Origin: Elusimicrobiota bacterium | GTDB taxonomy: Bacteria > Elusimicrobiota > Elusimicrobia > UBA1565 > UBA9628 | Length of the DNA: 64,000 nucleotides | Direction of reading: 5' to 3' | NCBI GenBank assembly: GCA_003151975.1 | Contig: PLZD01000067.1 | Location: 1,143-65,142, forward strand | Shown: piece after piece, positions 1 through 64,000 of the stretch | Numbering within the stretch: the first letter of the stretch is position 1 | How the letters are laid out: each line of letters opens with the position of its first letter | Program-made: the position numbers and the translations under genes | Notes under the pieces: model-generated | What the model saw: only the letters and a program-made list of their open reading frames with translations | Databases searched by the model: none | What the model was told of the DNA's origin: nothing

Positions 1-89
1 GCGTCGACGTCGTCAGGTCGACGATCAAGAAGGACAAAATGGGCAACATCATCACCGCCGGCAAGAAGCCGACCGCGGTCAAGAAATAA
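1..89 (+). CDS. 3' end of a CDS truncated by the window edge; position suggests ribosomal protein uL3
   Basis: The frame is open from the window edge to TAA 87-89 (...VDVVRSTIKKDKMGNIITAGKKPTAVKK*), 1 nt before the rplD ATG. The identity is inferred only from S10-operon synteny; the tail itself is not diagnostic. Confidence 0.4.
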   Translation, partial: VDVVRSTIKKDKMGNIITAGKKPTAVKK

Positions 90-90
90 C

Positions 91-714
91 ATGCAAGCAG
101 AACTCAAGAACGTCAAAGGCGAACCCGTCGGCAAGCTCGAGCTCCAGGAGAAGATTTTCGGCATCAAGCCGATCAGCTCTTTCCTGCACGAGTTCGTCAC
201 TGTGTATGAGGCCAATCAGCGCCTGGGCACGGCTCACACTAAGACCCGCGCGGAAGTCTCGGGCGGCGGCAAGAAGCCTTGGAAGCAGAAGGGCACCGGA
301 CGAGCCCGCTCGGGCTCCAACCGCTCGCCGCTCTGGCGACACGGCGGCATCACTTTCGGTCCCCGCTACAAGGGCAAGCCGCGCCGCGAGATGCCGCGCC
401 AGAAAGCGAAGATCGCCTTGGCCCAGGCCCTGGCGTCCCGCTACGCCGACGGCGCGATCGTGTTCGTCGACAAGATCACGGTCGATGAGGCTAAGACCAA
501 GAACGTCGCCGCGCTCCTGAAGACGCTGGGAGCAACCGGCCGCGTGCTGATCGTTCTCGATCAGCCCGACAAGAACCTGACTCGGGCCAGCCGCAACCTT
601 CCCAACGTCGCGATCCAGCTCGCGTCGGATCTCAACGCCTACATCGTCTTGCGCAGCCACAAACTCGTCGTGACCCAGCCCGCCCTGGAAAAGCTCGGCG
701 CCCGCTGGAATTAA
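91..714 (+). CDS. rplD: 50S ribosomal protein uL4
   Basis: 207 aa with uL4 hallmarks (KPWKQKGTGRARSGSNRSPLWRHGG) in the S10-operon position. Confidence 0.95.
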   Translation: MQAELKNVKGEPVGKLELQEKIFGIKPISSFLHEFVTVYEANQRLGTAHTKTRAEVSGGGKKPWKQKGTGRARSGSNRSPLWRHGGITFGPRYKGKPRREMPRQKAKIALAQALASRYADGAIVFVDKITVDEAKTKNVAALLKTLGATGRVLIVLDQPDKNLTRASRNLPNVAIQLASDLNAYIVLRSHKLVVTQPALEKLGARWN

Positions 715-724
715 GGGAATAATC

Positions 725-1021
725 ATGGAAAAAGAAATTTACGGGACGATCGTTCGCCCGCTCCTGACGGAGCGCAGCACGATCATGAAGGAGAAGCACA
801 ACCAGTATGTCTTCGAGACCGCCACGAGCGCCACGAAGCCCGACATCGCGCGCGCCGTCGAGGAGCTCTTCAAGGTGAAGGTCCTCAAGGTGCGCACGAT
901 GATCCTTCCCGGGAAGTTTCGCCGCTACGGCCGCGGCGGGGGTTTTCGGCCGGACTGGAAGAAGGCGATCGTGACCCTCAAAGAGGGCCAGAAGATCGAT
1001 TTCACGGAGCAGGCGAGCTAA
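725..1021 (+). CDS. rplW: 50S ribosomal protein uL23
   Basis: 98 aa, uL23-like (KPDIARAVEELFKVKVLKVRTM), lying between rplD and rplB. Confidence 0.93.
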   Translation: MEKEIYGTIVRPLLTERSTIMKEKHNQYVFETATSATKPDIARAVEELFKVKVLKVRTMILPGKFRRYGRGGGFRPDWKKAIVTLKEGQKIDFTEQAS

Positions 1022-1024
1022 TCT

Positions 1025-1864
1025 ATGTCCATCAAGGTCTACAAACCCTACACCCCGTCGCGCCGCGGCATGACCTCGGCCGATTTCTCTGAACTGACGA
1101 CCGACCGGCCCGAAAAGAGCCTGGTCAACCGCGTCCAGCGCACCGGCGGCCGCAACAACACCGGCATGCTGATGGTTCGCCATCAGGGCGGCGGCCACAA
1201 GCGCGCTTTCCGCATGATCGACTTCAAGCGCGACAAGACCGGCGTCCCTGGCAAGATCGCGACCATCGAGTACGATCCCAACCGGAGCGCGCGCATCTGC
1301 CTCGTCCACTACGCCGACGGCGAGAAGCGCTACATCCTTCATCCCATCGGCCTCAAGGTTGGAGACGTCATCGTCTCGGGGCCTGCCGCCGACATCAAGG
1401 TCGGCAACGCGTTGCCGATCAAAAACATCCCGGACGGCCATTTCGTGCACAACGTCGAGCTGACCCCGGGCAAGGGCGGTCAGATGATGCGCGCCGCGGG
1501 CACTCAGGCTCAGCTCATGGCCAAGGACGCGGGCTACGCGCAGCTCAAGATGCCCTCGGGCGAGGTCCGGATGGTCCCGGACTCCTGCATGGCGACGCTT
1601 GGCCAGGTCTCCAACACCGACCACAACACGATCACGCTCGGCAAGGCCGGACGCAGCCGGCACCGCGGCATCCGCCCGACCGTTCGCGGCGGCGCGATGA
1701 ACGCGACCGACCACCCCATGGGCGGCGGCCGCGGCAAGTCCAAGGGCGGCAACCACCCGAAATCTCCGTGGAACCAGCTCGCCAAGGGCTTCAAGACCCG
1801 CAAGAAGAAGAAGGTCTGGGGCTGGATGATCGTCTCGGACCGCCGGCGCGCCAAGCAGGCCTAA
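1025..1864 (+). CDS. rplB: 50S ribosomal protein uL2
   Basis: 279 aa with uL2 hallmarks ([30 protein letters not shown]). Confidence 0.97.
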
Positions 1865-1876
1865 TAAGAGGACACA

Positions 1877-2161
1877 ATGGGAAGATCGACAAAGAAGGGA
1901 CCCTGGATCGACGGAAAGCTGATGGAGAAGGTCAACAAGTTGAACGCGGCCGGTGAGAAGAAGCCGATCAAGACGTGGGCGCGCGCCTGCGTCATACCGC
2001 CGGAGTTCGTCGGCCACACCTTCTCGGTCCACAACGGGCGCAAGTTTCTGCCAATCTACATCTCGGAGCACATGGTCGGACACCGGCTCGGCGAGTTCGC
2101 CTTCACGCGCTTTTTCCGCGCGCACGGCGGCACTCACAAAGAGTCGAACTCCCTCACCTAA
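1877..2161 (+). CDS. rpsS: 30S ribosomal protein uS19
   Basis: 94 aa with [11 protein letters not shown] and [12 protein letters not shown]. Confidence 0.96.
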
Positions 2162-2166
2162 ATAAC

Positions 2167-2538
2167 ATGGAAGCCACAGCCCACGCCAGATTTCAAAGAT
2201 TCGGAACCCGCAAGGTCGCGCAGGTCTTGAAAGAGATCCGCGGCAAGTCGGTGCTCGAGGCCGAGCAGATTCTGCCGCTCGTGCCGCGCGCCTGCGCCGT
2301 CATGATCGAGAAGGCGCTCAAGAGCGCCGCGCACAACCTCTCGATCAAGGCCGGCCGCGCCGGCAAGACCCTGATCCCGCAGAACGTCATCGTCAAGGAG
2401 TGCTGGTCGACGATGGGCCCGATGGGCCAGATGAAGCGCGTGATGCCCGCCCCGATGGGCCGGGCCAACACCTTCAAGCGCAAGGTAAGCCATTTGACCG
2501 TCATCGTCACCGATGAGAAACAGGCAGGCAAGAGATAA
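2167..2538 (+). CDS. rplV: 50S ribosomal protein uL22
   Basis: An in-frame ATG at 2167, 6 nt after the rpsS stop, gives 123 aa (MEATAHARFQRFGTRKVAQVLKEIRGKSV...). The track start at 1975 would overlap rpsS with an Arg-rich non-homologous extension. Confidence 0.92.
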   Translation: MEATAHARFQRFGTRKVAQVLKEIRGKSVLEAEQILPLVPRACAVMIEKALKSAAHNLSIKAGRAGKTLIPQNVIVKECWSTMGPMGQMKRVMPAPMGRANTFKRKVSHLTVIVTDEKQAGKR

Positions 2539-2541
2539 ATC

Positions 2542-3309
2542 ATGGGCAATAAAATCCACCCCAATTCAGTCCGTCTGGGCTACATTCACGACTGGGAGTC
2601 CAAGTGGTTCTCCCTGCGCGACATGCCGGCCCTGATCGGCGAGGACTTCAAGATCCGCAACCTCGTCAAGCAGACTTTCAAGATGGCCGCGGTCTCTTGG
2701 GTCGGCATCGAGCGCGCCGGCTCGTACCTGCGCGTCAACATTCACACCGCGCGGCCCGGCGTGGTCATCGGCAAGAAGGGAGCCGACATCGAAGCCATCC
2801 GCGGGCAGATCGAGAACATGACGCAGCGCAAGACTTTCATCAACGTCATGGAGATCAAGGAGCCCGAGTTGGATTCGCGCCTGGTCGCCGAGGCGATCGC
2901 AGTCCAACTCGAGAAGCGCATCGCCTATCGCCGCGCCATGCGCCGCGCGATGGAGCGCACGATGCAGTCCGGCGCTTTGGGCATCAAGGTCATGGTGAGC
3001 GGCCGTCTTAACGGCGGCGAAATCGCCCGCCGCGAGTGGATGCGCGAAGGCCGCGTTCCCCTGCATACCTACGCCGCCGACGTCGACTACGGCACCGCCG
3101 AGGCGTTCACGACCGCGGGTCTTATCGGCGTCAAGGTCTGGATCTTCAAGAAGCAGCTCTTCGTGAAGAGCCCCAAAGAACTCTTGCTCATGGCCAAGAA
3201 GGATCAGCAGCAGCAGGCGCCCGCCGCGGTGATCGCCCCCAAGGGCGAAGCCGTCGCCGCCGCCGCGGCTCCCGCCGCCCCGGAGGTGACCCCCGATGCT
3301 AATGCCTAA
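2542..3309 (+). CDS. rpsC: 30S ribosomal protein uS3
   Basis: 255 aa with [13 protein letters not shown] and a KH region ([17 protein letters not shown]). It carries an A/P/Q-rich C-terminal tail. Confidence 0.96.
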
Positions 3310-3712
3310 GAGGGTCAAGTACCGCAAGCCGCACAGCCAGCCGCGCATCAAGGGCCCCGCCACTCGCGGGACCACGATGGCGTTCGGCGAGTTCGGTCTC
3401 AAGGCGCTCGAGCCCAAGTGGGTGACCGCCCGCCAGATCGAGGCCTCGCGCGTCGCGATCGGCCGCCACATGAAGAAGGGCGGCAAGCTTTGGGTCCGCG
3501 TGTTCCCCGACAAGGCCGTCACCAAGCACCCCGCCGAGACCCGCATGGGTAAAGGCAAGGGCGCGCCCGATCATTGGGTCGTCGTGGTCAAGCCGGGCCG
3601 TGTGCTCTTCGAGATCGAAGGCATCTCTTTGGCCGATGCCCAGAAGGCTTTGGGTTCAGCCGCCTACAAGCTTCCCATCAAGACCAAGTTCATCACCCGG
3701 GAGCACATCTAG
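3296..3712 (+). CDS. rplP: 50S ribosomal protein uL16
   Basis: 138 aa with [11 protein letters not shown] and [21 protein letters not shown]. It overlaps the rpsC end by 14 nt. Confidence 0.95.
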
Positions 3713-3916
3713 ATGAAGGCCAAGGAAAAGGAAGTCAAGAAGACGCTGTCCGCCGCCGAGCTCAAGGGCGAGCTCCATCAGGCGCAGGACAAGCTTTTCA
3801 AGCTGAAGTTTAAGCATCAGGTCACGCCGCTCGCCAATCCCTTGGAGCTGCGGACCCTCCGCCGTCATGTCGCGCGGCTCAAGACCTGGGTGCGCGAGAA
3901 GCAGGAGACGAAATAG
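3713..3916 (+). CDS. rpmC: 50S ribosomal protein uL29
   Basis: 67 aa with ELKGELHQAQDKLFKLKFKH. The ATG abuts the rplP stop. Confidence 0.92.
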   Translation: MKAKEKEVKKTLSAAELKGELHQAQDKLFKLKFKHQVTPLANPLELRTLRRHVARLKTWVREKQETK

Positions 3917-3918
3917 TC

Positions 3919-4224
3919 ATGGCTGAGCAAGAAGAGAACAACGGCGCCGACGAGCGCAACGGCCGCAAAGTCTTCGAGGGCGTCGTCGTGTCCGACAAGA
4001 TGAGCAAGACCCGCACCGTGGCGGTTTTCCGCCTGGTCCGGCATCATTTCTACGAGAAGGTCTCGAAGAAGCGCAGCAAGTTCAGCGTGCACGACGAGTC
4101 CAACGCCTCCCACGAGGGAGACTTGGTCGAGATCATGAGCACGCGGCCGCTCTCCAAGACCAAGCGCTGGCGCCTGGTCCGCGTGATCAAGGCCGCCCCG
4201 CGCGTCGCCGAGGTCAAATCATGA
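3919..4224 (+). CDS. rpsQ: 30S ribosomal protein uS17
   Basis: 101 aa with [18 protein letters not shown] and [15 protein letters not shown]. Confidence 0.94.
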
Positions 4225-4589
4225 TTCAGCTAAGATCCATCATCAACGTCGCCGACAACTCCGGCGCGCGCAAGCTTCAGTGCTTCCACGTCATGGGCGG
4301 CAGCTACCGCCGCTACGCCTCCATCGGCGACGTTATCGTCGCCTCGGTGCGCGACGCCCTTCCCAACGGCGCCATCAAGAAGGGCCAGGTCGTCAAGGCG
4401 GTCGTCGTGCGCGCGGTGCGCAACAAGCGCCGGCCCGACGGCTCGTACGTCAGCTTCGACGACAACGCCGCCTGCCTCATCGACGATCAGGGCGAGCCCA
4501 AGGGCACGCGCGTGTTCGGCCCGGTCGCCCGCGAGCTGCGCGACAAGGAATATTTGAAGATCATCTCGCTCGCACCCGAGGTCGTGTAA
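4221..4589 (+). CDS. rplN: 50S ribosomal protein uL14
   Basis: 122 aa beginning [18 protein letters not shown]. It has an ATGA overlap with rpsQ. Confidence 0.97.
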
Positions 4590-4590
4590 C

Positions 4591-4908
4591 ATGAGCAAGC
4601 TCAAGATTCGCAAGAAGGACAAGGTCCTCGTCATCGCCGGCCGCGACAAGGGCAAGACCGGGGAGGTCATCAAGCTCTTCCCCGACGTCAGCCGCCTGCT
4701 CGTCTCCAAGGTCAACATCGTGACCAAGCACAAGAAGGCGACCCAGTCCGAGCCCGGCGGGCTCTCGAAGATCGAGGCCCCGATTCACTATTCCAACGTT
4801 TTGCTGGTCTGCCCGAAGTGCGACAAGGGCGTGCGTCCCAAGCTCGAGACGCTTCAGACCGGCGAAACAGTGCGCGTCTGCCGCAAGTGCGGCGAGACGA
4901 TCCTCTAG
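4591..4908 (+). CDS. rplX: 50S ribosomal protein uL24 (4-Cys variant)
   Basis: 105 aa with a KOW motif ([21 protein letters not shown]). The C-terminal region carries CPKC...CRKC. Confidence 0.94.
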
Positions 4909-4920
4909 AGGTTATTGATC

Positions 4921-5643
4921 ATGGCAGAGAAGGAAAAAAACGCAGCTGAAGTAGAGCGGGCCGCTAAGAAGGCCCTGGCCGCCAAGAAGGCCGGTCTTGA
5001 AGCCAAGGCCGCCAAGGCGTCCGGTCCGGCCATCCAGACCTCCGACGGCAGAGAGGTCAAGCACGAGACTCCCCGGCTCAAGAAGAGCTACAAGGAGACC
5101 ATCGTGCCGGCGCTCATGGAGAAGTACGAACTCAAGAACCCATTTCAAGTGCCGAGTCTCGAGAAGATCGTGGTCAACATCGGCGTCTCCGACGCGCGCG
5201 ACAACATCCAGAACCTCGATGTGGCGCGCGAAGAGCTCGCGATGATCACGGGCCAGTGGCCCCAGGTCCGCAAGGCCTCTAAATCCATCTCGAACTTCAA
5301 GCTGCGCGAGGGGATGCCCATCGGCGTCCGCGTGACCCTGCGCGGCGACCGCATGTGGGAGTTCATGGACCGTCTGATCTCGACGGCGATACCCCGCATC
5401 CGGGATTTTCGCGGCCTCGAGCCCCGGGGCTTCGACGGCCACGGGAACTACAACCTCGGCTTGAAAGAACAGCTGATCTTCCCCGAGGTCAACGTCGAGA
5501 AGTCGCCCAAGCAGCGCGGCATGAACATCACCGTCGTGACCTCCGCTGTCAACGACGAGATCGGCATGGACCTGCTCCGCCACATGGGCATGCCCTTCAA
5601 GCAGGTCCAGGAAGCAGAGACCGCCGCCGCCGGGAGAAACTAG
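4921..5643 (+). CDS. rplE: 50S ribosomal protein uL5 with about 50-aa K/A/E-rich N-terminal extension
   Basis: The uL5 core ([40 protein letters not shown]) follows [33 protein letters not shown].... ATG 4921 lies 9 nt after GAGG, whereas the track start at 4915 is a TTG. No internal Met would remove the extension. Confidence 0.9.
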
Positions 5644-5644
5644 A

Positions 5645-5830
5645 ATGGCCACCACCGCTTGGACCGCAAAGATGAAGAAGCCGCAGAAATTCTCCACGCG
5701 CCACCGCAACCGCTGCCAGATTTGCGGACGCCCCCGCGCGTACTACCGCGACTTCGGACTTTGCCGCATTTGCTTTAGGAAGATGGCTCACCAGGGCCAG
5801 ATTCCCGGCGTGAAGAAATCTTCCTGGTAG
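5645..5830 (+). CDS. rpsN: 30S ribosomal protein uS14, short Zn-ribbon (type Z) form
   Basis: 61 aa with [22 protein letters not shown]. Confidence 0.95.
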
Positions 5831-5837
5831 GCATAAC

Positions 5838-6233
5838 ATGGATCCCATTGCAGACCTTTTGACCCGCATCCGCAACTCGAACACGCGCCTCAAGGACCGC
5901 GTCGACGTGCCCTACTCGAAGCTCAAGCTCGAGATCGTCCGCCTGCTCAAGGACGAGGGCTTCATCGCGAACTTTAAGTCGCTCTACAACCAGGGCGGAA
6001 AATCCGGCACGATTCGCGTGTTCCTGAAGTACTCGCCGGCCAAGGAAGCCGTCATCAAGGGCATCAAGCGCGTTTCCAAGCCCGGCCTTCGCATCTACCG
6101 CTCCTACCGCGAGATTCCGCGCGTGCGCAGCGGCTTCGCGGTCACCATTTTGTCGACTCCCAACGGCGTGCTGACGGACAAGCAGGCCAAGGAGAAGAAG
6201 GTCGGGGGCGAAGTCCTCTGCCAGGTCTGGTAA
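5838..6233 (+). CDS. rpsH: 30S ribosomal protein uS8
   Basis: 131 aa beginning [14 protein letters not shown], in the spc-operon position. Confidence 0.96.
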
Positions 6234-6238
6234 AAATC

Positions 6239-6817
6239 ATGAGCAGAATCGGAAGAATGCCGGTCGTCATCCCCGCGGGCGTGCAGGTCTCGATCGCGAA
6301 CTCGATCGTGACGGCCAAGGGCCCCAAGGGCGAACTCAAGGAGCTGCTGCATCCGGTCGTGAAGGCCGAGATCAAGGACGGCAAGATTCTTTTGACCGCG
6401 GATCTTACCGCGGCCAAGGACGCCTCCGCCATCTACGGCATGAGCCGCGCGCGGCTCAACAACCTCGTGCAGGGCGCCGCGCACGGGTTTGCAAAAGTCC
6501 TCGAGATCGTCGGCCTGGGCTTTCGCGCCGAGGTGGCCGGCCAGAAGCTGACCATGGCGCTCGGCAAGTCGCACCCCGTCATTTTCGAGGCGCCCCAGGG
6601 CATCACGCTCTCGGTCGATCCCAAGAAGACGCAGATCACCGTGGCCGGCGCCGACAAGAATCAGGTCGGCCAGACCGCGGCCAACATCCGCGAGCTGCGC
6701 AAGCCCGAGCCCTACAAGGGAACGGGAATCCGCTACCAGGGCGAGCACGTCCGCAAGAAGGCCGGCAAGACGGCGGCGGGCGCGAGCGCCGGCGCTGGCG
6801 GCGGAGCCAAGAAGTAG
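6239..6817 (+). CDS. rplF: 50S ribosomal protein uL6
   Basis: 192 aa beginning [17 protein letters not shown], with a G/A-rich C-terminal tail. Confidence 0.95.
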
Positions 6818-6828
6818 GAGCTTTATCG

Positions 6829-7194
6829 ATGAAAGACAAGTGGACTAGATACGAATATCGCAAGGGCCGCTCGCGGCGCAAGATCGCCGAGAAGGCCAAC
6901 GGCCGGCCGCGCCTGACGGTGCACCGCAGCCTCAAGTACATCTACGCGCAGATTGTCGACGACGCGCAGGGCAAGACCCTGGCGGCGGCGTCCTCGCTGT
7001 CGAAGGAGATCAAGGCGCCCAAGGCGACGTCCGCGAAGAACGTCGACGCGGCCAAGAAGGTCGGCGAGCTGCTGGCCAAGAAGGCCGTCGCCGCCGGAGT
7101 CAAGAAGGTCGCCTTCGACCGCGGCGCCCACATCTATCACGGACGCGTCAAGGCCCTGGCGGAAGCCGCACGGGCCGGCGGCTTGGACTTTTAA
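6829..7194 (+). CDS. rplR: 50S ribosomal protein uL18
   Basis: 121 aa with [20 protein letters not shown] and [19 protein letters not shown]. Confidence 0.95.
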
Positions 7195-7207
7195 GAGGAG
7201 AATGTTT

Positions 7208-7792
7208 ATGGCAGAAGAAAACTCGACCCCCGCGCCCCAGCCGACAGCCCCGACGCCGGCGCCTCAGGGCCAGGATCGGCCTCGCGGCGGACCTCGGGGC
7301 TACAAGCCCCGGCGCCAGGACAACCCGCGCGACGAGGGCGGTTTCAAAGAGACCGTCGTCGCGATCAACCGCGTCGCCAAGGTCGTCAAGGGCGGCAAGC
7401 GCTTCTCATTCTCGGCGATCGTCGTGATCGGCGACGGCGCCGGCACGGTCGGCTACGGCTTGGGCAAGGCCAAGGAAGTCCAGGCGTCCATCATGAAGGG
7501 CAACGCCCAGGCGCGCAAGAACCTCACCAAGTTTCCTCTCGTCGGCGACACCATTCCCCACGAGGTGATGGCCAAGTACCGCGCCGGCAAGGTGTGGATG
7601 AAGCCCGCGGCTCCCGGAACGGGCGTCATCGCGGGCGGCGGCGTGCGCGCGGTCTTGGAGGCCGGCGGCGTCAAGAACGTTTTGACCAAGAGCCTCGGCT
7701 CGGCCAACGACTTCAACGTCGTGGGCGCGACGCTCGAGTGCCTGCGCATGCTTCGCACCGCCGAAGACATCGCCAAGCTGCGGGGTAAATAG
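7208..7792 (+). CDS. rpsE: 30S ribosomal protein uS5 (P/Q/R-rich N-terminal extension)
   Basis: The core reads [30 protein letters not shown]...[21 protein letters not shown] 7208 lies 7 nt after GAGGAG, and ATG 7202 is also possible. The track start at 6953 lies inside rplR. Confidence 0.92.
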
Positions 7793-7794
7793 CA

Positions 7795-8244
7795 ATGAAT
7801 CTCAGCCAGTTGAAGCCCAAGTTCGGATCTCGCTTTAAGCATTTCCGGTTCGGCATCGGAGAGGGCTCGGGCGGCGGCCAGACCGCCGGCAAGGGTCAGA
7901 AGGGCCAGCGCAGCCGCTCGGGCGACGGCAAGCAGACGGGATTCGAGGGCGGCCAGACGCCGCTCCTGCGCCGCGTGCCCAAGCGGGGCTTTACCAACGG
8001 CGCCTTCAAGATCGTCTACCAGGTCGTGTCTCTGGCCGACATCGAGCGCGTGTTCAAGAACCAGAAAGAAGTCACCGTCGAGGCCCTCAAGCTTCACGGT
8101 CTCGTGAAGGGACGCCAGCCCGTGAAGATCCTCGGCGACGGCGAAATCACGCGCGCCTACAAGGTCTCGGCCCACGCTTTCTCGACTTCCGCCAAGGAAA
8201 AGATCCAGAAGGCCGGCGGTTCCGCGGAGTCCGTCAAGAAGTGA
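7795..8244 (+). CDS. rplO: 50S ribosomal protein uL15
   Basis: 149 aa with LKPKFGSR and GGGQTAGKGQKGQRSRSG. It starts 2 nt after the rpsE stop, so no L30 gene lies between them. Confidence 0.95.
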   Translation: MNLSQLKPKFGSRFKHFRFGIGEGSGGGQTAGKGQKGQRSRSGDGKQTGFEGGQTPLLRRVPKRGFTNGAFKIVYQVVSLADIERVFKNQKEVTVEALKLHGLVKGRQPVKILGDGEITRAYKVSAHAFSTSAKEKIQKAGGSAESVKK

Positions 8245-9581
8245 TCAAAGGACTCGCGGGCGTCGTCGAAGTTCCAGAACTGCGCAAGAAGGTCCTCTTC
8301 ACGCTCGGTGCCATCGCGGTCTACCGCGTGGGCGCGGCCATCCCCATTCCCGGCATCAACGGCGAGGCCCTGGCTTCCATCTTCAACGCGCAGCGCGGCG
8401 GCATTCTGGGCTTCCTGAACATCTTCTCGGGCGGAGCGCTCGCGCGCTTCTCGATCTTCTCGATGGGCGTGATGCCCTACATCAACGCGTCCATCATCAT
8501 CAGCCTCCTCCAGGGCGCGCACGTGCTGCCTTACCTCGACCGCCTATACAAGGAAGGAGAGCTCGGGCGGCGCAAGCTCAACTCCATCACGCGCTACCTG
8601 ACCTTGTTCCTCGCGATGTTCCAGTCCTTCGGCCTCACGATCGCGATCACCAAGATGCCCACGCCCGGCAACATCCCCGTCGTCTCGAACCCGACCGTCC
8701 CGTTCTATTTGATCACGGTGCTCACCTTGACCGCGGGCACGATTTTCATCATGTGGCTCGGCGAGCAGGTCACCGAGATAGGCGTCGGCAACGGCGTCTC
8801 CTTGATCATCTTCGCCGGCATCGTCGAGCGCATCCCGTCGGCCGTGCTCAACATGATCAATCTCGTGCGCGCCGAGGAAATGAGCATTCTCAAAGCCCTG
8901 GCGATAGTGGTCTTCGTGATCGGCGTCGTGGCTTCGGTGGTATGGGTCGAGACGGCCCAGCGCAAGATTCCCGTGCAATACGCCAAGCGCGTCGTCGGCC
9001 GCAAGATGTACGGCGGGGCGCAGAGCTACCTGCCGCTCAAGGTCGACCAAAGCGGCGTCATCGCGGTCATCTTCGCGGTTTCCCTTCTGGCGGTGCCGCT
9101 GACGGTCCTGCAGTTCGCGCAGGACAAGCCGTGGGCCGCCAAGCTGATGCAGTTCTGGACGCGCGGCTCGTGGTATTACCAGCTTTTCTACGCCGGCCTC
9201 ATCATTTTTTTCTGCTACTTCTACAACTCGGTCTCGATCAACCCGATGGACCTCGCCGACAACATGAAGAAGTCGGGGGGATTTATTCCCGGCTATCGTC
9301 CCGGCGAGTCCACGGCGCGCTACATCGAGTGGGTGCTCGAGCGCATCACCTTGGGGGGCGCGCTTTTCGTCGCGGCGATTTCCGTTCTACCGGACATGCT
9401 GCGCAATCAATTTAATATTCCTTTCTTTTTGGGCGGCACAGCACTCCTCATCGTCGTCGGCGTCGCGCTCGACACGATGGGCCAGCTCGAGGCCCAGCTC
9501 ATCATGCGCCACTACGAGGGCTTCCTCAAGAAGGGCCGCATCGGCGGCGGCAGCCGCTGGTTCAACGTGGGGAGCCAGTAA
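8241..9581 (+). CDS. secY: preprotein translocase subunit SecY
   Basis: 446 aa and polytopic, with FSMGVMPYINASIIISLL and GGFIPGYRPGESTARYI. The GTG start sits in a GTGA overlap with rplO. Confidence 0.96.
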   Translation: MIKGLAGVVEVPELRKKVLFTLGAIAVYRVGAAIPIPGINGEALASIFNAQRGGILGFLNIFSGGALARFSIFSMGVMPYINASIIISLLQGAHVLPYLDRLYKEGELGRRKLNSITRYLTLFLAMFQSFGLTIAITKMPTPGNIPVVSNPTVPFYLITVLTLTAGTIFIMWLGEQVTEIGVGNGVSLIIFAGIVERIPSAVLNMINLVRAEEMSILKALAIVVFVIGVVASVVWVETAQRKIPVQYAKRVVGRKMYGGAQSYLPLKVDQSGVIAVIFAVSLLAVPLTVLQFAQDKPWAAKLMQFWTRGSWYYQLFYAGLIIFFCYFYNSVSINPMDLADNMKKSGGFIPGYRPGESTARYIEWVLERITLGGALFVAAISVLPDMLRNQFNIPFFLGGTALLIVVGVALDTMGQLEAQLIMRHYEGFLKKGRIGGGSRWFNVGSQ

Positions 9582-9582
9582 G

Positions 9583-10236
9583 ATGATCGTCATCCTTTTG
9601 GGCGCGCCGGGCGCCGGCAAGGGCACCCAGTCCAAGATGCTCGCCGCCAAATACGGGTTTAAGCATCTTGCGACGGGCGACATTTTCCGCGGCGAGATCG
9701 CGGCCAAGACCCCGCTCGGCCAGAAAGCGCAGGAGTACGTCAAGTCCGGCAAGCTCGTGCCCGACAATCTCGTGACCGAAATGGTCGCGGGCAAGCTCGA
9801 ATTCAATGGAACCCAATACTTGCTCGACGGTTTCCCGCGCACGCTTGATCAGGCGCAGTCGCTCGACAAGTTCCTCGCTCCGCAGAAGGCCACGATCAAC
9901 GTGGTCATTTATCTCAATTTGCCTCACGCGGAGGCGATCAGCCGCCTCTCCTCGCGGCGCGTCTGCTCGAAGTGCGGCGAGGTCTACAACATCACGACCC
10001 GGCCGCCCGCGGCCGAGGGAAAGTGCGACGCCTGCGGCGGCGACGTCGTCCAGCGCGAGGACGATTCCGAGGCCACGGCCAAGAAGCGCATCATGGTTTT
10101 CGAGGACCTGACCCATCCGCTGGTGGCCTACTACAAGGCCGAGCAGGTTTTTCACGAAGTCAACGCCGCCCAGTCCCCCGAGAAAGTCTCGGCCGACCTG
10201 TTTGCGGTGATCGACCAAATCACGGCGGCGCGCTAG
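9583..10236 (+). CDS. adk: adenylate kinase (Zn-lid form)
   Basis: 217 aa with the P-loop GAPGAGKGTQ and a 4-Cys lid (CSKCGEVY...CDACGG). Confidence 0.96.
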   Translation: MIVILLGAPGAGKGTQSKMLAAKYGFKHLATGDIFRGEIAAKTPLGQKAQEYVKSGKLVPDNLVTEMVAGKLEFNGTQYLLDGFPRTLDQAQSLDKFLAPQKATINVVIYLNLPHAEAISRLSSRRVCSKCGEVYNITTRPPAAEGKCDACGGDVVQREDDSEATAKKRIMVFEDLTHPLVAYYKAEQVFHEVNAAQSPEKVSADLFAVIDQITAAR

Positions 10237-10237
10237 C

Positions 10238-10999
10238 ATGTTCTCCACCAAGACCATCGAACTCAAGAGCGCCAAGGAGATCGGCCTCATGCGCGAGGGT
10301 GGAGCGATCGTCGCGGCGACCCTTCGGGTCCTGTCGGAGGCGGCACGTGCCGGCGTTTCGACCGGCGAGCTCGACCGCATCTCGCGCGAGGAGCTCAAAA
10401 AGCGCGGCGCCAAGCCGGCGTTTCTCGGCTACCACGGTTTTCCCGCCGCCTTGTGCGTCTCGATCAACAACGAGGTGGTGCATGGCATCCCTTCGGAAAA
10501 GCGCAAGATCAAAGACGGCGATCTCGTGAGCCTCGATTTCGGCTGCGTCGTCGGCGCGCTTTACGCCGACGCGGCGGTCACCGTCGGCGTCGGCAAGATT
10601 TCGCCCGCGGCCCAAAAGCTCATGGATGTCACCCGCGAGTCGCTAGCCCGCGGCATCGAGCAGATCAAGGACGGCGGGCGCCTCGGCGATATCGGCCACG
10701 CGGTGCAGACTTACGTCGAGAAGAACGGTTTTTCCGTGGTGCGCGATTTCGTGGGGCACGGCATCGGCCGCGCCCTCCACGAGGATCCGCCGGTCGCCAA
10801 CTTCGGCAAGGCCGGCACGGGCATGCGGCTCTCGCCGGGCATCGTACTCGCCATCGAGCCCATGGTCAACGCCGGCGGCTGCGATGTCGAGACGCTCGAG
10901 GACGGCTGGACCGCGGTGACCAAGGACGGCAGCCTCTCCGCGCATTTCGAGCACACGATCGCGCTGACCGAAAAAGGCGCCGAGATTCTGACGATTTAA
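10238..10999 (+). CDS. map: type I methionine aminopeptidase
   Basis: 253 aa with DGDLVSLDFG, GHGIGRALHEDP, AIEPMV and FEHT. Confidence 0.95.
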   Translation: MFSTKTIELKSAKEIGLMREGGAIVAATLRVLSEAARAGVSTGELDRISREELKKRGAKPAFLGYHGFPAALCVSINNEVVHGIPSEKRKIKDGDLVSLDFGCVVGALYADAAVTVGVGKISPAAQKLMDVTRESLARGIEQIKDGGRLGDIGHAVQTYVEKNGFSVVRDFVGHGIGRALHEDPPVANFGKAGTGMRLSPGIVLAIEPMVNAGGCDVETLEDGWTAVTKDGSLSAHFEHTIALTEKGAEILTI

Positions 11000-11215
11000 A
11001 TGGCCAAAGAAGATAAGATCGAAGTAGAAGGAAGCATCGTCGAGGCGCTGCCCAACGCGATGTTTCGTGTGGAGATCTCGCCCGGCAAGACCGTGCTCGC
11101 GCACATCTCGGGCAAGATGCGGATGCATTACATCAAGATCCTGCCGGGGGACAAGGTGAAGCTCGAACTTTCGCCTTACGACCTCACGCGCGGACGGATC
11201 GTATTCAGGGAGTAG
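11000..11215 (+). CDS. infA: translation initiation factor IF-1
   Basis: 71 aa with [20 protein letters not shown] and [16 protein letters not shown]. Confidence 0.96.
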
Positions 11216-11217
11216 CG

Positions 11218-11331
11218 ATGAAAGTCAGAGCCAGCGTCAAGCCGATTTGCCAGAAGTGCAAGGTCATCAAACGCAGCGGGGTCGTGCGCGTTCTTTGCTC
11301 GAACCCCAAGCATAAGCAGAGACAAGGTTAA
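11218..11331 (+). CDS. rpmJ: 50S ribosomal protein bL36 (Zn form)
   Basis: This gene is missing from the ORF track because it is shorter than 60 aa. I translated it by hand from ATG 11218 to TAA 11329-11331, giving [37 protein letters not shown]. Confidence 0.93.
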
Positions 11332-11341
11332 GGAGAGTCAC

Positions 11342-11740
11342 ATGGCACGCGTAGCGGGTATTGATTTGCCGAAGAACAAGAGGATCGACGTCGCGTTGCA
11401 GTATCTCTATGGAATCGGAAAGGCCGTCTCCACCGAGCTCCTTGAGAAGCTCAACGGCTCCATCAAGCCGGACACTCGGGTCAAAGACCTCACCGAGAGC
11501 CAGGTCAGCCTCATCAACAATCTGATCACCAAGGAGTACAGGGTGGAAGGCGAGCTGCGCCGCGAGATCGCCGGGAACATACAGCGTCTCGCGGAGATCG
11601 GCGCGTACCGCGGCGCCCGCCACCGCCGCAACCTGCCCGTCCGCGGGCAGCGCACCAAGACCAACGCGCGCACGCGCCGCGGCCGCCGCAAAACGGTCGG
11701 CGCGGGCAAGGCCGAGAAGTCGCCCACGGGCAAGGCGTAA
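11342..11740 (+). CDS. rpsM: 30S ribosomal protein uS13
   Basis: 132 aa beginning [26 protein letters not shown], with an AAGGAG ribosome-binding site upstream. Confidence 0.96.
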
Positions 11741-11761
11741 TCAAAGAGGTAATGAGGTAAC

Positions 11762-12181
11762 ATGGCAGACGAAAAAGCAGCGGCTCCGGCCGCCAAGCCG
11801 CAGAGCGCTGCGGCAAAGAAAAGGAACTGGAAATCCCTGACCTTCGCGAAGGTCTACATCCAGTGCTCGTTCAACAACACGATCGTGTCCTTGGCCGACG
11901 ACAAAGGCGACGTGCTCGCCTGGGCGTCCGCCGGAGGCTCGGGCTTTCGCGGCACGAAGAAGGGCACGCCGTTTGCCGCCGGCGTCACGGCCGGCAAGGT
12001 CGCCAAGCGCGCCATCGAGCTCGGCGTCAAGCAAATCGCCGTTTTCATCAAGGGCCCCGGCCCGGGCCGCGAGACGGCCGTGCGGTCGCTGGGAAATTCC
12101 GGCCTCATCGTCGTCGCCTTGAAGGACGTCACGCCGCTTCCGCACAACGGCTGCCGCCCGCCCAAGGCCAGGAGAGTATAA
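11762..12181 (+). CDS. rpsK: 30S ribosomal protein uS11
   Basis: 139 aa with KVYIQCSFNNTIVSLADDKGDVLAWASAG. Confidence 0.96.
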   Translation: MADEKAAAPAAKPQSAAAKKRNWKSLTFAKVYIQCSFNNTIVSLADDKGDVLAWASAGGSGFRGTKKGTPFAAGVTAGKVAKRAIELGVKQIAVFIKGPGPGRETAVRSLGNSGLIVVALKDVTPLPHNGCRPPKARRV

Positions 12182-12184
12182 GTC

Positions 12185-12811
12185 ATGTCCCGCTACATCG
12201 AATCCGTCTGCAAACTCTGCCGCCGCGAGCAGACCAAGCTTTTCCTTAAGGGCGACAAGTGCTACACGAAGTGCGTCCTCGAGAAGCGCCCGACCACGCC
12301 CGGAATGGCCAAGCCCCAGCGGGGCAAGCCCTCGGCCTACGCCATCCGCCTGCGCGAGAAGCAGAAGCTGCGCCGCTTCATCTCCATGAACGAGCGCCCC
12401 TTCGAACGCTTGGTGGCCAATGCCTCGCGCGCCAAGGAGGCCTCGGGCGACCATCTTCTGCGCTCGCTCGAGCTTCGGCTCGACAACATCGTGCGCCGCG
12501 CGGGTGTGGCGACGAGCTTGAAGACAGCGCGCCAGCTCGTTCTGCACAACCACATCAAGGTCGGCGGGAAAACCGTCAACATCCCGTCGTTCGCGGTGAA
12601 GCCCGGCGACGTCGTCACGTTGTCGCCCAAGCTCAAGGAGAACGTCGGCGTGAAGCTCTCCTTGGAGACCTCCAAGCGGCTCAATAACCGGCCGAGCTTC
12701 CTCGAGTTCAACGAGGCGGACTTCTCGGCGAAAGTCACGCGCCTTCCGGAAAGGGCCGAAGTGTCCTTCCCCGTGAACGACCAGCTGATCATCGAGTACT
12801 ACTCGAAGTAA
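12185..12811 (+). CDS. rpsD: 30S ribosomal protein uS4
   Basis: 208 aa with an N-terminal Cys cluster (CKLCRREQTKLFLKGDKCYTKC) and an S4 RNA-binding region (LDNIVRRAGVATSLKTARQLVLHNHIKV). Confidence 0.95.
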   Translation: MSRYIESVCKLCRREQTKLFLKGDKCYTKCVLEKRPTTPGMAKPQRGKPSAYAIRLREKQKLRRFISMNERPFERLVANASRAKEASGDHLLRSLELRLDNIVRRAGVATSLKTARQLVLHNHIKVGGKTVNIPSFAVKPGDVVTLSPKLKENVGVKLSLETSKRLNNRPSFLEFNEADFSAKVTRLPERAEVSFPVNDQLIIEYYSK

Positions 12812-12842
12812 GTAACGACCCGGACATTAGAGAGGAAAACAC

Positions 12843-13850
12843 ATGGCTTACAAAGAACTGATCCTGCCGCAGAAGCTGAGCGTCGACGAGAAGACGATGT
12901 CGGACACCTACGCCAAGTTCGTCGCCGAGCCGTACGAGCGCGGCTACGGACACACCGTCGGCAACGCCCTGCGCCGCGTGCTCCTGTCCTCGCTCGAGGG
13001 CGCCGCCGTCACGGCCGTGCGCATCGACAAGGCCTCGCACGAGTACATGACGATCACGGGGGTCAAGGAGGACGTCATGAACATCCTCCTGAACCTCAAG
13101 AAGCTGCGCGTCAAGCTCTTCTCCAACGGCCCCGAGACCGTCTACCTCCAGGCCAGCAAGGAAGGCGAGGTTAAGGCTTCCCAGATCCAGGGCAACTCCA
13201 ACGTCGAGGTCGTCAACGGCGACATGGTGATCGCCAATCTCGAGTCGGGCGGCAAGCTCGACATGGAGATCGAAATCTCCAAGGGCCGCGGCTACGTCCC
13301 GGCCGAGGAACTGCGCGCGCAGGCTCATTGGCCCGCGGGTTTCTTGCCCGTCGACGCCCTGTTCTCGCCCGTCGTCAAGGTTCACTACGACGTCGAGAAC
13401 GCGCGCGTCGGTCAGGTGACCGACTACGACCGTCTGATCCTCGAGATCTGGACCGACGGCTCGCTCAACCCGGCCGAGGCGCTCATCCAGTCCTCGAAGC
13501 TGCTGCGCGAGTCCCTGAACATCTTCATCCCCGAGGAAGAGCAGGCCGCGGCGGCGGAAGCGGGCTTTGCCGAGGGCGAGGCCGGAGCCGGAATCGCGTC
13601 GGGTCCCGTCGACGCCAAGCTCAAGGAGATCCTCAATCAGCCCATCGAGATGATCGAGCTGTCCTCCCGCGCTTCCAACTGCCTCAAGGTCGCCCGCATC
13701 AAGACGATCGGCGAGCTCGTGAGCAAGCGCGACGAGGAGCTTTTGGCCGTCAAGAACTTCGGCAAGAAGTCTCTCGACGAGATCAAGGATCGATTGAAGG
13801 ACATGGGATTGAGCCTTGGCATGCAGATCGGCCAGGCGGCCGGCGCTTAA
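12843..13850 (+). CDS. rpoA: DNA-directed RNA polymerase alpha subunit
   Basis: 335 aa with an N-terminal domain (GHTVGNALRRVLLSSLEGAAV) and a C-terminal domain (IEMIELSSRASNCLKVARIKTIGELV). Confidence 0.96.
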   Translation: MAYKELILPQKLSVDEKTMSDTYAKFVAEPYERGYGHTVGNALRRVLLSSLEGAAVTAVRIDKASHEYMTITGVKEDVMNILLNLKKLRVKLFSNGPETVYLQASKEGEVKASQIQGNSNVEVVNGDMVIANLESGGKLDMEIEISKGRGYVPAEELRAQAHWPAGFLPVDALFSPVVKVHYDVENARVGQVTDYDRLILEIWTDGSLNPAEALIQSSKLLRESLNIFIPEEEQAAAAEAGFAEGEAGAGIASGPVDAKLKEILNQPIEMIELSSRASNCLKVARIKTIGELVSKRDEELLAVKNFGKKSLDEIKDRLKDMGLSLGMQIGQAAGA

Positions 13851-13889
13851 CCCGCAAAAAGTTTGTAAGGAACACAACGGAGCAGAGAT

Positions 13890-14234
13890 ATGGTAAAACA
13901 GATGGGCGGACGCAAGCTGGGAGTGACCAGCTCCCACCGCAGGTCGCTTCTGCGGAACATGGCGACGAGCCTCTTCCTTCACGAGAAGATCGAGACGACG
14001 ATCGCCAAGGCCAAGGAGCTGCGCCCTTACGCCGAGAGACTGATCACCGAGGCGAAAAAGGGAAAGCACTTCATGGTCCGTCGCCAGATTCAAGACAAGA
14101 CCGTGTACAAGAAACTCTTCGAGATCCTCGCTCCTCGCTACGCGCAGCGTCCCGGCGGCTACACGCGCATACTGCGCTTGGCGCCTCGTCAGGGCGATAA
14201 CGCGACGAGAGGCTTGATCTCGCTGGTCTCATAA
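13890..14234 (+). CDS. rplQ: 50S ribosomal protein bL17
   Basis: 114 aa with [22 protein letters not shown]. Confidence 0.94.
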
Positions 14235-14238
14235 AATA

Positions 14239-15291
14239 ATGTTCGACTTCCTCTTCAGCCTCTTCTCGAACGACATGGGCATCGATCTCGGCACGGCCAA
14301 TACCCTCGTCTACGTGAAGAACCAAGGGATCGTCCTGCGCGAACCCTCGGTGGTGGCCATCGACCGCGAGACCCGTCGGGTGCTCGCGATCGGAGCCGAA
14401 GCCAAGAGGATGCTGGGACGCACGCCTTCTTCGATCGTCGCCGTGCGGCCTCTGAAGAACGGGGTCATCGCCGACTTCGAAGTGACGCAGGAAATGATCA
14501 AGTACTTCATCCGCAAGGTCCACAACCGCCGCTCGCTGCTGCATCCGAGGATCGTCATCGGCATCCCCTCGGGGATCACCGAAGTCGAGCGGCGCGCGGT
14601 CCAAGAGTCGGCTGAGCAAGCCGGCGCGCGCGAGGTCTACCTCATCGAAGAGCCAATGGCAGCCGCCATCGGCGCGGATCTTCCGATCTCCGAGCCTCAC
14701 GGCAATTTCATCGTGGACATCGGAGGCGGCACGACGGAAGCCGCCGTCATCTCTTTGGGAGGCCTCGTGGTCTCCAAATCCATCGACATCGCAGGCGACG
14801 AGATGGACGAAGCCGTCATGATGCACTTTCGCAGAAAGTACAACCTTCTCATCGGCGAGACGACTTCTGAAGACGTCAAGATTCAGATCGGCTCGGTCTT
14901 CCCGCTCAAGGAAGAGAAGACGATGGAGGTCAAGGGCCGGGATCAGGCCACCGGCTTGCCGAAGACCGTGCTGATCACTTCCGAGGAGGTGCGCCAGGCT
15001 CTCATGGAGCCCGTGCAGCTCATTCTGGATGTGATCAAGAACACGCTGGAGGAGACTCCGGCGGAATTGGCTGCAGATTTGGTGGACCGCGGCATCATGC
15101 TCGCGGGAGGCGGTTCGCTGCTGAGGGGTCTACCCGACCTCATCCGGCAAGAGACCGAGCTCCCGGTGCATCGCGCCGCGGACCCCTTGAGCTGTGTCGC
15201 GATGGGGACGGGGAAGTTTCTCGAGGAGCTCGATCACATCATGGATCGGCGCCCGGACTTCGTCACATCGTACAGGTATCGCGGTTCTTAA
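14239..15291 (+). CDS. mreB: rod shape-determining protein MreB
   Basis: 350 aa with actin-fold motifs [13 protein letters not shown] and [17 protein letters not shown]. Confidence 0.96.
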
Positions 15292-15306
15292 AGAGCCGCC
15301 TTTTTT
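15281..15306 (+). terminator. candidate intrinsic terminator/attenuator overlapping the mreB stop codon
   Basis: A 7-bp stem forms between GCGGTTC (15281-15287) and GAGCCGC (15293-15299) with one G-U pair. The 5-nt loop TTAAA contains the mreB TAA. The stem is followed by C and TTTTTT (15301-15306). Confidence 0.5.
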
Positions 15307-15368
15307 CGACACCGCTGACTAGCTGCCGCCACCCCGCCGGCATTGGGCTTTAAAGCCCGGAACTGATC

Positions 15369-16286
15369 GTGCACCGCGAAGCGCGCATAGCGAACTACGC
15401 ACTGGCAGTCCTTTCGGTCATCGCATTGACCATGCTGTCTTTGCCACTCTCATCTCCCGTGCAGGCCTTCAAGGCCTGCGCGGCCTACGTGCTCAATCCC
15501 GCCGCCTACGTCGGCGCCAAAGCGACCGAGCGTTTGGCGAACGTCCCCGCCAACATCAAGGACCTCATTGCCGCCAACTCCGAAAACCGCCTGATGCGCG
15601 ACAAGATGAAGCAGGTCGAATGGACCGAGACCGAGTCCCAGGCCCTGCGCGCCGAAAACCAGCGCCTGCGCGGAGCACTCGGCCTCAAAGGCTTGCCGGA
15701 ACGCTCGCCCGTTTGGGCTCGCGTGATCGTGCGCGAACCGGAGCATTGGTATCGCAGCGTCACGGTCGACGCGGGCGGCAATCAGGGCCTGGCGGTCAAC
15801 TCCCCGGTGCTGGGCTCGCAGGGGGGCCGGTTGATCGTCATCGGGCGCGTCGTCTCGGTGCGCCCCGACACCTCGATCGTTCTTTTGCTGACCGATGAGC
15901 AGTCCTCGGTGGCGGCCTACGCGACGAGCCCGAGCACCGAGACCGTGCGCAGCTTCGACGGCCTGCTGCAAGGACAGGGCGGGCCCCGTCTGCGTTTGGA
16001 CTACCTCGTGCCCGACGCGACAGTGGAGAAAGGCGACCTCGTCTATACTTCTCCGACGTCGGCCACTTTCCCTCCCGATGTTCTTATCGGAACCGTGGTG
16101 CAGATTTTCCCGCCCAACCAGGAACTTGAGTGGAGGTCGATGGCCGTGGAACCCGCCGTCGACGCCTCGCGCCTGACCGAAGTGCTCATCCTCAAGACCC
16201 AGAGCGCCGCCGCTGAAGCGCCGAAACTGTCTTCGGCCGACGCGAACGATACTTCGGCCGATACGACGCAGGAGACCTCGGAATGA
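15369..16286 (+). CDS. mreC: rod shape-determining protein MreC
   Basis: 305 aa with a GTG start. It has an N-terminal TM, a coiled-coil segment (ENQRLRGALGLK) and a beta-rich C-terminal region, and it lies between mreB and mreD. Confidence 0.85.
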   Translation: MHREARIANYALAVLSVIALTMLSLPLSSPVQAFKACAAYVLNPAAYVGAKATERLANVPANIKDLIAANSENRLMRDKMKQVEWTETESQALRAENQRLRGALGLKGLPERSPVWARVIVREPEHWYRSVTVDAGGNQGLAVNSPVLGSQGGRLIVIGRVVSVRPDTSIVLLLTDEQSSVAAYATSPSTETVRSFDGLLQGQGGPRLRLDYLVPDATVEKGDLVYTSPTSATFPPDVLIGTVVQIFPPNQELEWRSMAVEPAVDASRLTEVLILKTQSAAAEAPKLSSADANDTSADTTQETSE

Positions 16287-16759
16287 ACCCGGTGAGGCTC
16301 CTCGTCATTTTCTTCGCGGCGATGGTCGCTCAATGGTGGTGGATGACGCATTTCTCTATTTTCGGCCTGGCGCCCCAGCTTCTCTTGGTGCTGACGGTCG
16401 CCTTGGCGGCGCGCTACGGCGCCTTGTGGGGGATGAGCGCCGGTTTCCTGTGGGGCCTGTTCCTCGACCTCATGAGCCCCCGCCTTTTCGGGGCCAACGC
16501 CTTGGCCTTCACTTGGATCGCTTGGGGCACCGGCTCGGTGCGCCGCCAGATCGACGTCGCCGGCCTGGGGCCGCAGGCCGTGGTCGTCGTCGCGATGACC
16601 TGGGCCTACTTCCTTCTGCTCGGCGTGCTGGGTCTGATCTTTTCGAAGAGCTTTTTTTGGGTGGGCTTGCCGGCGTTCTGCCTCGATCCGTTCTACAATG
16701 CCGTGGTGACGACGGTCTTATTCGCGCTCTGGACGCCGCGCTGGGAGCATCGAAGGTGA
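16283..16759 (+). CDS. mreD: rod shape-determining protein MreD
   Basis: 158 aa with about 5 hydrophobic segments. It has an ATGA overlap with mreC and the expected synteny. Confidence 0.8.
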   Translation: MNPVRLLVIFFAAMVAQWWWMTHFSIFGLAPQLLLVLTVALAARYGALWGMSAGFLWGLFLDLMSPRLFGANALAFTWIAWGTGSVRRQIDVAGLGPQAVVVVAMTWAYFLLLGVLGLIFSKSFFWVGLPAFCLDPFYNAVVTTVLFALWTPRWEHRR

Positions 16760-16802
16760 CCGAAGGAAATGGTTTGACTCCGAAGGATATGGGTAGAAAA
16801 CC

Positions 16803-18668
16803 ATGATCCAAGGCCACCAGCCGCTGCACGACCGGCTCTCCATCATGTGGAACTTGGTGCTTTGGTCGGGCGTGGCTTTGCTGATCCGCCTTTTTCAACT
16901 CCAGCTCTATCAGAACGTCGAGTACAACGAGCTCGCCCTGCACAACAGCACGCAGATGATCTATCAAACTGCCCCGCGGGGCCGCATATACGACCGCAAC
17001 GGCCTGGCCCTGGCCACGAGTCAACCCGCCTTCTCTTTGATTTACCTGCCGCCGAAGGTCAAGGAGAAGGCCGACCTCAAGCCTTTGGCCGCCGCGCTCT
17101 CCAAGCAGCTCGGGCAGGACCCCGAGGCCCTGCTCGAGACCCTGCAAGAGGCCGTGCGCGAGCAGACGGCCCTGCGGCTTGCGGAAAACCTCCCGCGCCA
17201 GACCTATTTCCGCCTCAAGGAGATCGAGACGATCTACCCGGGCATCGATCTCATCGAGGAAGCGCGCCGGTATTATCCGCTGGGGCGCTTCGCCTCTCAT
17301 CTGATCGGCTATATGGGGAAGATCGATATTCAAAGCTATAAGCAGCTGAAGAACCAAGGCTACCGCGTCGATGCCCGGATCGGCAAGCTCGGCATCGAGA
17401 AGATTTTCGAGAAGGTTCTCCGTGGTCGCGACGGCGGCATCCGCATGGTCGTCGACGCTCAGGGGCGCCTCAAGCGGCGCTTAGGATCCTTCAAGTGGGA
17501 GACCGGCAGCAACATCCACCTGACGATCGATGCCGCCATGCAGTCCGCCGCCGACGAGGGCCTGCGCAAGTCGCTGACCGGGCGCGGGGCCGTCGTGGCT
17601 ATCGATCCGCGCAATGGCGCCATACTCGCGCTCTCCTCGACGCCGGATTTTGAGCCCAATCAGCTGCTTTCCTCCGATCCGGAAGTCGTCAAGTCCGCCA
17701 AGGCCGGCCTCGACTGGAACAACCGCGCCATCTCCGGCGTTTACCCGCCGGGCTCGGCCTTCAAGCTGATCGTCTCGGCGGCGGGCCTCAACGAGGGTCG
17801 CCTGAACACGCAGGACACGATCTTCTGCCCGGGCTATTTCGAATTGGGAAAAAATATTTTCCTGTGTTGGAACCACAAGGGCCACAAGCGCGTCGATTGG
17901 TGGCAGGGGCTCGCGCAGTCCTGCGACGTCTTCTTCTACCATCTTGGTCTCAAGGTCGGCGGGGATTTGATCGAGCGATACGAGACCGCCTTCGGCTTGG
18001 GACGCAAGACGAGCATACCGGGATTTGAACACTGGGAGAAGTCGGGGCATCTTTTCGGTCCGCAGACGCGCAAGACGGCCGGCCGCGGCTGGTGGGAGGG
18101 CGACAGCGTCAACCTCGCCATCGGCCAGGGCGAGCTGCTCGTGACTCCGATCCAGTTGGCCGTCATGATGTCGGCGATCGCCAACAAGGGCACGCTCTAT
18201 CGTCCCAATTACATCGATCGCATCGAATACGCCGACGGGCGCCCCGCGTACGAGCAAAAGCCGGAAAAGCTGGGCACTGTCGCTTTGAAGGATTCGACTT
18301 GGGCGACGCTGCAAGCGGGCATGGCGCTGGTCGTCTCGTCGGGGACAGGCATCTCGGCGAGGATCTCCGGCCTCGACGTGCGCGGCAAGACCGGCACGGC
18401 GCAGAATTCCGGCGGCGATGACCATGCGTGGTTCGTCGCCTACGGCGCGCGCCCGGGTGAGCCGTCGGCGGTCGCCGTCGCCGTGCTCGTCGAAAACGGC
18501 GGCCACGGGGCCTCGGTGGCCGCGCCCATCGCGCGCAACATCATCCTCGCGGCCTACCACCTCGAGGATAAAGGCGGAAGGATTATCCCCTCGACCGGAA
18601 CTCTATCCATACCCATTCCCGCCACGCCGATGCGCGCGGGCCCCGGGCCGGCGGTGAGGACCCTCTAA
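16803..18668 (+). CDS. mrdA: penicillin-binding protein 2 (elongasome transpeptidase)
   Basis: 621 aa with an N-terminal TM, the SxxK motif (PPGSAFK) and KTGTA. It lies upstream of rodA. Confidence 0.93.
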   Translation: MIQGHQPLHDRLSIMWNLVLWSGVALLIRLFQLQLYQNVEYNELALHNSTQMIYQTAPRGRIYDRNGLALATSQPAFSLIYLPPKVKEKADLKPLAAALSKQLGQDPEALLETLQEAVREQTALRLAENLPRQTYFRLKEIETIYPGIDLIEEARRYYPLGRFASHLIGYMGKIDIQSYKQLKNQGYRVDARIGKLGIEKIFEKVLRGRDGGIRMVVDAQGRLKRRLGSFKWETGSNIHLTIDAAMQSAADEGLRKSLTGRGAVVAIDPRNGAILALSSTPDFEPNQLLSSDPEVVKSAKAGLDWNNRAISGVYPPGSAFKLIVSAAGLNEGRLNTQDTIFCPGYFELGKNIFLCWNHKGHKRVDWWQGLAQSCDVFFYHLGLKVGGDLIERYETAFGLGRKTSIPGFEHWEKSGHLFGPQTRKTAGRGWWEGDSVNLAIGQGELLVTPIQLAVMMSAIANKGTLYRPNYIDRIEYADGRPAYEQKPEKLGTVALKDSTWATLQAGMALVVSSGTGISARISGLDVRGKTGTAQNSGGDDHAWFVAYGARPGEPSAVAVAVLVENGGHGASVAAPIARNIILAAYHLEDKGGRIIPSTGTLSIPIPATPMRAGPGPAVRTL

Positions 18669-20008
18669 TGCCGATCAAGGTCGAGTCGGGAGTCAAAGGC
18701 CGGTTGGATCCGCCCTTTCTATTCGCGGCCGGCGGCCTGCTCGTCATGGGCAGCATCGCCATGCTTTCGGCGGCCAATCCCCTGCCCTACTACGCCCAGA
18801 TCGTGACGCGGCATTCCTTCGCCGTCATTGCGGGCATCGCGGCGCTCGTGCTGGGCTTGAGCTTCAACTACCAAGTCTTCCAGGACCAGGCCAAGGTCGT
18901 CTACGGGCTCATCTTCGCGCTGCTTTCGGCCGTGCTGGTGGCGGGCTCGACGCATAAGGGCCACCGCTCGTGGTTCGACCTGCCCTTCTTCAGCTTTCAG
19001 CCCGCCGAGCTTGCGCGCATCGCGCTCATCCTCGTCACGGCCGCGTTTCTCGACGCGCGCGCGCGCCGCATCCGCGAATTCTCGACGGTCCTGCTGGCCT
19101 TTGGTCTCGCGGCCCCGTGGATGATCCTCATCGTCAAGCAGCCCGATTTCTCCACGATGCTGACCTTCATCCCGATCCTGATCGGCATGCTGTTCTGCGC
19201 GGGCGCCGACATCATCCATTTGCTGGCGCTGATGGGCTATGGGCTTGTGACCGGCATGATGCCGCTCTTATTCACCTACTGTCAGGTCAATTATCCTCAG
19301 CCGACGCCGGGGACTTTGCCTTACCTCATCCTGCAGACCTCCCGCATGGGGACGGCCACGGTCGTCGTCCTTGTCGGCGCGTCCTTGCTCTGCTTGGGTG
19401 CTTGGCGGCTCTCCATCTGGCTGCGCATGCAGGCGCGCTCGGTGTTCTTCATCGCCGTACCAATCATTTTGGCGGCCGGAATGTTGTCTGGCATCGTGAT
19501 CAACAGCCGGCTTAAGAGCTATCAGCGCAACCGCTTCGTGGCTTATGTCGCGCCGCAGGCTGACATCCAGGGCGCGGCCTATCACGTGCATCAAAGCCAG
19601 ATCGCCATTGGCTCGGGCGGACTTCTGGGCAAGGGACTTTTCTCGGGCACGCAGAGCCAGTTGGGCTTTCTGCCCGAGCGTCACACGGACTTCATTTACG
19701 CCGTCGTCGGAGAGGAGATGGGATTTGCGGGGACGACCGTCATCCTCGGGCTGTACCTGCTGCTGATCTGGAGGATCGTGACCATCGCGCGCACCGCGCG
19801 GGACCGCTACGGCTATCTCGTCTGCTGCGGGCTGGCGGTCATGTTCGGCTTCGAATTCGTGCTCAATGTCGGGATGTGCGTCGGCCTGCTGCCCGTGGCC
19901 GGCATTCCGCTGCCGTTGATTTCATACGGAGGATCGAGCCTCGTGATCACCCTGTGGTCGCTTGGCATCGTGGCGAACATCTACTCGCGTCGCTACGCAC
20001 TTTTATAG
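18668..20008 (+). CDS. rodA: SEDS peptidoglycan polymerase RodA
   Basis: 446 aa and polytopic, with PERHTDFIYAVVGEEMGF and GIPLPLISYGGSS. It has a TAATG overlap with mrdA. Confidence 0.93.
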   Translation: MPIKVESGVKGRLDPPFLFAAGGLLVMGSIAMLSAANPLPYYAQIVTRHSFAVIAGIAALVLGLSFNYQVFQDQAKVVYGLIFALLSAVLVAGSTHKGHRSWFDLPFFSFQPAELARIALILVTAAFLDARARRIREFSTVLLAFGLAAPWMILIVKQPDFSTMLTFIPILIGMLFCAGADIIHLLALMGYGLVTGMMPLLFTYCQVNYPQPTPGTLPYLILQTSRMGTATVVVLVGASLLCLGAWRLSIWLRMQARSVFFIAVPIILAAGMLSGIVINSRLKSYQRNRFVAYVAPQADIQGAAYHVHQSQIAIGSGGLLGKGLFSGTQSQLGFLPERHTDFIYAVVGEEMGFAGTTVILGLYLLLIWRIVTIARTARDRYGYLVCCGLAVMFGFEFVLNVGMCVGLLPVAGIPLPLISYGGSSLVITLWSLGIVANIYSRRYALL

Positions 20009-20023
20009 TCACTGGAGAACATC

Positions 20024-22237
20024 ATGTCCAACGAAGAAACTGATTTGAAGCAGCAAGAGCACGCGGCCAAAGAGCACGCGGCCCAAGAGCCGGCGGCGCC
20101 CGCGGCTCAGACTCCGGCGGCTCCCGCCGAGACCGCTCGCGCCGAGGCTCACGCGCCTTCCGAGCCCGAAGTCCGCGAAGCGCCGGCGCCCTCCCGCGAG
20201 GACGAATTTCCGTCGGGGCCCGTCGCGCCCACGGAGGACGTTCCGCAGCCCGCCGATGAGCCGGAGGACGACGAAGAATCCGACGACGACGAGCCGGAAG
20301 CCGAAAACTCGGAGGCCTCCGCCGAGCCCGCCGCTTCGGCTCCCGCATCGCCGGTCCAAGACGGTCCGCCGCAGCAGCCCGGGACTCAGCCTCCGGCGCA
20401 ATCCGGTCAGAATCCAGGCCGTCAAGGACAGCAACCGGGCGGTCAGGGCGAGAAGGGCCGCGACGGCGGAAGGCGCCGACGCCGCGGTCGCGGCGGTCGC
20501 GGCGGCGAGGGCCGCCAGCAGCAAGGAGGACAGGGTGGTCAAAGCCAGCAGGGACAACCGAAAGGTCCCGACCGGAACAGCGGTCGGGGCGAGGGCGGCC
20601 AGCAAGGCGGCGAGCGCCGGGAAGGCGGCCGCTCAGGAGAGCATAAAGGCGAGCGCCGCGATGGGCGCGATGGACAGCATCGCGACCGCACCGGCCAAGG
20701 CCAGCACAAGACCGAGCGTTCGGCGCACCACGACCGCGGCGGCCGCGGCGAGCGCGGAAGCCACGAGCACGTGCACCGCGGCCCGGAGCGCAACCCGAAG
20801 AAGCCCGTCAAGCGCGAGATCCTCGCCAACACGGGCTTTGACGAGAGCCGGATTGCGATCATCGAGGACGGGCGTCTGGCCGAGCTTCTTTGGGAACGGC
20901 ACAGCGAAGCCTCGATCGTCGGCAACATCTACAAGGGCGTCGTCGAAAACGTTTTGCCCGGCATCTCGTCGGCCTTCGTCAACATCGGCTACGAGAAGAA
21001 CGCCTACCTTTACATCTCCGACGTACTCGGCGAGCGCGGAGCGCCCATCGACTCGACGCTCAAAAAGGGCCAGCACATCATGGTGCAGGTCGCCAAAGAG
21101 GCCATCAGCACGAAGGGCATGAAGGTCACGATGGACGTGTCCTTGCCCGGCCGCTACCTGGTCTTTACTCCGTTCCAAAACTACGTCGGGGTCTCCAAGC
21201 ACATCGAAGACGCCGGCGAACGCCAGCGGTTGTCGGGCATCGTCGACAAGCTCGTGGCCGACATCCTGGGCGGCAAGGGCGTGGTCGTGCGCACCGAGGC
21301 CGAGGGCGCCAGCGCCGAGGAGCTCGAGCGCGAGGTCAAGTATCTCCAGCAGACCTGGCAGAACATCCAGAAAAAATTCGAGAGCACGCCGCCGCCGACT
21401 CTGCTGCATAAAGATCTCGACCTCACCTTGCAGGTGGCGCGCGACATCCTCTCGGACCAGACCTATGTCTATCTCATCGACAACAAGGAAGCCTTCAAGA
21501 ACGTGGTCGAATTCATCAAGGGGATCTCTCCCGAGCTCGAGGACAAGGTCCGGTTTTACGAGGCGAAGACGCCGATCTTCAAAGCGTTTGATCTCGACGG
21601 AGTGCTCGAGGACATCCGCAAGACCAAGGTCCCGCTGCCCAACGGCGGCTCGATCATCATCCAAGAAGCCGAGTCGCTCTGCGCCATCGACGTCAACACG
21701 GGGCGCTTCACGGGCTCCAAATCGCAGGAGGAGACCGTCACGCAGACCAACATCGAGGCGGCCACCGAAGTCGCCCAGCAGCTGCGCCTGCGCAACATCG
21801 GCGGCATCATCGTCGTCGACTTTATCGACATGCGCAAGGCCTCCAATCGAAACAAGGTCATGGAAGCCTTCGCCCAGGCCTGCCGCAACGACCGCGCCAA
21901 GATCCGGATCCTGCCCATCACGCGTTTAGGTCTTATCGAGATGACGCGCGAGCGCAAGCGTCAGTCGACGATCAGCCTTTTGACCGACGAGTGCCCCGAG
22001 TGCCGGGGCGCCGGCCGCGTCTTGTCGGCCGAGACGATCCGCATCCGCATCCAGCGCGAGATTTTCGAACTCACGGGCGGCCGCCCGGGCGGCCAAGTGC
22101 GCCTGCTGCTGCACCCGCATTTGGCGGACGTCTTTAGGTCCCAGCAAGCTGTTATTGAAAAGAACGTACAGCGCTCGGTCAAGATCGCCTCGGACCCGCA
22201 AATCCCTTGGGAGGATTACCGCATCATACTCGAATGA
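20024..22237 (+). CDS. rng: ribonuclease E/G family protein with about 260-aa disordered N-terminal extension
   Basis: 737 aa. It has an S1 domain (IVGNIYKGVVENVLPGISSAFVNIGYEKNAYLYISDV), a catalytic region (AIDVNTGRFTG, GGIIVVDFIDM) and a Zn-link (CPECRGAGRV). The first roughly 260 aa are E/P/A/G/Q/R-rich. Confidence 0.92.
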   Translation: MSNEETDLKQQEHAAKEHAAQEPAAPAAQTPAAPAETARAEAHAPSEPEVREAPAPSREDEFPSGPVAPTEDVPQPADEPEDDEESDDDEPEAENSEASAEPAASAPASPVQDGPPQQPGTQPPAQSGQNPGRQGQQPGGQGEKGRDGGRRRRRGRGGRGGEGRQQQGGQGGQSQQGQPKGPDRNSGRGEGGQQGGERREGGRSGEHKGERRDGRDGQHRDRTGQGQHKTERSAHHDRGGRGERGSHEHVHRGPERNPKKPVKREILANTGFDESRIAIIEDGRLAELLWERHSEASIVGNIYKGVVENVLPGISSAFVNIGYEKNAYLYISDVLGERGAPIDSTLKKGQHIMVQVAKEAISTKGMKVTMDVSLPGRYLVFTPFQNYVGVSKHIEDAGERQRLSGIVDKLVADILGGKGVVVRTEAEGASAEELEREVKYLQQTWQNIQKKFESTPPPTLLHKDLDLTLQVARDILSDQTYVYLIDNKEAFKNVVEFIKGISPELEDKVRFYEAKTPIFKAFDLDGVLEDIRKTKVPLPNGGSIIIQEAESLCAIDVNTGRFTGSKSQEETVTQTNIEAATEVAQQLRLRNIGGIIVVDFIDMRKASNRNKVMEAFAQACRNDRAKIRILPITRLGLIEMTRERKRQSTISLLTDECPECRGAGRVLSAETIRIRIQREIFELTGGRPGGQVRLLLHPHLADVFRSQQAVIEKNVQRSVKIASDPQIPWEDYRIILE

Positions 22238-23811
22238 GGATGAGCGCTCTCTTGCTGTCATTGGCGCTGTCGGCTCCGCTCGCCGCGGAGGAGATCGGCG
22301 TCTCCGTCGGGGGGAAAGCCCGCGACGCCGTCGAATCCTACAAGGTGGGCTCGACTTATTACTTGAGCGCCCAACAGGCCGCCGCCATCTACGGCTGCCA
22401 AGTCTACTGGTATCCCGTCTCGGGGCGCCTGCAGATGAGCGCGCGCGGCAAGTCCCTGCAGTTCCTGGTCGGCTCCGACGAGGTTTCGGGTTTAACTGAG
22501 CCCGTGAAGCTCGACGCCGCGGTCATGCTGCGCACGTCGCACGCCTTCATCCCGATGACCTTCTTCCTCTCGGAGGAGTTCTCGGCGTTTGCCGGGGTGG
22601 AGAGCGTCTTCAATGCGCGCACGAAATTCCTGAGCGTCGAGCGCAGAAGCACGGTGGGCTCGGTGCGCTGGTTCTCCTACAACGACGCCACGCGCCTGAC
22701 CGTCGAGCTCGACAAGAGCCTCTCCTACAAAAGCACTTCGCGCGGCGTGGGCGGCGTCGAATTCGTCTTTCCGTTCGGCAGCATCGCGTCCAACGAGAAC
22801 GCCCAGATCGAAGACGGGATCTTGGGCTACTACGCCTTAAACCAGCGCTCCAACGCCGTAGCACTCGCGGTGAAGCTCGAGGATTCCAAGGTCCATTGGC
22901 GCGTCAAGGAGGTCGCCGAGCCGCGGCGTCTCGTGATCGATTTCTATCGCGGCGAGCTTCCATCCTTGCCGGCCGTCGAGACTCATCCCGTCGCCGCGCC
23001 CACCGTCGTAGCACCCGCGCCCAAAAAAGAAGAGGAGGAGGCGCAGTCCGCTCCTGAGACTGCGGCCCCGACTTCCCCGTCCCAGGGTCCGGTGATCGTG
23101 GGGGGAAAGGACGACAAGGTCAGGCGCCGCATCGTCGTCGACGCCGGGCACGGCGGGAAGGACCCGGGCGCGTCGGGCTACCACGGCACCGCGGAGAAGG
23201 ATTTTAACCTGCTCGCGGCCCAGGAACTCGCGAAGCTCCTCGCCCAGGAGAAAACCTTCGAGGTCATGCTGACCCGCAACGACGACACTTTCGTGCCGCT
23301 GGCCGACCGCTCGCGGCTGGCCAACGAGTTCGGCGCCGACCTGTTCATCTCCCTGCACTGCAACGCGTCCAGAAAACGCCAGGATGAGGGTTTCGAAGTG
23401 TACTTTCAGAGCGAGACGTCCTCCGACCCCGAGGCGCAGAAGGTCGCCGACCTCGAGAACTCCTCCATCGAACTCGAGGGCAAGACGACCCAAGACGCGC
23501 AGGCGGAGATGATCCTCGGAGAGCTCTCCAAAACGGAGTTCATCAACGCCTCCTCCGAATGGGCGGCCTTGCTCGCGCGCGACATCGGCAAGCGCGTCGA
23601 CGTGGAAAACCACGGCGTCAAGCAGGCGGGCTTCTACGTGCTGCGCGGCACGCACGCGCCCGCGGTGCTCTTCGAGATGGCCTACATCACGAACAAGTCC
23701 GACGAGGCCAAACTTGAGTCCAAGAAAATCCGGCGCAAGATCGTCGACGGCGTCTACGCGGGGATACTCGATTACGCCAAGCGCGAGGGTTGGATGGCGA
23801 GGCCAGACTAA
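22234..23811 (+). CDS. N-acetylmuramoyl-L-alanine amidase (AMIN + Amidase_3 type)
   Basis: The start MRMSALLLSLALSAPLAAEE (signal peptide) sits in an ATGA overlap with the rng stop. An AMIN-like N-terminal domain is followed by the amidase core (RIVVDAGHGGKDPGASG, ISLHCNAS, VLFEMAYITN). Confidence 0.9.
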   Translation: MRMSALLLSLALSAPLAAEEIGVSVGGKARDAVESYKVGSTYYLSAQQAAAIYGCQVYWYPVSGRLQMSARGKSLQFLVGSDEVSGLTEPVKLDAAVMLRTSHAFIPMTFFLSEEFSAFAGVESVFNARTKFLSVERRSTVGSVRWFSYNDATRLTVELDKSLSYKSTSRGVGGVEFVFPFGSIASNENAQIEDGILGYYALNQRSNAVALAVKLEDSKVHWRVKEVAEPRRLVIDFYRGELPSLPAVETHPVAAPTVVAPAPKKEEEEAQSAPETAAPTSPSQGPVIVGGKDDKVRRRIVVDAGHGGKDPGASGYHGTAEKDFNLLAAQELAKLLAQEKTFEVMLTRNDDTFVPLADRSRLANEFGADLFISLHCNASRKRQDEGFEVYFQSETSSDPEAQKVADLENSSIELEGKTTQDAQAEMILGELSKTEFINASSEWAALLARDIGKRVDVENHGVKQAGFYVLRGTHAPAVLFEMAYITNKSDEAKLESKKIRRKIVDGVYAGILDYAKREGWMARPD

Positions 23812-23812
23812 A

Positions 23813-24616
23813 ATGAAGAAAAGCCAACGCCCTATCGGCGTTTTCGACTCCGGCATCGGGGGCTTGACCGTACTCTCGGCGCTGGCGCGCCGCATGCCCA
23901 ACGAGCACCTGATTTATTTCGGAGACACGGCGCACGTTCCTTACGGTTCAAAATCCAAGGAGGCCGTGACGCGATTCTCGCTGGCCATCGCGCGCTTCTT
24001 GGAATCCAAGGGCATCAAGCTGCTCGTCGTGGCCTGCAACACCTCATCGGCCCTGGCCTTGCGCGAATTGAAGAGCGCGTTGAAAATCCCGGTTTTGGGC
24101 GTCATCGAGCCCGGCGCGCGCGCGGCGGCCGCCGCGACGCGCAACGGGAGAGTCGCGGTCATCGGCACCGAGGCGACCGTCCGCTCCGGCGCTTATGTCG
24201 CCGCGCTCAAGAAGAAGCGCCCCGGCATCCACGCGAAGGCACTGGCCTGCCCGCTCTTCGTGCCGCTTGTGGAGGAGGGTTGGTGGGGCCATCGCGTGAC
24301 CTCGGAGGTCGCCAAGGATTACCTCAAGCCCTTGCGCGGTTCGGGGATCGACGCGCTGATCCTTGGCTGCACGCATTACCCGCTTTTGAAGAAGACGATC
24401 TCCAGGGTCGTGGGCCCTAAAGTTCGGCTCATTGATTCGGCCGAGCAGACGGCCGTCGAGACCGAGGAACTGCTCGACGAGATGGGGCTCAAGCGCCGCG
24501 GCGGTCCCGGGAGACGCGAGTTCTACGCCTCGGACGCTCCGAAGCGCTTCTTGAGGATCGCCCGTCTGTTGGGCGTGAAGGCAAAATCGGTCAAGCTGCA
24601 CCCATTTGACGCATGA
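23813..24616 (+). CDS. murI: glutamate racemase
   Basis: ATG 23813 lies 1 nt after the amidase stop and gives MKKSQRPIGVFDSGIGGLTV. The catalytic Cys contexts VVACNTSSA and LGCTHYPLL are present. The track start at 23714 lies inside the amidase gene. Confidence 0.94.
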   Translation: MKKSQRPIGVFDSGIGGLTVLSALARRMPNEHLIYFGDTAHVPYGSKSKEAVTRFSLAIARFLESKGIKLLVVACNTSSALALRELKSALKIPVLGVIEPGARAAAAATRNGRVAVIGTEATVRSGAYVAALKKKRPGIHAKALACPLFVPLVEEGWWGHRVTSEVAKDYLKPLRGSGIDALILGCTHYPLLKKTISRVVGPKVRLIDSAEQTAVETEELLDEMGLKRRGGPGRREFYASDAPKRFLRIARLLGVKAKSVKLHPFDA

Positions 24617-25197
24617 AAGAATACGCGAAGCTCGTAGGTCTTGCGAAATCCGCCGTCGACAACGGCTTCTCGCGCGTGGGCAAGTCGCTCGACAAGGGCA
24701 GCCCCGTCGACGAGGCGCTGATGCTGCTGTCGGCGCGCGCCGTCGCGGTCGGCAACGCGATCGTCGTGCTGGCGCAAGAGTCGCTGTCCAACGAAGCCTT
24801 GCCGCTCTTGCGCTCGCTCTTTGAACTTGCGGCCGCTATGCGCTGGCTCGTCGCGGAGGACCGCGAGAAGCGCGCGCGGGAAGTGCTCGCCGAGGCGCGC
24901 GCCTCCGATTGGGAGATGCTGTGGAAGACTTCCCGACTCAAAGAGCGGCTGCCGCTGCTTGAGTTGGCCGACGGCGACGCGCGGCGCGCGCTTGGGTTAT
25001 GCGTGGATTTCATGTGCGCCAACACGCAAGGCCTGCCGTGGGGGCACGTTTTTGAAGGGAACAAGGAGACCGGAGTAACGTCGGCCGAGCTCTTGAGGCT
25101 CGCGGCGATCGCCTCCGGTCATGTGGTCAAAGCTTTGGACGCGCGGTGGCCAGGGAAGTTCGAGGGCGCCGAACAACTGTGGGAGAAGGCAAAATGA
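24613..25197 (+). CDS. hypothetical protein (helical, no recognisable motif)
   Basis: 194 aa with ATGA overlaps at both ends (to murI and to rho). Its codon usage matches its neighbours. No signal peptide or TM was seen. Confidence 0.6.
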   Translation: MKEYAKLVGLAKSAVDNGFSRVGKSLDKGSPVDEALMLLSARAVAVGNAIVVLAQESLSNEALPLLRSLFELAAAMRWLVAEDREKRAREVLAEARASDWEMLWKTSRLKERLPLLELADGDARRALGLCVDFMCANTQGLPWGHVFEGNKETGVTSAELLRLAAIASGHVVKALDARWPGKFEGAEQLWEKAK

Positions 25198-26342
25198 TGA
25201 GCGACGACAGAAGGGGCGGGCAAGGCGGTCAGGGCGGCGGAGGCGGCGGCCAGGGCGGGCAAGGCGGCGGATCCGGTGGATCCGGCGGGTCCGGCGGGTC
25301 CGGCCAGCATCACAACCGCGGCGGGCGCAACCGTCACCGGCACCACCGCGGCGGCCAAGGCGGCGGCCAGCAAGGCGGCGGCCAGCAGGGCGGCGGCCAG
25401 CACTTCAATCGCCCTCCCCAGCACAACCAGGGCAACCGCAGCAATCCCTCGCCCGCGCGCGCCTCGTCCAACGTCGTCAGCGACATCGAACGCGCCTACA
25501 ACGCCAAGACCCCGATCGATCCCAAGGAGTGGATCCAGCTGGAAAAAGGCAGCACGGAAATCTCGATGCGCGCCATGGACCTGCTCTGCCCGATCGGCCG
25601 CGGCACGCGCGGCCTCATCGTCGCGCCCCCAAAGGCCGGCAAAACGACCTTCCTCAAGCAGATCTCGAACGCCGTCCACGGCTTCGACCCGAAGATCAAG
25701 CAGTACTGCCTGCTCATCGACGAGCGCCCCGAGGAGGTCACGGATTTTAAGCGTTCGGTGCCCGCCGAGGTCTTCGCCTCCTCCTCCGACCAGAGCTACG
25801 AGAAGCACATCACGGTCGCCAACGAGCTCATCAAGCTCGCCGTCGAGCAGGCCAGCACCGGGCAGGACGTGTTCATACTGCTGGATTCCCTGACGCGGTT
25901 GGCCCGCGTGCACAACCAGTTCGCCACGGGCAATCGCACGATGACCGGCGGCTTGGATTCGCGCGCGATGGAAGTTCCGCGCCGATTTTTTGGCGCCGCG
26001 CGCAAGCTCGAGGAGGGAGGGTCTCTCACCATCTTGGCGACCATACTCGTCGACACCGGCTCGCGCATGGACGAGGTCATCTTCCAGGAGTTCAAGGGCA
26101 CTGGCAACATGGAACTCGTGCTCTCGCGTCAGGCCGCCGACATGCGCATCTTTCCGGCGATGAAGGTGCGCGAGTCGGGCACGCGCAAGGAAGAAAAGCT
26201 CCTGCCGCCCGCGATCATCGAGGGCGTCTGGAAGCTGCGCCGGGCTCTGGCCGACAAGGGCGACATCGACGCGTTGAAGTCCCTCGTCGAGGCCCTGCGC
26301 GTGCACAAGACCAACCACGCCTTCCTCGCGGCTCTCAAGTAA
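25194..26342 (+). CDS. rho: transcription termination factor Rho, atypical: G/Q/S/R/H-rich N-terminus instead of canonical N-terminal RNA-binding domain
   Basis: 382 aa from the ATG in the ATGA overlap. The ATPase core is clear ([64 protein letters not shown]). The first roughly 95 aa are low complexity ([30 protein letters not shown]...). Confidence 0.9.
   Translation: [382 protein letters not shown]
25269..25304 (+). repeat. 9-nt tandem repeat x4 (GGATCCGGT-like; encodes GSG units) inside the rho low-complexity region
   Basis: The four consecutive units ggatccggt ggatccggc gggtccggc gggtccggc were read directly from the sequence. Confidence 0.85.
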
Positions 26343-26719
26343 TGAAGAAGGCGATCGCGACTCAGAACGCGCCGCAGGCGATCGGGCCTTACTCGCAGGC
26401 CATCGAGTCCGGCGGCTTTGTGTTCGCGTCTGGGCAGATTCCGCTCGATGCTTCAGGAAAGATGGTGGAAGGCGGGGTGCGCGAGCAGACCGAGCGGGTC
26501 CTGTGCAACCTCGCCGCGATCCTGGCGCAAGCGGGATTGGGCCTGGAGCACGTCGTCAAGACGACCGTCTTCATGACAAACCTAGGTGAGTTCGCCGCGA
26601 TGAACGAGGTCTACGCGAAGCATTTTGCGGCGCCGCATCCAGCGCGAGCGACCGTGCAGGTGGCGGCGCTTCCCAAAGGCGCCGCCGTCGAGATCGAGGC
26701 GGTCGCCTCCAGAGCGTGA
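26342..26719 (+). CDS. ridA: RidA/YjgF family reactive-intermediate deaminase
   Basis: 125 aa with APQAIGPYSQAIESGGFVFASGQIPLD and ARATVQVAALPKGAAVEIEA. It has a TAATG overlap with rho. Confidence 0.92.
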   Translation: MKKAIATQNAPQAIGPYSQAIESGGFVFASGQIPLDASGKMVEGGVREQTERVLCNLAAILAQAGLGLEHVVKTTVFMTNLGEFAAMNEVYAKHFAAPHPARATVQVAALPKGAAVEIEAVASRA

Positions 26720-27813
26720 TCCCAATGAAAAGAATCGCTTGTCTGCTCGTCTTGCTGGGCGCGGTCGGACCACTGCGCGCCGAAGAGCCGAAGAAGGCCT
26801 TTATTTTCGTGGTTTCCGCGGGCGCCGGATCGCAGATTTTTCCGCCGAGCGAACTGGAACGCCGGCGTGACGCGGAAAAGAATTACTACGAGGCGCAAGG
26901 CTACAAGGTCGAGGTCGCGCCCGCCACGCAGGACGCTGTGTTCGACGCGATCGCCTCCGGTGCTTCCGCGATTTCGTATCTCGGCCCCGCGGCAGAAGGC
27001 GCCCTCGAGCCGACGTTGTTGGGCCTCAACGCCCGCGTTTGGAAGGGTGCGGCCGCAGTTTATTATTCGATGAAGCACGCCGACGTGCCTAAGAACCTCG
27101 GCCTGCAAGTCCTGCGTAATTTCTCGTGTCGCAGTCTCTGGGACAACAACCTCGCGGAGCTTTTCGTGCGGCCCGGCGGCCATTACTTCGGGGCCAAGAG
27201 CGACCTCGCCCACGATCCTTCCTACGAGAAGCTGGCGGGTGTCGTCGAAGGCTGCACGCAAGGCGGCGACTGCCGCTGCGCGACCGTGGGTCTATACTCG
27301 GCCGGCGATCTCAGGGATTACGAACTGCCTCGCCGCAAAGCGGAAACCGCGGCCGTTGCTTCCGCGGCGCCGTCTGTCCCCGTGATGCCGGCCGCGCTCG
27401 CGCCCGCAGCACTGCCGGCGGTGGCAGTACCGCAGGCGGCGGTGCCGCAGGCGGCGGTGCCGCAGGCGGCATCGCCGGCGCTGCCGCCGGGCCCGCTGTC
27501 GGGGACTTGGTACATTTCGCCCACCGGCACCATCGTGATCGACCAGCGCGGCGAGCAGGTCAGCTGGGTGCTGACGGTTCCCGACCGCAGCGTGCGCCAC
27601 GAGGGCCACGGCACTTTTTCCAACTCGATGCTCAACGGCGCCTTTGAGGACGCCGAGGACCCCACCGGCCTGCGCGCCGGCGAGTTCAAGGGTTTCCAGC
27701 TGACCTCCGAGGGCAAGCTTTGCGGCCAGGTGCGCTGGTGGAACAAGATTGATGCGGCGCGCGGCTCAGGGATGGGTTTCGACTGTTACTCGCGGCAGCC
27801 GCTTAAGAAGTAA
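26716..27813 (+). CDS. secreted hypothetical protein, two domains joined by an A/P-rich repeat linker
   Basis: 365 aa with a GTG start in a GTGA overlap with ridA (alternative ATG at 26725, MKRIACLLVLLGAVGPLRAEE, which is a signal peptide). The C-terminal domain is Cys-containing. No family was recognised. Confidence 0.65.
   Translation: MIPMKRIACLLVLLGAVGPLRAEEPKKAFIFVVSAGAGSQIFPPSELERRRDAEKNYYEAQGYKVEVAPATQDAVFDAIASGASAISYLGPAAEGALEPTLLGLNARVWKGAAAVYYSMKHADVPKNLGLQVLRNFSCRSLWDNNLAELFVRPGGHYFGAKSDLAHDPSYEKLAGVVEGCTQGGDCRCATVGLYSAGDLRDYELPRRKAETAAVASAAPSVPVMPAALAPAALPAVAVPQAAVPQAAVPQAASPALPPGPLSGTWYISPTGTIVIDQRGEQVSWVLTVPDRSVRHEGHGTFSNSMLNGAFEDAEDPTGLRAGEFKGFQLTSEGKLCGQVRWWNKIDAARGSGMGFDCYSRQPLKK
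27424..27480 (+). repeat. 15-nt tandem repeat, about 3.5 copies (encodes AVPQA units)
   Basis: The units gcagtaccgcaggcg gcggtgccgcaggcg gcggtgccgcaggcg gcatcgccggcg were read directly from the sequence. Confidence 0.85.
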
Positions 27814-28852
27814 GCTCGGGGAGTTCGAAAAAGAAGGCTGTTCCTTTTCCCGTCGTAAATCCTATGCGCCCGCCGTGTCGCTCGACGATGGCCTTCGAAA
27901 TCGCCAAGCCCAGGCCGGAGCCGCCCTTCTTGTGGCCTTCGGCCTGCGCGAACCGTCCGAAAATCTTATCGCGAAAGGTCTCCGGTATGCCGGGACCGTC
28001 GTCGCGGATGCTCACGCGAAGTGACGCGGCGTCGCGCTCGATGCTCGCGCGTACCACGCCGCCCTCGGGTGAGAACTTGACGGCATTCGAGAGCAGATTG
28101 GTCAACACCTGGCGCAGGCGGTCGGGGTCGCCCATGACCTTGGCGCCGGGAAGTCCGGCCCTCATTTCGAGGGTGACGCCGGTCTTGGCGCCCAGCCCGC
28201 GCGCCGATTCGAGAATGGACTCCGTCAACGCCGAGAGCTCGAGCGGCTCGAGCTTGAGCGGCGCGGCCCCCGAGGTCAGCTTTTCGATGCTGAGATAATC
28301 GTTTATGAGATCCAGCATGAACTGGCTGTTGCGCATGGCCATGCCCAGCATCTTCTCCGCCGTGTCGGGGTGGCGGCGGGCCAGCTCAAGCGAGCCGATG
28401 ATCGCGGTCAGCGGCGAGCGGAGCTCGTGGGTGGCGAGTGCTATGAGCTCGTCCTTCATGGCCTCGACCTTGCGCCGCTCGGTCACGTCGCGGAAGACCG
28501 CGCGTACGTACTCGGCTTTGCCCGCGTCGTCGAAGCGGTAGTTGATGAAGCCCTCGACCTGGAACTCTGTCCCATTCTTGGAAACGAAGATGCGCTGAAT
28601 CTCGCGCAAGGTCTCTCCCGCGGCCAGCTTCGCCTCGTTTTCCGCGACCAGCACCCGCTGGTCGGGGTGCAGGACGTCGTGGGCGTTCATGCTGTTGATC
28701 TCGTCCTGTGAGTAGCCCAGCTTCTCGCGCCAGGCGCGGTTGACGTAAAGGATGCGGCCCCCGGGCGTGGCGAGGATGACGAGGTCGTCGATGTTCTCGA
28801 GCAAGTCCTCGAGGCGCTGGGTCTCCGCGGCGGGAAGTTGGGCGAGCGTCAT
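27803..28852 (-). CDS. cytoplasmic PAS-domain sensor histidine kinase
   Basis: 349 aa with no TM. It has a PAS region (ILATPGGRILYVNRAWREKLGYSQDEI), an H-box (ATHELRSPLTAIIGSLELA), an N-box (LTNLLSNAVKFSP) and G-boxes (DDGPGIP, GGSGLGLAI). Confidence 0.92.
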   Translation of the reverse strand: MTLAQLPAAETQRLEDLLENIDDLVILATPGGRILYVNRAWREKLGYSQDEINSMNAHDVLHPDQRVLVAENEAKLAAGETLREIQRIFVSKNGTEFQVEGFINYRFDDAGKAEYVRAVFRDVTERRKVEAMKDELIALATHELRSPLTAIIGSLELARRHPDTAEKMLGMAMRNSQFMLDLINDYLSIEKLTSGAAPLKLEPLELSALTESILESARGLGAKTGVTLEMRAGLPGAKVMGDPDRLRQVLTNLLSNAVKFSPEGGVVRASIERDAASLRVSIRDDGPGIPETFRDKIFGRFAQAEGHKKGGSGLGLAISKAIVERHGGRIGFTTGKGTAFFFELPELTS

Positions 28853-29008
28853 AGCTTATCTCATTGAAGCTCTACGGGCGGGAATTGTCAATAAGGCGCG
28901 CCCCTTCCTTTAATATGGCGCCAAAGCAACGCTGCGTCCTTTGACCCAAGCGAAGTTAGGCCCATTAACCGCTTCGTTTGGCCCAAAGGGCCCGAGCCCC
29001 GGGTCCAT

Positions 29009-32000
29009 TTGCAGTGCAATAATGGGTCTATGTTGCGGCGCTTCATTGCTACCGTTGTCTGCGCGGCCCTTATCGTGGCCTGCCCCGGCATCGAGTCATA
29101 CCACGCGATAGCCGGCGAGCTCGGCGAGATCAATGTTGGCGCGCGGCGCGCGCCCGCCCTTCCCGCTCTGCCGACCGCGATCCTGCCCGGCATCGCCAAC
29201 ATCACCCAGCTCTCGCAGACGCCGGGAAATCTAGCCACGGTCACCGAGGTCGCAACAGTTCATTCCGCGATCGCGACGCCTGGCGCGGCCGCTGCAAACA
29301 CTTCTTCGATCTCGAACGCCTCGGCGGTTGCTCAGCCTGAGACGGCGGAGGTTGAAAATGCGGGAAAACTGATCACACCGGAGGTCTTGGCGGGACTCAA
29401 CGCCACGACTAAGGGCGTCTCGGAAGCCGTCGAGGCCCTCGCCAAGCCCGATCTGAGCGCCGAGGGCGCGCACGCCGTCGGCGTCCGCCTCGAAGGCGCG
29501 GTTTCGCCTGCGGTCTCCGCCGAAGAGATTTCTCCCGCGGCCTCGGGCTTCTCAAATTTCTCGGGTAATGTTCATGCCAAGCAGAAGCGCGGCCTCGTCC
29601 AGTCCGTCGGCTTCTTTGCGAAAGCCAAGGGCTTCGTCCGCACAATTTCGGTCGCCGCGGTTCTGACGATCGCAACACTCGGCGGCCCCGTGCTGGCCCA
29701 GACCGTTCCGCAGGGCCCGGCGCCGGCCGGCCAGCAGCAGCAGGTTCCAGCTCCCGCCCAGCCCGGCGCGCCCGTGCTCGGCGCGCCTCAAGACACGGTC
29801 CAGGCCGAGGAGCCCGCGCCCAAGCAAATCGGACCCATCTCGGCGACCATCGCGATCCAAGGCCAGAACATGACGGTCGGCGATCGCTTCCACATCGCGC
29901 TCACGCTGACCAACAGCTCGGATAAGCCGGTCACGATCGCCAATCTGCGGAACTCGCTCAACGACGCCCTGCCCACGGACGTCGAGCTGCAGATGAACTC
30001 AGGGTCGGACGCCGTCACGCTAAAGCCCGGCGAGACGCAGACGGTCGTCTTCGAGACCATCGCGTTTGCCTCGGGCGACATCGCGATGGGCGGCCCGCTG
30101 ATTTTCAACGCGCAGCTCAATGGCCAGGCCGCCGAGATGCAGGCCATACTCGCCGACGGCGCGATCACGGTCAAGTCGGTCCTCACGCCCGATTGGAAGA
30201 AGATCGGCTTCAAGGATATCTACAGCGTCCTGCGCCAGGACGTGCCGCTCTGGGCGTGGCTGGCGGCGATCCCGCTGCTGCTGTCGCTGCTCGTCGCCGG
30301 CGAGCGCGTGCTCGCGGCCCAGCGCCGCGGCGCCAAGGTCCTCTCGGTGGGCCAGCCGCTGCTGGTCTCGACGCGCGCGCGCATGAAAGCGCTCGAAGGC
30401 GCCTTGGAGCAAAACGACGCGGCGTTCTACGCCGAGTACTACTCCATACTCTCGACTTTCCTGATCGACTCGCACGGCTTGTCCGTCAAGGAGCGCGACG
30501 CCAAGACCTTGATCTCGGACCTCAAGAAGGCTAAGAAGCTTTCCTCGGGCCAGCTTAAGGTCGCCTCAGATTTAGCGTTCTCAGCGGAAGCCGCGCGGTT
30601 CGGCGGCCGCGCTACGACGGCCGAGCAGCGCTCCGCCGACCTCGCGGCTCTGTCGTCTCTCGTGGACAACATCGCGGGTGCTTCGAAGACGCAGAAAACC
30701 GAAGGCCTACACAGCCTCGGCGGGCCGATGACGGGCCTGCAGTTCGGCAACCCCTACGCGCTGCTGCTCTTTTTGCCGCTGGCTGGGTATCTGGCTTGGA
30801 AGTTCATAGGCCGCAAGCAGGCCAGCGCCCAAGCCGCTTACCCGCTCTCGACGCTTTCCTCGGTCTCGCCGCGCAAGAGTTTCCGCCAGCGCTTCGGTTG
30901 GCTGACGAAGGGCCTTCGCGCCGCCGCCGTTTCCTTAATTCTGCTCGGCATCGCCGATCCCCAACTCGGCGTGCGCCGCCAGGAGACCATCACGCCGTCG
31001 ACCGACACTGAGCTCATCATCGACGTGTCGGGTTCGATGGACGAAGCCTTCAACGGTTCCGGCAGCCCCAGCAAGCTGGTGGCCGCCGAGGAGGCGATGA
31101 AGGCCTACATCAACGAGCAGCGGCGCGGCACGCAGAACCGCGTGGGCTTGGTCACTTTCTCGGACGAGTCTTACGTCGACATCCACCTCACTCAGGACTA
31201 CGACGCGCTGATCGCGCACTTGAAGGAGCTGCATACGATTTCTTCGACGGCGATCGGCAAGGGCATACTGACCGCGACGGGCCAGTTCCTCGAGGCCAAC
31301 GCCTACGAGCTGACCTCGCAGGACGACCCGCGCATCATCGAGGTTCAGCGCCTCATCCGCACCGAAGGCCTCGGCGCCGCTCTCGAGTATGCCAAGCCCT
31401 ACCCGGACCTCATGGACAAGATCGTCCGGCCCGACCGCAAGAAGGTCATCGTCCTTTTCACGGACGGCGAGTCCAACACTGGCCTTGAGCCCATCCCGGC
31501 CTCCGAGATCGCGGCGAAACTTGGCGTGCGCATCTACACGGTCGGCATCGCTCCCAAGGGCGGCACGGGCGTGGGCTACGATGAGAACACGCTGGTCACG
31601 GTGGCCAAGAACACCGGCGCGCAGTTCTTCCGGGCCGATGACGCCGACCGCATGCGCGAGATCCTGCTCGAAATCAATCGCCTCGAGAAGAGCCCGACCA
31701 AGATCGTGTCGGCCGTATCGGTCCAGAGCTACCAGCAATGGTTCATCATGCTGGCGCTGCTGGCGCTGGGCTTGGAGCTTGGCCTGGCCAACACGAGATT
31801 GCGCGTGCTGTCGGGCTTCTTGATGTTCACTTTGCCGTTCGGCAGCGTCGTCAATTTCAACCCGGCGCAGCAGCCTGCCGCGATCGTGCAGACCGTCGAC
31901 GCCCAGGCCCCGGCCGCGGAATCCGCTTTGCCGACCACCGGCGTGCCCGCCGAGGTCGCCGCGGCCAATCTGCTCTTCAACTCGGGCCGGTATGACGAAG

Positions 32001-35000
32001 CGCTCAAGGCCTACGCCAAGGCGCTCGAGAAGTATCCCGACATGGCCGAGCTCTACTACAACATGGGCAACGCCTACTTGAAGCTGGGCGACGTCGACCG
32101 CGCCAAGATCAGCTACGGCAAGTTTTTGAGCCTCAAACCCGACGCGAAGCTGGCTTCGAAGGCGATCTACAACATGGGCAACGCCGCGCTTTCCGCCAAG
32201 GACGTCGAAGGCGCTGTCGACAATTATAAGGAAGCCCTGCGCCGCGATCCGAACAACGACCGCGCCAAGTGGAACCTTGAGGTCATTAAGGCGCTCCAGA
32301 AAGAGCAGCAGCAGCAGCAATCCCAGCAGCAGCAGAAACAGCAGCAGAAGGAAGGCAAGCAGAAGCAGAACGGCAAGCAAAAGCAGAAAGGCGACCAGAA
32401 GGGCGATCAAAAGGGCGACCAGAAGGGCGATCAGAAAGGCGACCAGAAGGGAGACCAAAAGGGCGATCAGCAGGGCAAGCCCGGCGACCAGAAAGGCGAC
32501 GCCCAAGCCAAGCCCGGCGACAAAGAGAAGAGCGGCGCCGACCAGTTGACCGACAAACTCGGCGACCAGGAAAAGAAGGAAGGCGAGGCCGCGCGCAAGG
32601 CCATCCCGCGTAAGGGCGACAAGGTTTGGGGCCTCCTCGGACTGCCGCTGGCGGCCGGCGGCTCAACCGCCTTGGCTTTCGGCTCAGCCTGGATGCTCTG
32701 GGCGCTGGCTTTCGGCCTGCCCGTCGTCGCCGGCCTCATCGCCTACGGCATCCACAAGAAGATTCAAGCCGCCAAGCAGCTGACTCCGGGCACGGCGCCC
32801 GCGGGTTTTGCTTCCTGGTGGGGACGCAACGCTTTCCTGCGCAAGTCGGCGCTGATGATCACGGCGGCAGCCCTCCTTGGCCTGTCAGCGGCCAACCCGA
32901 AGAGCGGCTACAAGGACGAGCGCCTCAACTTCGGCGGCAAGGACATCGAGGTGGTGCTCGATAACTCGCTCTCCATGCTCTACGCCGAGGACGGCCGCGC
33001 CGACCGCACCCGCAAGGAGCTCACCGATTTCATCACGCACATGCAGGGCACCGACCGCATCGGCCTGGTGGTCTTCGCGGGCTCAGCAAGGACCGCGGCG
33101 CCCATCTCAATGGACTACGGCAATTTCGAGTACAAGCTGCAGAGGTTGGAAGTCGAGTCGCGCGGACTTAAATCCGGCTCGGACCTAGCCGCGGCGGTGC
33201 AGTTTGCCGCCAAGTCCTTCGAGGACGTCAAGCAGCTCGAGGGCCGCCAAAGGATCGTCATCATCATCTCCGACGGCGACATTTTCAACGAGGAACTCGA
33301 GGGCGCCGTAAAATCAGCGCAAGAGCACCACATCACGGTCTACACGATCGGCGTGGGCACGCCGGCCGGCTCCAAGATCAAGGTCCCGACCGAGGACGGC
33401 AAGGGCACCGAGTACGTCATCGACGAGAAGACCGGCCAGCCGGCCGTCACGACACTCGTCGAGGAGCCCCTGCGCCAGATCGCCTCGCGCACCGGCGGCG
33501 CCTACTTCCGCGCAGGCTCAGATTCCTCGATGAACCGCATTCTCGAGCAGATTTCGACGCTGCAGAAAGGCGAGAAGGGCGACACGATCAAGTCCCCGCG
33601 CGGCGTGGCGTCATGGTTCTTGTGGCCGACCATGCTCTTGCTGCTGCTCGAGATGCTGCTGCCGAGCAAGTCGGTGCTCAAGGACGACCGCAAAGAGAAA
33701 GCGCGCGGCGTAGCGGTTCTCGGCTTGGCCTCCTTGCCTTTGTCGGGTTATGCTCTGATGCTGCCTTTCGCCGTGCTCACGACCGTCGCCGTGGGCTTGC
33801 TTGCCGCCGACTATTGGAGCGGCGGAGCGATCCGGCGCAAGATCGCCTGGGAGCTCGAGCGCCGCCGCAAGCTCGTGGAAAACGGCGTCTTGACCGACGC
33901 CGCGGGCTTGTTCGATCTGCGCGAGACCGACGCCCCGAAGCTGTCGGCCTTCCTCAAGTCTTGGAGCGAGGCCGATGAGGCTGGAAAGAAAATCTTGTCC
34001 AACGAGGCGGTCTTAGACGAACAGCTGTGGCGCCAGAAGCTCGCCGCGGCCTTCGTCTACGGCAGCGCGCCGGAGACGCAGGAAGCGCTGCTCACGATGA
34101 TGGCGCGCACCGCGCAGAAGCGCCTCGAGCCGATGGCTCCGGTCGCCGAGCAGTTGCTCGCGCGGCGCGGCCGCCTGCCCTGGCTCGACCATGTCGACGC
34201 GGCGCGGCGCCTCGCGCGCCTCGCGCAGGCCTTCCTCGATAATTCGAAGCCTGAGAATCACGCCGCTTTGGTTTCGCTGCTCTCTCACCCCGACGCCGAG
34301 GTCCAGCAGGCCGCGCGCCAGGCGTTAGGCAGCGAAGTCCCGGCGCCGGCCCTCAAACGCGGGTTTTTCTTCAACTGGCGCAAATGGCTCTCGGTCGCCC
34401 TCTCGACTCTGATGCTCGCGTCCTCCATGACTTGGGCGGGCTTCTCCGGCTACAAGACGACGCAATTCTTCGAGGAGTCGGCCAAGGCGCGGGACTTCTC
34501 GATGCGGACCTTCTACCGCGAGGACATGTTCGTCTTCTCGGACCACTACGCCGACGACCGCATCACGACCGACGTCCTGCCGGCTCTCAAGGCGTGGCAA
34601 GAGAACCCGCAGTCCGCGGGCGCGGGCCTCGAGCGCGCACTGACGGTTCTCTCGCAGTCCCCCGATCCCAAGGCCGACAACGTGCTCGAAGTTATCCTTA
34701 AGCACGGCGACATCCTGCCGCTCACGCCGAAGGCGGAGTATATGCTGCTCCACACCCTCGTCATCCGCGACAACGACGACGTCTGGCGCTTCATGGAGGA
34801 CCACCTCCAGAAGAGCGCGCGCAACCCGCGCGCCGTCATCCTGATGGAGAAGATGATCGCCATAGGTGCTGCCGAGGGCAACGAGAAGGTTTTCCAGAAC
34901 ATCTTCCATTTCCTGAAGAGCCCCAGCGAGCAGATTCAGCAGGTGGCCACGGCCGCGATCGCGGCGTCGCTGTCGGCGCCCGACAAGGTGGCCAAGATCT

Positions 35001-38000
35001 TCGACCGCCTGACCGACGTGCAGTCGCGCTACGCTCAGGACCCCGAAATGAATTTGTGGGTGGAAAACTTCGTGCTCCAGCGTCTGGCGACGGCCGAGGC
35101 CAAGGACATCGACTCGGCCAAGGCGCGGGGCCTCATCGACAAGATTTTGGACGCGGGGTCGCCGTGGGCGGCGATGCGCGCTCAGGCGCTGGCCGCCCAA
35201 GCCGCGCAGCAAGCCCAGCAGCAGCCTCAAGCCGGCGCCGCCCCGGGCGCCGCTCCCCAGGCCCAGCAGCAAGCTCAGATTCCGCCGCCTTTCATCTTGA
35301 TCGTGTTCGGCCAGATGAACGACGCCGAGCAAGCTTTCGTTTCGAACGGCCAGGCCGTCCCCGGGCCGCTGGCCGACATGGTCAAGTACGCGGTCAACCG
35401 CACGATGACGCAGCTCATTAAGGAGGGCGAGGCGAAGTTCGGCGATTTGCACAAGCGTCTCATCGAAGCCGGCGTCGTCCTGCCCGATACTGAGAACTCC
35501 TACGGCGGCGGCTACGACGACGACTACGAGGGGCGCGGTTGGGGCGGCTACCGCGGCGGTCGCGGCGGCAGTTATTCCAGCACGTCGCAGAACTACCGCG
35601 AGCTCTACAAGCTCCAGCACATCCGCGATTTCGCCAAGCAGCTTTCCGAGGCCGCCCAGACGAGCGCCGCGGCCGACAGCGCATCGGTGAAGCCCGAGAC
35701 CCTCGAGTATCTCGACCGCGCCGCCCAGGCTTTGAAAATCATGGAGCCTCTGGGGCAAGCGTCGGGCATGCTCGATGGCGGCAGCGTGGGGGAGAAAGCG
35801 GCCGACGAGGTCAACAAAGTCCTCGACGCCACGGCCTCCAAGCTCACCGGCAGCGGTTTCCTCAACGCCCTGCGCGCCAAAAACGTCGCGCCCAGCAACG
35901 GGGTGGATTCCGGAGCCGCGCGCTTCCTCGAGACCTACACTTTCGAGAACATCGAGGCGATCAAGGCCGTGATCCGGGAGATCGCGGCATCCGGCAAGGG
36001 CTGGGACTACCAGGGCAACCAGCGGACTTTGCTGCTCAGCGAGAAGCAGGCGCTGGCCGCGGCCCTCGACGAGCTCACCGCCGCCGAAGCCAAGGTCTAT
36101 CCGGACAAGGCTAAGCCCGCGGCAGCGAGCGATTTCTGGAAGACGCTGGAGACGCCCGGCGAAGAGAGCCTGGCGTTGGCGCGCTTGAGCGTGGGCGCCG
36201 CCGCGCACGCGGCCGATGCCGAGTTCCAGCTGCGCGCGCTCAACTACCTGACGGCGCACGCCGACAAGAATTCCAATCCCGACGAGCTTTCCGAGATCAT
36301 CGCCCAACTGGCCAAGGCCGTCGAGAAAACCGACAAGGCCCCCGAGGTCCTCTCGATTCTCGCGCGCGTCGTCGACGGCAGGGCAGATAGCGATCCGCTG
36401 ACCGCCGCCATCCGAAAAGAGTATCAGCGCCAGGCGTCCGTCACGATCGCGGACGCGGTCTCAGGCTTCGGAAACCTGAGCCAGAAGCTGATCGATCTCA
36501 AGGTCCGGCCTTCCTCTTATTCCGATAAGCCGTACAAACTGATCGATCTCAAGGTTTTCCTTAAGGCGGTCGAGGACGAGGCGGCCGCCGTGGCCGGGCC
36601 GAATATGAGCGAGGACGCAAAGAAAGCGGCCGCTCGGGCACGGCTGATGGTGCCCAAGATCATCGAGCTGGGGACCAAGGTCGGCATCACGCCGGGAGAC
36701 TCCCCGGCCGATCTCGTCGCCGGTCCGGTCAACGATATCCTGCACCAGGGCTGGCAGCTCTTCGACGGCTCGACCTTCCTCGAGGCCATGCGCCGGCAGG
36801 GACTCGAGCCCGCGGGCAGCTCGACCGACATCTACACGGGCTACTACCAGGCTTACTCCAAGGACAGCCTCGAGAAGATCCTGAAATGGCTCAAGAACGT
36901 GAAGGCTTTGGGCGACGGCTGGAAATCGCAAGACATGTCCACCAAGCCCCTGAGCGACAAGGAGAAGGAATACCTCGACAAGGCCATCAAGGGCATCCAG
37001 GACCAGATCGACAACTATCCGAAAGCCGGGCCCGCCGCGACCGAAAAGAAAGTGTTCCACGGCATGGCGCTCGTCGGCTTGGGAACGCTCGGCACGGCGA
37101 TTTCCTGGATCGGAACCGGCCTGCTGATCGCGGCCGCGGCGGTGGTGATCTACTACGTGGTCCGCGCGGCGCTTAAGAAGACGAAGGCCGCGAGTCTGAC
37201 CCCCGTTTTCAACGCGGCGGCCGAAAGAACCGCGCCGGGACTCGACGGCAGATTTAAGAAAATCGAGATCACGGCCAAGCGCGTGGCCAACTCGGTGGCC
37301 GGCGGCAACTTTCGATCCGTTTTCATCGGCGCGGGCGGCACGGATTTCGCGGAAAGCAAGCCCTACGCCGGCGAGGACCTGCGCGACGTCGACTGGAAGA
37401 CCACCGCGCGCCAGGGCGAGCTCTACGCCAAGAAGTACGAGCTCGAAAAAGACATGCCGCTCATGCTGCTCATCGATCTCTCGCGCTCGGCCCAGTTCGG
37501 CACGCGCGGCGAATCCAAACGTGGCGTTATTGAAGACGCTTCCTCGGTTCTCGCGCTGGCGGCCGCCAACACCAACCTGCGCGTCGGCGCCATCATCTTC
37601 TCCGACAAGGTCGAGGCCTACATCCCGCCGCAATCCGGCGTCAACCACGCCCGCGAGATCGTGCGCCGCGTGCTCGCGTTTGATCCTAAGGGCCAAGCCA
37701 CGGACCTCAAGCCTGCGCTCGGTCTAGCGCTTAAGGAACTGCGTTCCCGGTCCATGATCGCGGTCGTCTCGGATTTCATCGCTCCTGATTTCAAGAATTC
37801 GCTGATGGCGCTCTCAGCGCGCCACGACCTGCGCCTGATCCGCGTCTCCGATCCCGCCGAGACCGCGCCCCTGCCAAAGGTGGGCCTGGTGCTCGTGCGC
37901 GACGCCGAGACCGGCGAGGTGCGCTACGTCGACACTTCCGATACGCGCTTCCGCACCGAGCACGCCGCCTTGCTGGCCAAGCAGGAAGCCGCCCGCCAGG

Positions 38001-38098
38001 CCGCTTTTACCGCCGCGCGCACCGTGCCGCTCACGCTTTCGACGGAAGGGGACCCTCTCGAGGCCCTGGCCGTGTCGCTTAGCCCCAAGAAAAAATGA
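29009..38098 (+). CDS. giant (3,029 aa) multi-pass membrane protein: fused BatD/DUF4381-like + BatA-like vWA + TPR + BatB-like vWA + about 1,100-aa unknown module + DUF58-like domain
   Basis: The frame is uninterrupted for 9,090 nt. An alternative start at 29030 gives MLRRFIATVVCAALIVAC, which is signal/lipobox-like. There are three DxSxS MIDAS-type motifs: DVSGS at 31022-31036, DNSLS at 32960-32974 and DLSRS at 37475-37489. It also has a BatA-type N-terminus (FGNPYALLLFLPLAGYLAW), TPR repeats, and a DUF58 signature (YAGEDLRDVDWKTTAR). The stop overlaps the moxR start. Confidence 0.85.
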   Translation: MQCNNGSMLRRFIATVVCAALIVACPGIESYHAIAGELGEINVGARRAPALPALPTAILPGIANITQLSQTPGNLATVTEVATVHSAIATPGAAAANTSSISNASAVAQPETAEVENAGKLITPEVLAGLNATTKGVSEAVEALAKPDLSAEGAHAVGVRLEGAVSPAVSAEEISPAASGFSNFSGNVHAKQKRGLVQSVGFFAKAKGFVRTISVAAVLTIATLGGPVLAQTVPQGPAPAGQQQQVPAPAQPGAPVLGAPQDTVQAEEPAPKQIGPISATIAIQGQNMTVGDRFHIALTLTNSSDKPVTIANLRNSLNDALPTDVELQMNSGSDAVTLKPGETQTVVFETIAFASGDIAMGGPLIFNAQLNGQAAEMQAILADGAITVKSVLTPDWKKIGFKDIYSVLRQDVPLWAWLAAIPLLLSLLVAGERVLAAQRRGAKVLSVGQPLLVSTRARMKALEGALEQNDAAFYAEYYSILSTFLIDSHGLSVKERDAKTLISDLKKAKKLSSGQLKVASDLAFSAEAARFGGRATTAEQRSADLAALSSLVDNIAGASKTQKTEGLHSLGGPMTGLQFGNPYALLLFLPLAGYLAWKFIGRKQASAQAAYPLSTLSSVSPRKSFRQRFGWLTKGLRAAAVSLILLGIADPQLGVRRQETITPSTDTELIIDVSGSMDEAFNGSGSPSKLVAAEEAMKAYINEQRRGTQNRVGLVTFSDESYVDIHLTQDYDALIAHLKELHTISSTAIGKGILTATGQFLEANAYELTSQDDPRIIEVQRLIRTEGLGAALEYAKPYPDLMDKIVRPDRKKVIVLFTDGESNTGLEPIPASEIAAKLGVRIYTVGIAPKGGTGVGYDENTLVTVAKNTGAQFFRADDADRMREILLEINRLEKSPTKIVSAVSVQSYQQWFIMLALLALGLELGLANTRLRVLSGFLMFTLPFGSVVNFNPAQQPAAIVQTVDAQAPAAESALPTTGVPAEVAAANLLFNSGRYDEALKAYAKALEKYPDMAELYYNMGNAYLKLGDVDRAKISYGKFLSLKPDAKLASKAIYNMGNAALSAKDVEGAVDNYKEALRRDPNNDRAKWNLEVIKALQKEQQQQQSQQQQKQQQKEGKQKQNGKQKQKGDQKGDQKGDQKGDQKGDQKGDQKGDQQGKPGDQKGDAQAKPGDKEKSGADQLTDKLGDQEKKEGEAARKAIPRKGDKVWGLLGLPLAAGGSTALAFGSAWMLWALAFGLPVVAGLIAYGIHKKIQAAKQLTPGTAPAGFASWWGRNAFLRKSALMITAAALLGLSAANPKSGYKDERLNFGGKDIEVVLDNSLSMLYAEDGRADRTRKELTDFITHMQGTDRIGLVVFAGSARTAAPISMDYGNFEYKLQRLEVESRGLKSGSDLAAAVQFAAKSFEDVKQLEGRQRIVIIISDGDIFNEELEGAVKSAQEHHITVYTIGVGTPAGSKIKVPTEDGKGTEYVIDEKTGQPAVTTLVEEPLRQIASRTGGAYFRAGSDSSMNRILEQISTLQKGEKGDTIKSPRGVASWFLWPTMLLLLLEMLLPSKSVLKDDRKEKARGVAVLGLASLPLSGYALMLPFAVLTTVAVGLLAADYWSGGAIRRKIAWELERRRKLVENGVLTDAAGLFDLRETDAPKLSAFLKSWSEADEAGKKILSNEAVLDEQLWRQKLAAAFVYGSAPETQEALLTMMARTAQKRLEPMAPVAEQLLARRGRLPWLDHVDAARRLARLAQAFLDNSKPENHAALVSLLSHPDAEVQQAARQALGSEVPAPALKRGFFFNWRKWLSVALSTLMLASSMTWAGFSGYKTTQFFEESAKARDFSMRTFYREDMFVFSDHYADDRITTDVLPALKAWQENPQSAGAGLERALTVLSQSPDPKADNVLEVILKHGDILPLTPKAEYMLLHTLVIRDNDDVWRFMEDHLQKSARNPRAVILMEKMIAIGAAEGNEKVFQNIFHFLKSPSEQIQQVATAAIAASLSAPDKVAKIFDRLTDVQSRYAQDPEMNLWVENFVLQRLATAEAKDIDSAKARGLIDKILDAGSPWAAMRAQALAAQAAQQAQQQPQAGAAPGAAPQAQQQAQIPPPFILIVFGQMNDAEQAFVSNGQAVPGPLADMVKYAVNRTMTQLIKEGEAKFGDLHKRLIEAGVVLPDTENSYGGGYDDDYEGRGWGGYRGGRGGSYSSTSQNYRELYKLQHIRDFAKQLSEAAQTSAAADSASVKPETLEYLDRAAQALKIMEPLGQASGMLDGGSVGEKAADEVNKVLDATASKLTGSGFLNALRAKNVAPSNGVDSGAARFLETYTFENIEAIKAVIREIAASGKGWDYQGNQRTLLLSEKQALAAALDELTAAEAKVYPDKAKPAAASDFWKTLETPGEESLALARLSVGAAAHAADAEFQLRALNYLTAHADKNSNPDELSEIIAQLAKAVEKTDKAPEVLSILARVVDGRADSDPLTAAIRKEYQRQASVTIADAVSGFGNLSQKLIDLKVRPSSYSDKPYKLIDLKVFLKAVEDEAAAVAGPNMSEDAKKAAARARLMVPKIIELGTKVGITPGDSPADLVAGPVNDILHQGWQLFDGSTFLEAMRRQGLEPAGSSTDIYTGYYQAYSKDSLEKILKWLKNVKALGDGWKSQDMSTKPLSDKEKEYLDKAIKGIQDQIDNYPKAGPAATEKKVFHGMALVGLGTLGTAISWIGTGLLIAAAAVVIYYVVRAALKKTKAASLTPVFNAAAERTAPGLDGRFKKIEITAKRVANSVAGGNFRSVFIGAGGTDFAESKPYAGEDLRDVDWKTTARQGELYAKKYELEKDMPLMLLIDLSRSAQFGTRGESKRGVIEDASSVLALAAANTNLRVGAIIFSDKVEAYIPPQSGVNHAREIVRRVLAFDPKGQATDLKPALGLALKELRSRSMIAVVSDFIAPDFKNSLMALSARHDLRLIRVSDPAETAPLPKVGLVLVRDAETGEVRYVDTSDTRFRTEHAALLAKQEAARQAAFTAARTVPLTLSTEGDPLEALAVSLSPKKK
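29790..30700 (+). other. BatD/DUF4381-like module of the giant ORF
   Basis: A beta-rich segment (ISATIAIQGQNMTVGDRFHIALTLTNSSDKPVTI...) is followed by a TM (VPLWAWLAAIPLLLSLLVAG, 30241-30300). A helical segment with FYAEYYSILSTFLIDSHGLSVKERDAKTL...AARFGG comes after it. The assignment relies on my memory of the family pattern and is not HMM-verified. Confidence 0.5.
30730..31815 (+). other. BatA-like vWA module (TM-TM-vWA-TM)
   Basis: The module has FGNPYALLLFLPLAGYLAWKF, then LRAAAVSLILLGIADPQLG, then the MIDAS motif DVSGSMDE, then VIVLFTDGESN, and ends in the TM QQWFIMLALLALGLELGLA. Confidence 0.8.
31955..32290 (+). other. TPR repeats (BatC-like)
   Basis: Three to four 34-residue repeats are present (AANLLFNSGRYDEALKAYAKALEKYPDMAELYYNMGNAYLKLGDVDRAKISYGKFLSLKPD...AVDNYKEALRRDPNN). 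They are followed by a Q/K-rich tail. Confidence 0.85.
32387..32470 (+). repeat. 12-nt in-frame tandem repeat x7 encoding (KGDQ)7
   Basis: The unit aaaggcgaccag and synonymous variants repeat seven times, then degenerate copies (QGKPGDQKGDAQAKPGDKEK) run to about 32530. The repeat is embedded in a Q/K-rich tract spanning 32290-32600. Confidence 0.9.
32620..33680 (+). other. BatB-like vWA module
   Basis: Two hydrophobic segments lead into ...SAANPKSGYKDERLNFGGKDIEVVLDNSLSMLYAEDGRADRTRKEL, then VIIISDGD, then a terminal TM (WFLWPTMLLLLLEMLL). Confidence 0.8.
35370..36125 (+). repeat. copy 1 of a diverged internal protein-level duplication in the giant ORF
   Basis: This copy aligns by eye with copy 2. 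The matching pairs are FGDLHKRLIEAGV / FGNLSQKLIDLKV, YKLQHIRDFAKQL / YKLIDLKVFLKAV and GSGFLNALRAKNVAPS / GSTFLEAMRRQGLEPA. Two more pairs are GKGWDYQGNQRTLLLSEKQALAAALDEL / GDGWKSQDMSTKPLSDKEKEYLDKAIKGI and YPDKAKPAA / YPKAGPAA. Confidence 0.65.
36395..37040 (+). repeat. copy 2 of the internal duplication
   Basis: See copy 1. This copy also contains a short direct repeat, KLIDLKV, twice (36484-36504 and 36538-36558). Confidence 0.65.
37250..38095 (+). other. DUF58-like (vWA-fold) C-terminal module
   Basis: The module reads FRSVFIGAGGTDFAESKPYAGEDLRDVDWKTTARQGELYAKKYELEKDMPLMLLIDLSRSAQFG...AVVSDF. It is preceded by a TM at 37056-37175. Confidence 0.8.
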
Positions 38099-39615
38099 AC
38101 CGAGGTAACGCCATGAAGACGACGCTCTCGCAAATGATGAAGACTGCGGCCTTGCTGGGCCTGTTCGCCCTGCTCTGTCCCCGCGCGGCGCACGCTGTTG
38201 ATTTCGCCGAGCGCTCCGCGGTGACGCCCGGCGTCCAGCTCAAGCTTGTGACGCTCGACCCGAAGATCGGCGCGCTCGGCAAGCCCGGCGACGGCATCAG
38301 CATCGACCCCCTCGCGGCCCAGCTTCACAATGTCCTGACCGCGGCCGGCCTCTTGACCGAGGCCCCCGGCCAGATCGCGATCCTCACGATCCCTCAGCCC
38401 TTGGCGACGATTTCCAACGGCCCTAAAGCCGCCAACGACGTCGGGACTCCGGCGGAGGCCTCGCAGGCGCGTCTTGCCGAGATCACTAAGACGGTTGTGG
38501 ATATGCCCGACATCTCGAAGGCCGAAGGCACGGATGCCTCCGGCGCTGGACGCACGCTCTCCGACGCCGTCACCGGAGAGAAGACGGTCCACGCCGGCGC
38601 CGTCGAGGCCGAGGCGACGCCGACGGCTCCCGCTAAGCCGCTCAAGCAGCAAATCACCGAGGGCAAAGCCGTCGTCGACGGCATCCGCTCCGAAGTCAGC
38701 AAGGTCATCGTCGGCCAGAATGAAATGATCAACTCGATCATCATGACGATGATCGCGCGCCAGCACGTTCTGCTCGAAGGTCTGCCCGGCGTCGGCAAAA
38801 CCGAAACCGCCAAGGCCTTCGCCGACGCGATCGACGGCTCGTTCCAGCGCGTGCAGGGCACTTCCGACAAGCTGCCCTCCGACATCCTCGGCACCGAGGT
38901 CCTTCAAGAGGACCCGGCCACCGGCAAGAAGTTCTGGGAGCTCTCTAAGGGCCCCATCTTCACGAACATCCTGCTCGCCGACGAAATCAACCGCATGCCG
39001 CCCAAGGCCCAGGCGTCCTTGCTCGAAGCCATGGCCGAAGGCCGCGTGACCATCGGCCGCCAGACGGTCGACCTGCAGCGCTTCACGGTGCTCGCCACGC
39101 AAAACCCCGTCGAGCAGGACGGCACCTACCGCCTGCCCGAGGCGCAGCTCGACCGCTTCATGTTCAAGGTGCTCGTGCCTCAGCCGAGCGCGTCGGATTT
39201 GAAGGTCATCATGGAGCGCAACCGGTCGAAGGAGAACCGCCCGAAAGCGTCCAAGGTCACGAACTTGGCGCAGTTGGACGACATCCGGCGCACCGCCGAG
39301 CAGATCCCGATGGACGCTCAGATCGAGGACTACATCATCAAGATCGTCATGGCCGCCAAGGAGCACGCCGATCTCAAGGATAGTGTGGAATACAGCGTCT
39401 ACACGCGCGCGGCGATCTTCATGGCGCAGGCCGCCCGCATCCACGCCTTGATGGAAGGGCGCGATTGGGTGAGCCCCGCGGATGTGCGCGCGGTAGCACC
39501 CCTCGTCATGCGGCACCGCATCGTGCTCAACTACCAGGCCGCCGGCACGACGTCCGACCAGGTCATCACGAAGATTCTCGACTTGGTCGCTCCGCCGAAG
39601 GTCGCGGCCAAGTAA
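38095..39615 (+). CDS. MoxR-family AAA+ ATPase with about 190-aa N-terminal extension
   Basis: 506 aa. The core starts at about 38668 with Walker A (GLPGVGKT, 38779-38802), Walker B (LLADEINR), [24 protein letters not shown], and a C-terminal lid. The N-terminus has the hydrophobic segment [21 protein letters not shown] followed by an A/P/T/E-rich stretch. It has an ATGA overlap with the giant ORF. Confidence 0.9.
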
Positions 39616-39638
39616 GTTTCAGGCTGTCGCAATAAAAC

Positions 39639-39666
39639 GAGGCCCCCGAAAGGGGGCCTTTGTTTT
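39639..39666 (+). terminator. Rho-independent terminator downstream of moxR
   Basis: The stem GGCCCCC (39641-39647) pairs with GGGGGCC (39652-39658) around a GAAA tetraloop, and TTTGTTTT follows. Confidence 0.85.
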
Positions 39667-39722
39667 GCCGGCAGAGTTTTCTCATATACAACAGACCGGC
39701 TTGTTCGTATGATCTGTGCTGC

Positions 39723-41471
39723 ATGCGGGTTCTTTGCTCAGGCCTTCGTTTCCTTTGCGTCGGCGTCGTTCTCGCGTCTGCGTGCGGTTCCGGCGATCAA
39801 CTGCGCGCGGCGTCGCCCGCAGCCTGCGAACAGTCGTTGATCTCGTCGTGGCAGCAGTCTCTCCCCTCGGTGGGATTTGCGAGCGCCGCGTCGGCGGCCG
39901 CGTATGACGCCGAGATCGCGGCCCTTCTTGATCGTCCCTGGATGGGGCATCCGCTGTCCACGTATCCGGGAGGACGCTGGCCCGCCGTCTCGGTGGCGGT
40001 CGTCCAGCAAGGCAGGCTCGTCTTCGCCAAGAGCTATGGCTTTGCGAATATCTCGCAGCCTCAGCTGGCCCACCCCGATGACCTCTTCCGTCTGGCAAGC
40101 GACAGCAAGCAGATCACCGGCGCCGTGATCTTGAAGCTGATCGCCGACGGTCAATCGGTCGACGGCGATCCGGCGCATCGGCTGACTCTGCAGAGCAAGG
40201 TCTTCCAGATCCTGGCCAGTCCGCCCGGTGCCCTCGCGCCGCTCGCGGGGCCCGGGACGCTTCATGCGGACCTCGACGACATCACGGTCGAGGATCTCCT
40301 GCACCACGCAGGCGGATGGAACGGCGGCGTCGGCGATCCGGTAGACTACGCCGGCAAGCCGGGGGCCGTCCTTCCGCCGACCGACAAGGATGTGGTCCGG
40401 TACATGATGAACCAGCCGGTCCAGCACAGGCCGCATGGCAGCACTTACTGCTACTCGAATTTTGGCTACAACGTGCTGGCGACTTTGGTCGAGAAGATAA
40501 CAGGCCGATCCTATGAGAGCGTCGCAAAAGACCTCGTGCTGCGGCCCTTGGGCATCACGCGCATGAAAATCGGTGATTCGCTCAAATCCGGTGCCGGCGA
40601 GGTCACGTACTACGCGGCCGAGGGCGGTGGAAACTTGAGGTCGCTGTTTCCAGAGATGACCGGGCCCACGGTCTCCGGAGAGGACGCGCCCTACGGCAGT
40701 TGGTCTCTCTACGCGGGCCGGGGCGCGGGCGGCTGGATTGGTTCTGCGATGGACATGGTGCGTTTTCAGATCGGCGTGGATGGGACGGGCCCGGTCCAGC
40801 TTTTCTCCTCGCCGCAAGCGATGGTCTCGAGCGCCAATATCTCGCCTAACGCCTGCTACCCAAATTACAATCCGGCGACGCAGTGGTACAACGCCGGCTG
40901 GATCGTCGTCAAAAACGGCGTGTGGGGACATGACGGCGGCGCCACGGGCGCGGGAAGCAACACGACGAAGCTTCCCAACGGCGACGGCTACGCGGCCGTC
41001 ATCAATATGTCCGCAGCGCCCCCGAAGGGAGAAGTCTTCGATTGGGACGGGGCTCTCTCGAGAGCTTACCATCGCACGCTCGCCAACGGCGGCTCGTTTT
41101 TAAAAACCGACCTTTTCGATCAATTTGGAGAGTGGACCGCGTGGCGCGGCAAGGCCGGCATTTCATCGAACGCCGCTCATGATCTTGGCGCCGGCTGCGC
41201 GTACAAGGGGAAAAACTATTCCGCGTGCTATCCTTCGCGAATCGAGGGACGGCAGACCCGGGCGGGGGCAAGCTACCGGGCCGAGTTCGTGCCGCTGCAT
41301 GCCGGAGGCGAGGTTAAATACTCTTTGGGAGCCGCCTGCAATGACTTCGCGGCGATGGATAAGAAATATTTGAGCGGCGGTTATCACCGAGTCAACCTTC
41401 AATGGTTCGAGGACCCGGCGGGGCGCATGCGCTTTCAAAGCGTGTGGGTCAAGGCGGCCGACCGGCGTTGA
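39723..41471 (+). CDS. beta-lactamase-fold serine hydrolase (class C/PBP4*-like) with C-terminal extra domain
   Basis: ATG 39723 gives the signal-like N-terminus MRVLCSGLRFLCVGVVLASAC. The track start at 39660 lies inside the terminator. The SxxK nucleophile motif sits in FRLASDSKQITG, and YSNFGYNVL is present. About 180 extra C-terminal aa end in GGYHRVNLQWFEDPAGRMRFQSVWVKA. Confidence 0.8.
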   Translation: MRVLCSGLRFLCVGVVLASACGSGDQLRAASPAACEQSLISSWQQSLPSVGFASAASAAAYDAEIAALLDRPWMGHPLSTYPGGRWPAVSVAVVQQGRLVFAKSYGFANISQPQLAHPDDLFRLASDSKQITGAVILKLIADGQSVDGDPAHRLTLQSKVFQILASPPGALAPLAGPGTLHADLDDITVEDLLHHAGGWNGGVGDPVDYAGKPGAVLPPTDKDVVRYMMNQPVQHRPHGSTYCYSNFGYNVLATLVEKITGRSYESVAKDLVLRPLGITRMKIGDSLKSGAGEVTYYAAEGGGNLRSLFPEMTGPTVSGEDAPYGSWSLYAGRGAGGWIGSAMDMVRFQIGVDGTGPVQLFSSPQAMVSSANISPNACYPNYNPATQWYNAGWIVVKNGVWGHDGGATGAGSNTTKLPNGDGYAAVINMSAAPPKGEVFDWDGALSRAYHRTLANGGSFLKTDLFDQFGEWTAWRGKAGISSNAAHDLGAGCAYKGKNYSACYPSRIEGRQTRAGASYRAEFVPLHAGGEVKYSLGAACNDFAAMDKKYLSGGYHRVNLQWFEDPAGRMRFQSVWVKAADRR

Positions 41472-41486
41472 TGGGGTGAAGTTTGA

Positions 41487-42077
41487 TCAGGGCTTGGGCG
41501 CGCGGCCGCCCATCCACTTCAGCGCCGCGCCCGACGGTTTATGGCGGGAGAAAAGATCCAGCAGCTCCGACGGATCATTTGCTTCGTAGAAAAGCGAGCG
41601 ATGCTCGGCGCGGATCAGGCCCTGATCCACGGAATGATCGACGAACTTTAAGAAGTGATCGAAGTAGCCGTCGATGTTGAGCAGGCCGCAGGGTTTTTGA
41701 TGAATGCCGAGTTGCGCCCAGGTCACGATCTCGCAGAACTCGTCCATGGTCCCGAAGCCGCCGGGCAGAGCGATGAAGCCGTCGGAGAGCTTGGCCATCA
41801 TGGCTTTGCGCGCGTGCATCGAGCCCACGACCTTTAAATCGGAAAGATTCGCGTGAGCGACTTCGAGCTTAACCAATTGTTTCGTTATGACGCCGACGAC
41901 TTCGCCGCCCTCCGCGAGCACGGAATCTGCGATGGCGCCCATCAAGCCCACGCTCGCACCCCCGTAAACGAGGCCTAAACCGCGCCTAGCCATCAATTTA
42001 CCGAGGGTGACGGCCGCCGACCTAAACGAATCGCTTTTACCGGAATTTGAGCCGCAAAAGACGCAGATTCTTTTCAT
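41487..42077 (-). CDS. LOG family protein (nucleotide 5'-monophosphate nucleosidase / cytokinin riboside phosphoribohydrolase-like)
   Basis: 196 aa with MKRICVFCGSNSG, LVYGGASVGLMG and the LOG signature PGGFGTMDEF. Confidence 0.9.
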   Translation of the reverse strand: MKRICVFCGSNSGKSDSFRSAAVTLGKLMARRGLGLVYGGASVGLMGAIADSVLAEGGEVVGVITKQLVKLEVAHANLSDLKVVGSMHARKAMMAKLSDGFIALPGGFGTMDEFCEIVTWAQLGIHQKPCGLLNIDGYFDHFLKFVDHSVDQGLIRAEHRSLFYEANDPSELLDLFSRHKPSGAALKWMGGRAPKP

Positions 42078-43429
42078 CGCAAAGTGAGGTTCAGAGCCCA
42101 GACCATGAACAATACCAGCGGCACATGCACGACGAACTGCAGCGCCGTGTAGCCGACGATGTCGCGCGCCTTAAGGCCGAGAATCCCCAACAGCGGCAGC
42201 ATGAAGAAGGGATGGATCAAATTCGGCAAGGCTTCGGCCGCGTTGTAGATCTGCACGACCCAGCCCAGGTGCACCTGTAAAGTTTTAGCGGCCTCGAGCA
42301 GGTAGGGCGCCTCGATGAGCCACTTGCCGCCGCCCGACGGAATGAAAAGACCCAGCACCGCCGAATAAACGCCGACGAGCAGAGGATAGCTCTCGCGCGT
42401 GGACGCCGAGACGAACAAGTGCGCCAAGGACGAGGCCAGGCCTGACTCGGTCAGCATCTTGAGTATGCCCGCGTAGAGCGGATATTGGATCAAGATTCCC
42501 GCGGTTGCCGGGACCGAAGCACTGACCGCCTGCATATAAGATCTTGGGCGCCAATGCAGAAGCAATCCAATGATCCAGAAAACGAAGATGTAGTTGTTGA
42601 GCTCGAGCAGTTCGCTCAAGCCCTTGTCGCGCACGGTCGCGTATAGATATCCCGCGCCGCACAGTGAAAGAAAAACGCTCAATAGGGGCGAATGCTCGAG
42701 CCACTCGCCGGGCTTCGTGGGTTTCCCGGACTTGAAATGAACGGGCTCATACGCCAGGCCCATGTCCGACATCGACTTGGCGGCGCTGGCTGGCGGCGCG
42801 GAGGCCGCCGCGATCGTGACCGTGACCGTAATCAGCAATCCCGCGAGCAGCGCGCTCTGCCAAAGCCCCAAAGTCTGCGAGAGGGGGATGACGCCGCTGA
42901 CTTGCATCAAGCCGGGCGGTATCGAGCCGGGAGCCGCCATGATCAAGGCGGCCGATGACGACAAGCCCAGCGCCCAGGTCGAGCCCAATCCCATGTACGC
43001 GGCGGCCCCAAGAGCGCGGTAATCCGAACCTTTGACGCGATGCGCGACTTCCCGGGCCAAGAATCCCGAAAAGATCAGGCTGAAGCTCCACGAAAGCAAA
43101 GAAGTCAGCATCGAGAACAGCGCGACAAAGGCCACGGCCGAGCGCCCGTTCTTCGGAATGCCGGCCAACTTCTGAATCAAGGAATAAACGGCAGGCGAAG
43201 TCGCCACCGCGTAGCCGCAGACCAGCACCATCGCCATTTGCAGCGTGAACTTCATGAGATCCCAGAAGCCCGCGCCAAACCACTGCGCCGTCTGCAAAGG
43301 CGTCGCGCCCGCGCCGAGACAGGCGAAGAAAACCGCGAGCACGGCGCACAGCGCCAGCACGAACGAGTCGGGAAACCAGCGCTCGAACCAGTCGGACAGC
43401 TTGATGCCGGCGCGCGCCAGTCGATTCAT
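42074..43429 (-). CDS. atoE: AtoE-like short-chain fatty acid transporter
   Basis: 451 aa and polytopic. It is collinear with E. coli AtoE as I recall it (FERWFPDSFVLAL, GFWDLMKFTLQMAMVLVCGYA, LAREVAHRVKGSDY, IPSGGGKW). It has an ATGA overlap with the LOG gene. Confidence 0.85.
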   Translation of the reverse strand: MNRLARAGIKLSDWFERWFPDSFVLALCAVLAVFFACLGAGATPLQTAQWFGAGFWDLMKFTLQMAMVLVCGYAVATSPAVYSLIQKLAGIPKNGRSAVAFVALFSMLTSLLSWSFSLIFSGFLAREVAHRVKGSDYRALGAAAYMGLGSTWALGLSSSAALIMAAPGSIPPGLMQVSGVIPLSQTLGLWQSALLAGLLITVTVTIAAASAPPASAAKSMSDMGLAYEPVHFKSGKPTKPGEWLEHSPLLSVFLSLCGAGYLYATVRDKGLSELLELNNYIFVFWIIGLLLHWRPRSYMQAVSASVPATAGILIQYPLYAGILKMLTESGLASSLAHLFVSASTRESYPLLVGVYSAVLGLFIPSGGGKWLIEAPYLLEAAKTLQVHLGWVVQIYNAAEALPNLIHPFFMLPLLGILGLKARDIVGYTALQFVVHVPLVLFMVWALNLTLR

Positions 43430-43545
43430 GCGGGCTCATACTATCAAAAGGAGCGCTTAGGCCAATAGGGCCGATCTTGCCGGGACCAAAGATGAGCCGT
43501 CGTTGGGTCCATTGGCCCAAGCTGGCATGGCGTGAAACCCCTACA

Positions 43546-46527
43546 ATGGGGTTGATGAGGAGAATGTTGTCGCTCGCGCTTTTGGCCATGTTCGCAATGC
43601 CGTTATTTGCGGGCGAGTCCGTCGAGGTCAGAATCACGGGCTTTGACGCGGCCCCCAAGGCGCTTGGCACGGGCACTTCGCCTCTGCGCCTCGTCCCGAC
43701 CGGCGTCAACAACATTCCCCAGCTTCCCGCGGGCATCACCGATTTGAAGACGTACGACGGCCCCATGGGCGCGTTCCAGATGCCCGCGGCTTCATACTTG
43801 CCTCAATACGAGGTTTCAAAAGGCGCGGTCGTAGCCCCGGGACTGCGGCTCGCGACCCCCGAGGAGGGGGCGACTCCCGAAGCCATTGGGCCCAAGAGCG
43901 AACTCTCCGAGACCGGTCCGGCCAACCACGATTCCGAGAAGCCATCCGCGAAGGCCGAGCTCAACGCCGCGGGCGTCGAGGGTGCTTCCAATCCGCAGGC
44001 GCCCGCCGAGGACCTGGCCGCGGGCGAAAAGAAAGTTTTCGACGGCGAAAGCGCGACGACTCTGACTTACGCCGAAGTGGCCCCGAGCCGCATAGGACGG
44101 TTACTCAACGCGGCGGGGTCCCTGCTCAGCCGCGGCGTCAAGCGCGTGCTGCCGGCAAAGAAGGTCGACGCTCCTCCGACGACCGACGCCTACGGCGGCC
44201 CGCAGCGGCTCGAGCTGGGCTTCAAGGGCAAGATTTCCTACGGCCTCAAGTGGGGCCTCAACATGATCGGCCTAGGCGCGCTGGTCAACGTCGCGGCCAA
44301 GTTCTTCGCGATGATCCTGCCGTGGCAGCTGCTCGTTCCCGATTCCATGCTGCAGTCCGCCGGCCGTGCCGAGCTCTTGGCGCGCATGGGTCCCAAGGCG
44401 GTCGACGCGGCCTTGGTCCACTCGCCGTGGCACTTTCTCTTCGTGCAGCTGCCCAGCGCCACGTTCTGGGAGGAAGCCGGCACCCTTCCCATGATGCTGA
44501 CCGCCGTCGGCTTCCGCGGGCTTGAGCTCGGCGTGCTGTGGTTCATACTCAAGGGCGCGCGCAACGCCGCAAACGCGCTGTCGCAGAAAATCGGCCAGCC
44601 GGTTTTGAAGACGATCCTCGCCGCTTTGGGCGCGATTTCAAACAAGAAAGTTTTCTACGCCGCGCTGGCGCTCACCGTCGTGAGCTTCGTCGCTCCGCCC
44701 CTGCATATCGCGCTCGCGCCGCTGACTTACTCCGCGCTCGGTTCGCGCTTGTTCGGCTTCGGCGTGCTGTGGAGCGCGCTGGCCGCGGTCCGCCCCGTCG
44801 CTGACCAGCTGGCCAAGTGGCTCGAGGCGGTTCCCGATCTCATGGGCGTGCGCAGCGGCGCGCAATCCGCGCTCGGCCACATCGGCGGCATTTCAAAGAA
44901 GGCCTTCCCGATGGCCGCTTTCGTCTCGGCTTTGGCATTCGCCGCTAATCACTTCGCGGCCTGGGGCGTGAGCCCGTCGCTGATCGTTTTGCAGACGACG
45001 ATGGGCGCGACCTTGGCCTACATTAGCTACAAGACGCGCAGTCTCTTCGTGCCCTTCGTGGCGCACTACGCTTTCAACTTGCTGACTTTGGGCGGCGCGC
45101 TGCTCGCGGCCCACTTCCTCATGCCGATGGTAGCGCAGATCTACACGCTGGGCCTCGGCGTGACGGGAGTCGCTTTCCTTTATTACAACTGGCGCGCCAA
45201 CCACAAGACGAAGGCTCAGGCCAAGGCTCAGCACAAAGCGGATTTGATGGCGCGCGCCGGCAAAGTCGTCTTGCCTGTTCTCTTGATGGCGATGACGGCC
45301 GGCTCCTTGATCGGGCCCGGTCATCTGACCAAGTCCTTTAATGAGGCCGCCAACAACAAAGCCGCTCAGACTTGGACCGTGCAGGACGTGGACAAAGCCG
45401 ACAAGAAGGCTGAGTCCACGCCCGCGGCCGCCAAGCCCGCCGCCGATACCGCCAAGGCCCAGCCGGTGCGCGTCAGCCTCTCGCAGGCCATCGACATCAT
45501 GACGATCCAGGCCACCGCCAAGGCCAAGCCCGCCGTGGTCAAGATTTTTTCGGGCAACGCTTTGGGCTCGGGCTACATCATCTCGGCCGACGGCATCGTG
45601 ATCTCCAACGCCCACGTGACCGGGGCGGCGGAGGTCGGCGACATTCTGAACATGGAGTTCTCCGACGGCACCACCGGCAAGGTCAAGGTTCTGGCTTTCA
45701 ACCACAACAAGGACATCGCGATCTTGCAGCTGCCGGCAAAAGAGGGCGGCTGGCCGTTCATCCCGCTAGGCGATAGTAAGAAGCTCTCCGAGGGCCAGGG
45801 CGTGCTCGCGATGGGTTATCCGCTCGGCCTGCCCTTCACCGTGACGCGCGGCATCATCAGCGGCATCGGCGGCGGCCGCGGCAGCATCTACGTCCAGCAG
45901 ATCCAGACCGACGCGGCCATCAATCACGGCAACTCCGGCGGCGCGCTCATCAACATGGACGGCGAGGTCATCGCGATGAACACCGCGATCGCCGCCCCCA
46001 CGCCCGAGAGCGGCTCGATCGGCATCGGCTTTTCGATAACGTCGGAGGATATCAAGGCGGCGCTGAGTCAATACGCGGCCATGGGCAACATCAACACTTC
46101 TTGGATCGGCATCATCGTCAATCAGGCCAACCCGACGGCCCCTGATCAAGGAGTGCTCATCGAGGTCGTCCGGCCGGGCTCGCCCGCCGATAAGGCGGGG
46201 CTGCGCGGCGGCGACCTGCTGCTCGGCGCCGAGAAGCACCGCTTCGACAAGGGACCGCGCGGCCTGGAGGCGCTGGCCCGCACCATCGCTCAGCACAAGC
46301 CCGGCGAGAAGATCGAGGTGCTCGTGGCGCGTCAGGGCGACGTGGCGCCGGTCGCCGTCACTTTGGCCAACGAGCCCGGCTCGCCGACGGCAGTCGCCGC
46401 TCCCGCCGCGACGACTCCCGCCGCACCCGCACCCGCGCCCGCACCGAAGCCTTCGCTGTGGGGGCGCTTCACCGGCGCCTTGTCCGAGATCCTGCGGGCG
46501 ATCTTCTCCGGCCTCTCTCCTAAATAA
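43546..46527 (+). CDS. fusion protein: secreted N-region + polytopic CPBP-like membrane domain + HtrA/DegP-type serine protease + PDZ
   Basis: The start is MGLMRRMLSLALLAMFAMPLFA (alternative starts 43477 and 43555). The membrane region at about 44230-45300 has FWEEAG...GFRG, AANHFAAWG and VAHYAFNLL. The protease triad contexts are ISNAHVTG, NKDIAILQL and HGNSGGALIN. The PDZ region reads VLIEVVRPGSPADKAGLRGGDLLL. Confidence 0.85.
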   Translation: MGLMRRMLSLALLAMFAMPLFAGESVEVRITGFDAAPKALGTGTSPLRLVPTGVNNIPQLPAGITDLKTYDGPMGAFQMPAASYLPQYEVSKGAVVAPGLRLATPEEGATPEAIGPKSELSETGPANHDSEKPSAKAELNAAGVEGASNPQAPAEDLAAGEKKVFDGESATTLTYAEVAPSRIGRLLNAAGSLLSRGVKRVLPAKKVDAPPTTDAYGGPQRLELGFKGKISYGLKWGLNMIGLGALVNVAAKFFAMILPWQLLVPDSMLQSAGRAELLARMGPKAVDAALVHSPWHFLFVQLPSATFWEEAGTLPMMLTAVGFRGLELGVLWFILKGARNAANALSQKIGQPVLKTILAALGAISNKKVFYAALALTVVSFVAPPLHIALAPLTYSALGSRLFGFGVLWSALAAVRPVADQLAKWLEAVPDLMGVRSGAQSALGHIGGISKKAFPMAAFVSALAFAANHFAAWGVSPSLIVLQTTMGATLAYISYKTRSLFVPFVAHYAFNLLTLGGALLAAHFLMPMVAQIYTLGLGVTGVAFLYYNWRANHKTKAQAKAQHKADLMARAGKVVLPVLLMAMTAGSLIGPGHLTKSFNEAANNKAAQTWTVQDVDKADKKAESTPAAAKPAADTAKAQPVRVSLSQAIDIMTIQATAKAKPAVVKIFSGNALGSGYIISADGIVISNAHVTGAAEVGDILNMEFSDGTTGKVKVLAFNHNKDIAILQLPAKEGGWPFIPLGDSKKLSEGQGVLAMGYPLGLPFTVTRGIISGIGGGRGSIYVQQIQTDAAINHGNSGGALINMDGEVIAMNTAIAAPTPESGSIGIGFSITSEDIKAALSQYAAMGNINTSWIGIIVNQANPTAPDQGVLIEVVRPGSPADKAGLRGGDLLLGAEKHRFDKGPRGLEALARTIAQHKPGEKIEVLVARQGDVAPVAVTLANEPGSPTAVAAPAATTPAAPAPAPAPKPSLWGRFTGALSEILRAIFSGLSPK

Positions 46528-47401
46528 GGCCGAAGGCTTTTAGTTCGCGGCGGAGAACGGCGAGATTCTTGGGCGTCATCGTCGTCAGCGGCAAGCGCGG
46601 ATTGGGTCTGCAGAGCTTCATGAGCCCCAAAGCCGCCTTGACCGGGATAGGGTTGGTCTCGACGAACAGCGACTTGATCAGCGGGAACATCTTGAGATGA
46701 AGCTTGGCCGCCGCGTCCGTTTTGCCTTTTAGAAACAGCGCGCAGAGTTCCGCCGTCGCTTTGGGCGCGATGTTGGAGACCACCGAGATCACGCCCTTGG
46801 CGCCGGCCGCCATCATCGGCAAGGTCAGGCTGTCGTCACCCGAGAGCACGGTGAAAGAGGGCGGCACTAATGTGAGGATCTCGCTGACCTGATCCAAGGA
46901 GCCCGCGGCTTCCTTGACCGCGACGATGTTTGAGCAGGCCTTTGCCAATCGCGCGAGGGTCTTGGGCGCCAAGTTGACGGCGGTGCGGCCGGGGATGTTG
47001 TAGGCGATGATCGGCAGGCGCGTGCCGCGCGCGACGGCTTGAAAATGAGCGAAGAGGCCTTCCTGAGTGGGCTTGTTGTAGTACGGTGTCAGCACGAGCA
47101 AGGCGTCGGCGCCGAGAGATTCCGCCTCGCGCGCAAGCTCTAAAGCCTTCCAGGTGGCATTGGTTCCCACGCCCGCGATGACCGGCGTCTCGCCGCGCGA
47201 GACCTCCAGCGTGATCTCGATGACTCGCCGGTACTCGCCGTGGGTCAGCGTGGCCGCTTCGCCCGTCGAGCCGCAGGGCACAAGACCGGCGGTGCCGCCC
47301 TTGAGCTGGAGGGCCACCAAGCGCCGCAGAGTCTCCTCGTCGAGGCGCTCGGCCTTGTCGAAGGGAGTGACCAGCGCGGTGTATGAGCCTTGAAATTTCA
47401 T
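46520..47401 (-). CDS. dapA: 4-hydroxy-tetrahydrodipicolinate synthase
   Basis: 293 aa from the ATG at 47401 (MKFQGSYTALVTPF...GLVPCGSTGEAATL...YNKPTQEG), with a GGGGAGA ribosome-binding site. It has an ATGA overlap with dapF. The longer track ORF (to 47782) is an Arg-rich read-through inside dapF. Confidence 0.93.
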   Translation of the reverse strand: MKFQGSYTALVTPFDKAERLDEETLRRLVALQLKGGTAGLVPCGSTGEAATLTHGEYRRVIEITLEVSRGETPVIAGVGTNATWKALELAREAESLGADALLVLTPYYNKPTQEGLFAHFQAVARGTRLPIIAYNIPGRTAVNLAPKTLARLAKACSNIVAVKEAAGSLDQVSEILTLVPPSFTVLSGDDSLTLPMMAAGAKGVISVVSNIAPKATAELCALFLKGKTDAAAKLHLKMFPLIKSLFVETNPIPVKAALGLMKLCRPNPRLPLTTMTPKNLAVLRRELKAFGLI

Positions 47402-48189
47402 TTTATCTCCCCCGAGAACACGAGTTGCGCGGGGCCTTCGAGCCAGAGGTCGTGGAATTTGTCGCCGCGCCGGCTGAAATAGACTTTCAACGTCTGTCCC
47501 GATTTGACCGTCACGCGGACGGGGGACTCGGCCTTGCCCAGCGCGCAGGCCGCGATCGCCGACGCCGTTACGCCCGTGCCGCAGGCCAAGGTCTCGTCCT
47601 CGACGCCGCGCTCGTAAGTCCGAACGCGCAGGGCCGATTTTCCGAACTCGACGAAATCGGCGTTGGCGCCGGCCTTGCCGAAGGCTTTGTGGAAACGGAT
47701 CGCGCGGCCGATTTCGACGACGGGAAAGCGATCGAGGTTCGAGACTTCGATGACCGCGTGCGGCACGCCGGTGTCGAGCCACTGGGCGGTGAAGCCACGC
47801 CCCAAAGTCCTAATCTTCATGTTCATCTGAAGGACTTTGGGACGTGGCATACGAATTGCAAGTCGGCTGGGGCCACGGACCTCGGCTTGGAGTTCTCCTT
47901 CGATCGTGGAAAACGAGAACGAGCGCCGTCCTTTGGTCCAGCCGCGCTGGAACATCCACCAGGCCGCGCAGCGCGAGCCGTTTCCGCAGAAAGCCGCCGA
48001 GCCGTCGGCATTGTAATATGAAAGAGAGAGCCGCGGCCGTCTCGACACGACGAGAAGCCCGTCGGCGCCCACGCCCGCGCGGCGGTCGCAGAGGCGCCGG
48101 GCCAGCGCCGCGTATGACGGCGCGCCTTTTCTCTCCAGGAGCACGAAGTCGTTGCCGGCGCCCGAGAGTTTGTCGAAAGACACCTTCAT
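47398..48189 (-). CDS. dapF: diaminopimelate epimerase
   Basis: 263 aa with KLSGAGNDFVLLE and the catalytic Cys contexts FCGNGSRCAAWW and ETLACGTGVTASA. Confidence 0.93.
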   Translation of the reverse strand: MKVSFDKLSGAGNDFVLLERKGAPSYAALARRLCDRRAGVGADGLLVVSRRPRLSLSYYNADGSAAFCGNGSRCAAWWMFQRGWTKGRRSFSFSTIEGELQAEVRGPSRLAIRMPRPKVLQMNMKIRTLGRGFTAQWLDTGVPHAVIEVSNLDRFPVVEIGRAIRFHKAFGKAGANADFVEFGKSALRVRTYERGVEDETLACGTGVTASAIAACALGKAESPVRVTVKSGQTLKVYFSRRGDKFHDLWLEGPAQLVFSGEIK

Positions 48190-49139
48190 AGGCCGCCGGA
48201 CGTGCCTTGAAGCTCGACGAGAAGGGCTGCCGCGGCCTTCGCGATGAACGGCGCGCGGCGCGCGGCGCCGGCCGCGCCGCGCAGGCTGCGCACCGCGTCG
48301 GCCATGCGACCTTCGCTTAAGCTTTCACGCGCGGAGATCCAGAGCGCCAGCGGGTCGGACGGATCGGCCTTGAGGCGAGCGGCCGCCAGATCACGGGCCT
48401 GATGGGGGCGGCCGGCCTCGAGCAGCCAGAGTCCCATCGTCAGCGCGATGTCGTCGCGTCCCGGTTGGGCCTTGCGCGCCAGCTCTAGCGTATCGATGGC
48501 GTCGTCAAGACGGCCTTGGGCCCGCTCGATGAAGGCAAGATCAATGGTCGCCTCGTTGTCAGCGGAGAGCGAGAGAGATTTTTGGATGGCGAGTTCCGCG
48601 GTTTTTGTGTCGCGCATCGCAAGCAGCACCTCGGCGTAGTCGCGCCAGACCGGAGCCTGTTCGGCGTTGATCTCGAGCGTGCGTTCGTAGTGGTCGGAGC
48701 TTTCGTCGAGCAAGCCCAGTTGGCGCTCGATCTCGGCAAGACCGAGGTGCGCGCGCTCGTTGTTGGGGTGGATGGACAACACTTTCTCGAAGATTGGCTG
48801 GGCCTGCTCGTTGAGCCCGACCTGATGCAGTATGCCCCCGAGCTCGCTGAGCAAGTTGATGTTCTTTGGAAACAGCTTGGTGGCGATTTGATACGTGGAG
48901 AGCGCCTCCGTTAGCCTTCCCATGCGCTCGTAGCTGAGACCGAGATAGAAATAGGCCTGCTGCAGTCTGTCGCGGTTGAGCTTCTGCAGGGACTCGGGAG
49001 AGAGAGCGGCGACCACCTCGTTGTACTTGCCGGCCGCGTAAAGGCTCTTGGTCTTTGGTGTGGGATCGGCGCCTTCCCAAAACCAGCCCCGGGCGGGAAG
49101 TGATGCCAGCAGCAGGGCCGTCGCCAGCAGCGGCCTCAC
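48186..49139 (-). CDS. secreted TPR-repeat protein
   Basis: 317 aa with a signal-like N-terminus (MRPLLATALLLASLPARG) and multiple TPR units (YFYLGLSYERMGRLTEALSTYQIATKLFPKN...). It has 4-nt overlaps on both sides. Confidence 0.8.
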   Translation of the reverse strand: MRPLLATALLLASLPARGWFWEGADPTPKTKSLYAAGKYNEVVAALSPESLQKLNRDRLQQAYFYLGLSYERMGRLTEALSTYQIATKLFPKNINLLSELGGILHQVGLNEQAQPIFEKVLSIHPNNERAHLGLAEIERQLGLLDESSDHYERTLEINAEQAPVWRDYAEVLLAMRDTKTAELAIQKSLSLSADNEATIDLAFIERAQGRLDDAIDTLELARKAQPGRDDIALTMGLWLLEAGRPHQARDLAAARLKADPSDPLALWISARESLSEGRMADAVRSLRGAAGAARRAPFIAKAAAALLVELQGTSGGL

Positions 49140-50101
49140 GGATTTTTGCTCCCGCGCGGCAAATAGTCCTTCAGCAGGCTGCCCATCGAGAAGATGATCA
49201 AGCTTTCCTCGGCCTTGGAGATGAGCTTGTTGGCGGCCATCGCGCCCTTCGTGATTGCTTCCGCGGTCCGGTCGGTCTCGTACATGCCGATGTAGCCGAC
49301 CGGCGGCTCGATGAGGAAATCGGCCTGCTGCCTTTGCTCGCGAGAGAGCAGCGAGCCGCGGATGTCGACGACCTGCTCGAGGCTTTGGAAGACGTTCTTG
49401 GGTTTACTGCGCGTGTAGTCGGATTCCGTCACGCTGGCCAAGACCCAGTCGGCGCCCAAAAGCCGCGCCGCGTCGATCGGAATGTAGTCGACGACGCCCC
49501 CATCGACGAGATAGCGGTGGCGGTATTCGACGGGCTCGAAGATGCCGGGGAGGTTCATGCTGGCGCGCACGGCCAAGGCGAGGTCGCCCTCGCGGAATAT
49601 GAGCGCCTCGCCGGAGTAGAGGTCGGCGGCGACGCAGGCGAAGGGCTTCTTTAGGTCCTCGAAGCGCATGCCGCCCAGGTGCGCGTGAATGAAGCCCTCG
49701 GTGGCGGCCGACGAGAGCAGTTTGTCGGCCAGGACGTAGCGGATCAGGGTGAACGCGTTGAGGTTGCTGCCGGAGCTGATGCGCAGGTGCAGGGCGATGT
49801 CGCGCAGCTTCTTGATGGGCGTGCCGCCCGCGTAGAGGGCGCCCATGATGGCGCCCATCGAGGTGCCCGCGACGACGTCGACTGGAAATCCCGCGTTCTC
49901 GAGCACGGAGGCGACTCCGACGTGCGCGGTCGCGCGCAGAGAGCCCGCCGAGAAGACCAAGCCCACCTTGGGGCGCTGAGTCGCGGGTTTGGCTGTGAGT
50001 TCACGCCAGAGATGATCGCGCAGGACGGCGTCCTCGGAGAGGTCGGCGGCGGCGGCGGGGATGGCCACCGCCAGCGCGAGCAGGGCGGCGAGAATCTTCA
50101 T
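49136..50101 (-). CDS. secreted patatin-like phospholipase
   Basis: 321 aa with a signal peptide (MKILAALLALAVAIPAAAAD), an oxyanion region (VFSAGSLRATAHVG), the nucleophile GTSMG and the Asp motif VDGGVVDYIP. Confidence 0.88.
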   Translation of the reverse strand: MKILAALLALAVAIPAAAADLSEDAVLRDHLWRELTAKPATQRPKVGLVFSAGSLRATAHVGVASVLENAGFPVDVVAGTSMGAIMGALYAGGTPIKKLRDIALHLRISSGSNLNAFTLIRYVLADKLLSSAATEGFIHAHLGGMRFEDLKKPFACVAADLYSGEALIFREGDLALAVRASMNLPGIFEPVEYRHRYLVDGGVVDYIPIDAARLLGADWVLASVTESDYTRSKPKNVFQSLEQVVDIRGSLLSREQRQQADFLIEPPVGYIGMYETDRTAEAITKGAMAANKLISKAEESLIIFSMGSLLKDYLPRGSKNP

Positions 50102-50107
50102 AGGCTG

Positions 50108-51403
50108 CTAGGGGGCGATGTCGCGGCCCACTGCGCGCTCGAGGCGCGCGCGGGCGATGATGTGCTCGGTGACCGCGGTCAGATAGGAAAGCTGGAGGTC
50201 GAGCAGGCCTTCCATGGCGCGCATGCGCGAAAGGGCGGCTGCGGTCTGCCTTGCGGCCGCGTCGTACATGTCGCGGACGCGGCGGTAATGGGTTTCACGG
50301 ATGGGCCATTCCTTTTGCCAGTAGCGCAGGTTCTCGTTGGCTTGGCGCACCTCGAGGCGCACGCGGTCCTGCAGCTCGGCGCGCTTGAGCTGGCCTTGGC
50401 GCTGCTCAGCCTTCTTCTCGCGCAGCTGGCTCCAAAAGTCGTAGGCGAAGGGGATCTTGACGCCGATGGAGGCGTCCCAGTTGTTCTCGCGGACGGGAAA
50501 GCGCTGGCCTGTGAGCTCGTAATCGCTGGCGACGAAGACCCGAGGGCTGCGGCGAGAGGTGGCCAGGTTGACGGTGATCGCGTCCATCTCGGCTTTGTAG
50601 GTCTCGCTTTGCAGCTCGGGACGCAGCTCGACGGCCCAGAGCACCGCTTTCTCGATGTCGATGTCGACGGGACGGGTCTCCAGGTCGCCGGAGACTTGGA
50701 AGGGCGTATCGAGTTCCAGATTGATGTTCTTGAGAAAGTTGAGGCGCGCCAGATCGAGGTTGTGCGCTGACTCGGAGTCCTTGGCCCGCGCGGCGCCCAG
50801 AAGGGCCTCGGCTTCGATGCGCTCCCACGCGTCAAGCCTCCCACCGTCGACCACGCGCTCGACGGCTTTGAGAAATTCCGCCGTTGCGGCCACGCGCTCT
50901 TGGGCCAAGATCAGGCGGAAGAAGACCTCCTTGACGGAAAGCTGCAGGTCCATGTGCACCGATTCGTGGTTGGACAGCGCCTGCTTCTGCGCGGCCTCGG
51001 CCAGGCGCAGGGTGTTGAGCGTCTTGCCGCCCTCGTAGAGGGACATGTTCATATAGCCGCGGCCCGAGTAGAAGGCATCCGTGTTGCCCAGCCCGTCGGA
51101 GAACGGGCCCTGGTTGGGAAACAGCAGGATGTTGCCGAGATCAGACGAGGTGCTCATAGGATAGCGCGCCTCGTACTTGGTCGCGGACGCCTGCAGGCCG
51201 AACTCGGGCAGGAACAGAAAGCGCGCCTCGTTGACCCGCTCTTGGGCGATGATGACGTCCTGCTCGGCCGAGAGCAGGCGCGCGTCGTTGAGCAGGGCCA
51301 GGCGCGTGGCGTCCTCGAGCGTGAAGGTCTTTAGAATCGGGGAGGGAGCGGCATGCGCTGAAGCCGCCAGGCCTGCCGCGAGCAGAACGAGCGCCTTGAT
51401 CAT
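50108..51403 (-). CDS. TolC-family outer membrane efflux protein
   Basis: 431 aa with a signal peptide (MIKALVLLAAGLAASAHA). It has the two-repeat helical/beta architecture with the typical opening TLEDATRLALLNDARLLSAEQDVIIAQERVNEAR. Confidence 0.82.
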   Translation of the reverse strand: MIKALVLLAAGLAASAHAAPSPILKTFTLEDATRLALLNDARLLSAEQDVIIAQERVNEARFLFLPEFGLQASATKYEARYPMSTSSDLGNILLFPNQGPFSDGLGNTDAFYSGRGYMNMSLYEGGKTLNTLRLAEAAQKQALSNHESVHMDLQLSVKEVFFRLILAQERVAATAEFLKAVERVVDGGRLDAWERIEAEALLGAARAKDSESAHNLDLARLNFLKNINLELDTPFQVSGDLETRPVDIDIEKAVLWAVELRPELQSETYKAEMDAITVNLATSRRSPRVFVASDYELTGQRFPVRENNWDASIGVKIPFAYDFWSQLREKKAEQRQGQLKRAELQDRVRLEVRQANENLRYWQKEWPIRETHYRRVRDMYDAAARQTAAALSRMRAMEGLLDLQLSYLTAVTEHIIARARLERAVGRDIAP

Positions 51404-51960
51404 ACCTTGAACGATTGGGTCAGGTGGTCGAGCTCCATCTTGAGGGAGCGCAGCTCCTCGAGCAAGGCGGGCGAGGAGTCGGGGACGCGCTTGATCGCGG
51501 CCGTTAGACGCTCGGCCAGGTGCGCGGCCAAGTTGCGGTCTTTCTGGACGAGTCCTTGGAGGCTTGCGACCATGCCGTTGAACTCTTCTTGGAGCTCGAG
51601 GAGCTCATCGCCGGTGCGCAGCGAGACCCTATGCGTGAGGTCGCCCGAGGACACGATCTGCGCGGATTTTTCGAAGCGATAGATGGGGCCCGCGAACCGG
51701 TGCGAGACGTAGAGCGAGATCATCAGCATGAGGCCGAGGTAGAGCACGAGCTTGACCATGATGATCCAGTTGAACTGGGCCACCGAGCTCGTCAGCGAAG
51801 GGTTCTCGGTCAGGACCATCTTCGCCATCGTGTAGTAGATGTCTCCGCCCACGATCAGCGAGGCCAGAAGCACGCTCACGAAAACCATCCCGATGTACTT
51901 GAGCTGAAGAGCCCGTTTGATCAGGACGGTCCGGCGCTGGAACTTCTGGGTGTCTGCCAT
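51400..51960 (-). CDS. small membrane protein with two TMs and a HAMP-like domain
   Basis: 186 aa. Two hydrophobic segments are followed by HRFAGPIYRFEKSAQIVSSGDLTHRVSLRTGDELLELQEEFNGMVASL and a coiled coil. It has an ATGA overlap with the TolC-like gene. Confidence 0.7.
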   Translation of the reverse strand: MADTQKFQRRTVLIKRALQLKYIGMVFVSVLLASLIVGGDIYYTMAKMVLTENPSLTSSVAQFNWIIMVKLVLYLGLMLMISLYVSHRFAGPIYRFEKSAQIVSSGDLTHRVSLRTGDELLELQEEFNGMVASLQGLVQKDRNLAAHLAERLTAAIKRVPDSSPALLEELRSLKMELDHLTQSFKV

Positions 51961-51966
51961 CGTCTC

Positions 51967-53025
51967 CTAGACTTTCGCCGTCGCCTTCGCCTTGACCGCC
52001 GTGGAGGTTAGAGTGTCCGCCAGCGCGAGCCAGTCCTTGGTCACGGTCTTGAGTTTGGCCGTGGCCTCCTCGAGGCTGACGCCGAGAACTTCCGTGCCGC
52101 GCTGGGCGACCATCTGGCCGAATTTGCCTTGGTCGACGAGCTCGGCGGCTTTGACGCCGACCCTGGTTCCTAGAATTCTATCGAACAAGGTTGGGGCCCC
52201 GCCGCGCTGCATGTGGCCGATGACGGCCGAGCGCGTCTCGAGGCCGGTCTGCTTCTCGATGAGCTCCTGGAGCTTTTCCGCCACGCCCCGCTTTTTTAGG
52301 ATCATGTGCCCGAATTCGTCTAACTCTTCCTTGCCGGAATCGCCCAGATCAATCGCCTCGGAAGCTACGACGAGCGCGACTTTCTTGCGCGCGTGGGCGG
52401 CCTTGAGCTTCTCAACCATGTCCTTGACGTCGACGGGACGCTCGGGCAGGCAAATGTAGTCGGCCCCGGCGCCGATGCCGGTAAACAACGACACCCAGCC
52501 CGCGTGGCGGCCCATGACTTCGAGAACCATGATCCGGCGATGGCTGCGGCCCGTATCGAGAAGACGATGGGCCGCATCGACCGCGAGAGTGACGGACGTG
52601 TCGAAGCCGAAGGTGTAGTCGGTCGCCGAGAGGTCGTTGTCCATCGTCTTCGGAACGCCGACGATGGGGCACTTGTGCTCCTTGAAGAGCTTGCTGGCCA
52701 CGCCGAGAGTGTCCTCGCCGCCCATCGCGATCAAGGCGTCAAGCTTGAGCTTCTTGAAGGTCTCGAGCGTCTTGGGCACGCCGCCCTCTTTCTTGTAGGG
52801 ATTGGTGCGCGAGGTGCCGAGCATGGTGCCGCCCGTGCCGATGATTTCTTCCACCATATCGCGTGTTAGAGACACCGCGTCGGCGTTGATCATGCCCTTC
52901 CAGCCTTCCTGGATGCCCAAGCACTCGTAGCCGAGTTCATGAGCCTTGATCACGGCGCCCCGGATCGCGGGGTTGAGTCCCGGGCAATCGCCGCCGCCCG
53001 TCAGAATTCCGATGCGCTTAGCCAT
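51967..53025 (-). CDS. 6-phosphofructokinase, PPi-dependent type by active-site signature
   Basis: 352 aa with IGILTGGGDCPGLN. MGGEDT and PKTMDND occupy the positions of E. coli PfkA GGDGS (G104) and PGTIDND (G124). Confidence 0.9.
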   Translation of the reverse strand: MAKRIGILTGGGDCPGLNPAIRGAVIKAHELGYECLGIQEGWKGMINADAVSLTRDMVEEIIGTGGTMLGTSRTNPYKKEGGVPKTLETFKKLKLDALIAMGGEDTLGVASKLFKEHKCPIVGVPKTMDNDLSATDYTFGFDTSVTLAVDAAHRLLDTGRSHRRIMVLEVMGRHAGWVSLFTGIGAGADYICLPERPVDVKDMVEKLKAAHARKKVALVVASEAIDLGDSGKEELDEFGHMILKKRGVAEKLQELIEKQTGLETRSAVIGHMQRGGAPTLFDRILGTRVGVKAAELVDQGKFGQMVAQRGTEVLGVSLEEATAKLKTVTKDWLALADTLTSTAVKAKATAKV

Positions 53026-53029
53026 GGTC

Positions 53030-54115
53030 TTAATAGTCGCCTTTCACCGCTCCGGAAGTCCCCGCCTTCTCGCCTTTGCCGAGGTACCAGTCCTCCTTGA
53101 TCGGAGCGAGCATGTCGGCGGGCGTGATGCCGTAGCGCGCGTTCCACGGCTGCGCTGCGGCGTCGATGATCTTGTTGAGCGTCTTCATGCGGTCGACGCC
53201 CGTCGTCGCGAGGAACTTGGCGCGCGCTGCGGCATCATTCTGCTCGAAGTATTCGTTGAAGATCGCGCGGCCGGCCATGTAGCCGGAGCAGCCCGCCTTC
53301 ATCGCCATCTCGACTTGCTTGGTGAAGAGGTCGAACTTCTCGCCCGCGGAGAGCAGGACCCAAGGGCGGATGGCCGCCTCGTTGAGCTTGCCGAGATTGT
53401 CGGCGATCTGCGCGTCCGAGTCGTCCTTCATGTTGGCGGGGAACTCGAGCTTCAGGATGTCGGTGAGCGGCCCGATGAGCTTGGTCGACTCCATGATGTT
53501 CTTGACCTTGCGGGATTTGTATGAGGGAGAATTCTTGTCCTCGCCCTTGCGCGGGAAGGAGAGCTCCTCGGTCATGAGCAGGATGTCGTTCTTGGAGCAG
53601 TCCTTGGAGACCAGCTCCACGAACTTCATCTGCTTCGTGGTGTACTCCTTGTCCTCGGTGTCCATGTAGACCAGCAGCTTGACGGCCGCAGCGCCCATGA
53701 GCTTGATCTTGTCGACGTTCCAGCCGGCTTCGTACTCGCCGGGGATGCCCGCGTCGCGCGAGGCCTCGGAGCGGACGATGAGTCCGACCGTCTTGGGGTT
53801 GGAGAAGGTGGCTCCGGCCTGCCGCGCGCCGTAGATGACGTCGAGCAGCAGCGCCGAGGAGTGGGGCGAGAGGGCCTTGACCATCTCGAGCTTGACGCCC
53901 AAGATCTCGTCGAAGGTCGGCTCGGCCGGCTTGCCCGCCTTTTCGTGCATGGCGCGCAGGGCCTTCTTGAAGGAATTGCTTTGGTCCATGGCGAGGACCC
54001 GGAAGCGGTTGTTGTCGTCGGTGATCTGGCGCAAGCCCTGGAGCTTGCCCGAGGTCAGATGGGTGAAATGATCCTTGAGTCCTGCGTTCGGCTTGGCGGC
54101 GGTGGCGTTGGCCAT
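53030..54115 (-). CDS. class I aldolase of the LacD (tagatose-1,6-bisphosphate aldolase) family
   Basis: 361 aa. It is collinear with LacD as I recall it (VLAMDQSNSFKK, LLLDVIYG, GAAAVKLLVYMD, TDILKLEFP, LLSAGE, GYMAGRAIF). Confidence 0.8.
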   Translation of the reverse strand: MANATAAKPNAGLKDHFTHLTSGKLQGLRQITDDNNRFRVLAMDQSNSFKKALRAMHEKAGKPAEPTFDEILGVKLEMVKALSPHSSALLLDVIYGARQAGATFSNPKTVGLIVRSEASRDAGIPGEYEAGWNVDKIKLMGAAAVKLLVYMDTEDKEYTTKQMKFVELVSKDCSKNDILLMTEELSFPRKGEDKNSPSYKSRKVKNIMESTKLIGPLTDILKLEFPANMKDDSDAQIADNLGKLNEAAIRPWVLLSAGEKFDLFTKQVEMAMKAGCSGYMAGRAIFNEYFEQNDAAARAKFLATTGVDRMKTLNKIIDAAAQPWNARYGITPADMLAPIKEDWYLGKGEKAGTSGAVKGDY

Positions 54116-54145
54116 ATGAGTTCTCCTATGAGTGCGTCTACGACC

Positions 54146-54979
54146 TTAGAAATTGGCGCTGTATCTGAGCTGAATGATCCTTTCCGGGCCGCGCGAGTCG
54201 CCGTTGGCGTAGTAGCCGCCCTGGCCGATGGCCCGGATGTCGAAGTCAGCCGCGAAATGCGAGGTGATGAAGACCCGGAAACCCGCGTTGATGCGGCTGT
54301 CGAAAAAGTTCTGGATGTTGTCCCACTCCATCATCAGGAGCACCTTGTCCTTGATGTTGTAGCTGAACGGGATCGAGGCGAAGATCGCGTTGCTGTCGAA
54401 GTCCGAGATGTTCAAGCTCGGATGCGCCTGGAGGCCGGGGACCCCAAGCTCCTGGGTCGCGCCGACGAAGAAGCCGCGCTGTCGGTTGTTGTAGCGCCGG
54501 GCGACGCTGTCGTAGTCGTTGCCCTGGCCGTCGTAGCCCACGGCAAGCGACGGCAGCCAATGGTCGCCGTCGTAGAAGCGCCACTTGACCTGGGCATTGG
54601 GGGCGCGCACCCGCACGCCGTGATCGCTGCCGATGAGGCTGTCGACGGCCATCGAGCCGCCGATGTTGACGCCTTGATAGACGCCAAAGGAGACGTATTG
54701 GAGGAGGCCGCCGCGCGAGTAGAAGCGCGTGCGCGACGAGTAGCCGCCGTAGTCCAGGACCGCCGAGGTGGGCGCGTCGATGAGATCGGCGTCGGGCGCC
54801 AGCAGGCCGCCGCCCTCGATAGGGCCGTCGGACGACGACTTCTTGGGCTTGATCTTGACCATGGAGCCGCCGCCGGATGAGGGCGGATCGGCGGCGAAGG
54901 CGGGCAGGCTGAGGAAAGCGGCGAGGAGCAGGAGCAGGGCCCGGCGATAGGTCATGGACATGATTTTATGGTTTCTCAC
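54146..54979 (-). CDS. outer-membrane beta-barrel protein (unknown family)
   Basis: The signal peptide is MTYRRALLLLLAAFLSLPAFA. Alternating beta-strand-like segments follow, and the C-terminus ends ...IIQLRYSANF with an aromatic final residue. The GTG at 54979 is in a GTGA overlap with the receiver gene, and alternative ATG starts lie at 54961 and 54955. Confidence 0.7.
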   Translation of the reverse strand: MRNHKIMSMTYRRALLLLLAAFLSLPAFAADPPSSGGGSMVKIKPKKSSSDGPIEGGGLLAPDADLIDAPTSAVLDYGGYSSRTRFYSRGGLLQYVSFGVYQGVNIGGSMAVDSLIGSDHGVRVRAPNAQVKWRFYDGDHWLPSLAVGYDGQGNDYDSVARRYNNRQRGFFVGATQELGVPGLQAHPSLNISDFDSNAIFASIPFSYNIKDKVLLMMEWDNIQNFFDSRINAGFRVFITSHFAADFDIRAIGQGGYYANGDSRGPERIIQLRYSANF

Positions 54980-55356
54980 TTTGTCTTGGCAAGGATCTCC
55001 GCGAGCTTGGCGTGGAGTGCTGCCATCTCGAAGGGCTTTTGCACGACTTCTTCGGCGCCGCTCATGAGCGCCACGCCCTTCTCGCGCGTGGTGTCGCGGC
55101 TGGTCATGATGACGATCCGAGGCGCCTTGGCGCCGAGCTTGTTGGTTAGTTCGTAGGCCACGTGGTAGCCGTCGATGTAGGGCATCATGACGTCGAGCAG
55201 GACGAGGTCGAGCTTTTCGGCGAGGCCAATCTGCAGCGCGTCCTTGCCGTTGGCCGCCCCGAAGACCTCGTAGCCTTGGTAGGACAGGTCCATCTTGAGC
55301 AGATCCAAGAGGTCTGGGTCGTCATCGGCCACTAGGATGCGCTTTCGATCCGCCAT
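54976..55356 (-). CDS. stand-alone CheY-like receiver domain protein
   Basis: 126 aa from the ATG at 55356 (MADRKRILVADDDPDLLDLL...DLVLLDVMMP...IVIMTSR), with a GGGGAGA ribosome-binding site. The start lies 25 nt inside the dnaE 3' end. The track ORF extension to 55476 is Arg-rich and non-homologous. Confidence 0.88.
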   Translation of the reverse strand: MADRKRILVADDDPDLLDLLKMDLSYQGYEVFGAANGKDALQIGLAEKLDLVLLDVMMPYIDGYHVAYELTNKLGAKAPRIVIMTSRDTTREKGVALMSGAEEVVQKPFEMAALHAKLAEILAKTK

Positions 55357-58300
55357 GATTTCTCCCCTAAAATTGTCTCGATGGATTCTAGCAGATTTTG
55401 ATCTAAACGGACCTTCTGGTCCGTGTCGAGGACGGCGTCGCCCTCGGGCGTGGCCAGCTCGATGCTGACCGGGCAATTGCCCGGATGCGAGGCGAACGCC
55501 ATGCGCAGGCGCTCGAGGGCGGCATCCTCCAAGCCGCCGGGCGCTTTGAGCCTGAGCTTGCGGCCGTAGCGCAGGACCGCCATGTCGACGGGCATGATCT
55601 CCTCGACGATCATCTCGGCGGGGCTCTCGGGACCTTCTCCGCGGAACGAGAGTCTGCCGCTGACACAGACGATCGAGCCGACTTTGAGCTGTTTGTCCAA
55701 GCCCGAGGCATATGCCTTAGGGAAAATGAGCAGGTCGATCTCGCCCGAGAGGTCTTCGAGGCGCGCCTTGGCCATTTGCTCGCCCTTGCTCTTGGTGACC
55801 ATGCGCTTGACCTGCACCATGAGGCCCGCTAAACGCACCTTCTGGTTCGTGTCGAGCTTGGCGGGGGATAATGCGGCGATCTCGCTGGTGGCGGCGGCCT
55901 TGAGCTTTTCCTTGACGCCAAGGAGGGGATGCCCCGAGAAATAAAAACCGAGGACCTCTTTTTCGAAATTAAGGACATCGTGCTCGGAAAGCGGGGCGAC
56001 CCCGTCGTCGGAAGACGAGGAGGACTGCGACGGGGCGGCAGATGGCGTCTCGAACAAGAGCTCCTGCCCGTGTTGTTTGTCTTCGCGAATGGCCGCTTGG
56101 CGGTCAACGGCGTCCTCCATGCGGGCCAGGAGTTTCGCGCGGATGTGCGCCGGAGTCAGCCCGGAGGCGAGGCTGTCCATGGCGCCCGCCTTGACCAGCG
56201 ATTCGAGGACTTTCTTGTTGGCCGCGTGCAAATCGATGCGCGCGCAGAAATCCTCGAGATCCTTGAAGGGTCCGTCCGCGCGGGCCTTGATCAAAAAATC
56301 GATCGCGCCCGCGCCGACGTTCTTGATCGCCACGAGGCCAAAGCGAATCGAGTTGGGGTCTTCTATTGTAAAACGAGCTCCAGAAGTCTGCACGTCGGGC
56401 GGGAGAATCGTGATGCCCATTGCCTTGGCTTCCTCGAGATAGGTGACGAGCTTGTTCTCTTTGTCCTCGTTGCCGATGGAGGAGTGCCCGATCTCGGAGG
56501 TGGCGACAGCCGCCATGAACTCGAGCGGGTAGTTGGCCTTGAGCCAGGCGGTCTGGTATGCGACGAGGCCGTAAGCGGCTGAATGGGATTTATTAAAACC
56601 GTAGCCGCCGAACTGCACGAGCTGGTCGTAGACTTTATTTGCAAGTTTCCCCGAAATCTTGTGCTTGGCCGCGCCGCTCACGAAGGTGTCGCGCATCTTC
56701 TCGAGTTCTTCGGGGATCTTTTTTCCCATCGCCTTGCGCAAGCCGTCGGCTTGTCCGGGCGTGAAATCCGCGAGCTTCTTGCTGATCTCCATGACCTGCT
56801 CTTGGAACACGATGCAGCCGTAGGTATCCTTGAGTATGGGCTCTAAGAGCTCATGGTCGTAGGCGATCTTCTTCTTGCCGTGCTTGCGCTCGACGAACAT
56901 GTCGAGCATGCCCGACTGCATCGGGCCCGGCCGATAAAGCGCGATGAGCGAGACGATGTCGTCGAAGTGCGAGGGCTTCAGGCGGAAGAGCAGGTCGCGC
57001 ATGCCGGAGGAATCCAGCTGGAAGACGGCCAGGGCCTTGCCGGAGCGCAGCAGCTCGAAAGTTTTTATATCGTCGAGCGGAAGCGCGTCGATGTCGAACT
57101 TCGGGTCGCGGCGCGCGTGAATGAATTTCACGGCATCGTCGATAATCGAGAGCGTGCGCAGGCCGAGGAAGTCGACCTTGAGCAGGCCGAGCTTCGGGCA
57201 AACGTCGCCGTCGTACTGCGTCGTCACGACGTCGGATTTGCTGCCCTTGGCCAGCGGGCTGTACTTGACGACCGGCTCCTTGGTGATCAAGGTGCCGGCG
57301 GCGTGCACGCCCGTGTGGCGCTTGAGGCCCTCGAGCTTGAGCGAGAGCTCCAAGAGGCGCTTGATCTGCGGGTCCTTGGCCGCTTCCATCATCTCGGGGC
57401 CCTTCATGGCCTCGTGCAAGGTCACGTTGGGTCCGCCCGGGATCATCTTGGCGATGCGGTCGGTCTCCGAGAGCGGCACGTTCATCACGCGGCCGACGTC
57501 GCGGACCACGAGCTTGGCGCCCAAAGAGCCGAAGGTGATGATCTGGGCCACGTTGGAAGCGCCGTACTTGTTGCGCACGTACTCGATGACGCGGTCGCGG
57601 CCGGTGTCGGCGAAGTCGATGTCCAAGTCCGGCATCGATTTGCGGTCGGGATTGAGGAAGCGCTCGAACAGCAGCCGATTGACGATGGGATCGATGTTGG
57701 TGATGCGCAGGGAATAAGCGACCAGGGCCCCTGCACCGGAACCTCTTCCAGGACCTACAGGGACGCCGATGCTGCGCGCGTGCTTGATGAAATCCCAGAC
57801 GATGAGAAAGTAGCCGGAGAAGCCCATTTTCCTGATAACGCCGAGTTCGTAGTTGAGCCGCTCGCGGTACGCGGGCGCAATTTCGCCCATGCGTTCCTTC
57901 AAGCCTTTGAGGCAGAGTTCCTCGAGATAGGTATCCTGGTTGAAGCCCTCGGGCACGGTGAATTCGGGCAGCAGCATCTGATCCATTGGGATTTGCAGGT
58001 GGCACATCTCCTGGATCTTGAGCGTGTTCGTCAGGGACTCGGGGCAGAACGAAAAAATCTTGTGCATCTCGTCGGCGCTTTTGACGTAGTAGTCTTTTCC
58101 CTCGAATTTGAGGCGCGTGTTGGCCGGGTCGTCGATCTTGCGGCCCGTCGCGATGCAGACGCGCGCGTCCTGGGCGTCGACGTCGTCGGGCTTGGCGTAG
58201 TGGCAATCGTTGGTGGCCACCAGCGGAATCTTGGTGCGCTCGTGCAGCTCGAGCAGGGCTTTGAGGACCTGCTTCTGCTTGTCGAGGCCGTGGTCCATGA

Positions 58301-58856
58301 TCTCGAGGAAAAAGGCGCCGGGCTCGAGCTGGTCGCGGTACCAGCAGGCCAGCTTCTCGGCCTCGACGAGATTTCCCGCGAGTATGAGCTGCGAGAGCTC
58401 CGACTTGAGACAGCCCGAGAGCACCACGAGACCCTTGCCGTGCTTGGCCAGCAAGTCCTTGTCGGCGCGCGGATCGTAGTAATAGCCCTCGAGAAAGGCG
58501 GTCGTGGCCATCTGCATCAGATTCTGATAGCCCTCGAAATTGCGGGCCAGCACGGTCAGGTGGCAGTTTTCCTTTTGGGAGTGGCCGCGGTCGGTCAGTT
58601 TGCCCTTCGAGAAATACATCTCGCAGCCGATGATCGGGTTGATGCCGACTTTCTTGCAGTTCGTGTAGAACTCGATGGCCCCATACATGTTGCCGTGGTC
58701 GGTCAGGGCCATGCCCTTGGTCCCTTCGGCGGCGAGCCGCTTCAGGAGTTCTGAAGGCCCGCCGGAATGATCCGAGATGCGGATGATGCCGTCCATCAGC
58801 GAGTACTCGGAGTGGTTGTGGAGGTGGACGAATTCGGCTTTACCGCTGGCGGACAT
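55332..58856 (-). CDS. dnaE: DNA polymerase III alpha subunit
   Basis: 1,174 aa with a PHP domain (EFVHLHNHSEYSLMDG), a polymerase core (PDLDIDF, GLLKVDFLGL, RPGPMQ) and a C-terminal OB region. Confidence 0.97.
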   Translation of the reverse strand: MSASGKAEFVHLHNHSEYSLMDGIIRISDHSGGPSELLKRLAAEGTKGMALTDHGNMYGAIEFYTNCKKVGINPIIGCEMYFSKGKLTDRGHSQKENCHLTVLARNFEGYQNLMQMATTAFLEGYYYDPRADKDLLAKHGKGLVVLSGCLKSELSQLILAGNLVEAEKLACWYRDQLEPGAFFLEIMDHGLDKQKQVLKALLELHERTKIPLVATNDCHYAKPDDVDAQDARVCIATGRKIDDPANTRLKFEGKDYYVKSADEMHKIFSFCPESLTNTLKIQEMCHLQIPMDQMLLPEFTVPEGFNQDTYLEELCLKGLKERMGEIAPAYRERLNYELGVIRKMGFSGYFLIVWDFIKHARSIGVPVGPGRGSGAGALVAYSLRITNIDPIVNRLLFERFLNPDRKSMPDLDIDFADTGRDRVIEYVRNKYGASNVAQIITFGSLGAKLVVRDVGRVMNVPLSETDRIAKMIPGGPNVTLHEAMKGPEMMEAAKDPQIKRLLELSLKLEGLKRHTGVHAAGTLITKEPVVKYSPLAKGSKSDVVTTQYDGDVCPKLGLLKVDFLGLRTLSIIDDAVKFIHARRDPKFDIDALPLDDIKTFELLRSGKALAVFQLDSSGMRDLLFRLKPSHFDDIVSLIALYRPGPMQSGMLDMFVERKHGKKKIAYDHELLEPILKDTYGCIVFQEQVMEISKKLADFTPGQADGLRKAMGKKIPEELEKMRDTFVSGAAKHKISGKLANKVYDQLVQFGGYGFNKSHSAAYGLVAYQTAWLKANYPLEFMAAVATSEIGHSSIGNEDKENKLVTYLEEAKAMGITILPPDVQTSGARFTIEDPNSIRFGLVAIKNVGAGAIDFLIKARADGPFKDLEDFCARIDLHAANKKVLESLVKAGAMDSLASGLTPAHIRAKLLARMEDAVDRQAAIREDKQHGQELLFETPSAAPSQSSSSSDDGVAPLSEHDVLNFEKEVLGFYFSGHPLLGVKEKLKAAATSEIAALSPAKLDTNQKVRLAGLMVQVKRMVTKSKGEQMAKARLEDLSGEIDLLIFPKAYASGLDKQLKVGSIVCVSGRLSFRGEGPESPAEMIVEEIMPVDMAVLRYGRKLRLKAPGGLEDAALERLRMAFASHPGNCPVSIELATPEGDAVLDTDQKVRLDQNLLESIETILGEKSWRIESAS

Positions 58857-58883
58857 GTCGCTTAGCTGTTATAATTCGTTTGC

Positions 58884-59456
58884 TTGGAAAAGAAATCCGA
58901 TAAGCACCTGATCGAAAAACTCGTGCGAAAAAACCCGGTCTACCGGGGCAATTCCGTCGATTTCTGCGTCGACGAGATCCTTCTTCCCAACGGCCGCAAG
59001 GCGGTCCGCGAGTACCTCGACCACCCCGGCGCCGTCGGCGTCGTGCCCTTCCTGGACGAAAAAACCGTGGTCCTGGTGCGTCAATACCGCTACCCGGTCG
59101 GCGAGGTGACCTTGGAGCTGCCCGCCGGAAAGCTCGACGACGGCGAGAACATCCTGGCCTGCGTCAAACGCGAGCTTCACGAGGAGACCGGCTATACCGC
59201 CAAGCGCATACGGCCGCTGCTGCAGTATTGGCCGACTCCCGCCTTCGCCAACGAGGTCCTGCACCTGTTCGTCGCCGACGGGCTCACGCCCGGGGCGCTG
59301 CATCCCGACGAGGATGAATTCATCGAGGCCGTCAAAATGCCCTTTCAGAAGGCGCTCGACCTCGTGCTGAAGGGAAAAATCAAAGACTCAAAGACCGTCA
59401 TCGGGCTGCTCGCCTGCGCGGTCGGGCCGCGCGCGTCTCGACGGAGAGCGCGATAA
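58884..59456 (+). CDS. nudF: ADP-ribose pyrophosphatase (NUDIX hydrolase)
   Basis: 190 aa with a TTG start. The Nudix box is GKLDDGENILACVKRELHEETGY. It is collinear with B. subtilis NudF as I recall it. Confidence 0.88.
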   Translation: MEKKSDKHLIEKLVRKNPVYRGNSVDFCVDEILLPNGRKAVREYLDHPGAVGVVPFLDEKTVVLVRQYRYPVGEVTLELPAGKLDDGENILACVKRELHEETGYTAKRIRPLLQYWPTPAFANEVLHLFVADGLTPGALHPDEDEFIEAVKMPFQKALDLVLKGKIKDSKTVIGLLACAVGPRASRRRAR

Positions 59457-59476
59457 GGGATTCTACCAAATAATTA

Positions 59477-61540
59477 ATGACCCCGGAAGAAATCCCGGCT
59501 TGGGAGCCTTTCCTTAAAAGGATACAGCTGTTCGCCGGCCTCTCCGGCCCGGACTTAGCTCGGATCGCCGCGCGCCTGCAGACCCTCTCCTTGCCGAAGA
59601 ACTCGCTTTTGTTCTCGCAGGGCGACGAGAGCGACTCGCTCTACATCGTCGTCTCGGGCCAAGTTCGCATCATCAACACGAGCAAAGGGGAGGAAACCGT
59701 GGCCGCGATACTGGGCCGCGGCGAGATGCTCGGAGAAGGCGGCGTGCTCACCGGCGAGCCGCGCACGACCACCGTGCGGCTGGCGACCACTTGCGAGTTT
59801 CTGAAGCTCCCGCGCAAGGATTTCGAGGAAGTGCTGCGCGAAAATCCCGCGATCCTGCTGCACCTCTCGCGCCTGGTCACGATGCGCCTCATCGAGTCCA
59901 ATCGTCCTCAGAAAAAGCCGCAGACCGCCAACGAGCTGGTCGCATTGAACGCCGCCTTGAATCGCCCCGACCGCCTGCTGCTGGCGGTGCATATGGGTCT
60001 CGAGCTCATGGAGCAGACCCGGCGCCGCGTTTTGCTCGTCGACATGAACCCCGACGCGGGCGCCATCGCTAGAGCCCTGGGCCTCAAGCCAGTGCTCGCC
60101 ACCGAGACCTCGATCCGCGAGATCAACCTGCGCGACCCCGGCCAGATTCGGACCTTGGCGCAGCAGCATCCGTCGGGCCTCGAGATTTTGTCATTGCCGG
60201 CGGCGACTCTAGGGGGCCGGCTCTATTCGGGCATCTATCTCTTCCTGAATTTTCTGCGCGAGGTGCACGATATCGTGCTCGTCTCTCTCTCGGGAGAGTT
60301 AGGAGATGTCGAGAAAAGCATATTATCCGAGGCGGACCAGGTTCTGCTGGCCGGCGCCGAGGGCACGCGGCCCCAATACCGCCAGCTGGAAGCCGAACTC
60401 GGCTCGCTGGTAGACCCCAAAAGGCTGCAGAGGCTTTGGCTTGGCGACGCGGAGCACGAGGACGTGGCCGCCGCCCTCTTGAGCGCGCCACCCGTCATCC
60501 TGCCGTGGTCGGAGGGCCTGGCCTCCGAGTTCGAGCGCTCGGGCTCGCCGTATAAGCCCATGGAGGCGCATCCCAAATCGCGCCTGGCTTTGGAGCGCCT
60601 GGCGCGCCGCATCGGCGGCGTCAAGGTGGGCTTGGCGCTGGGCACCGGAGCGGCGCTCGGCCATTCGCTGATCGGCATCTTGAAGGTCTTCAAGCGCGAG
60701 GGCATACCGATCGACATCATCGCGGGCACGTCGATTGGCTCCTTGATCGGGGGATTTGTCGCGCTGGGCATGGAGCCCGAAGAGATCGAGGACATGGCCA
60801 TCAAGATCGACAAGAGCTGGGTCTACGAGAACCTGTTCTGGGACTTGACCATCCCGCGCTCGGGCCTCTTCGCGGGCCACACGCTGCTGCGCTTCATTCG
60901 CTCCTATTTCGGCAGCAAGGAGTTCCATGAGCTCGAGCTGCCCTACGCGTGCGTGGCCTGCGACATCGAGACGGGCGAGGAGGTCGTGCTGCGCGAGGGA
61001 CGTGTCGCGGAATCCATCCGCGCTTCCTGCGGGCTGCCGCTCATATTCGCGCCGGAGCGCATCGGCGGGCGCTACCTCGTCGACGGCGGCCTCGTCAATC
61101 CCGTGCCGACCTCGGTCGTCTCCGACATGGGCGCCGACATCACGATCGCCGTCAACCTCACGATGCCGGCCTCCGACCGCCCGCGGCAGGCCCCGCGGGG
61201 CCGGCCCCACGGCCTGCTCAACACGCCCGTCGATCTGCAGCACTTGAAGGACCTGACCATGCCCGACATGCTCAAGGCCCCCAATCTCATGGATGTTTTC
61301 TTTCAGATGATCTACACGATGGAGTACGAAGTCGCGCAGAATCGGCTCGCGCTCGCGCACGTCGTGATCCATCCGGACCTCAAGGGCTTCTCGTGGACCG
61401 AGATGCACCGCGCGCGAGAGCTTATACGCGCCGGCGAGCGCGTGGCCGAGCAGTACGTCCCGCAGATCAAGGCCCTGATCCCGTTTTTCGCGGATTCCTG
61501 CAAAGTCCCGATCCGGCTGTCGAGTCCCTGGTCGCCCTGA
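59477..61540 (+). CDS. cyclic-nucleotide-binding domain + central P-loop-less MinD/ParA-like region + patatin-like phospholipase
   Basis: 687 aa. The cNMP-binding domain reads GEMLGEGGVLTGEPRTTTVRLAT. The central region has RRRVLLVDMNPDAGAIARALGL...DIVLVSLSG...ADQVLLAG with no GKT. The patatin domain has GTGAALG, GTSIG and VDGGLVNPVP. Confidence 0.85.
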   Translation: MTPEEIPAWEPFLKRIQLFAGLSGPDLARIAARLQTLSLPKNSLLFSQGDESDSLYIVVSGQVRIINTSKGEETVAAILGRGEMLGEGGVLTGEPRTTTVRLATTCEFLKLPRKDFEEVLRENPAILLHLSRLVTMRLIESNRPQKKPQTANELVALNAALNRPDRLLLAVHMGLELMEQTRRRVLLVDMNPDAGAIARALGLKPVLATETSIREINLRDPGQIRTLAQQHPSGLEILSLPAATLGGRLYSGIYLFLNFLREVHDIVLVSLSGELGDVEKSILSEADQVLLAGAEGTRPQYRQLEAELGSLVDPKRLQRLWLGDAEHEDVAAALLSAPPVILPWSEGLASEFERSGSPYKPMEAHPKSRLALERLARRIGGVKVGLALGTGAALGHSLIGILKVFKREGIPIDIIAGTSIGSLIGGFVALGMEPEEIEDMAIKIDKSWVYENLFWDLTIPRSGLFAGHTLLRFIRSYFGSKEFHELELPYACVACDIETGEEVVLREGRVAESIRASCGLPLIFAPERIGGRYLVDGGLVNPVPTSVVSDMGADITIAVNLTMPASDRPRQAPRGRPHGLLNTPVDLQHLKDLTMPDMLKAPNLMDVFFQMIYTMEYEVAQNRLALAHVVIHPDLKGFSWTEMHRARELIRAGERVAEQYVPQIKALIPFFADSCKVPIRLSSPWSP

Positions 61541-61550
61541 GCGCGGCCCG

Positions 61551-63701
61551 CTAGCCCTGCGCGCCTTTGGCCTGCAGCCACTTGAGCACGTCGATGAACT
61601 TGTCCTCGGAATTATCGCGCGGCGGCTCGTCGGCCTTGAGTACCCGGTAGACCGCCAGCCAACGATCGCCCGCGTCGCGCTCGCCGTACTCGATGACGAC
61701 GCCGCGGCGCCAGAAATCGGAAAGGGCCTTCATGCCCGCCTCGGACAACCGCGGAATCTTGTGGGTCCGGGCCTTCTCGGCGAAGTTGATCAGGATGTAG
61801 TCGACGCCCGCGGCGCGCAGGCGAGCCGCCAACGCCGCGCCGTCGGCGCTCTGGTTGGCCCAAACTTCAAGGACCTCGGTCTGGTCGGAGGAAGCCGCCA
61901 GCGCTTGCCGCTCGAGATAGAACGCGCGCGGATCGCCGTAGACGAGCACTTTGGCTGACGGCGGCGTCGCGGCGTTGATATAGCCGATCCCCGCGTAGGC
62001 CGGCGTCGGGTACGAGATCTCGTGGTGCTCGAGGTACTGCGCGTAGCCGATGTCTCCGCGGTAGACGGCGAGCTTGCCGCGGTTGCCGTCGAAAACCGAC
62101 CACCAAAATCCGGTGGCGGAAAAAAGGCACACGCCCAACAGCAGGACGGCGTTGCGCAGCGCGCGCGGCTCGGCGCGACTGACGCCGCAGGCGACAGCCA
62201 AGGTGATCAGCGCCAGGTGCGGGATGAAGTACCGCGTGAGTTCGGAGACCAGGCTCAAGGGCACCCAGCAGCACAGCGCGGTCCAGGCCAGCAGGCGCTC
62301 CTGCTCGGTGGTCCCGCGGGCCAAGACCAGCGGCAGCAGGCAAAGCGCGAACGGGCCGATCGAGAGCGAGAGGTCTTCGGTCGACACGAGAAAGCGCCAC
62401 GGATGCCATGCGTAGTGCTGCAGGCCTTGAAGGCTCAGCAGCGACACGGAGGCTCCCGCGCCCGCGCTGCTCATCTGCCGCCAATCGGGCAGAAATGCCG
62501 AATTCGGCGAGAAGAATTCCTGAAAGAACGGGTAGATGGGATTGCCGTAGAGCCAGATGTTCTTTATGATCCACGGCGCGAGCATGACGCCGGCCGCCGC
62601 CAGGACCGTGGCGATTTCGCGCGCTTTCGCGCGGGGGGAAACGAGGAGGGCCGGCAGAAGCGCCAGCGGCAGCAGCCAAGCCTGGTATTTCGCGGCCATC
62701 GTAAGGCCGAGAAGACAGCCGGCGAGCGCCAGCCAGCGGCGGCGCTCGGGATCGTCGCCGGTCTTGGAGAGCGCCGCCAGCCACGCCGAGAAAAAGCAAA
62801 GCTCGAGCAAAGTCCACTCAAGGCCCACCGAGGTCCGGTAGCACTCGGCCGTGACGACCGGCGCGAAAAAAAATGCGGCCGCGGCCAGCGCTCCCGCTCC
62901 CGGCCGGCCGAGCCTTCCGGCGAGCCCGATGAAGGCGAGCGCGATCCACCAAATCATGCTCGCGTGCAGCAGCGAGGCTGACACCCCCCAACGATCGAAG
63001 GCGAGCGTCAGGCCATAGAGCATCTGCGGCAGGGCCGGTATGCCGGCATAGGAGTTCTCGGGCACGGCGAGTATGCGCCCGTGCTGGAGGTAAAGGCTCG
63101 GCAGCCACAAGTGATATTGAAGAGCGTCGTAGAAAGTTTCTGGGATCAGCGAATAGCGCGCCACGTAGCACCAGCCCGCGAGCAGAAGGCCCAGCGACCA
63201 GCGCTCCCAACTTGTGGGGCTCCCCACGCTTGCGGCCGCAGGCTCCGCGGCCGAGCGTCGCCAGTCGAAGACGGCCCAGGCAAGGCCGAGAGCTCCGAGG
63301 GCCTCGAGAAAAGGCTTGCGCCAGAGCCCAGCCAGACCGAGCAGGAGAAGGCCTGTCGCCCAGGCGCCGTAGCCGAGAGTGAAGCTCAAAGCCAGCTCCT
63401 CGCAATAGTTGTGGGCGCGCAGGCCGAGAACGCGAAGCAGGCGCCTTCCCGTGGCCGCTAAGACGAAGCTCAAAGCCGCCGTGAAGACGACGCGCTTGAG
63501 CTGAGCGAGCACAGCGGGCCATTGCGGCAAGCCGACGAGCGGTTCGGCAAGCCAGCGCGCTAGAGGGCCGGCCCAGGGCACGCCCGCCACGCGCGGGATG
63601 TAGGCGACGTTGACGGCCGTCCAGACGAGGAGCGCGGCCAGCCACCAAGGCCAGGAGCTCGTCGCGGGCGCGTCGGGGAGAGCGGGTTTCTTTCGGCTCA
63701 C
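61551..63701 (-). CDS. large polytopic membrane protein, possibly a GT-C-fold (ArnT/PMT-like) glycosyltransferase, with soluble C-terminal domain
   Basis: 716 aa with a GTG start. About 12 or more hydrophobic segments fill the first roughly 520 aa, and a soluble tail of about 190 aa follows. The family assignment is tentative and rests on architecture only. Confidence 0.45.
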   Translation of the reverse strand: MSRKKPALPDAPATSSWPWWLAALLVWTAVNVAYIPRVAGVPWAGPLARWLAEPLVGLPQWPAVLAQLKRVVFTAALSFVLAATGRRLLRVLGLRAHNYCEELALSFTLGYGAWATGLLLLGLAGLWRKPFLEALGALGLAWAVFDWRRSAAEPAAASVGSPTSWERWSLGLLLAGWCYVARYSLIPETFYDALQYHLWLPSLYLQHGRILAVPENSYAGIPALPQMLYGLTLAFDRWGVSASLLHASMIWWIALAFIGLAGRLGRPGAGALAAAAFFFAPVVTAECYRTSVGLEWTLLELCFFSAWLAALSKTGDDPERRRWLALAGCLLGLTMAAKYQAWLLPLALLPALLVSPRAKAREIATVLAAAGVMLAPWIIKNIWLYGNPIYPFFQEFFSPNSAFLPDWRQMSSAGAGASVSLLSLQGLQHYAWHPWRFLVSTEDLSLSIGPFALCLLPLVLARGTTEQERLLAWTALCCWVPLSLVSELTRYFIPHLALITLAVACGVSRAEPRALRNAVLLLGVCLFSATGFWWSVFDGNRGKLAVYRGDIGYAQYLEHHEISYPTPAYAGIGYINAATPPSAKVLVYGDPRAFYLERQALAASSDQTEVLEVWANQSADGAALAARLRAAGVDYILINFAEKARTHKIPRLSEAGMKALSDFWRRGVVIEYGERDAGDRWLAVYRVLKADEPPRDNSEDKFIDVLKWLQAKGAQG

Positions 63702-63710
63702 GCGGTGACC

Positions 63711-64000
63711 CTAGCGCGCGGTCGTCGATCTGCCCGGTTCGTAGGATCCCAGAATGGTGTGAGCCGCGTCGAGATCGCCGGTGGCGATCTTGACGAACAC
63801 GTCCTTGAGCAGGGCGCGCTGGCGGTCGTCGGCGAGCAGAGCGCGGCTGTAAGCCAGGCTCGGGGCCAAGCGCTTGGCATAATCGTCGACGATGACCCGC
63901 CAGCGGGGCTTGACCGTGTTGAGCGCGGCCAGGCGATAGGGCGTGTTGACGAAGTCTTGAATATTTCGGCCGAGGTCCTTGCGCAGATTGCCGTTGGTCT
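63711..64000 (-). CDS. 3' end of a CDS truncated by the window edge (unknown function)
   Basis: I translated the minus strand by hand. It reads ...TNGNLRKDLGRNIQDFVNTPYRLAALNTVKPRWRVIVDDYAKRLAPSLAYSRALLADDRQRALLKDVFVKIATGDLDAAHTILGSYEPGRSTTAR* with a TAG stop at 63711-63713. This differs from the 60-aa track ORF at 63698-63880, which is in another frame. Confidence 0.6.
   Translation of the reverse strand, partial: TNGNLRKDLGRNIQDFVNTPYRLAALNTVKPRWRVIVDDYAKRLAPSLAYSRALLADDRQRALLKDVFVKIATGDLDAAHTILGSYEPGRSTTAR

Follow-up and report, generated by a model that had tools for sequence, protein, structure and literature searches.

The OB-fold primary RNA-binding site is held to be a defining and essential part of Rho, in which it picks out C-rich rut sites and, by allostery, helps the ring to close. 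Shorter members of the family were reportedly set apart as 'Group B' by D'Heygere et al. in 2013. In the latest systematic survey (Moreira et al. 2024, PMC11347177), a 'functional Rho' is defined by the presence of the OB domain, the data set consists of RefSeq complete reference genomes only, and a 'Rho-like' bin of single-domain proteins is set aside as non-functional and described in the supplement only.

Two architectures in that survey bear on the gene analysed here. Type 4, or 'Group B', short Rho lacks the helix bundle and keeps the OB RNA-binding domain; its example is the essential Rho of Fusobacterium nucleatum. Type 2 Rho, found in M. tuberculosis, M. luteus, B. thetaiotaomicron and C. 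botulinum, carries a compositionally biased, disordered region of variable length, rich in Arg, Gly, Gln and Asn and marked by 'RxR' and 'QN' motifs, which in all described cases is added to an intact OB fold. Arg-rich versions of this region raise RNA affinity, among them the Arg-rich insertions in the Rho of M. tuberculosis and M. luteus, and some phase-separate, the disordered region of B. thetaiotaomicron Rho driving this process (PMC11347177, PMC10284900). Removal of the first 27 N-terminal residues of E. coli Rho abolishes RNA binding, according to work cited in PMC11347177, so losing the N-terminal domain should have serious consequences unless something makes up for it.

Rho Identity and Conservation of the Predicted Motor

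The 64 kb window, meaning the whole stretch of DNA that was analysed, contains a rho gene (25194-26342; 382 aa and a stop codon) that encodes a disordered tail, a connector and a RecA-type ATPase domain. All features cited here lie on the + strand. A Shine-Dalgarno-like GGAG can be read in the sequence at 25182-25185, 8 nt before the ATG at 25194. The protein scores 371.9 bits against the NCBIfam Rho equivalog model NF006886 (cut-off 315), with aa 100-380 aligned to profile positions 131-412 of 413. Its 351.4 bits against TIGR00767 fall short of the cut-off of 509.45 bits for full-length Rho because the N-terminal 130 profile positions are missing. In phmmer searches of the PDB, it matches T. 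thermophilus Rho (E 7e-85) and E. coli Rho (E 7e-80), the latter with residues 135-416 corresponding to aa 104-381. The best 50 Foldseek matches in the PDB are all Rho, aligned over about 280 columns, and PDB 6DUQ is among the fold matches. Identity of the C-terminal domain to E. coli Rho is about 47% in our own alignment and 46-49% by Foldseek, rising to 54-55% for T. thermophilus Rho by Foldseek. The preliminary description had restricted the homology to about residue 130 onward, and NF006886, phmmer and the solved Rho structures agree, placing it at E. coli residues ~131-416.

Membership of the short-form model paralog_Rho2 (NCBIfam NF041509) was considered and rejected. The 382-aa protein reaches 304.4 bits and neighbouring short Rho proteins 314-417 bits, against a cut-off of 628; the alignment covers profile positions 79-360 of 360, and the OB part of that model (positions 1-78) is missing here.

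The predicted RecA-type RNA translocase and its putative central-channel secondary RNA-binding site are fully conserved. Rho alignments begin at aa 100-104, within a connector (aa 95-140; 25476-25613) that includes the short helix SDIERAY, placed at aa 97-103 by AlphaFold2, and the segment TPIDPKEW; residues E99, P107, D109, P110 and W113 of the connector are invariant in the homologue alignment. The RecA-type ATPase core follows (PF00006; aa 125-328; 25566-26177), with Walker A at 25623-25646, the catalytic Glu and Arg valve at 25710-25736, Walker B at 25872-25889, the Q-loop at 25923-25961, the R-loop DTGSRMDE at 26052-26075 and the Arg-finger segment SGTRKEE, equivalent to E. coli R366, at 26175-26195. 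Walker A and B, catalytic Glu211, the Arg valve R212 and the Arg finger R366 are all found in the protein, as is the secondary site formed by the Q-loop (K283, T286, GG) and the R-loop (T323, K326). Across 241 family members, K184, T185, E211, R212, R269, G287, G288, T323 and R366 are invariant; the Walker B residue D265 is kept in 240 and K181 in 211 of them, while Q-loop K283 and R-loop K326 are R or K throughout, save for one Gln at 326.

Loss of the N-Terminal RNA-Binding Domain

Profile searches and structure prediction together show that both the helix bundle and the OB fold, and with them all of the primary RNA-binding domain at the N-terminus, have been lost, with a predicted tail joined straight to the connector. 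Pfam detects PF00006 alone in the 382-aa protein, with no match to Rho_N (PF07498) or Rho_RNA_bind (PF07497), the latter being absent at E<=0.1. An OB-domain HMM of our own, which was built from an E. coli seed sequence and whose sole validation is the recovery of 129 of 150 diverse Rho representatives, picks up a degenerate OB in the protein P0132 that Pfam overlooks. With filters off, this HMM gave no match at E<=10 in the 382-aa protein or its first-search relatives, and across the 241 family members its lone match at E<=10 is at chance level (E 9.8). Our Rho_N HMM drew a blank on the protein and on every reading frame of the 64 kb, and the best values in a six-frame scan of the whole window were E 0.9 for the OB HMM and E 0.6 for the Rho_N HMM. 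In an AlphaFold2 monomer model, a structure prediction of the kind suggested beforehand for this N-terminus, aa 1-93 have pLDDT <50 and no secondary structure. The earlier reading that the canonical N-terminal domain is missing, with a Gly/Gln/Arg-rich disordered tail instead, is thus borne out. A hidden divergent OB fold within the tail was rejected, given the sensitivity of the HMM to the OB of P0132, the lack of any significant match in the family and the predicted disorder.

The connector and ATPase domain match those of canonical Rho (PDB 1PV4/1PVO, 3ICE, 8HSJ), whereas the Rho_N helix bundle and the OB/cold-shock-like site, with its RNP1 GFGF and related motifs, give way to a 94-aa disordered cationic tail. 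The helix bundle is missing in Type 4 Rho as well, but that form keeps its OB domain: in the same precomputed Pfam column, PF07497 appears in 120 of 120 listed nearest short OB-bearing Rho and in 0 of 240 listed relatives of the present protein, which falls outside Type 4. Compared with Type 2 Rho, where the disordered region supplements the OB, here it stands alone N-terminal of the connector. Having an ATPase domain but no PF07497, the protein lies outside the 'functional Rho' of Moreira et al. and, with one Rho domain detected, would qualify for their 'Rho-like' bin; unlike that bin, the OB-less form is conserved, shows purifying selection and extends through a whole lineage. It is undescribed in the accessible parts of two systematic Rho surveys, both limited to complete reference genomes.

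A Cationic Tail of Variable Length

The low-complexity cationic tail (aa 1-94; 25194-25475), delimited by composition, AlphaFold2 and HMMs, replaces the helix bundle and OB fold. The low complexity and the Gly/Gln/Ser/Arg/His bias reported for this segment are confirmed by a composition count: the first 95 aa hold 36 Gly, 13 Gln, 10 Arg, 9 Ser, 7 His and 7 Asn, with a single aromatic residue. The tail has a net charge of +8, 7 His, three RGG motifs and no Tyr. Its first part consists of Gly/Gln and (Gly-Gly-Ser)4 tracts (25214-25304), which include a 13-residue stretch at aa 25-37 and derive from 21/30-nt repeats at 25214-25271 and a 9-nt tandem repeat; the latter had been noticed beforehand and was recovered by Tandem Repeats Finder at 25265-25304 (4.4 copies, 90% matches). 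A basic core follows (aa 41-54; 25314-25355), whose equivalent in homologues is GGRRRRRRRGGRGR; this R/H-rich block is the sole roughly alignable piece of the homologue tails in alignment A1. Next come a (GGGQQ)3 tract (25353-25402), produced by a 15-nt tandem repeat (25356-25402; 3.1 copies, 96% matches by the same program), and a Pro/Asn/Ser-rich linker (aa 73-94; 25410-25475). Homologues carry an R-P-P...P-Q-x-P consensus just ahead of the connector.

Tail composition is kept in homologues. In a set of 188 tails, each of at least 15 aa, every one carries a net positive charge (+2 to +12, mean +7.9); R makes up 16%, K 1.3%, D+E 3.5% and hydrophobic residues 9%. Length ranges from 15 to 120 aa, and 87% have at least five R/K/H within some 10-aa window. 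Positive charge, rather than length or sequence, is the conserved property of the tail, which appears to be under selection for charge. The tail is nevertheless not indispensable for the family, since in the sub-lineage L018 / P0321 the connector is preceded by a stretch of only about 23 residues, which is not basic.

In being Arg/Gly-rich, net positive and predicted to be disordered (pLDDT <50), with RGG motifs, the tail has the sequence attributes of an arginine-rich or RGG-type disordered region. Like such regions in RNase E, eukaryotic RGG proteins, phage N and Tat-type peptides, it combines a Gly-flanked poly-Arg core with RGG triplets, although RNA binding is putative here. It differs from many phase-separating RGG domains in having no Tyr and almost no aromatic residues at all, which argues against strong self-driven phase separation.

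Distribution and Evolutionary Setting

An OB-less Rho is, judging by the genomes compared, a lineage-wide trait and not a peculiarity of one gene. The same architecture was found in at least 120 relatives from each of two protein searches (240 listed in all), and named relatives among the matches listed are mostly Elusimicrobia/Elusimicrobiota. It recurs in 21 species-level genome loci, 19 of which are titled Elusimicrobia or Elusimicrobiota, and in a closed 3.8 Mb genome (CP096137.1) with the same synteny. The identical protein occurs on 3 contigs, and full-length identity, tails included, is 66-91% across the aligned high-GC relatives. Compared with the 92% identical relative L003, the indels measure 3, 15, 24 and 3 nt, every one in frame; the 15-nt indel lies within the tracts at 25214-25304, and the 24-nt one is a deletion in L003 within the (GGGQQ)3 tract. 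A sequencing error, raised earlier as a possible cause of the missing domain, is excluded by the agreement of independent assemblies, by indels in multiples of three and by the lack of OB or Rho_N coding potential in all six frames of the window. A frameshift that would restore an N-terminal domain was likewise rejected: the six-frame scan is empty, and the upstream gene is complete and conserved in the closed genome.

Tailed, OB-less Rho is found mostly in uncultured Elusimicrobiota, and similar proteins without an OB are encoded in MAGs that bear the names of other uncultured phyla (Hydrogenedentes, Eisenbacteria, Sericytochromatia, Omnitrophota). In an unbootstrapped NJ tree the clade adjoins short Rho forms without the helix bundle, its closest OB-bearing relatives being Type 4 proteins of Acidobacteriota, Calditrichota and Planctomycetota; the names found among the nearest OB-bearing relatives also include Bacteroidota. 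No Elusimicrobia-labelled OB-bearing Rho is present among the at least 120 nearest OB-bearing short Rho listed, and the names found for the 20 nearest representatives are non-Elusimicrobia only. Two related short Rho proteins, P0142 and P0140, have a basic disordered N-terminus ahead of the OB fold, which suggests that the tail may have pre-dated the loss of the OB.

Genomic Neighbourhood

By its gene order, rho sits in a conserved housekeeping cluster that reads rpoA, mreB, mreC, PBP2, rodA, RNase E/G, amidase, murI, DUF5677, rho and ridA. The ORF immediately upstream (24613-25197), described beforehand as bearing no resemblance to the Rho N-terminal domain, is indeed unrelated to Rho: it is a complete DUF5677 gene (PF18928, E 7.7e-9), translationally coupled through a TGA at 25195-25197 that overlaps the rho ATG. 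DUF5677 lies upstream of rho in 14 of 15 high-GC Elusimicrobia loci, L023 being the exception. In L014 an inserted gene stands between the two, in L008, L009, L016 and L017 they lie a similar ~1.7-2 kb apart, and low-GC loci have no DUF5677 near rho; an obligate partnership is not supported by these arrangements. Downstream, ridA (L-PSP family; 26342-26719; PF01042, E 1.5e-42) overlaps the rho stop by 1 nt at its start and is kept in most high-GC loci.

The RNase E/G gene (20024-22237; Pfam RNase_E_G at aa 373-644) lies 3 kb upstream of rho and begins with a disordered-looking N-terminal extension (20024-20809) bearing a poly-Arg and Gly/Gln motif like that of the Rho tail. A poly-Arg stretch of 14 residues (20465-20506) is followed by QQQGGQGGQ, and the segment is conserved in the closed genome (L002). 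Among all genes of the window only Rho and RNase E/G have such a segment, and the Rho tail used as a tblastn query cross-matches the RNase E/G extension (E 0.05). Neither tblastn nor the six-frame HMM scan revealed a second rho within the 64 kb window. Terminator-like hairpins in the window number 21 against 17.5 +/- 4.1 expected, a count that is uninformative on Rho dependence.

Proposed Mechanism and Alternative Explanations

We give an even chance to the reading that the Rho motor works and that its cationic tails, standing in for the OB site, take hold of RNA without specificity. Six tails per ring, with a total charge of about +48, would emerge on the face that normally bears the OB crown and would seize naked nascent RNA electrostatically, with little sequence preference, as an arginine-rich or RGG motif does. 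The RNA could then be passed to the Q- and R-loops in the channel, after which ATP-driven 5'->3' translocation and termination would proceed as in canonical Rho. Target choice would be set by RNA accessibility, with untranslated, unstructured transcripts favoured, and perhaps by contacts with NusG or RNA polymerase, instead of by YC-dinucleotide recognition. The Gly/Gln/Ser tracts would serve as spacers that change readily in evolution, growing and shrinking through repeat slippage, and they may favour RNA-driven condensation, possibly together with the motif-sharing RNase E/G. The suggestion that loading may occur through an RGG-like tail is consistent with the net-positive tails, their basic windows and the three RGG motifs. 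We infer, more weakly, that the 382-aa protein is the housekeeping Rho of these organisms.

The 382-aa protein could instead be an accessory paralogue, a second and specialised copy beside a canonical Rho encoded elsewhere in the genome, which might join hetero-hexamers and so use the OB of other subunits in trans, or might serve only some RNAs; we regard this as rather unlikely. The position of the clade next to short Rho forms without the helix bundle in the unbootstrapped tree would fit such an origin, but the nearest Type-4-like forms are not known to be second copies in Acidobacteriota. An 'Elusimicrobia' groundwater sequence with a Rho N-terminal domain in one published alignment (PNAS 2024, PMC11441560) indicates that a canonical Rho may exist in some members of the phylum. 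Elusimicrobiota are also not among the phyla without an OB-containing Rho in the accessible part of Moreira et al. (PMC11347177); if cultured Elusimicrobiota were in that data set, cultured members have an OB-containing Rho. Weighing against a specialised copy are the lack of a second rho in the window, the housekeeping setting of the gene, the high full-length identity among high-GC relatives with invariant or nearly invariant catalytic residues, the failure of both the protein and its tree neighbours against paralog_Rho2, and the absence of Elusimicrobia-labelled proteins among the listed nearest OB-bearing relatives. An artefact, in which a frameshift, mis-assembly or decay into a pseudogene removed the N-terminal domain, can practically be discounted: GC-rich low-complexity repeats are prone to assembly error in principle, but no support for one was found, and the identical protein on 3 contigs, the 240 listed relatives, 21 loci and closed genome sharing the architecture, the in-frame indels, the OB- and Rho_N-free frames of the window and the complete, conserved DUF5677 gene all speak against it.

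The NusG KOW domain binds the C-terminal domain of Rho and promotes ring closure. Contact with RNA or polymerase might be supplied in trans by a partner that recruits the motor, leaving the tail mainly to regulation or condensation, a reading that we consider unlikely. Candidates would be NusG KOW acting on the ATPase domain, tethering to RNA polymerase, a free cold-shock-domain protein, a separately encoded Rho N-terminal domain or the neighbouring DUF5677 protein. The nearly tail-less L018 / P0321 favours such recruitment, as does the coupling of DUF5677 to rho here and its upstream position in most high-GC loci; yet the broken adjacency in L014 and four other loci and the absence of DUF5677 near low-GC rho tell against that partner, the window encodes neither an OB nor a Rho_N domain, and the positive charge shared by all the tails speaks for contact with nucleic acid. 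The degradosome of Rhodobacter capsulatus reportedly contains Rho. A further reading, in which the OB-less motor is no terminator but an RNA translocase or helicase re-purposed for an RNA-decay assembly and co-localised with RNase E/G through the common poly-Arg and Gly/Gln module, is suggested by the restriction of this motif type to the two proteins in the window and by its retention in the closed genome. This reading is very improbable, as all Rho-type translocation residues are kept, the NCBI Rho equivalog model is passed and the physical link to RNase E/G is putative; a decay function would, moreover, be compatible with termination.

Conclusions

Capture of RNA by the cationic tails of a working motor leads to a broader proposition, put forward tentatively and at somewhat less than even probability: that a large clade of Elusimicrobiota, and probably lineages of other uncultured phyla, terminates transcription with a Rho that lacks any primary RNA-binding domain. 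If this is true, Rho-dependent termination would not everywhere require sequence-selective rut recognition by an OB crown, a generic disordered tail with positive charge would be enough for ring loading, and nearly tail-less forms would be loaded by recruitment to NusG or RNA polymerase alone. The poly-Arg and Gly/Gln module shared by the two proteins, Rho and RNase E/G, would in that case be the sign of an RNA-handling condensate peculiar to the lineage, in which termination is linked to decay. The OB-less form also shows that surveys confined to cultured, complete genomes overlook major architectural variants of core transcription factors.

A strongly conserved, lineage-wide OB-less Rho would be a natural minimal Rho. 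It would open a long-standing question to direct test, namely what share each of RNA sequence recognition, tethering to RNA polymerase or NusG, and unspecific capture has in the loading of Rho. Because its disordered tail is not backed by a folded RNA-binding domain, it would also offer a clean system for the contribution of Arg-rich disordered regions to Rho.

The Rho Protein and Its Missing Domain

The rho gene of the window (25194-26342, + strand) encodes a protein of 382 aa. Good support for its start comes from a GGAG 8 nt 5' of the ATG, from the overlap of this codon with the TGA that ends the preceding gene (ATGA), and from homologues, which share the first residues MN(E/D)(E/D). From about residue 100 on, sequence and fold comparisons identify the product unmistakably as Rho. 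NCBIfam model NF006886 scores 371.9 bits against a cut-off of 315, its profile positions 131-412 corresponding to aa 100-380; phmmer against the PDB retrieves Thermus Rho (E 7e-85) and E. coli Rho (E 7e-80; aa 104-381 matching E. coli 135-416), and the best 50 Foldseek matches are Rho chains only, with ~280 aligned columns each. The ATPase domain PF00006 is the only Pfam match, and public databases label such proteins "transcription termination factor Rho". An antisense ORF of 399 aa (25119-26318, - strand) runs across nearly the whole gene; it is typical of high-GC DNA and is taken not to be a gene.

Residues 1-94 are of low complexity, which bears out the preliminary description of a Rho with such a segment in place of the N-terminal RNA-binding domain. 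Four independent lines, drawn from homology searches and structure prediction, indicate that this domain is really gone. Neither Pfam nor NCBIfam finds Rho_N (the helix bundle, PF07498) or Rho_RNA_bind (PF07497, the primary RNA-binding site, hereafter OB) in the window protein. The precomputed Pfam assignments were checked on the nearest OB-bearing short Rho proteins listed, a positive control in which all 120 carried PF07497. A missing Pfam match alone is nevertheless weak evidence, since PF07497 also misses the degenerate OB, devoid of GFGF, of a 393-aa Rho relative (P0132; locus L083, 8001-9182), which our own, more sensitive OB model detects at 9e-11. Our OB and helix-bundle HMMs were seeded with an E. 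coli Rho sequence and refined by iteration over 150 diverse representatives of Rho; OB recovery in 129 of these is the sole validation of the seed. At E<=10 with filters off, the OB model found nothing in the window protein or in those first-search relatives whose sequences were retrieved, and its lone match at E<=10 among all 241 family members was at chance level (E 9.8). A scan of all six frames of the 64 kb likewise showed no coding potential for OB or Rho_N (best E 0.9 and 0.6), which leaves no domain that a frameshift could reconnect. The ORF upstream of rho, already judged unlike the Rho N-terminal domain, is a complete gene for a DUF5677 protein and has the equivalent position in a closed genome.

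The fourth line is an AlphaFold2 model built on a 21-sequence alignment, of modest overall confidence (mean pLDDT 60), in which aa 1-93 have pLDDT <50 and no secondary structure; a helix at 97-103, in the connector to the ATPase domain, is the first structured element.

A Cationic Tail of Drifting Length

The first 95 aa comprise 36 Gly, 13 Gln, 10 Arg, 9 Ser, 7 His and 7 Asn, and include only one residue that is aromatic. The tail has a net charge of +8 and three RGG motifs, which confirms the RGG-like character first proposed for it. Its coding DNA holds tandem repeats of 21/30 nt (25214-25271), 9 nt (25265-25304, 4.4 copies; the repeat noticed initially) and 15 nt (25356-25402). A DNA alignment of the gene with its 92%-identical relative at locus L003 has indels of 3, 15, 24 and 3 nt, each of them in frame and within the repeats. 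This shows that the tail is translated and that slippage of the repeats makes its length drift.

Across the family, tails can be aligned only at a basic block, of which the typical form in homologues is GGRRRRRRRGGRGR. Tails no shorter than 15 aa, 188 in number, vary from 15 to 120 aa in length, yet all carry a net positive charge (+2 to +12, mean +7.9), so that by these comparisons it is the physical character of the tail, its positive charge, that is conserved and not its length. They contain 16% Arg, 1.3% Lys, 3.5% acidic and 9% hydrophobic residues, and 87% of them have at least five R/K/H within some 10-aa window. Among the sequences read, long Gly/Gln tracts go with high-GC loci and short R/N/P/S-rich tails with low-GC loci.

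About 14% of annotated family members begin at the connector. Some of these, database entries of 280-295 aa, probably stem from truncated gene calls with an internal Met past the tail as start: for P0089 (L004, 5851-6885) and P0102 (L023, 5737-6864), the ORFs run upstream through a basic tail. At locus L018 (5956-6858; proteins P0321, P0330 and P0407), only ~23 non-basic residues truly precede the connector, with a stop codon 3 codons upstream of the start, and the Rho of this lineage is effectively tail-less, consisting of connector and ATPase domain.

The motor is conserved. In E. coli numbering, K184, T185, E211, R212, R269, G287, G288, T323 and R366 are invariant in the 241 family members and D265 is kept in 240; Q-loop position 283 and R-loop position 326 (both Lys in E. 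coli) are K or R throughout, except for one Gln at 326.

Conservation Among Relatives and Gene Neighbourhood

Taken across its relatives, the OB-less architecture is real biology. Three contigs carry the identical window protein, and the best 120 database relatives, of 280-408 aa, have PF00006 only, and each taxon name given among them is Elusimicrobia or Elusimicrobiota. A second search, seeded with lower-GC relatives, added at least 120 more clusters of the same architecture, the named ones being Elusimicrobiota apart from two MAGs, one labelled "Verrucomicrobiae" and the other "Omnitrophica". A scan of species-representative genomes gave 21 loci of 50-73% GC, all without OB (19 titled Elusimicrobia/Elusimicrobiota, two "uncultured bacterium"). 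The closed chromosome CP096137.1 (3.8 Mb) carries one of the relatives, P0110, and keeps the order amidase, murI, DUF5677, rho, ridA. A frameshift or mis-assembly artefact is refuted by the three contigs with the identical protein, the closed genome, the in-frame indels and the six-frame scan.

In the window, rho belongs to a housekeeping cluster of rpoA, mreB, mreC, PBP2, rodA, RNase E/G, amidase, murI, DUF5677, rho and ridA. The DUF5677 gene (24613-25197, +; 9400-9999 in L002, the closed-genome locus) is translationally coupled to rho through the ATGA overlap, and the first nucleotide of ridA (L-PSP/YjgF family; 26342-26719, +) is the last of the rho stop codon. DUF5677 is found upstream of rho in 14 of 15 high-GC Elusimicrobia loci (the exception is L023), separated from it by a 606-aa ORF in L014 and by similar gaps of ~1.7-2 kb in L008, L009, L016 and L017; the low-GC lineages lack it near rho. 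Downstream of rho, ridA is kept at most high-GC loci. The RNase E/G homologue (20024-22237, +) bears a ~260-aa N-terminal extension (20024-20809) in which an acidic Ala/Pro/Glu-rich block is followed by a poly-Arg motif (20465-20506, +), then by QQQGGQGGQ and Gly/Gln/Arg repeats. This motif is of the same type as the Rho tail, is kept in the RNase E/G of the closed genome (L002, 4649-5650), and occurs in no third gene of the window. Intrinsic-terminator-like hairpins in 16000-35000 numbered 21, against 17.5 +/- 4.1 expected from shuffled sequence, an uninformative result without enrichment. Further along lie an ORF of 3029 aa (29009-38098, +; 3022 aa in the source assembly) with no recorded Pfam family and, just after it, a MoxR-type AAA ATPase gene (38095-39612).

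Evolutionary Placement

In a neighbour-joining tree of ATPase domains, which carries no support values and is indicative only, the OB-less Elusimicrobia proteins form one clade. Near it stand other OB-less Rho proteins with PF00006 only, namely P0137 (Ca. Hydrogenedentes), P0234 (Ca. Sericytochromatia), L080 (Ca. Eisenbacteria), P0131, P0127, P0173 and P0255, together with short Rho proteins that have an OB and no helix bundle (Acidobacteriota, Calditrichota, Bacteroidota, Planctomycetota). In P0142 and P0140, a basic disordered N-terminus precedes the OB, and P0132 looks like an intermediate in the erosion of the N-terminal domain. Because the tree neighbours include OB-bearing short Rho, the tailed P0142 and P0140 and the degenerate P0132, a stepwise erosion is suggested, in which the helix bundle was lost, a basic tail gained, and the OB degraded and then lost. 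ATPase-only Rho with a basic low-complexity N-terminus is seen in P0137/P0285, P0234, L080 (5284-6864), L024 (5881-7071), P0127, P0173, P0205, P0255 and the P0131 cluster, the last on contigs of 4.4-4.9 Mb that are apparently closed genomes; with the three candidate-phylum names above as MAG labels among them, OB-less Rho may be a wider phenomenon among uncultured phyla.

Possible Mechanism and Alternatives

The Rho translocase and its secondary RNA site are intact and the primary site is absent; the disordered tail, conserved for positive charge, is joined on where the OB crown would be. Loading through the tail is plausible. Six tails, at ~+48 per ring, would grab exposed nascent RNA non-specifically and pass it into the channel; specificity would move from YC recognition to RNA accessibility, perhaps with NusG or RNA polymerase contacts, and the Gly/Gln tracts could be spacers or condensation-prone segments. 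RNA binding would then depend on the tail, be sensitive to salt and show little preference for C or YC. There are precedents: Arg-rich insertion regions raise the RNA affinity of M. tuberculosis and M. luteus Rho, and a disordered region drives phase separation of B. thetaiotaomicron Rho (PMC11347177, section 34; PMC10284900); these proteins retain the OB, unlike the window Rho. The nearly tail-less L018/P0321 sub-lineage warns against ascribing everything to the tail.

The main rival is that the gene encodes an accessory paralogue beside a canonical Rho. A 2024 PNAS alignment (PMC11441560) includes an "Elusimicrobia" Rho N-terminal domain, so some part of the phylum may have a canonical Rho; however, the 64 kb window holds no second rho, the gene sits in housekeeping synteny, the family is strongly conserved and the protein falls short of the paralog_Rho2 model. 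RNA or the polymerase might also be contacted in trans through a partner (NusG, RNA polymerase, a cold-shock protein, a split N-terminal domain or DUF5677), although DUF5677 is not consistently adjacent to rho. For re-purposing as an RNA-decay helicase, the motif common to Rho and RNase E/G is the only hint.

Relation to Known Rho Proteins and Significance

In Moreira et al. 2024 (PMC11347177), which surveyed 2730 RefSeq complete reference genomes, a functional Rho is defined by an RNA-binding domain plus an ATPase domain, and single-domain "Rho-like" sequences are placed in the supplement. Its Type 4 Rho lacks the helix bundle alone, whereas the window Rho lacks the OB as well. Schumbera et al. 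2023 and a 2025 review treat Rho disordered regions solely as insertions beside the OB, and full-text searches that combined Rho with either name, Elusimicrobia or Elusimicrobiota, brought up nothing relevant. Within the literature reachable, a conserved, lineage-wide OB-less Rho is undescribed. A conserved Rho without its primary binding site would surprise a Rho specialist, and it makes loading independent of that site experimentally approachable.

Follow-up and report, generated by a model that had tools for sequence, protein, structure and literature searches.

A two-gene unit of Elusimicrobiota, a giant open reading frame followed by a MoxR gene, is quite likely that phylum's version of the Bat/MoxR-vWA envelope system, with the membrane subunits made as one chain and co-transcribed with MoxR. 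The canonical counterpart is the Bat/MoxR(MRP)-DUF58-vWA-TPR operon, for example batA-E of B. fragilis, whose parts are 5–7 separate genes. The operon is found in a wide range of bacteria, Bacteroidota, spirochaetes and Francisella among them, and is tied to stress tolerance and virulence. To our knowledge, it has been without a molecular mechanism for about 25 years.

The unit lies in the window (the whole 64,000-nt stretch of DNA analysed), and all its features are on the plus strand. The giant ORF is one uninterrupted frame, 29009..38098, of 3,029 codons when counted from a TTG, though in the gene call of the source contig it begins at ATG 29030 (3,022 aa), which is probably the real start. 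The G/C-rich third positions described at the outset are borne out, with GC3 at 0.75–0.94 in each 300-nt block of the giant-ORF frame, and near 38100 the coding-frame signal passes to the frame of MoxR. Relative to the closest relative, dN/dS is 0.04–0.48 across all units of the ORF, the highest figure being that of a low-complexity N-terminal region (29111..29623). The ORF is real and conserved, and purifying selection acts on every unit.

A search of related genomes for the same fused architecture, which the initial annotation had proposed, found 27 species-level Elusimicrobiota loci. In 18 the giant is one open frame, colinear and uninterrupted over 2,775–3,388 aa; six loci run into a contig end, and in three the frame is interrupted. 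The 16 ORFs complete at both ends are 40–75% identical to the giant of the window in alignments of more than 2,700 residues. Another 11 full-length giants come from metagenomes, colinear with 61–89% of the query (80–89% for nine of these). Directly downstream of the giant there is a MoxR gene at every locus with enough 3′ DNA (20/20), and in the syntenic loci compared it is only the giant and MoxR pair that is conserved.

The product is predicted to be a polytopic inner-membrane protein of about 3,000 aa, its topology being derived from hydropathy and a positive-inside heuristic (ambiguous at the N-terminus, at aa 933–951 and at aa 2686–2722). By family profiles, the order of its units is a short BatD-like unit, BatA, BatC-type TPR repeats with a Gln/Lys-rich linker, BatB, an orphan module, and a transmembrane (TM) segment with DUF58. 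The BatA, BatC-type TPR, BatB and DUF58 units are homologous to those components, and the BatD-like unit is probably homologous to the C-terminal third of BatD. A Pfam survey of 12 family members recovered DUF58 and vWA in all 12, TPR in 11 and BatA-N in 7, and in the giant of the window vWA and DUF58 were found where they had been placed initially.

At the N-terminus is a signal-peptide-like segment, S0 (aa 12–30; 29030..29110), with the family motif (A/S)PGxxxYxAxAQ. The low-complexity region that follows, about 170 aa rich in Ala, Val, Ser, Gly, Thr and Pro (29111..29623), is poorly conserved. Then comes a second signal-peptide-like segment, S1 (aa 212–230; 29624..29707), flanked on its N-terminal side by K/R-rich sequence. 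In about half of the family S1 is followed by an AxA-Q-type motif; in the present giant the sequence there is VLA-Q. The N-terminus had been called lipobox-like. Its signal-like character stands and IVAC is there, but most homologues carry (A/S)PG without Cys at that position. The lipobox Cys expected of a bacterial lipoprotein is not conserved.

The BatD-like unit (aa 262–575; 29792..30733) has one Ig-like beta domain, a TM (aa 418–436) and a helical tail. Its family profile matches the C-terminal third of BatD with hmmsearch E-values of 1.4e-5 and 0.028, and hhalign against single BatD sequences gives 89% and 69% probability (controls <1%). The earlier description of this part as BatD/DUF4381-like may be right for BatD on these profile matches, but Pfam recovers neither family: Pfam BatD (PF13584) matches none of the 12 giants, and neither does DUF4381 (PF14316), for which there is also no match at E <= 5 for aa 240–575.

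Both vWA units agree with what had been proposed for them. The BatA unit (aa 576–935; 30734..31813), supported by Pfam and by profile, comprises a BatA-N TM pair, vWA1 with its MIDAS sequence DVSGS at 31022–31036, and a C-terminal TM. BatA-N (PF07584) itself is weak in the present giant (aa 577–651, 17–21 bits vs a cutoff of 25.9), the best match among the giants being 2.3e-7. The family profile of the unit finds canonical BatA at 3e-53 vs BatB at 3e-25, outside the giants vWA1 is closest to stand-alone BatA proteins, and the MIDAS residues D, S, T and D of vWA1 are kept in 28/28. The BatB unit (aa 1206–1560; 32624..33688) consists of a TM hairpin, a loop, a TM, vWA2 (DNSLS at 32960–32974) and a final TM; its profile finds BatB at 4e-44 and 6.5e-40 vs BatA at 1e-31. 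Pfam vWA/VWA_2 matches are at aa ~669–885 and aa 1312–1455. Across the family MIDAS residues are conserved in vWA1, vWA2 and DUF58 alike.

Between the two are BatC-type TPR repeats (aa 975–1095; 31931..32293), to which TPR_1/2/11 of Pfam (aa 980–1090) and NCBIfam models match, and the Gln/Lys-rich linker (aa 1096–1205; 32294..32623), both as first reported. Within the linker, at 32384–32476, is a 12-nt tandem repeat of 7.8 copies. The TPR profile matches the TPR part of a BatB+TPR protein (BatC type) at 2.5e-20 vs 3e-6 to 4e-7 for the BatE type. The NCBIfam models for Leptospira BatA, BatB and BatC all match the giant, BatB_Lepto at 1e-23 and BatC_Lepto, over the TPR unit, at 1e-18. Among the Pfam matches of the 12 giants there is no SH3 family that would indicate an equivalent of BatE (TPR + SH3).

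The orphan module (aa ~1565–2685, about 1,100 aa; 33701..37063), which had been left without assignment, has no Pfam match and no PDB sequence match over aa 1601–2700. It accounts for over a third of the protein, and its AF2 model is confident (pLDDT 89, pTM 0.70). Its parts, in order, are a TM pair, helical domain A, a TM (aa 1795–1813), a HEAT/TOG-like solenoid B and region C, which in the giant of the window contains two repeats of a new domain of about 150 aa (aa 2226–2374, 35684..36130; aa 2532–2680, 36602..37048). The relatives of the module, about 50, are all within the giant family. The module also exists as stand-alone proteins (paralogues). On the model, it is a lineage-specific all-alpha module between BatB and DUF58. 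The fold matches are to generic HEAT/TOG-like solenoids only (CLASP TOG domains, karyopherins), at 6–15% identity and TM-scores of 0.10–0.16; this is a likeness of fold class with no sequence relation, and is no evidence of homology or function.

A hydrophobic stretch of 37 residues (aa 2686–2722; 37064..37174), either one long TM or a hairpin, precedes the DUF58 unit (aa 2735–3029; 37211..38095), in agreement with the initial annotation. The unit is vWA-like, with DLSRS at 37475–37489; Pfam DUF58 (PF01882) matches aa 2787–2994 at 5e-58, and the family profile finds canonical DUF58 at 1e-67.

The MoxR gene (38113..39615) encodes an MRP-type AAA_3 ATPase of 500 aa (AAA_3 at 1e-52, and AAA_lid_2). 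A signal-peptide-like N-terminus is followed by a low-complexity linker of about 160 aa, a layout found at 20/20 loci, and then by the AAA_3 core (38764–39165), 43% identical to that of one canonical bat-operon MoxR, and the lid (39379–39576). If the signal is functional, the ATPase would be on the side of the membrane opposite to ATP and to the DUF58 domain. Translational coupling had been proposed from an overlap of start and stop codons. There is indeed an in-frame ATG at 38095 (ATGA, 38095–38098) overlapping the giant's stop codon, but the conserved start is ATG 38113, 15 nt past that stop. The ATG conserved as the start across 20 loci lies 2–36 nt past the stop, and the closest relative does not have the overlapping one. 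The overlap is probably incidental, the genes being tightly linked. The terminator that had been noted closes the two-gene unit: it is an intrinsic-terminator-like hairpin with a T-rich tail (39639..39670), the hairpin itself (39639–39660) having 9 bp, 7 of them G-C.

[A bpMoxR identity, the ATPase of the MoxR-vWA-beta-propeller conflict system, was rejected for the MoxR gene: the match, 6e-12, is far weaker than that to AAA_3, and there is no propeller domain among the 12 giants. With the PADLOC defence models the giant had no match, and MoxR had only weak ones of a generic AAA kind.]

What the locus shares with the canonical operon is an AAA_3 MoxR, DUF58, BatA-N with vWA, a second TM-flanked vWA, TPR repeats, conserved MIDAS motifs, BatA placed before BatB and, probably, a BatD-type beta/TM/tail arrangement. 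It differs in having all non-ATPase parts in one polypeptide, the insertion of the orphan module of about 1,100 aa, and signal-like, low-complexity N-terminal extensions on giant and MoxR both. MRP-type MoxR is usually the first gene of DUF58/vWA/TPR operons (PMC11834572), whereas here it is last, and DUF58 is C-terminal. In a reference canonical locus from Bacteroidota (L030) the order is MoxR, DUF58, a gene designated hyp305, BatA, BatB+TPR, BatD and TPR. The order in the giant is not, as had been suggested, the inverse but a reshuffle: BatA keeps its place ahead of BatB, the BatD-like unit now comes first, TPR is before vWA2, and DUF58 and MoxR are at the 3′ end and swapped. Nor is the Bat system entire, as had also been claimed, since an equivalent of BatE with its SH3 domain is absent and of BatD only the final beta domain, the TM and the tail are represented.

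Partial Bat fusions have been published: BatB-BatC of L. biflexa, BB0170 of Borrelia (BatD+TPR+SH3), and others in Francisella and Spirochaeta thermophila (PMC3557215, PMC5700661). A BatB+TPR fusion is also present in L030. Like the giant, the published fusions have adjacent bat genes in one ORF and were taken to favour a single Bat complex, which the Bat proteins have been proposed to form (PMC3557215). They join two adjacent components, whereas the giant joins at least five units, DUF58 included, and a new module. No description of a full Bat and DUF58 fusion was found in the literature, so the novelty first claimed for a single-polypeptide version holds for the full fusion, partial ones being already on record.

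Because the fusion is conserved and always just upstream of MoxR, the Bat parts and DUF58 are likely to work as one machine. It is reasonable to infer from these comparisons that all the parts form one assembly serviced by MoxR. In NorQ/NorD, RavA/ViaA and CbbQ/CbbO the gene for a MoxR-class AAA+ protein is likewise beside that of a vWA/MIDAS partner bridging to a target (PMC13036017, PMC9976466), and the vWA of NorD engages the NorQ pore (PMC13036017). The giant is unlike these in that its partner domain, a vWA of DUF58 type, is anchored to a scaffold that crosses the membrane several times. By analogy with the three systems, the C-terminal DUF58 is predicted to be the cytoplasmic docking site for a MoxR hexamer, and an ATP-driven pull or twist on it would be passed through the adjoining TM segment or segments to the scaffold. 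The vWA domains of BatA and BatB type probably face the periplasm, as the BatA-type vWA of Borrelia BB0173 does (PMC5700661). The two vWA domains would act with the TPR and solenoid modules to bind and remodel a putative envelope client, and fusion would impose 1:1 stoichiometry and co-assembly. Stress tolerance or aerotolerance, as proposed for Bat, is a candidate role for the giant also.

The fusion of BatD-like, BatA, BatC-like, BatB and DUF58 units is strong comparative evidence for a single membrane assembly, and points to DUF58 as the link with MoxR. With two genes and fixed stoichiometry, the unit could suit structural work. The solenoid module, peculiar to this lineage, is a candidate for a client or adaptor of the Bat machine. 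It may even be the long-missing working end or client-binding arm, and the signal-like, low-complexity N-termini that the giant, MoxR and the stand-alone paralogues share may serve in this lineage to tether MoxR to the membrane, or even to export it, together with its scaffold. That both hold together is an improbable reading; if true, the pair would be a new membrane-integrated MoxR machine, going beyond a concatenated Bat operon. The N-terminus in any case makes the location of this AAA+ ATPase a specific, testable question.

Those N-termini bear also on the thought that the giant is a polyprotein precursor, one chain cut by signal peptidase, at the internal signal-like segments, or by another protease to yield a conventional multi-subunit Bat complex by an unusual biogenesis. 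The tandem segments S0 and S1, the conserved AxAQ after the former and the AxA-Q-type motif after the latter, and the long low-complexity linkers between some units (aa 35–205 and aa 1096–1205) would suit cleavage. However, most junctions, BatD tail/BatA, BatB/central and central/DUF58 among them, consist of a TM or a short conserved linker with no evident cleavage motif, and the conserved two-gene unit contains no protease gene. Processing of this kind is unlikely. Somewhat more doubtful is an envelope scaffold or adhesin unrelated to Bat, with vWA, TPR and solenoid as generic modules and with MoxR and DUF58 aiding only folding or assembly. The size of the orphan module would fit, as would its occurrence alone, beside TPR and Big/OmpA envelope genes at one locus (L036) and with no bat genes nearby at another (L033), and its repeats, which vary from 0 to 3 copies among relatives as in surface proteins. 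Yet the best matches are to specific Bat parts, the BatA and BatB profiles each preferring their own type, and the BatA-N TM hairpin and the pairing of MRP-type MoxR with DUF58 are bat-operon hallmarks.

A chimeric assembly or collapsed frameshifts, in an organism with separate bat genes, is already effectively refuted, since uninterrupted colinear frames run over all junctions in 18 independent species-level assemblies and GC3 and dN/dS are coding-like along the entire ORF. Four interruptions could be taken to point that way: a 2-nt TC deletion at 37477–78, inside the DLSRS of DUF58, that splits the ORF in a 3.5-kb JGI contig (L002, 99.94% identical); frame changes at five scattered places in L018 and a frameshift in mid-vWA2 in L023, both on long contigs; and, in L012, a stretch of N within the Q/K repeat. 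None of the four is at a boundary between Bat-type units. The giant-ORF stretch of the window is identical in the source contig.

One uninterrupted reading frame of 3,029 codons (29009-38098, + strand) encodes the Bat-type fusion protein. Each 300-nt block of the frame has a third-position G+C of 0.75-0.94, and at about 38100, the beginning of the MoxR ORF, the periodicity passes to the next frame. On the source contig, WOOD18-1 scaffold_941 (ENA ERZ28653421, 114.5 kb), which matches the window from 28113 to 49615 at 100% identity, the gene caller places the start at ATG 29030 and so predicts a product of 3,022 aa. Measured against the nearest relative (L003, 74% identical at the aa level), dN/dS lies at 0.04-0.48 in each unit of the protein and at 0.22 overall. 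A terminator-like hairpin is present downstream of MoxR at 39639-39660. The initial annotation of the ORF, its domains and the terminator is borne out and its description is accurate, since the frame, its third-position composition, the Pfam and NCBIfam domains, the MIDAS positions, the MoxR domains and the hairpin are all recovered.

An exhaustive phmmer search of 1.84 billion representatives with the central segment of the protein (aa 1601-2700) yields 50 matches. Eleven are full-length proteins (2,690-3,461 aa), 28-49% identical to the window protein and colinear with 61-89% of its length (80-89% in nine cases). Word-index searches with the whole protein, dominated by TPR and Q/K words, gave a single irrelevant match; they recovered only one partial relative with a conserved central-region profile, and with a profile of the first vWA domain they returned stand-alone BatA proteins and missed the giants. 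All three outcomes reflect a limitation of the index and not an absence of relatives. A locus scan with one genome per species gave 27 loci, one of them on a closed 3.8-Mb chromosome. Of these, 25 carry the label Elusimicrobia or Elusimicrobiota, Ca. Endomicrobium among them; the other two are a Gammaproteobacteria-labelled locus and an unclassified one. The member binned as Gammaproteobacteria (JACQBD010000095.1) is probably on a mis-binned Elusimicrobiota contig. Another member, on CALRXP010000026.1, carries the label Ca. Endomicrobium trichonymphae.

Fused and split architectures were to be distinguished in related genomes, and in 18 of the 27 species-level loci the fusion is in one uninterrupted frame of 2,775-3,388 aa. 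Contig ends cut six others and three are interrupted. The interruption in L012 is a run of N within the Q/K repeat, that in L023 is one frameshift in the middle of the second vWA domain, from which the gene caller made two genes, and L018 has five scattered frame changes. None is at a boundary between Bat-type units, and the nature of these interruptions (N run, mid-domain frameshift, scattered changes) leads to rejection of the three loci as natural split variants. That the giant is an assembly artefact or a pseudogene is excluded by the 18 intact loci, the non-boundary location of the interruptions and the dN/dS values of 0.04-0.48. A short, 99.94% identical contig (L002; JGI 3300037222, Ga0395691_013136) has a 2-nt TC deletion, of the slippage type, corresponding to window 37477-37478. 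It falls inside the DLSRS motif of the DUF58 domain and frameshifts the ORF, which disrupts the gene but does not divide it in the conventional way; the contig may hold a strain-level pseudogene or be misassembled here. In the Q/K linker of the window protein, the (QKGD)n part is encoded by 7.8 copies of a 12-nt tandem repeat (CAGAAGGGCGAC, 32384-32476); this repeat region is hard to assemble, since L012 has a scaffold gap of Ns at the homologous position.

Pfam identifies DUF58 at aa 2787-2994 (E 5e-58) and, weakly, BatA-N at aa 577-651; Pfam and NCBIfam together give TPR repeats at aa 980-1090 and two vWA domains, whose MIDAS strings are exactly where the initial annotation had put them (DVSGS at nt 31022, DNSLS at nt 32960). 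NCBIfam models for Leptospira BatA, BatB and BatC also match. The profile search proposed earlier thus recovers vWA, DUF58, TPR and, in the downstream ORF, AAA_3, with BatA-N weak in the window. Among 12 family members scanned, DUF58 and vWA are found in 12, TPR in 11 and BatA-N in seven; Pfam BatD, DUF4381 and SH3 match none of the 12, and a suggested DUF4381-like unit is accordingly not upheld. The MIDAS residues of both vWA domains and of DUF58 are kept in 27-28 of 28 sequences.

For comparison with separate Bat genes, unit profiles were built from 28 family members and searched against the proteins of canonical operons fetched around stand-alone BatA matches (E-values scaled to 1e6 sequences). 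The BatA unit (aa 576-935) best matches canonical BatA (3e-53; next BatB, 3e-25), the TPR unit (aa 960-1100) the TPR part of BatB+TPR (2.5e-20; next BatE-like TPR proteins, 3e-6 to 4e-7), the second vWA unit (aa 1200-1560) BatB (4e-44; next BatA, 1e-31) and the DUF58 unit (aa 2735-3029) DUF58 (1e-67; no next-best). The N-terminal unit (aa 262-575) best matches the C-terminal part of BatD (1.4e-5; no next-best), and its hhalign comparison with BatD gives 89% probability over 263 columns, comprising the last beta domain, TM and tail (controls <1%). As read from these profile matches, the order is BatD-like, BatA, TPR, BatB, orphan module, DUF58 and then MoxR. In a canonical Bacteroidota operon (L030) it is MoxR, DUF58, a hypothetical protein (hyp305), BatA, BatB+TPR, BatD and TPR, and so what had been termed an inverted order is a reshuffled one.

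The orphan central module has no canonical counterpart with any of three profiles covering aa 1601-2700, no Pfam match in 17 members scanned and no match in a PDB profile search. PADLOC also returns nothing for it or for the giant as a whole, and gives weak generic AAA matches for MoxR; a defence-system reading of the locus is rejected. Structure prediction from the single sequence is poor (pLDDT 44). The C-terminal part of the module contains a new repeat of ~150 aa, present in 0-3 copies per protein with a ~300-aa period, and much of the length variation among giants is due to its varying copy number. Stand-alone central-module proteins also occur, with a signal-like, low-complexity N-terminus of their own. 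One of 1,530 aa (P0021; L033 10001-14593) has no bat genes nearby; another of 1,266 aa (P0023; L036 1183-4983), also without bat context, adjoins genes for a TPR protein of 1,063 aa and a Big/OmpA envelope protein of 1,022 aa.

The ORF downstream of the giant encodes AAA_3 (E 1e-52) and AAA_lid_2. Translational coupling had been deduced from an ATGA stop/start overlap; the overlap is present in the window but is not kept, being absent from the closest relative. What is conserved is an ATG 2-36 nt past the giant's stop in all 20 loci where the region is available, 18 of which have it at 8-23 nt; the window's copy is ATG 38113, preceded by GAGG. From this start the MoxR N-terminus is Sec-signal-like in 20/20 loci, with MKK, an h-region and then usually an AxA-type motif (e.g. 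ASAQ). The extension (38113-38665) consists of this segment and a low-complexity linker, ~160 aa in the window, before the AAA_3 core, and has equivalents downstream of the giants in L003-L028. A signal-like N-terminus on an ATP-dependent MoxR AAA+ ATPase is paradoxical. The giant's N-terminus is of the same style, followed by a second signal-like segment; BLASTP finds no significant similarity between the two extensions. Of the exported proteins checked in the window, two have a plain signal peptide and an Rce1/trypsin protein has a signal peptide plus a low-complexity region.

Topology was modelled heuristically from family-averaged hydropathy and K/R flank counts, anchored on the BatA-type vWA of BB0173, which is periplasmic by experiment (PMC5700661). 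From the BatA unit onward, a self-consistent model would have both vWA domains and central parts B and C outside, with the TPR/Q-K linker, central part A and DUF58 on the inside; an alternative model would move B and C inside. By analogy with MoxR/vWA pairs such as NorQ/NorD (PMC13036017, PMC9976466), the DUF58 domain would dock the MoxR hexamer. ATP-driven force might then pass via the membrane scaffold to the MIDAS-vWA, TPR and solenoid modules, which would engage an envelope client.

Fusions of two Bat components have been published (PMC3557215, PMC5700661), and no description of a whole-system fusion including DUF58 was found in the literature searched. The few source names seen on family fragments are 'hypothetical protein' or 'VWA domain-containing protein', and the full-length giants checked are unnamed. 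The giant is useful as Rosetta-stone evidence and makes the system compact enough to study well. Two features of the pair are puzzling: the orphan module of the giant and the signal-like N-terminus of MoxR.

Upstream, window 22207-27813 and positions 1-4942 of L035, from a distant Elusimicrobiota relative (3.1 Mb, CBDIQC010000001.1; the contig that also carries L023), share the order Amidase_3, Asp/Glu racemase, DUF5677, ATP-synt_ab-like, L-PSP and hypothetical. A divergent PAS histidine kinase (27803-28852) is window-specific in this comparison, and on the downstream side only the giant and MoxR pair is kept. Downstream of MoxR, L035 16080-24575 holds a Metallophos gene, whose product has a signal-like, Pro/Ala-rich N-terminus, and two giant genes with near-identical starts (1,622 and more than 1,701 aa). 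In the window, a 987-aa ORF (43564-46527, + strand) has, by the source contig's gene table, an Rce1-like (CPBP) intramembrane protease domain alongside trypsin-like and PDZ domains, an unusual fusion.

Follow-up and report, generated by a model that had tools for sequence, protein, structure and literature searches.

A conserved composite all-helical insert in giant Bat fusion proteins of Elusimicrobiota

What fills the 1,124 residues that separate the BatB-like VWA domain from the DUF58 domain in a giant Bat-type protein of Elusimicrobiota? The segment, module X (nt 33680-37050, aa 1558-2681), belongs to a 3,029-aa protein encoded in the 64,000-nucleotide stretch of DNA that we analyzed (the window; Table 1). 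The parts of this host protein run in the order signal-like and Ig-like N-terminus, BatA VWA, BatC TPR, BatB VWA, module X, and DUF58. Pfam identified two VWA domains (VWA and VWA_2), TPR, and DUF58, and NCBIfam identified BatA (3.5e-52), BatB (1.2e-23), and BatC, with its models covering these parts only. The BatA and BatB scores fall under the full-length cut-offs because the host parts are fusions. For the Ig-like N-terminal region, the only match was to Transglut_C, at 0.042. Direct reading of the translation gave three DxSxS motifs (DVSGS, DNSLS, and DLSRS), the first two being those of the membrane-anchored BatA/BatB-type VWA domains with MIDAS sites. Neither BatD nor BatE matched anywhere across the 3,029 residues (Pfam E <= 1; NCBIfam E <= 0.01), and none of the Bat models in Pfam or NCBIfam describes a component corresponding to aa 1558-2681. 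On the minus strand, two ORFs overlap the module (34325-36307 and 36461-37696); long antisense ORFs are typical at the window's 61-67% GC.

Table 1. Positions of the host gene, its parts, and the adjacent MoxR gene in the window.
Feature	Nucleotides	Strand	Residues	Remarks
Host gene, giant Bat ORF	29009-38098	+	3,029 aa	Single polypeptide; ORF list and translation
H9, TM helix after second VWA	33602-33664	+	1532-1552	Hydropathy 1.82; family mean 2.04
H10	33707-33817	+	1567-1603	37-aa hydrophobic stretch with central Pro; Kyte-Doolittle maximum 2.21
N-part of module X	33818-34375	+	1604-1789	All-helical 186-aa domain; AlphaFold residues 1-170 at pLDDT about 90
H11	34376-34441	+	1790-1811	Conserved TM helix running on as long stalk helix; 20-22-aa hydrophobic stretch
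Stalk helix and HEAT-like alpha-solenoid core	34442-35179	+	1812-2057	~245 aa; contains SPDPKADN and FHFLKSP
Gln/Ala/Pro-rich low-complexity linker	35180-35293	+	2058-2095	Read from sequence; gapped in two relatives
Super-repeat 1	35294-36148	+	2096-2380	Unit 1a, ~aa 2109-2241; unit 1b, aa 2242-2380; 37% identity to relatives
Gly/Tyr/Asp/Arg loop in unit 1a	35489-35593	+	2161-2195	Between GVVLPD and YRELYKLQHI
Super-repeat 2	36149-37063	+	2381-2685	~80-aa helical cap; unit 2a, aa ~2458-2560; unit 2b, aa ~2558-2672
H12	37073-37180	+	2689-2724	36-aa hydrophobic stretch joining repeats to DUF58; hydropathy 2.13
DUF58 domain	37367-37990	+	2787-2994	Pfam PF01882, E = 4.7e-58; 56% identity to relatives
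MoxR AAA+ gene	38095-39615	+		Start overlaps giant-gene stop (ATGA); Pfam AAA_3, E = 1.1e-52, plus AAA_lid_2

A sequence-only reading of this locus had described a single helical-looking, unassignable module, punctuated by three hydrophobic segments. Kyte-Doolittle analysis placed those segments where they had been seen (H10, H11, and H12), and the sequence features it had quoted were likewise found: HAALVSLLSHPD at nt 34259, FHFLKSPSEQ at nt 34904, the Q/A-rich linker at nt 35180, and SYGGGYDDD at nt 35498. The insertion between the BatB VWA and DUF58 also stands, but not the idea of one module, which resolves into five or six separate elements, apparently divided between the two sides of the membrane. 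Structure prediction, which that reading had proposed, gave confident AlphaFold models (pLDDT 87.5 and, for super-repeat 2, 92.5) and bore out the all-helical character. Searches of Pfam, NCBIfam, PDB sequences, and PDB folds, in which the N-part was not run as a separate fold query, returned no family apart from the HEAT-like stretch. Within the module Pfam gave nothing above threshold, only sub-threshold Arm/HEAT matches at aa 1753-1769 in the N-part. The profile and fold searches were equally in keeping with the reported lack of a catalytic motif, as no recognizable catalytic domain was found in the module, which also contains no Cys.

An unassignable insert of this size could in principle have come from an insertion during assembly, wrongly joined contigs, or chance read-through of non-coding DNA in a GC-rich genome, and the overlapping minus-strand ORFs would suit such an origin. 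However, giant ORFs collinear with the host gene occur on 13 independent metagenome contigs and in 29 GTDB Elusimicrobiota species genomes, with the module at 28-42% protein identity, and the confident AlphaFold models were obtained from family alignments. Together with the duplication inside the module described below, these findings led us to reject an artefact, to which we assign a negligible probability.

The giant ORFs of the relatives are 2,989-3,492 aa long. Among 1.84 billion representatives, homologues of the module formed 49 clusters, and the module was found only in giant proteins of Elusimicrobiota, in agreement with the suggestion of a lineage-specific component in a fused Bat system. 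A free-standing copy next to bat or moxR genes, the other arrangement that had been envisaged, was not found: every copy lies inside a giant protein, and one apparently split gene proved to be a frameshift. Module X is thus a conserved composite all-alpha insert that we found only in the giant Bat fusions of Elusimicrobiota. Its identity to relatives is 28-42%, versus 53-62% for the VWA, TPR, and DUF58 parts; it is under constraint, as judged from these alignments, yet evolves faster than the known domains.

Two parts of the module precede the linker. The N-part is probably cytoplasmic because it is Lys/Arg-rich on both flanks. The HAALVSLLSHPD unit that had been singled out as HEAT-like at 34261-34330 corresponds to the final helix pair of this domain (34259-34330). 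The unit is present but appears poorly conserved in relatives because the family alignment breaks there (phmmer, query positions 137-165), and the conserved HEAT-like part is instead the FHFLKSP region. That region belongs to the core (aa ~1850-2057), an alpha-solenoid of stacked antiparallel helix pairs, where conservation within the module is highest (42% identity, with invariant motifs). The window's core scored 23.2 bits with Arm (cut-off 20.6), but no single stretch passed, and 19.5 bits with HEAT_2 (cut-off 27.7); its HEAT score likewise stayed under the Pfam cut-off. HEAT_2 was detected in four of 18 family members (best E = 3.5e-9), and the core family profile matched alphaRep (E = 4e-9).

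The C-terminal half consists of two ~300-aa super-repeats, each made of a cap and two homologous ~100-aa helical units, a and b. Self-alignment of aa 2242-2375 with aa 2549-2682 gave z = 15.8, a score reached by none of 200 shuffles, and aa 2109-2157 aligned with aa 2452-2500 at z = 4.2; at the DNA level, no tandem repeat was found within the module. A unit HMM detected two to three copies of unit b per protein with a period of about 295 aa, and many relatives have three super-repeats where the window has two. Conserved positions of the unit include AG..G..P, F.G..FL..LR..GLAP, SG.GW, and RPLT..EK. Super-repeat 2 is the least conserved part of the module (28% identity to relatives); its AlphaFold model (pTM 0.87) had no significant structural neighbor in the PDB-fold search. 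In sequence-profile and structure comparisons, neither the unit nor the super-repeat significantly matched a solved fold or curated family, and no test that we ran gave the super-repeats any likeness to HEAT. PG_binding_1 was considered because of the unit motif G..FL..LR..GL.P and was rejected, since none of 41 repeat copies matched PG_binding at E <= 1. The ~100-aa helical unit is therefore a new repeat without a match among known families. The Gly/Tyr/Arg tract noticed earlier does exist, although it is a conserved loop within unit 1a and not a free linker. It is kept in 27 distinct family sequences at lengths of 14-47 aa, frequently reads YDDY.HGHG, and is composed of 25% G, 16% Y, 10% S, 10% D, and 4% H.

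We evaluated topology from hydropathy and flank charge counts. H10 probably folds into a hairpin or re-entrant segment whose ends both face the cytoplasm: the family-averaged K+R content is 4.4 per 15 aa on either side, and the 20 residues after it, summed over 22 members, hold 107 K+R vs 25 D+E. H11 is weak in the window (hydropathy 1.34), with a family mean of 1.82 and values of 1.6-2.5 in relatives. Its flanks are asymmetric, with K+R vs D+E counts of 93/12 before and 55/59 after it, and family means concur; in the AlphaFold model, H11 and the stalk form an isolated long helix (model residues 187-236) and not a packed core helix. This asymmetry would put the solenoid and the repeat array, ~870 residues out of 1,124, on the non-cytoplasmic side, alongside the VWA domains; the VWA domain of the BatA-like protein BB0173 has been shown experimentally to face the periplasm (PMC5700661). 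Contrary to what had been proposed, the bulk of the module should thus provide no platform for a cytoplasmic MoxR, and the 186-aa N-part alone could touch MoxR or DUF58. H12, which measures 32-41 aa in the family, is weakly hydrophobic in its first half and strongly so in its second. The two halves are separated by a break where most relatives have Pro and the window has Gly-Thr-Gly, and the flanks are neutral (K+R per 15 aa of 1.4 before and 0.8 after). H12 could be a single span or, with the same shape as H10, a hairpin; in the latter case, the repeats and DUF58 would share one side of the membrane.

The arrangement of DUF58 followed by an adjacent MoxR (AAA_3) gene is kept in relatives. MoxR is the next gene downstream in each of the 12 metagenome loci with enough DNA beyond the giant gene, and the GTDB loci reaching that far show the same. 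The protein has intact Walker A and B motifs and begins with a ~190-aa extension with a signal-peptide-like start; the Sec-type signature (n-region, h-region, and AXA) was seen in the window and in nine relatives. In the relatives' MoxR proteins, the signal peptide is followed by a second hydrophobic stretch, which could return the chain into the cytoplasm.

We tentatively lean toward the reading that most of the module is a periplasmic scaffold or protein-binding arm, tethered through H12 to a DUF58-MoxR motor. The scaffold or substrate-binding platform suggested earlier would thereby keep its plausibility. The N-part would remain in the cytoplasm and the solenoid and repeats (~870 aa) would project into the periplasm, where the BatA-type VWA domains face. 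The arm would be non-catalytic and would dock the fused VWA/TPR domains or a client, with the conserved acidic Gly/Tyr/Asp loop as a candidate MIDAS-site ligand. DUF58 presumably partners the MoxR AAA+ ATPase encoded downstream, and MoxR-VWA pairs are known to remodel targets (PMC9976466, PMC13036017). Since the arm is covalently joined to DUF58 via H12, ATP-driven remodeling of DUF58 could pass across the membrane to the arm. A bolder and decidedly unlikely version is a single-polypeptide, AAA+-driven trans-membrane machine, in which a periplasmic arm of an undescribed ~100-aa repeat family would be moved via one membrane segment upon DUF58 remodeling by MoxR, and the Gly/Tyr/Asp(His) loop would be a MIDAS ligand or a redox- or metal-sensitive element. 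In a more extreme form, DUF58 and the signal-peptide-bearing MoxR would themselves be exported.

The same anatomy would also suit a passive periplasmic spacer or strut that sets the distance or geometry from the inner-membrane base to the peptidoglycan or outer membrane, its length tuned by repeat number, with no specific ligand or motor coupling. The variable copy number (two vs three repeats across the family), the low identity of super-repeat 2, the low-complexity linkers, and the absence of any match to a catalytic or ligand-binding family are what such a strut would display. We nevertheless consider it unlikely, as the units hold specific conserved positions, the Gly/Tyr/Asp loop is kept family-wide, and the HEAT-like core retains its invariant motifs. 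The location of the arm can be disputed as well. If H11 were buried and H12 a re-entrant hairpin, the whole module would be cytoplasmic, an adaptor by which the Bat complex holds MoxR and DUF58 at its membrane base. AAA+ proteins require ATP, so MoxR and DUF58 are expected in the cytoplasm, where HEAT-like scaffolds are common adaptors; H12 resembles H10, whose ends share one side, and the window's own H11 is weak. Set against this are the conservation of H11 and its higher hydropathy in relatives, the strong Lys/Arg cluster on its N-side only, and its isolation as a long helix in AlphaFold, and we regard a cytoplasmic module as improbable to a similar degree.

The conserved Sec-type signal peptide on MoxR is left unexplained by the periplasmic-arm model. 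It would be accounted for if the solenoid, repeats, DUF58, and MoxR were all extracytoplasmic, with H12 a hairpin and the module part of a periplasmic AAA+ assembly, and the length, central break, and neutral flanks of H12 would fit. However, the periplasm has no known ATP source, and the intact Walker motifs imply ATP use; the second hydrophobic stretch in relatives offers a possible route back to the cytoplasm, and canonical Bat-operon MoxR and DUF58 proteins are not known to carry signal peptides. We thus see only a slim chance for such an assembly.

In comparison with known systems, the locus is closest to the Bat/MRP-type MoxR system: DUF58, a neighboring MoxR gene, and BatA-, BatC-, and BatB-like parts carrying DxSxS are common to both. 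Here, however, all but MoxR reside in one polypeptide, the ~1,100 residues from the BatB part up to DUF58 lie outside every Bat component model, BatD and BatE are without a match, and MoxR has a signal-like N-terminal extension. Partial Bat fusions such as batB-batC have already been described, and the function of Bat proteins is elusive (PMC3557215). HEAT/alphaRep (PBS-type HEAT) and ARM/TOG solenoids differ from the core, in which only two or three repeats are recognizable by sequence and which is probably extracytoplasmic and membrane-tethered, and the super-repeats are not HEAT-like. The arms of TolA and TonB offer a functional analogy only: a mostly helical or low-complexity extension, anchored in the membrane, that reaches into the periplasm and, judging from the anatomy, would be coupled to an energy source at the cytoplasmic membrane. 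Here an AAA+ ATPase, and not a proton-driven stator, would be the motor. Pfam found no TonB_C or TolA domains in the giant protein or nine neighboring ORFs and no ExbBD/TolQR-like genes were nearby, and we do not claim membership among these couplers. In the cytoplasmic remodeling pairs NorQ/NorD, RavA/ViaA, and CbbQ/CbbO, a MoxR AAA+ protein likewise reaches its dedicated target by way of a VWA-type adaptor. These pairs are soluble and their adaptors are not known to have a helical repeat array, whereas here a membrane segment connects the DUF58 adaptor, within one chain, to a large helical arm and two membrane-anchored VWA domains. What is known at this locus is therefore a Bat-type system, and what is new is the helical insert of its fused giant form, with its ~100-aa repeat.

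The insert that follows the last VWA domain and precedes DUF58 in the giant fused Bat protein is a conserved, all-alpha, non-catalytic-looking composite of several parts, and MoxR is the next gene wherever the sequence reaches. The whole insert lies inside a single open reading frame (29009-38098, +; 3,029 aa), for which nt = 29009 + 3(aa - 1) converts 33680-37050 to aa 1558-2681. Pfam and NCBIfam assign the domains on either side of the insert, and the translation shows three DxSxS motifs (DVSGS, DNSLS, DLSRS); the host belongs to the Bat/MRP-type MoxR-VWA systems. Between BatB and DUF58 these databases assigned nothing except sub-threshold Arm/HEAT matches at aa 1753-1769. Exact database look-up of the window's MoxR returned no matching record.

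Features of the giant protein and the adjoining MoxR gene. Identity is that of the window protein to seven full-length relatives; charges (K+R/D+E) are counts in the 20 residues beside a hydrophobic segment, added up across 22 family members.
Feature	Position	Strand	Basis or remark	Identity (%)	Flank before	Flank after
BatA-type N-terminal region and VWA domain (VWA1)	aa ~577-924	+	Pfam, NCBIfam	56		
BatC-type TPR	aa ~982-1138	+	Pfam, NCBIfam	53		
BatB-type VWA (VWA2)	aa ~1278-1548	+	Pfam, NCBIfam	62		
H10	aa 1567-1603	+	37-aa hydrophobic stretch, Pro in middle			107/25
N-part	aa 1604-1789	+	all-helical in AlphaFold model, pLDDT ~90	42		
H11	aa 1790-1811	+	hydrophobic segment		93/12	55/59
Helical repeat core	to aa ~2057	+	best-conserved motifs of insert	42		
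Gln/Ala/Pro-rich linker	aa 2058-2095	+				
Super-repeat SR1	aa 2096-2380	+	self-alignment, unit HMM	37		
Super-repeat SR2	aa 2381-2685	+	self-alignment, unit HMM	28		
H12	aa 2689-2724	+	DUF58 next		65/75	58/44
DUF58	aa 2787-2994	+	Pfam	56		
MoxR AAA_3 ATPase gene	38095-39615	+	start overlaps giant-gene stop codon (ATGA)			
MoxR N-terminus	38095-38700	+	Sec-type signal-like start, .../VD in window; relatives MKKVPS...PVAASA/QT			

When 1.84 billion cluster representatives were scanned exhaustively with HMMER, only 49 proteins matched the module at E <= 1e-3, 32 of them below 1e-30. Full-length matches were 2,690-3,461 aa long with the module at residues ~1550-2500, and all named members were Elusimicrobia/Elusimicrobiota MAG proteins annotated just as 'VWA domain-containing' or 'TPR repeat' proteins. 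All 13 loci from a metagenome scan had the match within a giant open frame (complete frames 2,989-3,492 aa) collinear end to end with the window protein at 35-43% identity, and MoxR was the next gene in each of the 12 with sufficient downstream DNA. Among GTDB species representatives, patterns derived from alignment A1 recovered 29 loci, of which 28 were titled Elusimicrobia/Elusimicrobiota (one being Candidatus Endomicrobium trichonymphae) and one only 'bacterium'. Where the contig permits, these carry VWA2, N-part, core, repeats and DUF58 in one frame, with MoxR next; the closest is a groundwater MAG at 70% identity. The same frame is thus collinear in metagenome and GTDB relatives, which excludes the assembly insertion that the sequence-only reading had considered. 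Patterns taken only from the window gave zero GTDB loci because of the patterns chosen, alignment A2 was too divergent for deriving patterns, and the word-indexed protein database, queried with the whole module, yielded just two incomplete Elusimicrobia proteins, whose contigs of 2-2.5 kb offered no gene context. Identity was lower in the parts of the insert than in the known domains (see table), so the insert is constrained yet faster-evolving.

No free-standing copy of the module, for which a survey of homologues had been suggested, was found among the representatives, metagenome and GTDB loci. The sole candidate, P0004 (1,524 aa, an apparent 'X-DUF58' gene on a 3.1-Mb contig), was rejected as a frameshifted giant gene because the true frame extends upstream via H9 (the TM helix after the second VWA) and H10, and the gene called upstream runs out in a wrong frame rich in Arg. 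The match to P0048, a tandem-repeat protein that contains Cys, was judged spurious. Frameshifts cause the giant gene to be called as two or more genes in L016 (GCA_965283875.1, 3.1-Mb contig, 5119-14575) and L041 (CP096137.1, 1390-8000), both from long or complete assemblies of Elusimicrobiota; in L016 the correct frame continues past the point at which the second gene is called to start. These breaks may be long-read indel errors, or they may be real pseudogenes or split genes.

Synteny near the giant gene is kept in related contigs (L003, L004, L010, L011, L013 and others), with genes for an Asp/Glu racemase and for an ATPase of the ATP-synt_ab family (70-76% identical) upstream (window 23714-26342) and, nearby (43477-46527), a 1,016-aa protein in which CAAX (Rce1-like) protease, trypsin-like protease and PDZ domains are fused. 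A divergently oriented PAS histidine kinase (27803-28852, -) and a beta-lactamase-family gene (39660-41471) had no match in syntenic relatives. Two antisense ORFs over the module (34325-36307 and 36461-37696, both -; 660 and 411 aa) are most likely by-products of high GC (61-67%), as it is the sense frame that every relative conserves. The giant gene may truly start at the ATG at 29030 instead of the TTG at 29009. Its product begins (29009-29710, aa 1-233) with a signal-like segment, MLRRFIATVVCAALIVAC, with a lipobox-like IVAC, followed by ~170 aa of Ala/Ser/Thr/Pro-rich low complexity and a second signal-like segment (KQKRG...VLA/QT) preceding an Ig-like region; this N-terminus and the MoxR N-terminal extension are alike in design. 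Past the Ig-like region, at 30239-30760 (aa 411-582), a TM helix leads into a ~140-aa helical segment and then the BatA-type double-TM region; the membrane side of this segment is at odds with simple TM parity counting, by which BatA would have to start N-out. The Gln/Lys-rich linker past the TPR (32297-32476, aa ~1097-1156) contains a DNA tandem repeat (12 nt x 7.8) giving (QKGD)n; its length likely varies between strains.

The three hydrophobic segments of the insert (by hydropathy) and the quoted motifs (in the translation) lie where the sequence-only reading had placed them; its single module between those segments is instead a series of parts, (a) to (g), from H10 to H12. The last helix pair of the N-part is HAALVSLLSHPDAEVQQAARQALG, and family alignments are interrupted at query positions 137-165, where this unit falls, so it appears to be accessory and not core. 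H11 is the beginning of a 50-residue helix in the AlphaFold model. The core carries the motifs FY..D.F.F.D.Y.D..I, SPDPKADN and FHFLKSP; its family profile matched alphaRep/HEAT-like proteins across the FHFLKSP region (E = 4e-9 to 1e-6), and HEAT_2 matched 4 of 18 family members. The core is a HEAT-like solenoid, which is a fold class and not a functional family. Of the HEAT/ARM-like examples quoted in the sequence-only reading, FHFLKSP lies in this core and HAALVSLLSHPDAEVQQAARQALG in the apparently accessory unit. The module sequence itself gave only chance matches to the PDB (serine hydroxymethyltransferase, E ~0.35).

Each super-repeat consists of a cap and two ~100-aa units (1a/1b, 2a/2b). 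Smith-Waterman alignment with shuffles paired aa 2242-2375 with aa 2549-2682 (z = 15.8; score reached in 0 of 200 shuffles) and aa 2109-2157 with aa 2452-2500 (z = 4.2); self-BLAST of the module, unlike this method and hhalign, listed no internal repeat pair. Profile-profile comparison (hhalign) found the halves of one super-repeat mutually homologous (probability 95.8%, E = 7e-9, 90 columns), so the array comprises four copies of the unit here and six in many relatives, in which overlapping BLAST HSPs revealed one super-repeat beyond the window's two. An HMM of the stronger unit found 2-3 copies per family member with a period of ~295 aa. As no DNA-level tandem repeat remains in the module, the duplication is old. 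The unit consensus reads roughly AG..G..P.E.AA..N..L..G..F.G..FL..LR..GLAP, then a loop, then Y...Y....L...R..L....SG.GW...G..RPLT..EK..L. The Gly/Tyr/Arg tract is present as described and proved to be an enlarged form of this loop in unit 1a (GVVLPD to YRELYKLQHI), with family-wide equivalents of 14-47 aa in 27 distinct sequences (G 25%, Y 16%, S 10%, D 10%, H 4%; frequently YDDY.HGHG).

An AlphaFold model of SR2, built from an alignment of 41 super-repeat copies, was confident (pLDDT 92.5, pTM 0.87) and comprises 12 helices plus a single small hairpin. The Foldseek check proposed earlier returned nothing from the PDB at E <= 1e-3, and no TM-score exceeded 0.25. No consistent match emerged when the super-repeat profile was compared with PDB sequences or when the 41 copies were scanned with Pfam, and PG_binding_1, considered for the unit motif, was rejected on the Pfam scan. 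A word-indexed search with the unit b profile (~120 aa, alignment A4) was uninformative, as known family members were also unscored. The ~100-aa unit is without known relative among solved structures and Pfam and, given its confident predicted structure, is a candidate new domain family. 'Unassignable' holds for this unit, which has no curated family or solved fold; the core falls in the HEAT-like fold class.

Membrane topology was predicted by the positive-inside rule from the flanking charges (see table), with which a family-averaged profile of 17 full-length members was concordant: both H10 flanks had 4.4 K+R per 15 aa, H11 was asymmetric and H12 was neutral on either flank. These charges suggest that the N-part is cytoplasmic, that H10 forms a hairpin or re-entrant segment, that H11 spans the membrane from inside to outside, and that the solenoid and repeats (~870 aa), together termed the arm, are extracytoplasmic; the insert would then straddle the membrane. 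We prefer an arrangement with the arm outside and DUF58 inside, and give it about an even chance of being correct. The VWA domain of the BatA-like BB0173 was located by experiment on the side predicted here for the arm (PMC5700661).

Placing everything inside would require that H11 is not a TM helix, and seems unlikely; H11 has a weak hydropathy in the window (1.34, vs 1.6-2.5 in relatives) and the asymmetric flanks noted for the family. A third arrangement, with arm, DUF58 and MoxR all outside, draws on two observations. H12 has the shape of H10 (a weak and a strong half parted by Pro or Gly) and neutral flanks, which would fit DUF58 on either side. The MoxR of the window, like those of nine relatives downstream of giant genes (L004, L006, L008-L011, L013, L014, L015), opens with a classic Sec-type signal peptide (n-region, h-region, AXA), kept even where the giant proteins share just 35-43% identity. 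A P/A/S/L-rich stretch of ~170 aa separates this start from the ATPase domain, and the L014 and L015 MoxR proteins (631 aa) have an additional 36-aa hydrophobic stretch between Arg-rich segments. A membrane-anchored or exported AAA+ ATPase would be unusual, however, and we know of no ATP supply for one in the periplasm; we therefore take the signal peptide as unexplained and not as evidence of export, and consider this arrangement improbable; the three arrangements together do not take up the whole probability.

Under the preferred arrangement, the HEAT-like solenoid and repeat array would form a protein-interaction arm in the same compartment as both MIDAS-bearing VWA domains and the TPR. Through H12 the arm would be tied to the DUF58-MoxR module and could thus receive ATP-driven remodelling from DUF58. 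The acidic Gly/Tyr/Asp loop may act as a ligand for MIDAS or as a metal/redox-sensitive element, and the putatively cytoplasmic N-part would be the sole piece placed for direct contact with DUF58 or MoxR. Alternatively, the arm may be a passive spacer that sets length, or the insert a fully cytoplasmic adaptor.

Bat/MoxR-DUF58-VWA operons are widespread in bacteria. The function of Bat proteins is still called elusive, and fusions of some Bat genes have been described (PMC3557215); our literature searches turned up no complete single-chain version that has an additional ~1,100-aa arm. Compared with canonical Bat systems, the Elusimicrobiota form has all membrane components on one chain in fixed order and adds a conserved arm, which would link the periplasmic VWA side to the DUF58/MoxR side. 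The insert is confined to one largely uncultured phylum, and we infer its function. A single chain fixes stoichiometry and neighbour relations and sets strong topology constraints, and this fixed architecture makes the long-open Bat question easier to tackle. If the arm is a coupling or client-binding element, it would show a task that canonical multi-protein Bat complexes perform by separate subunits.
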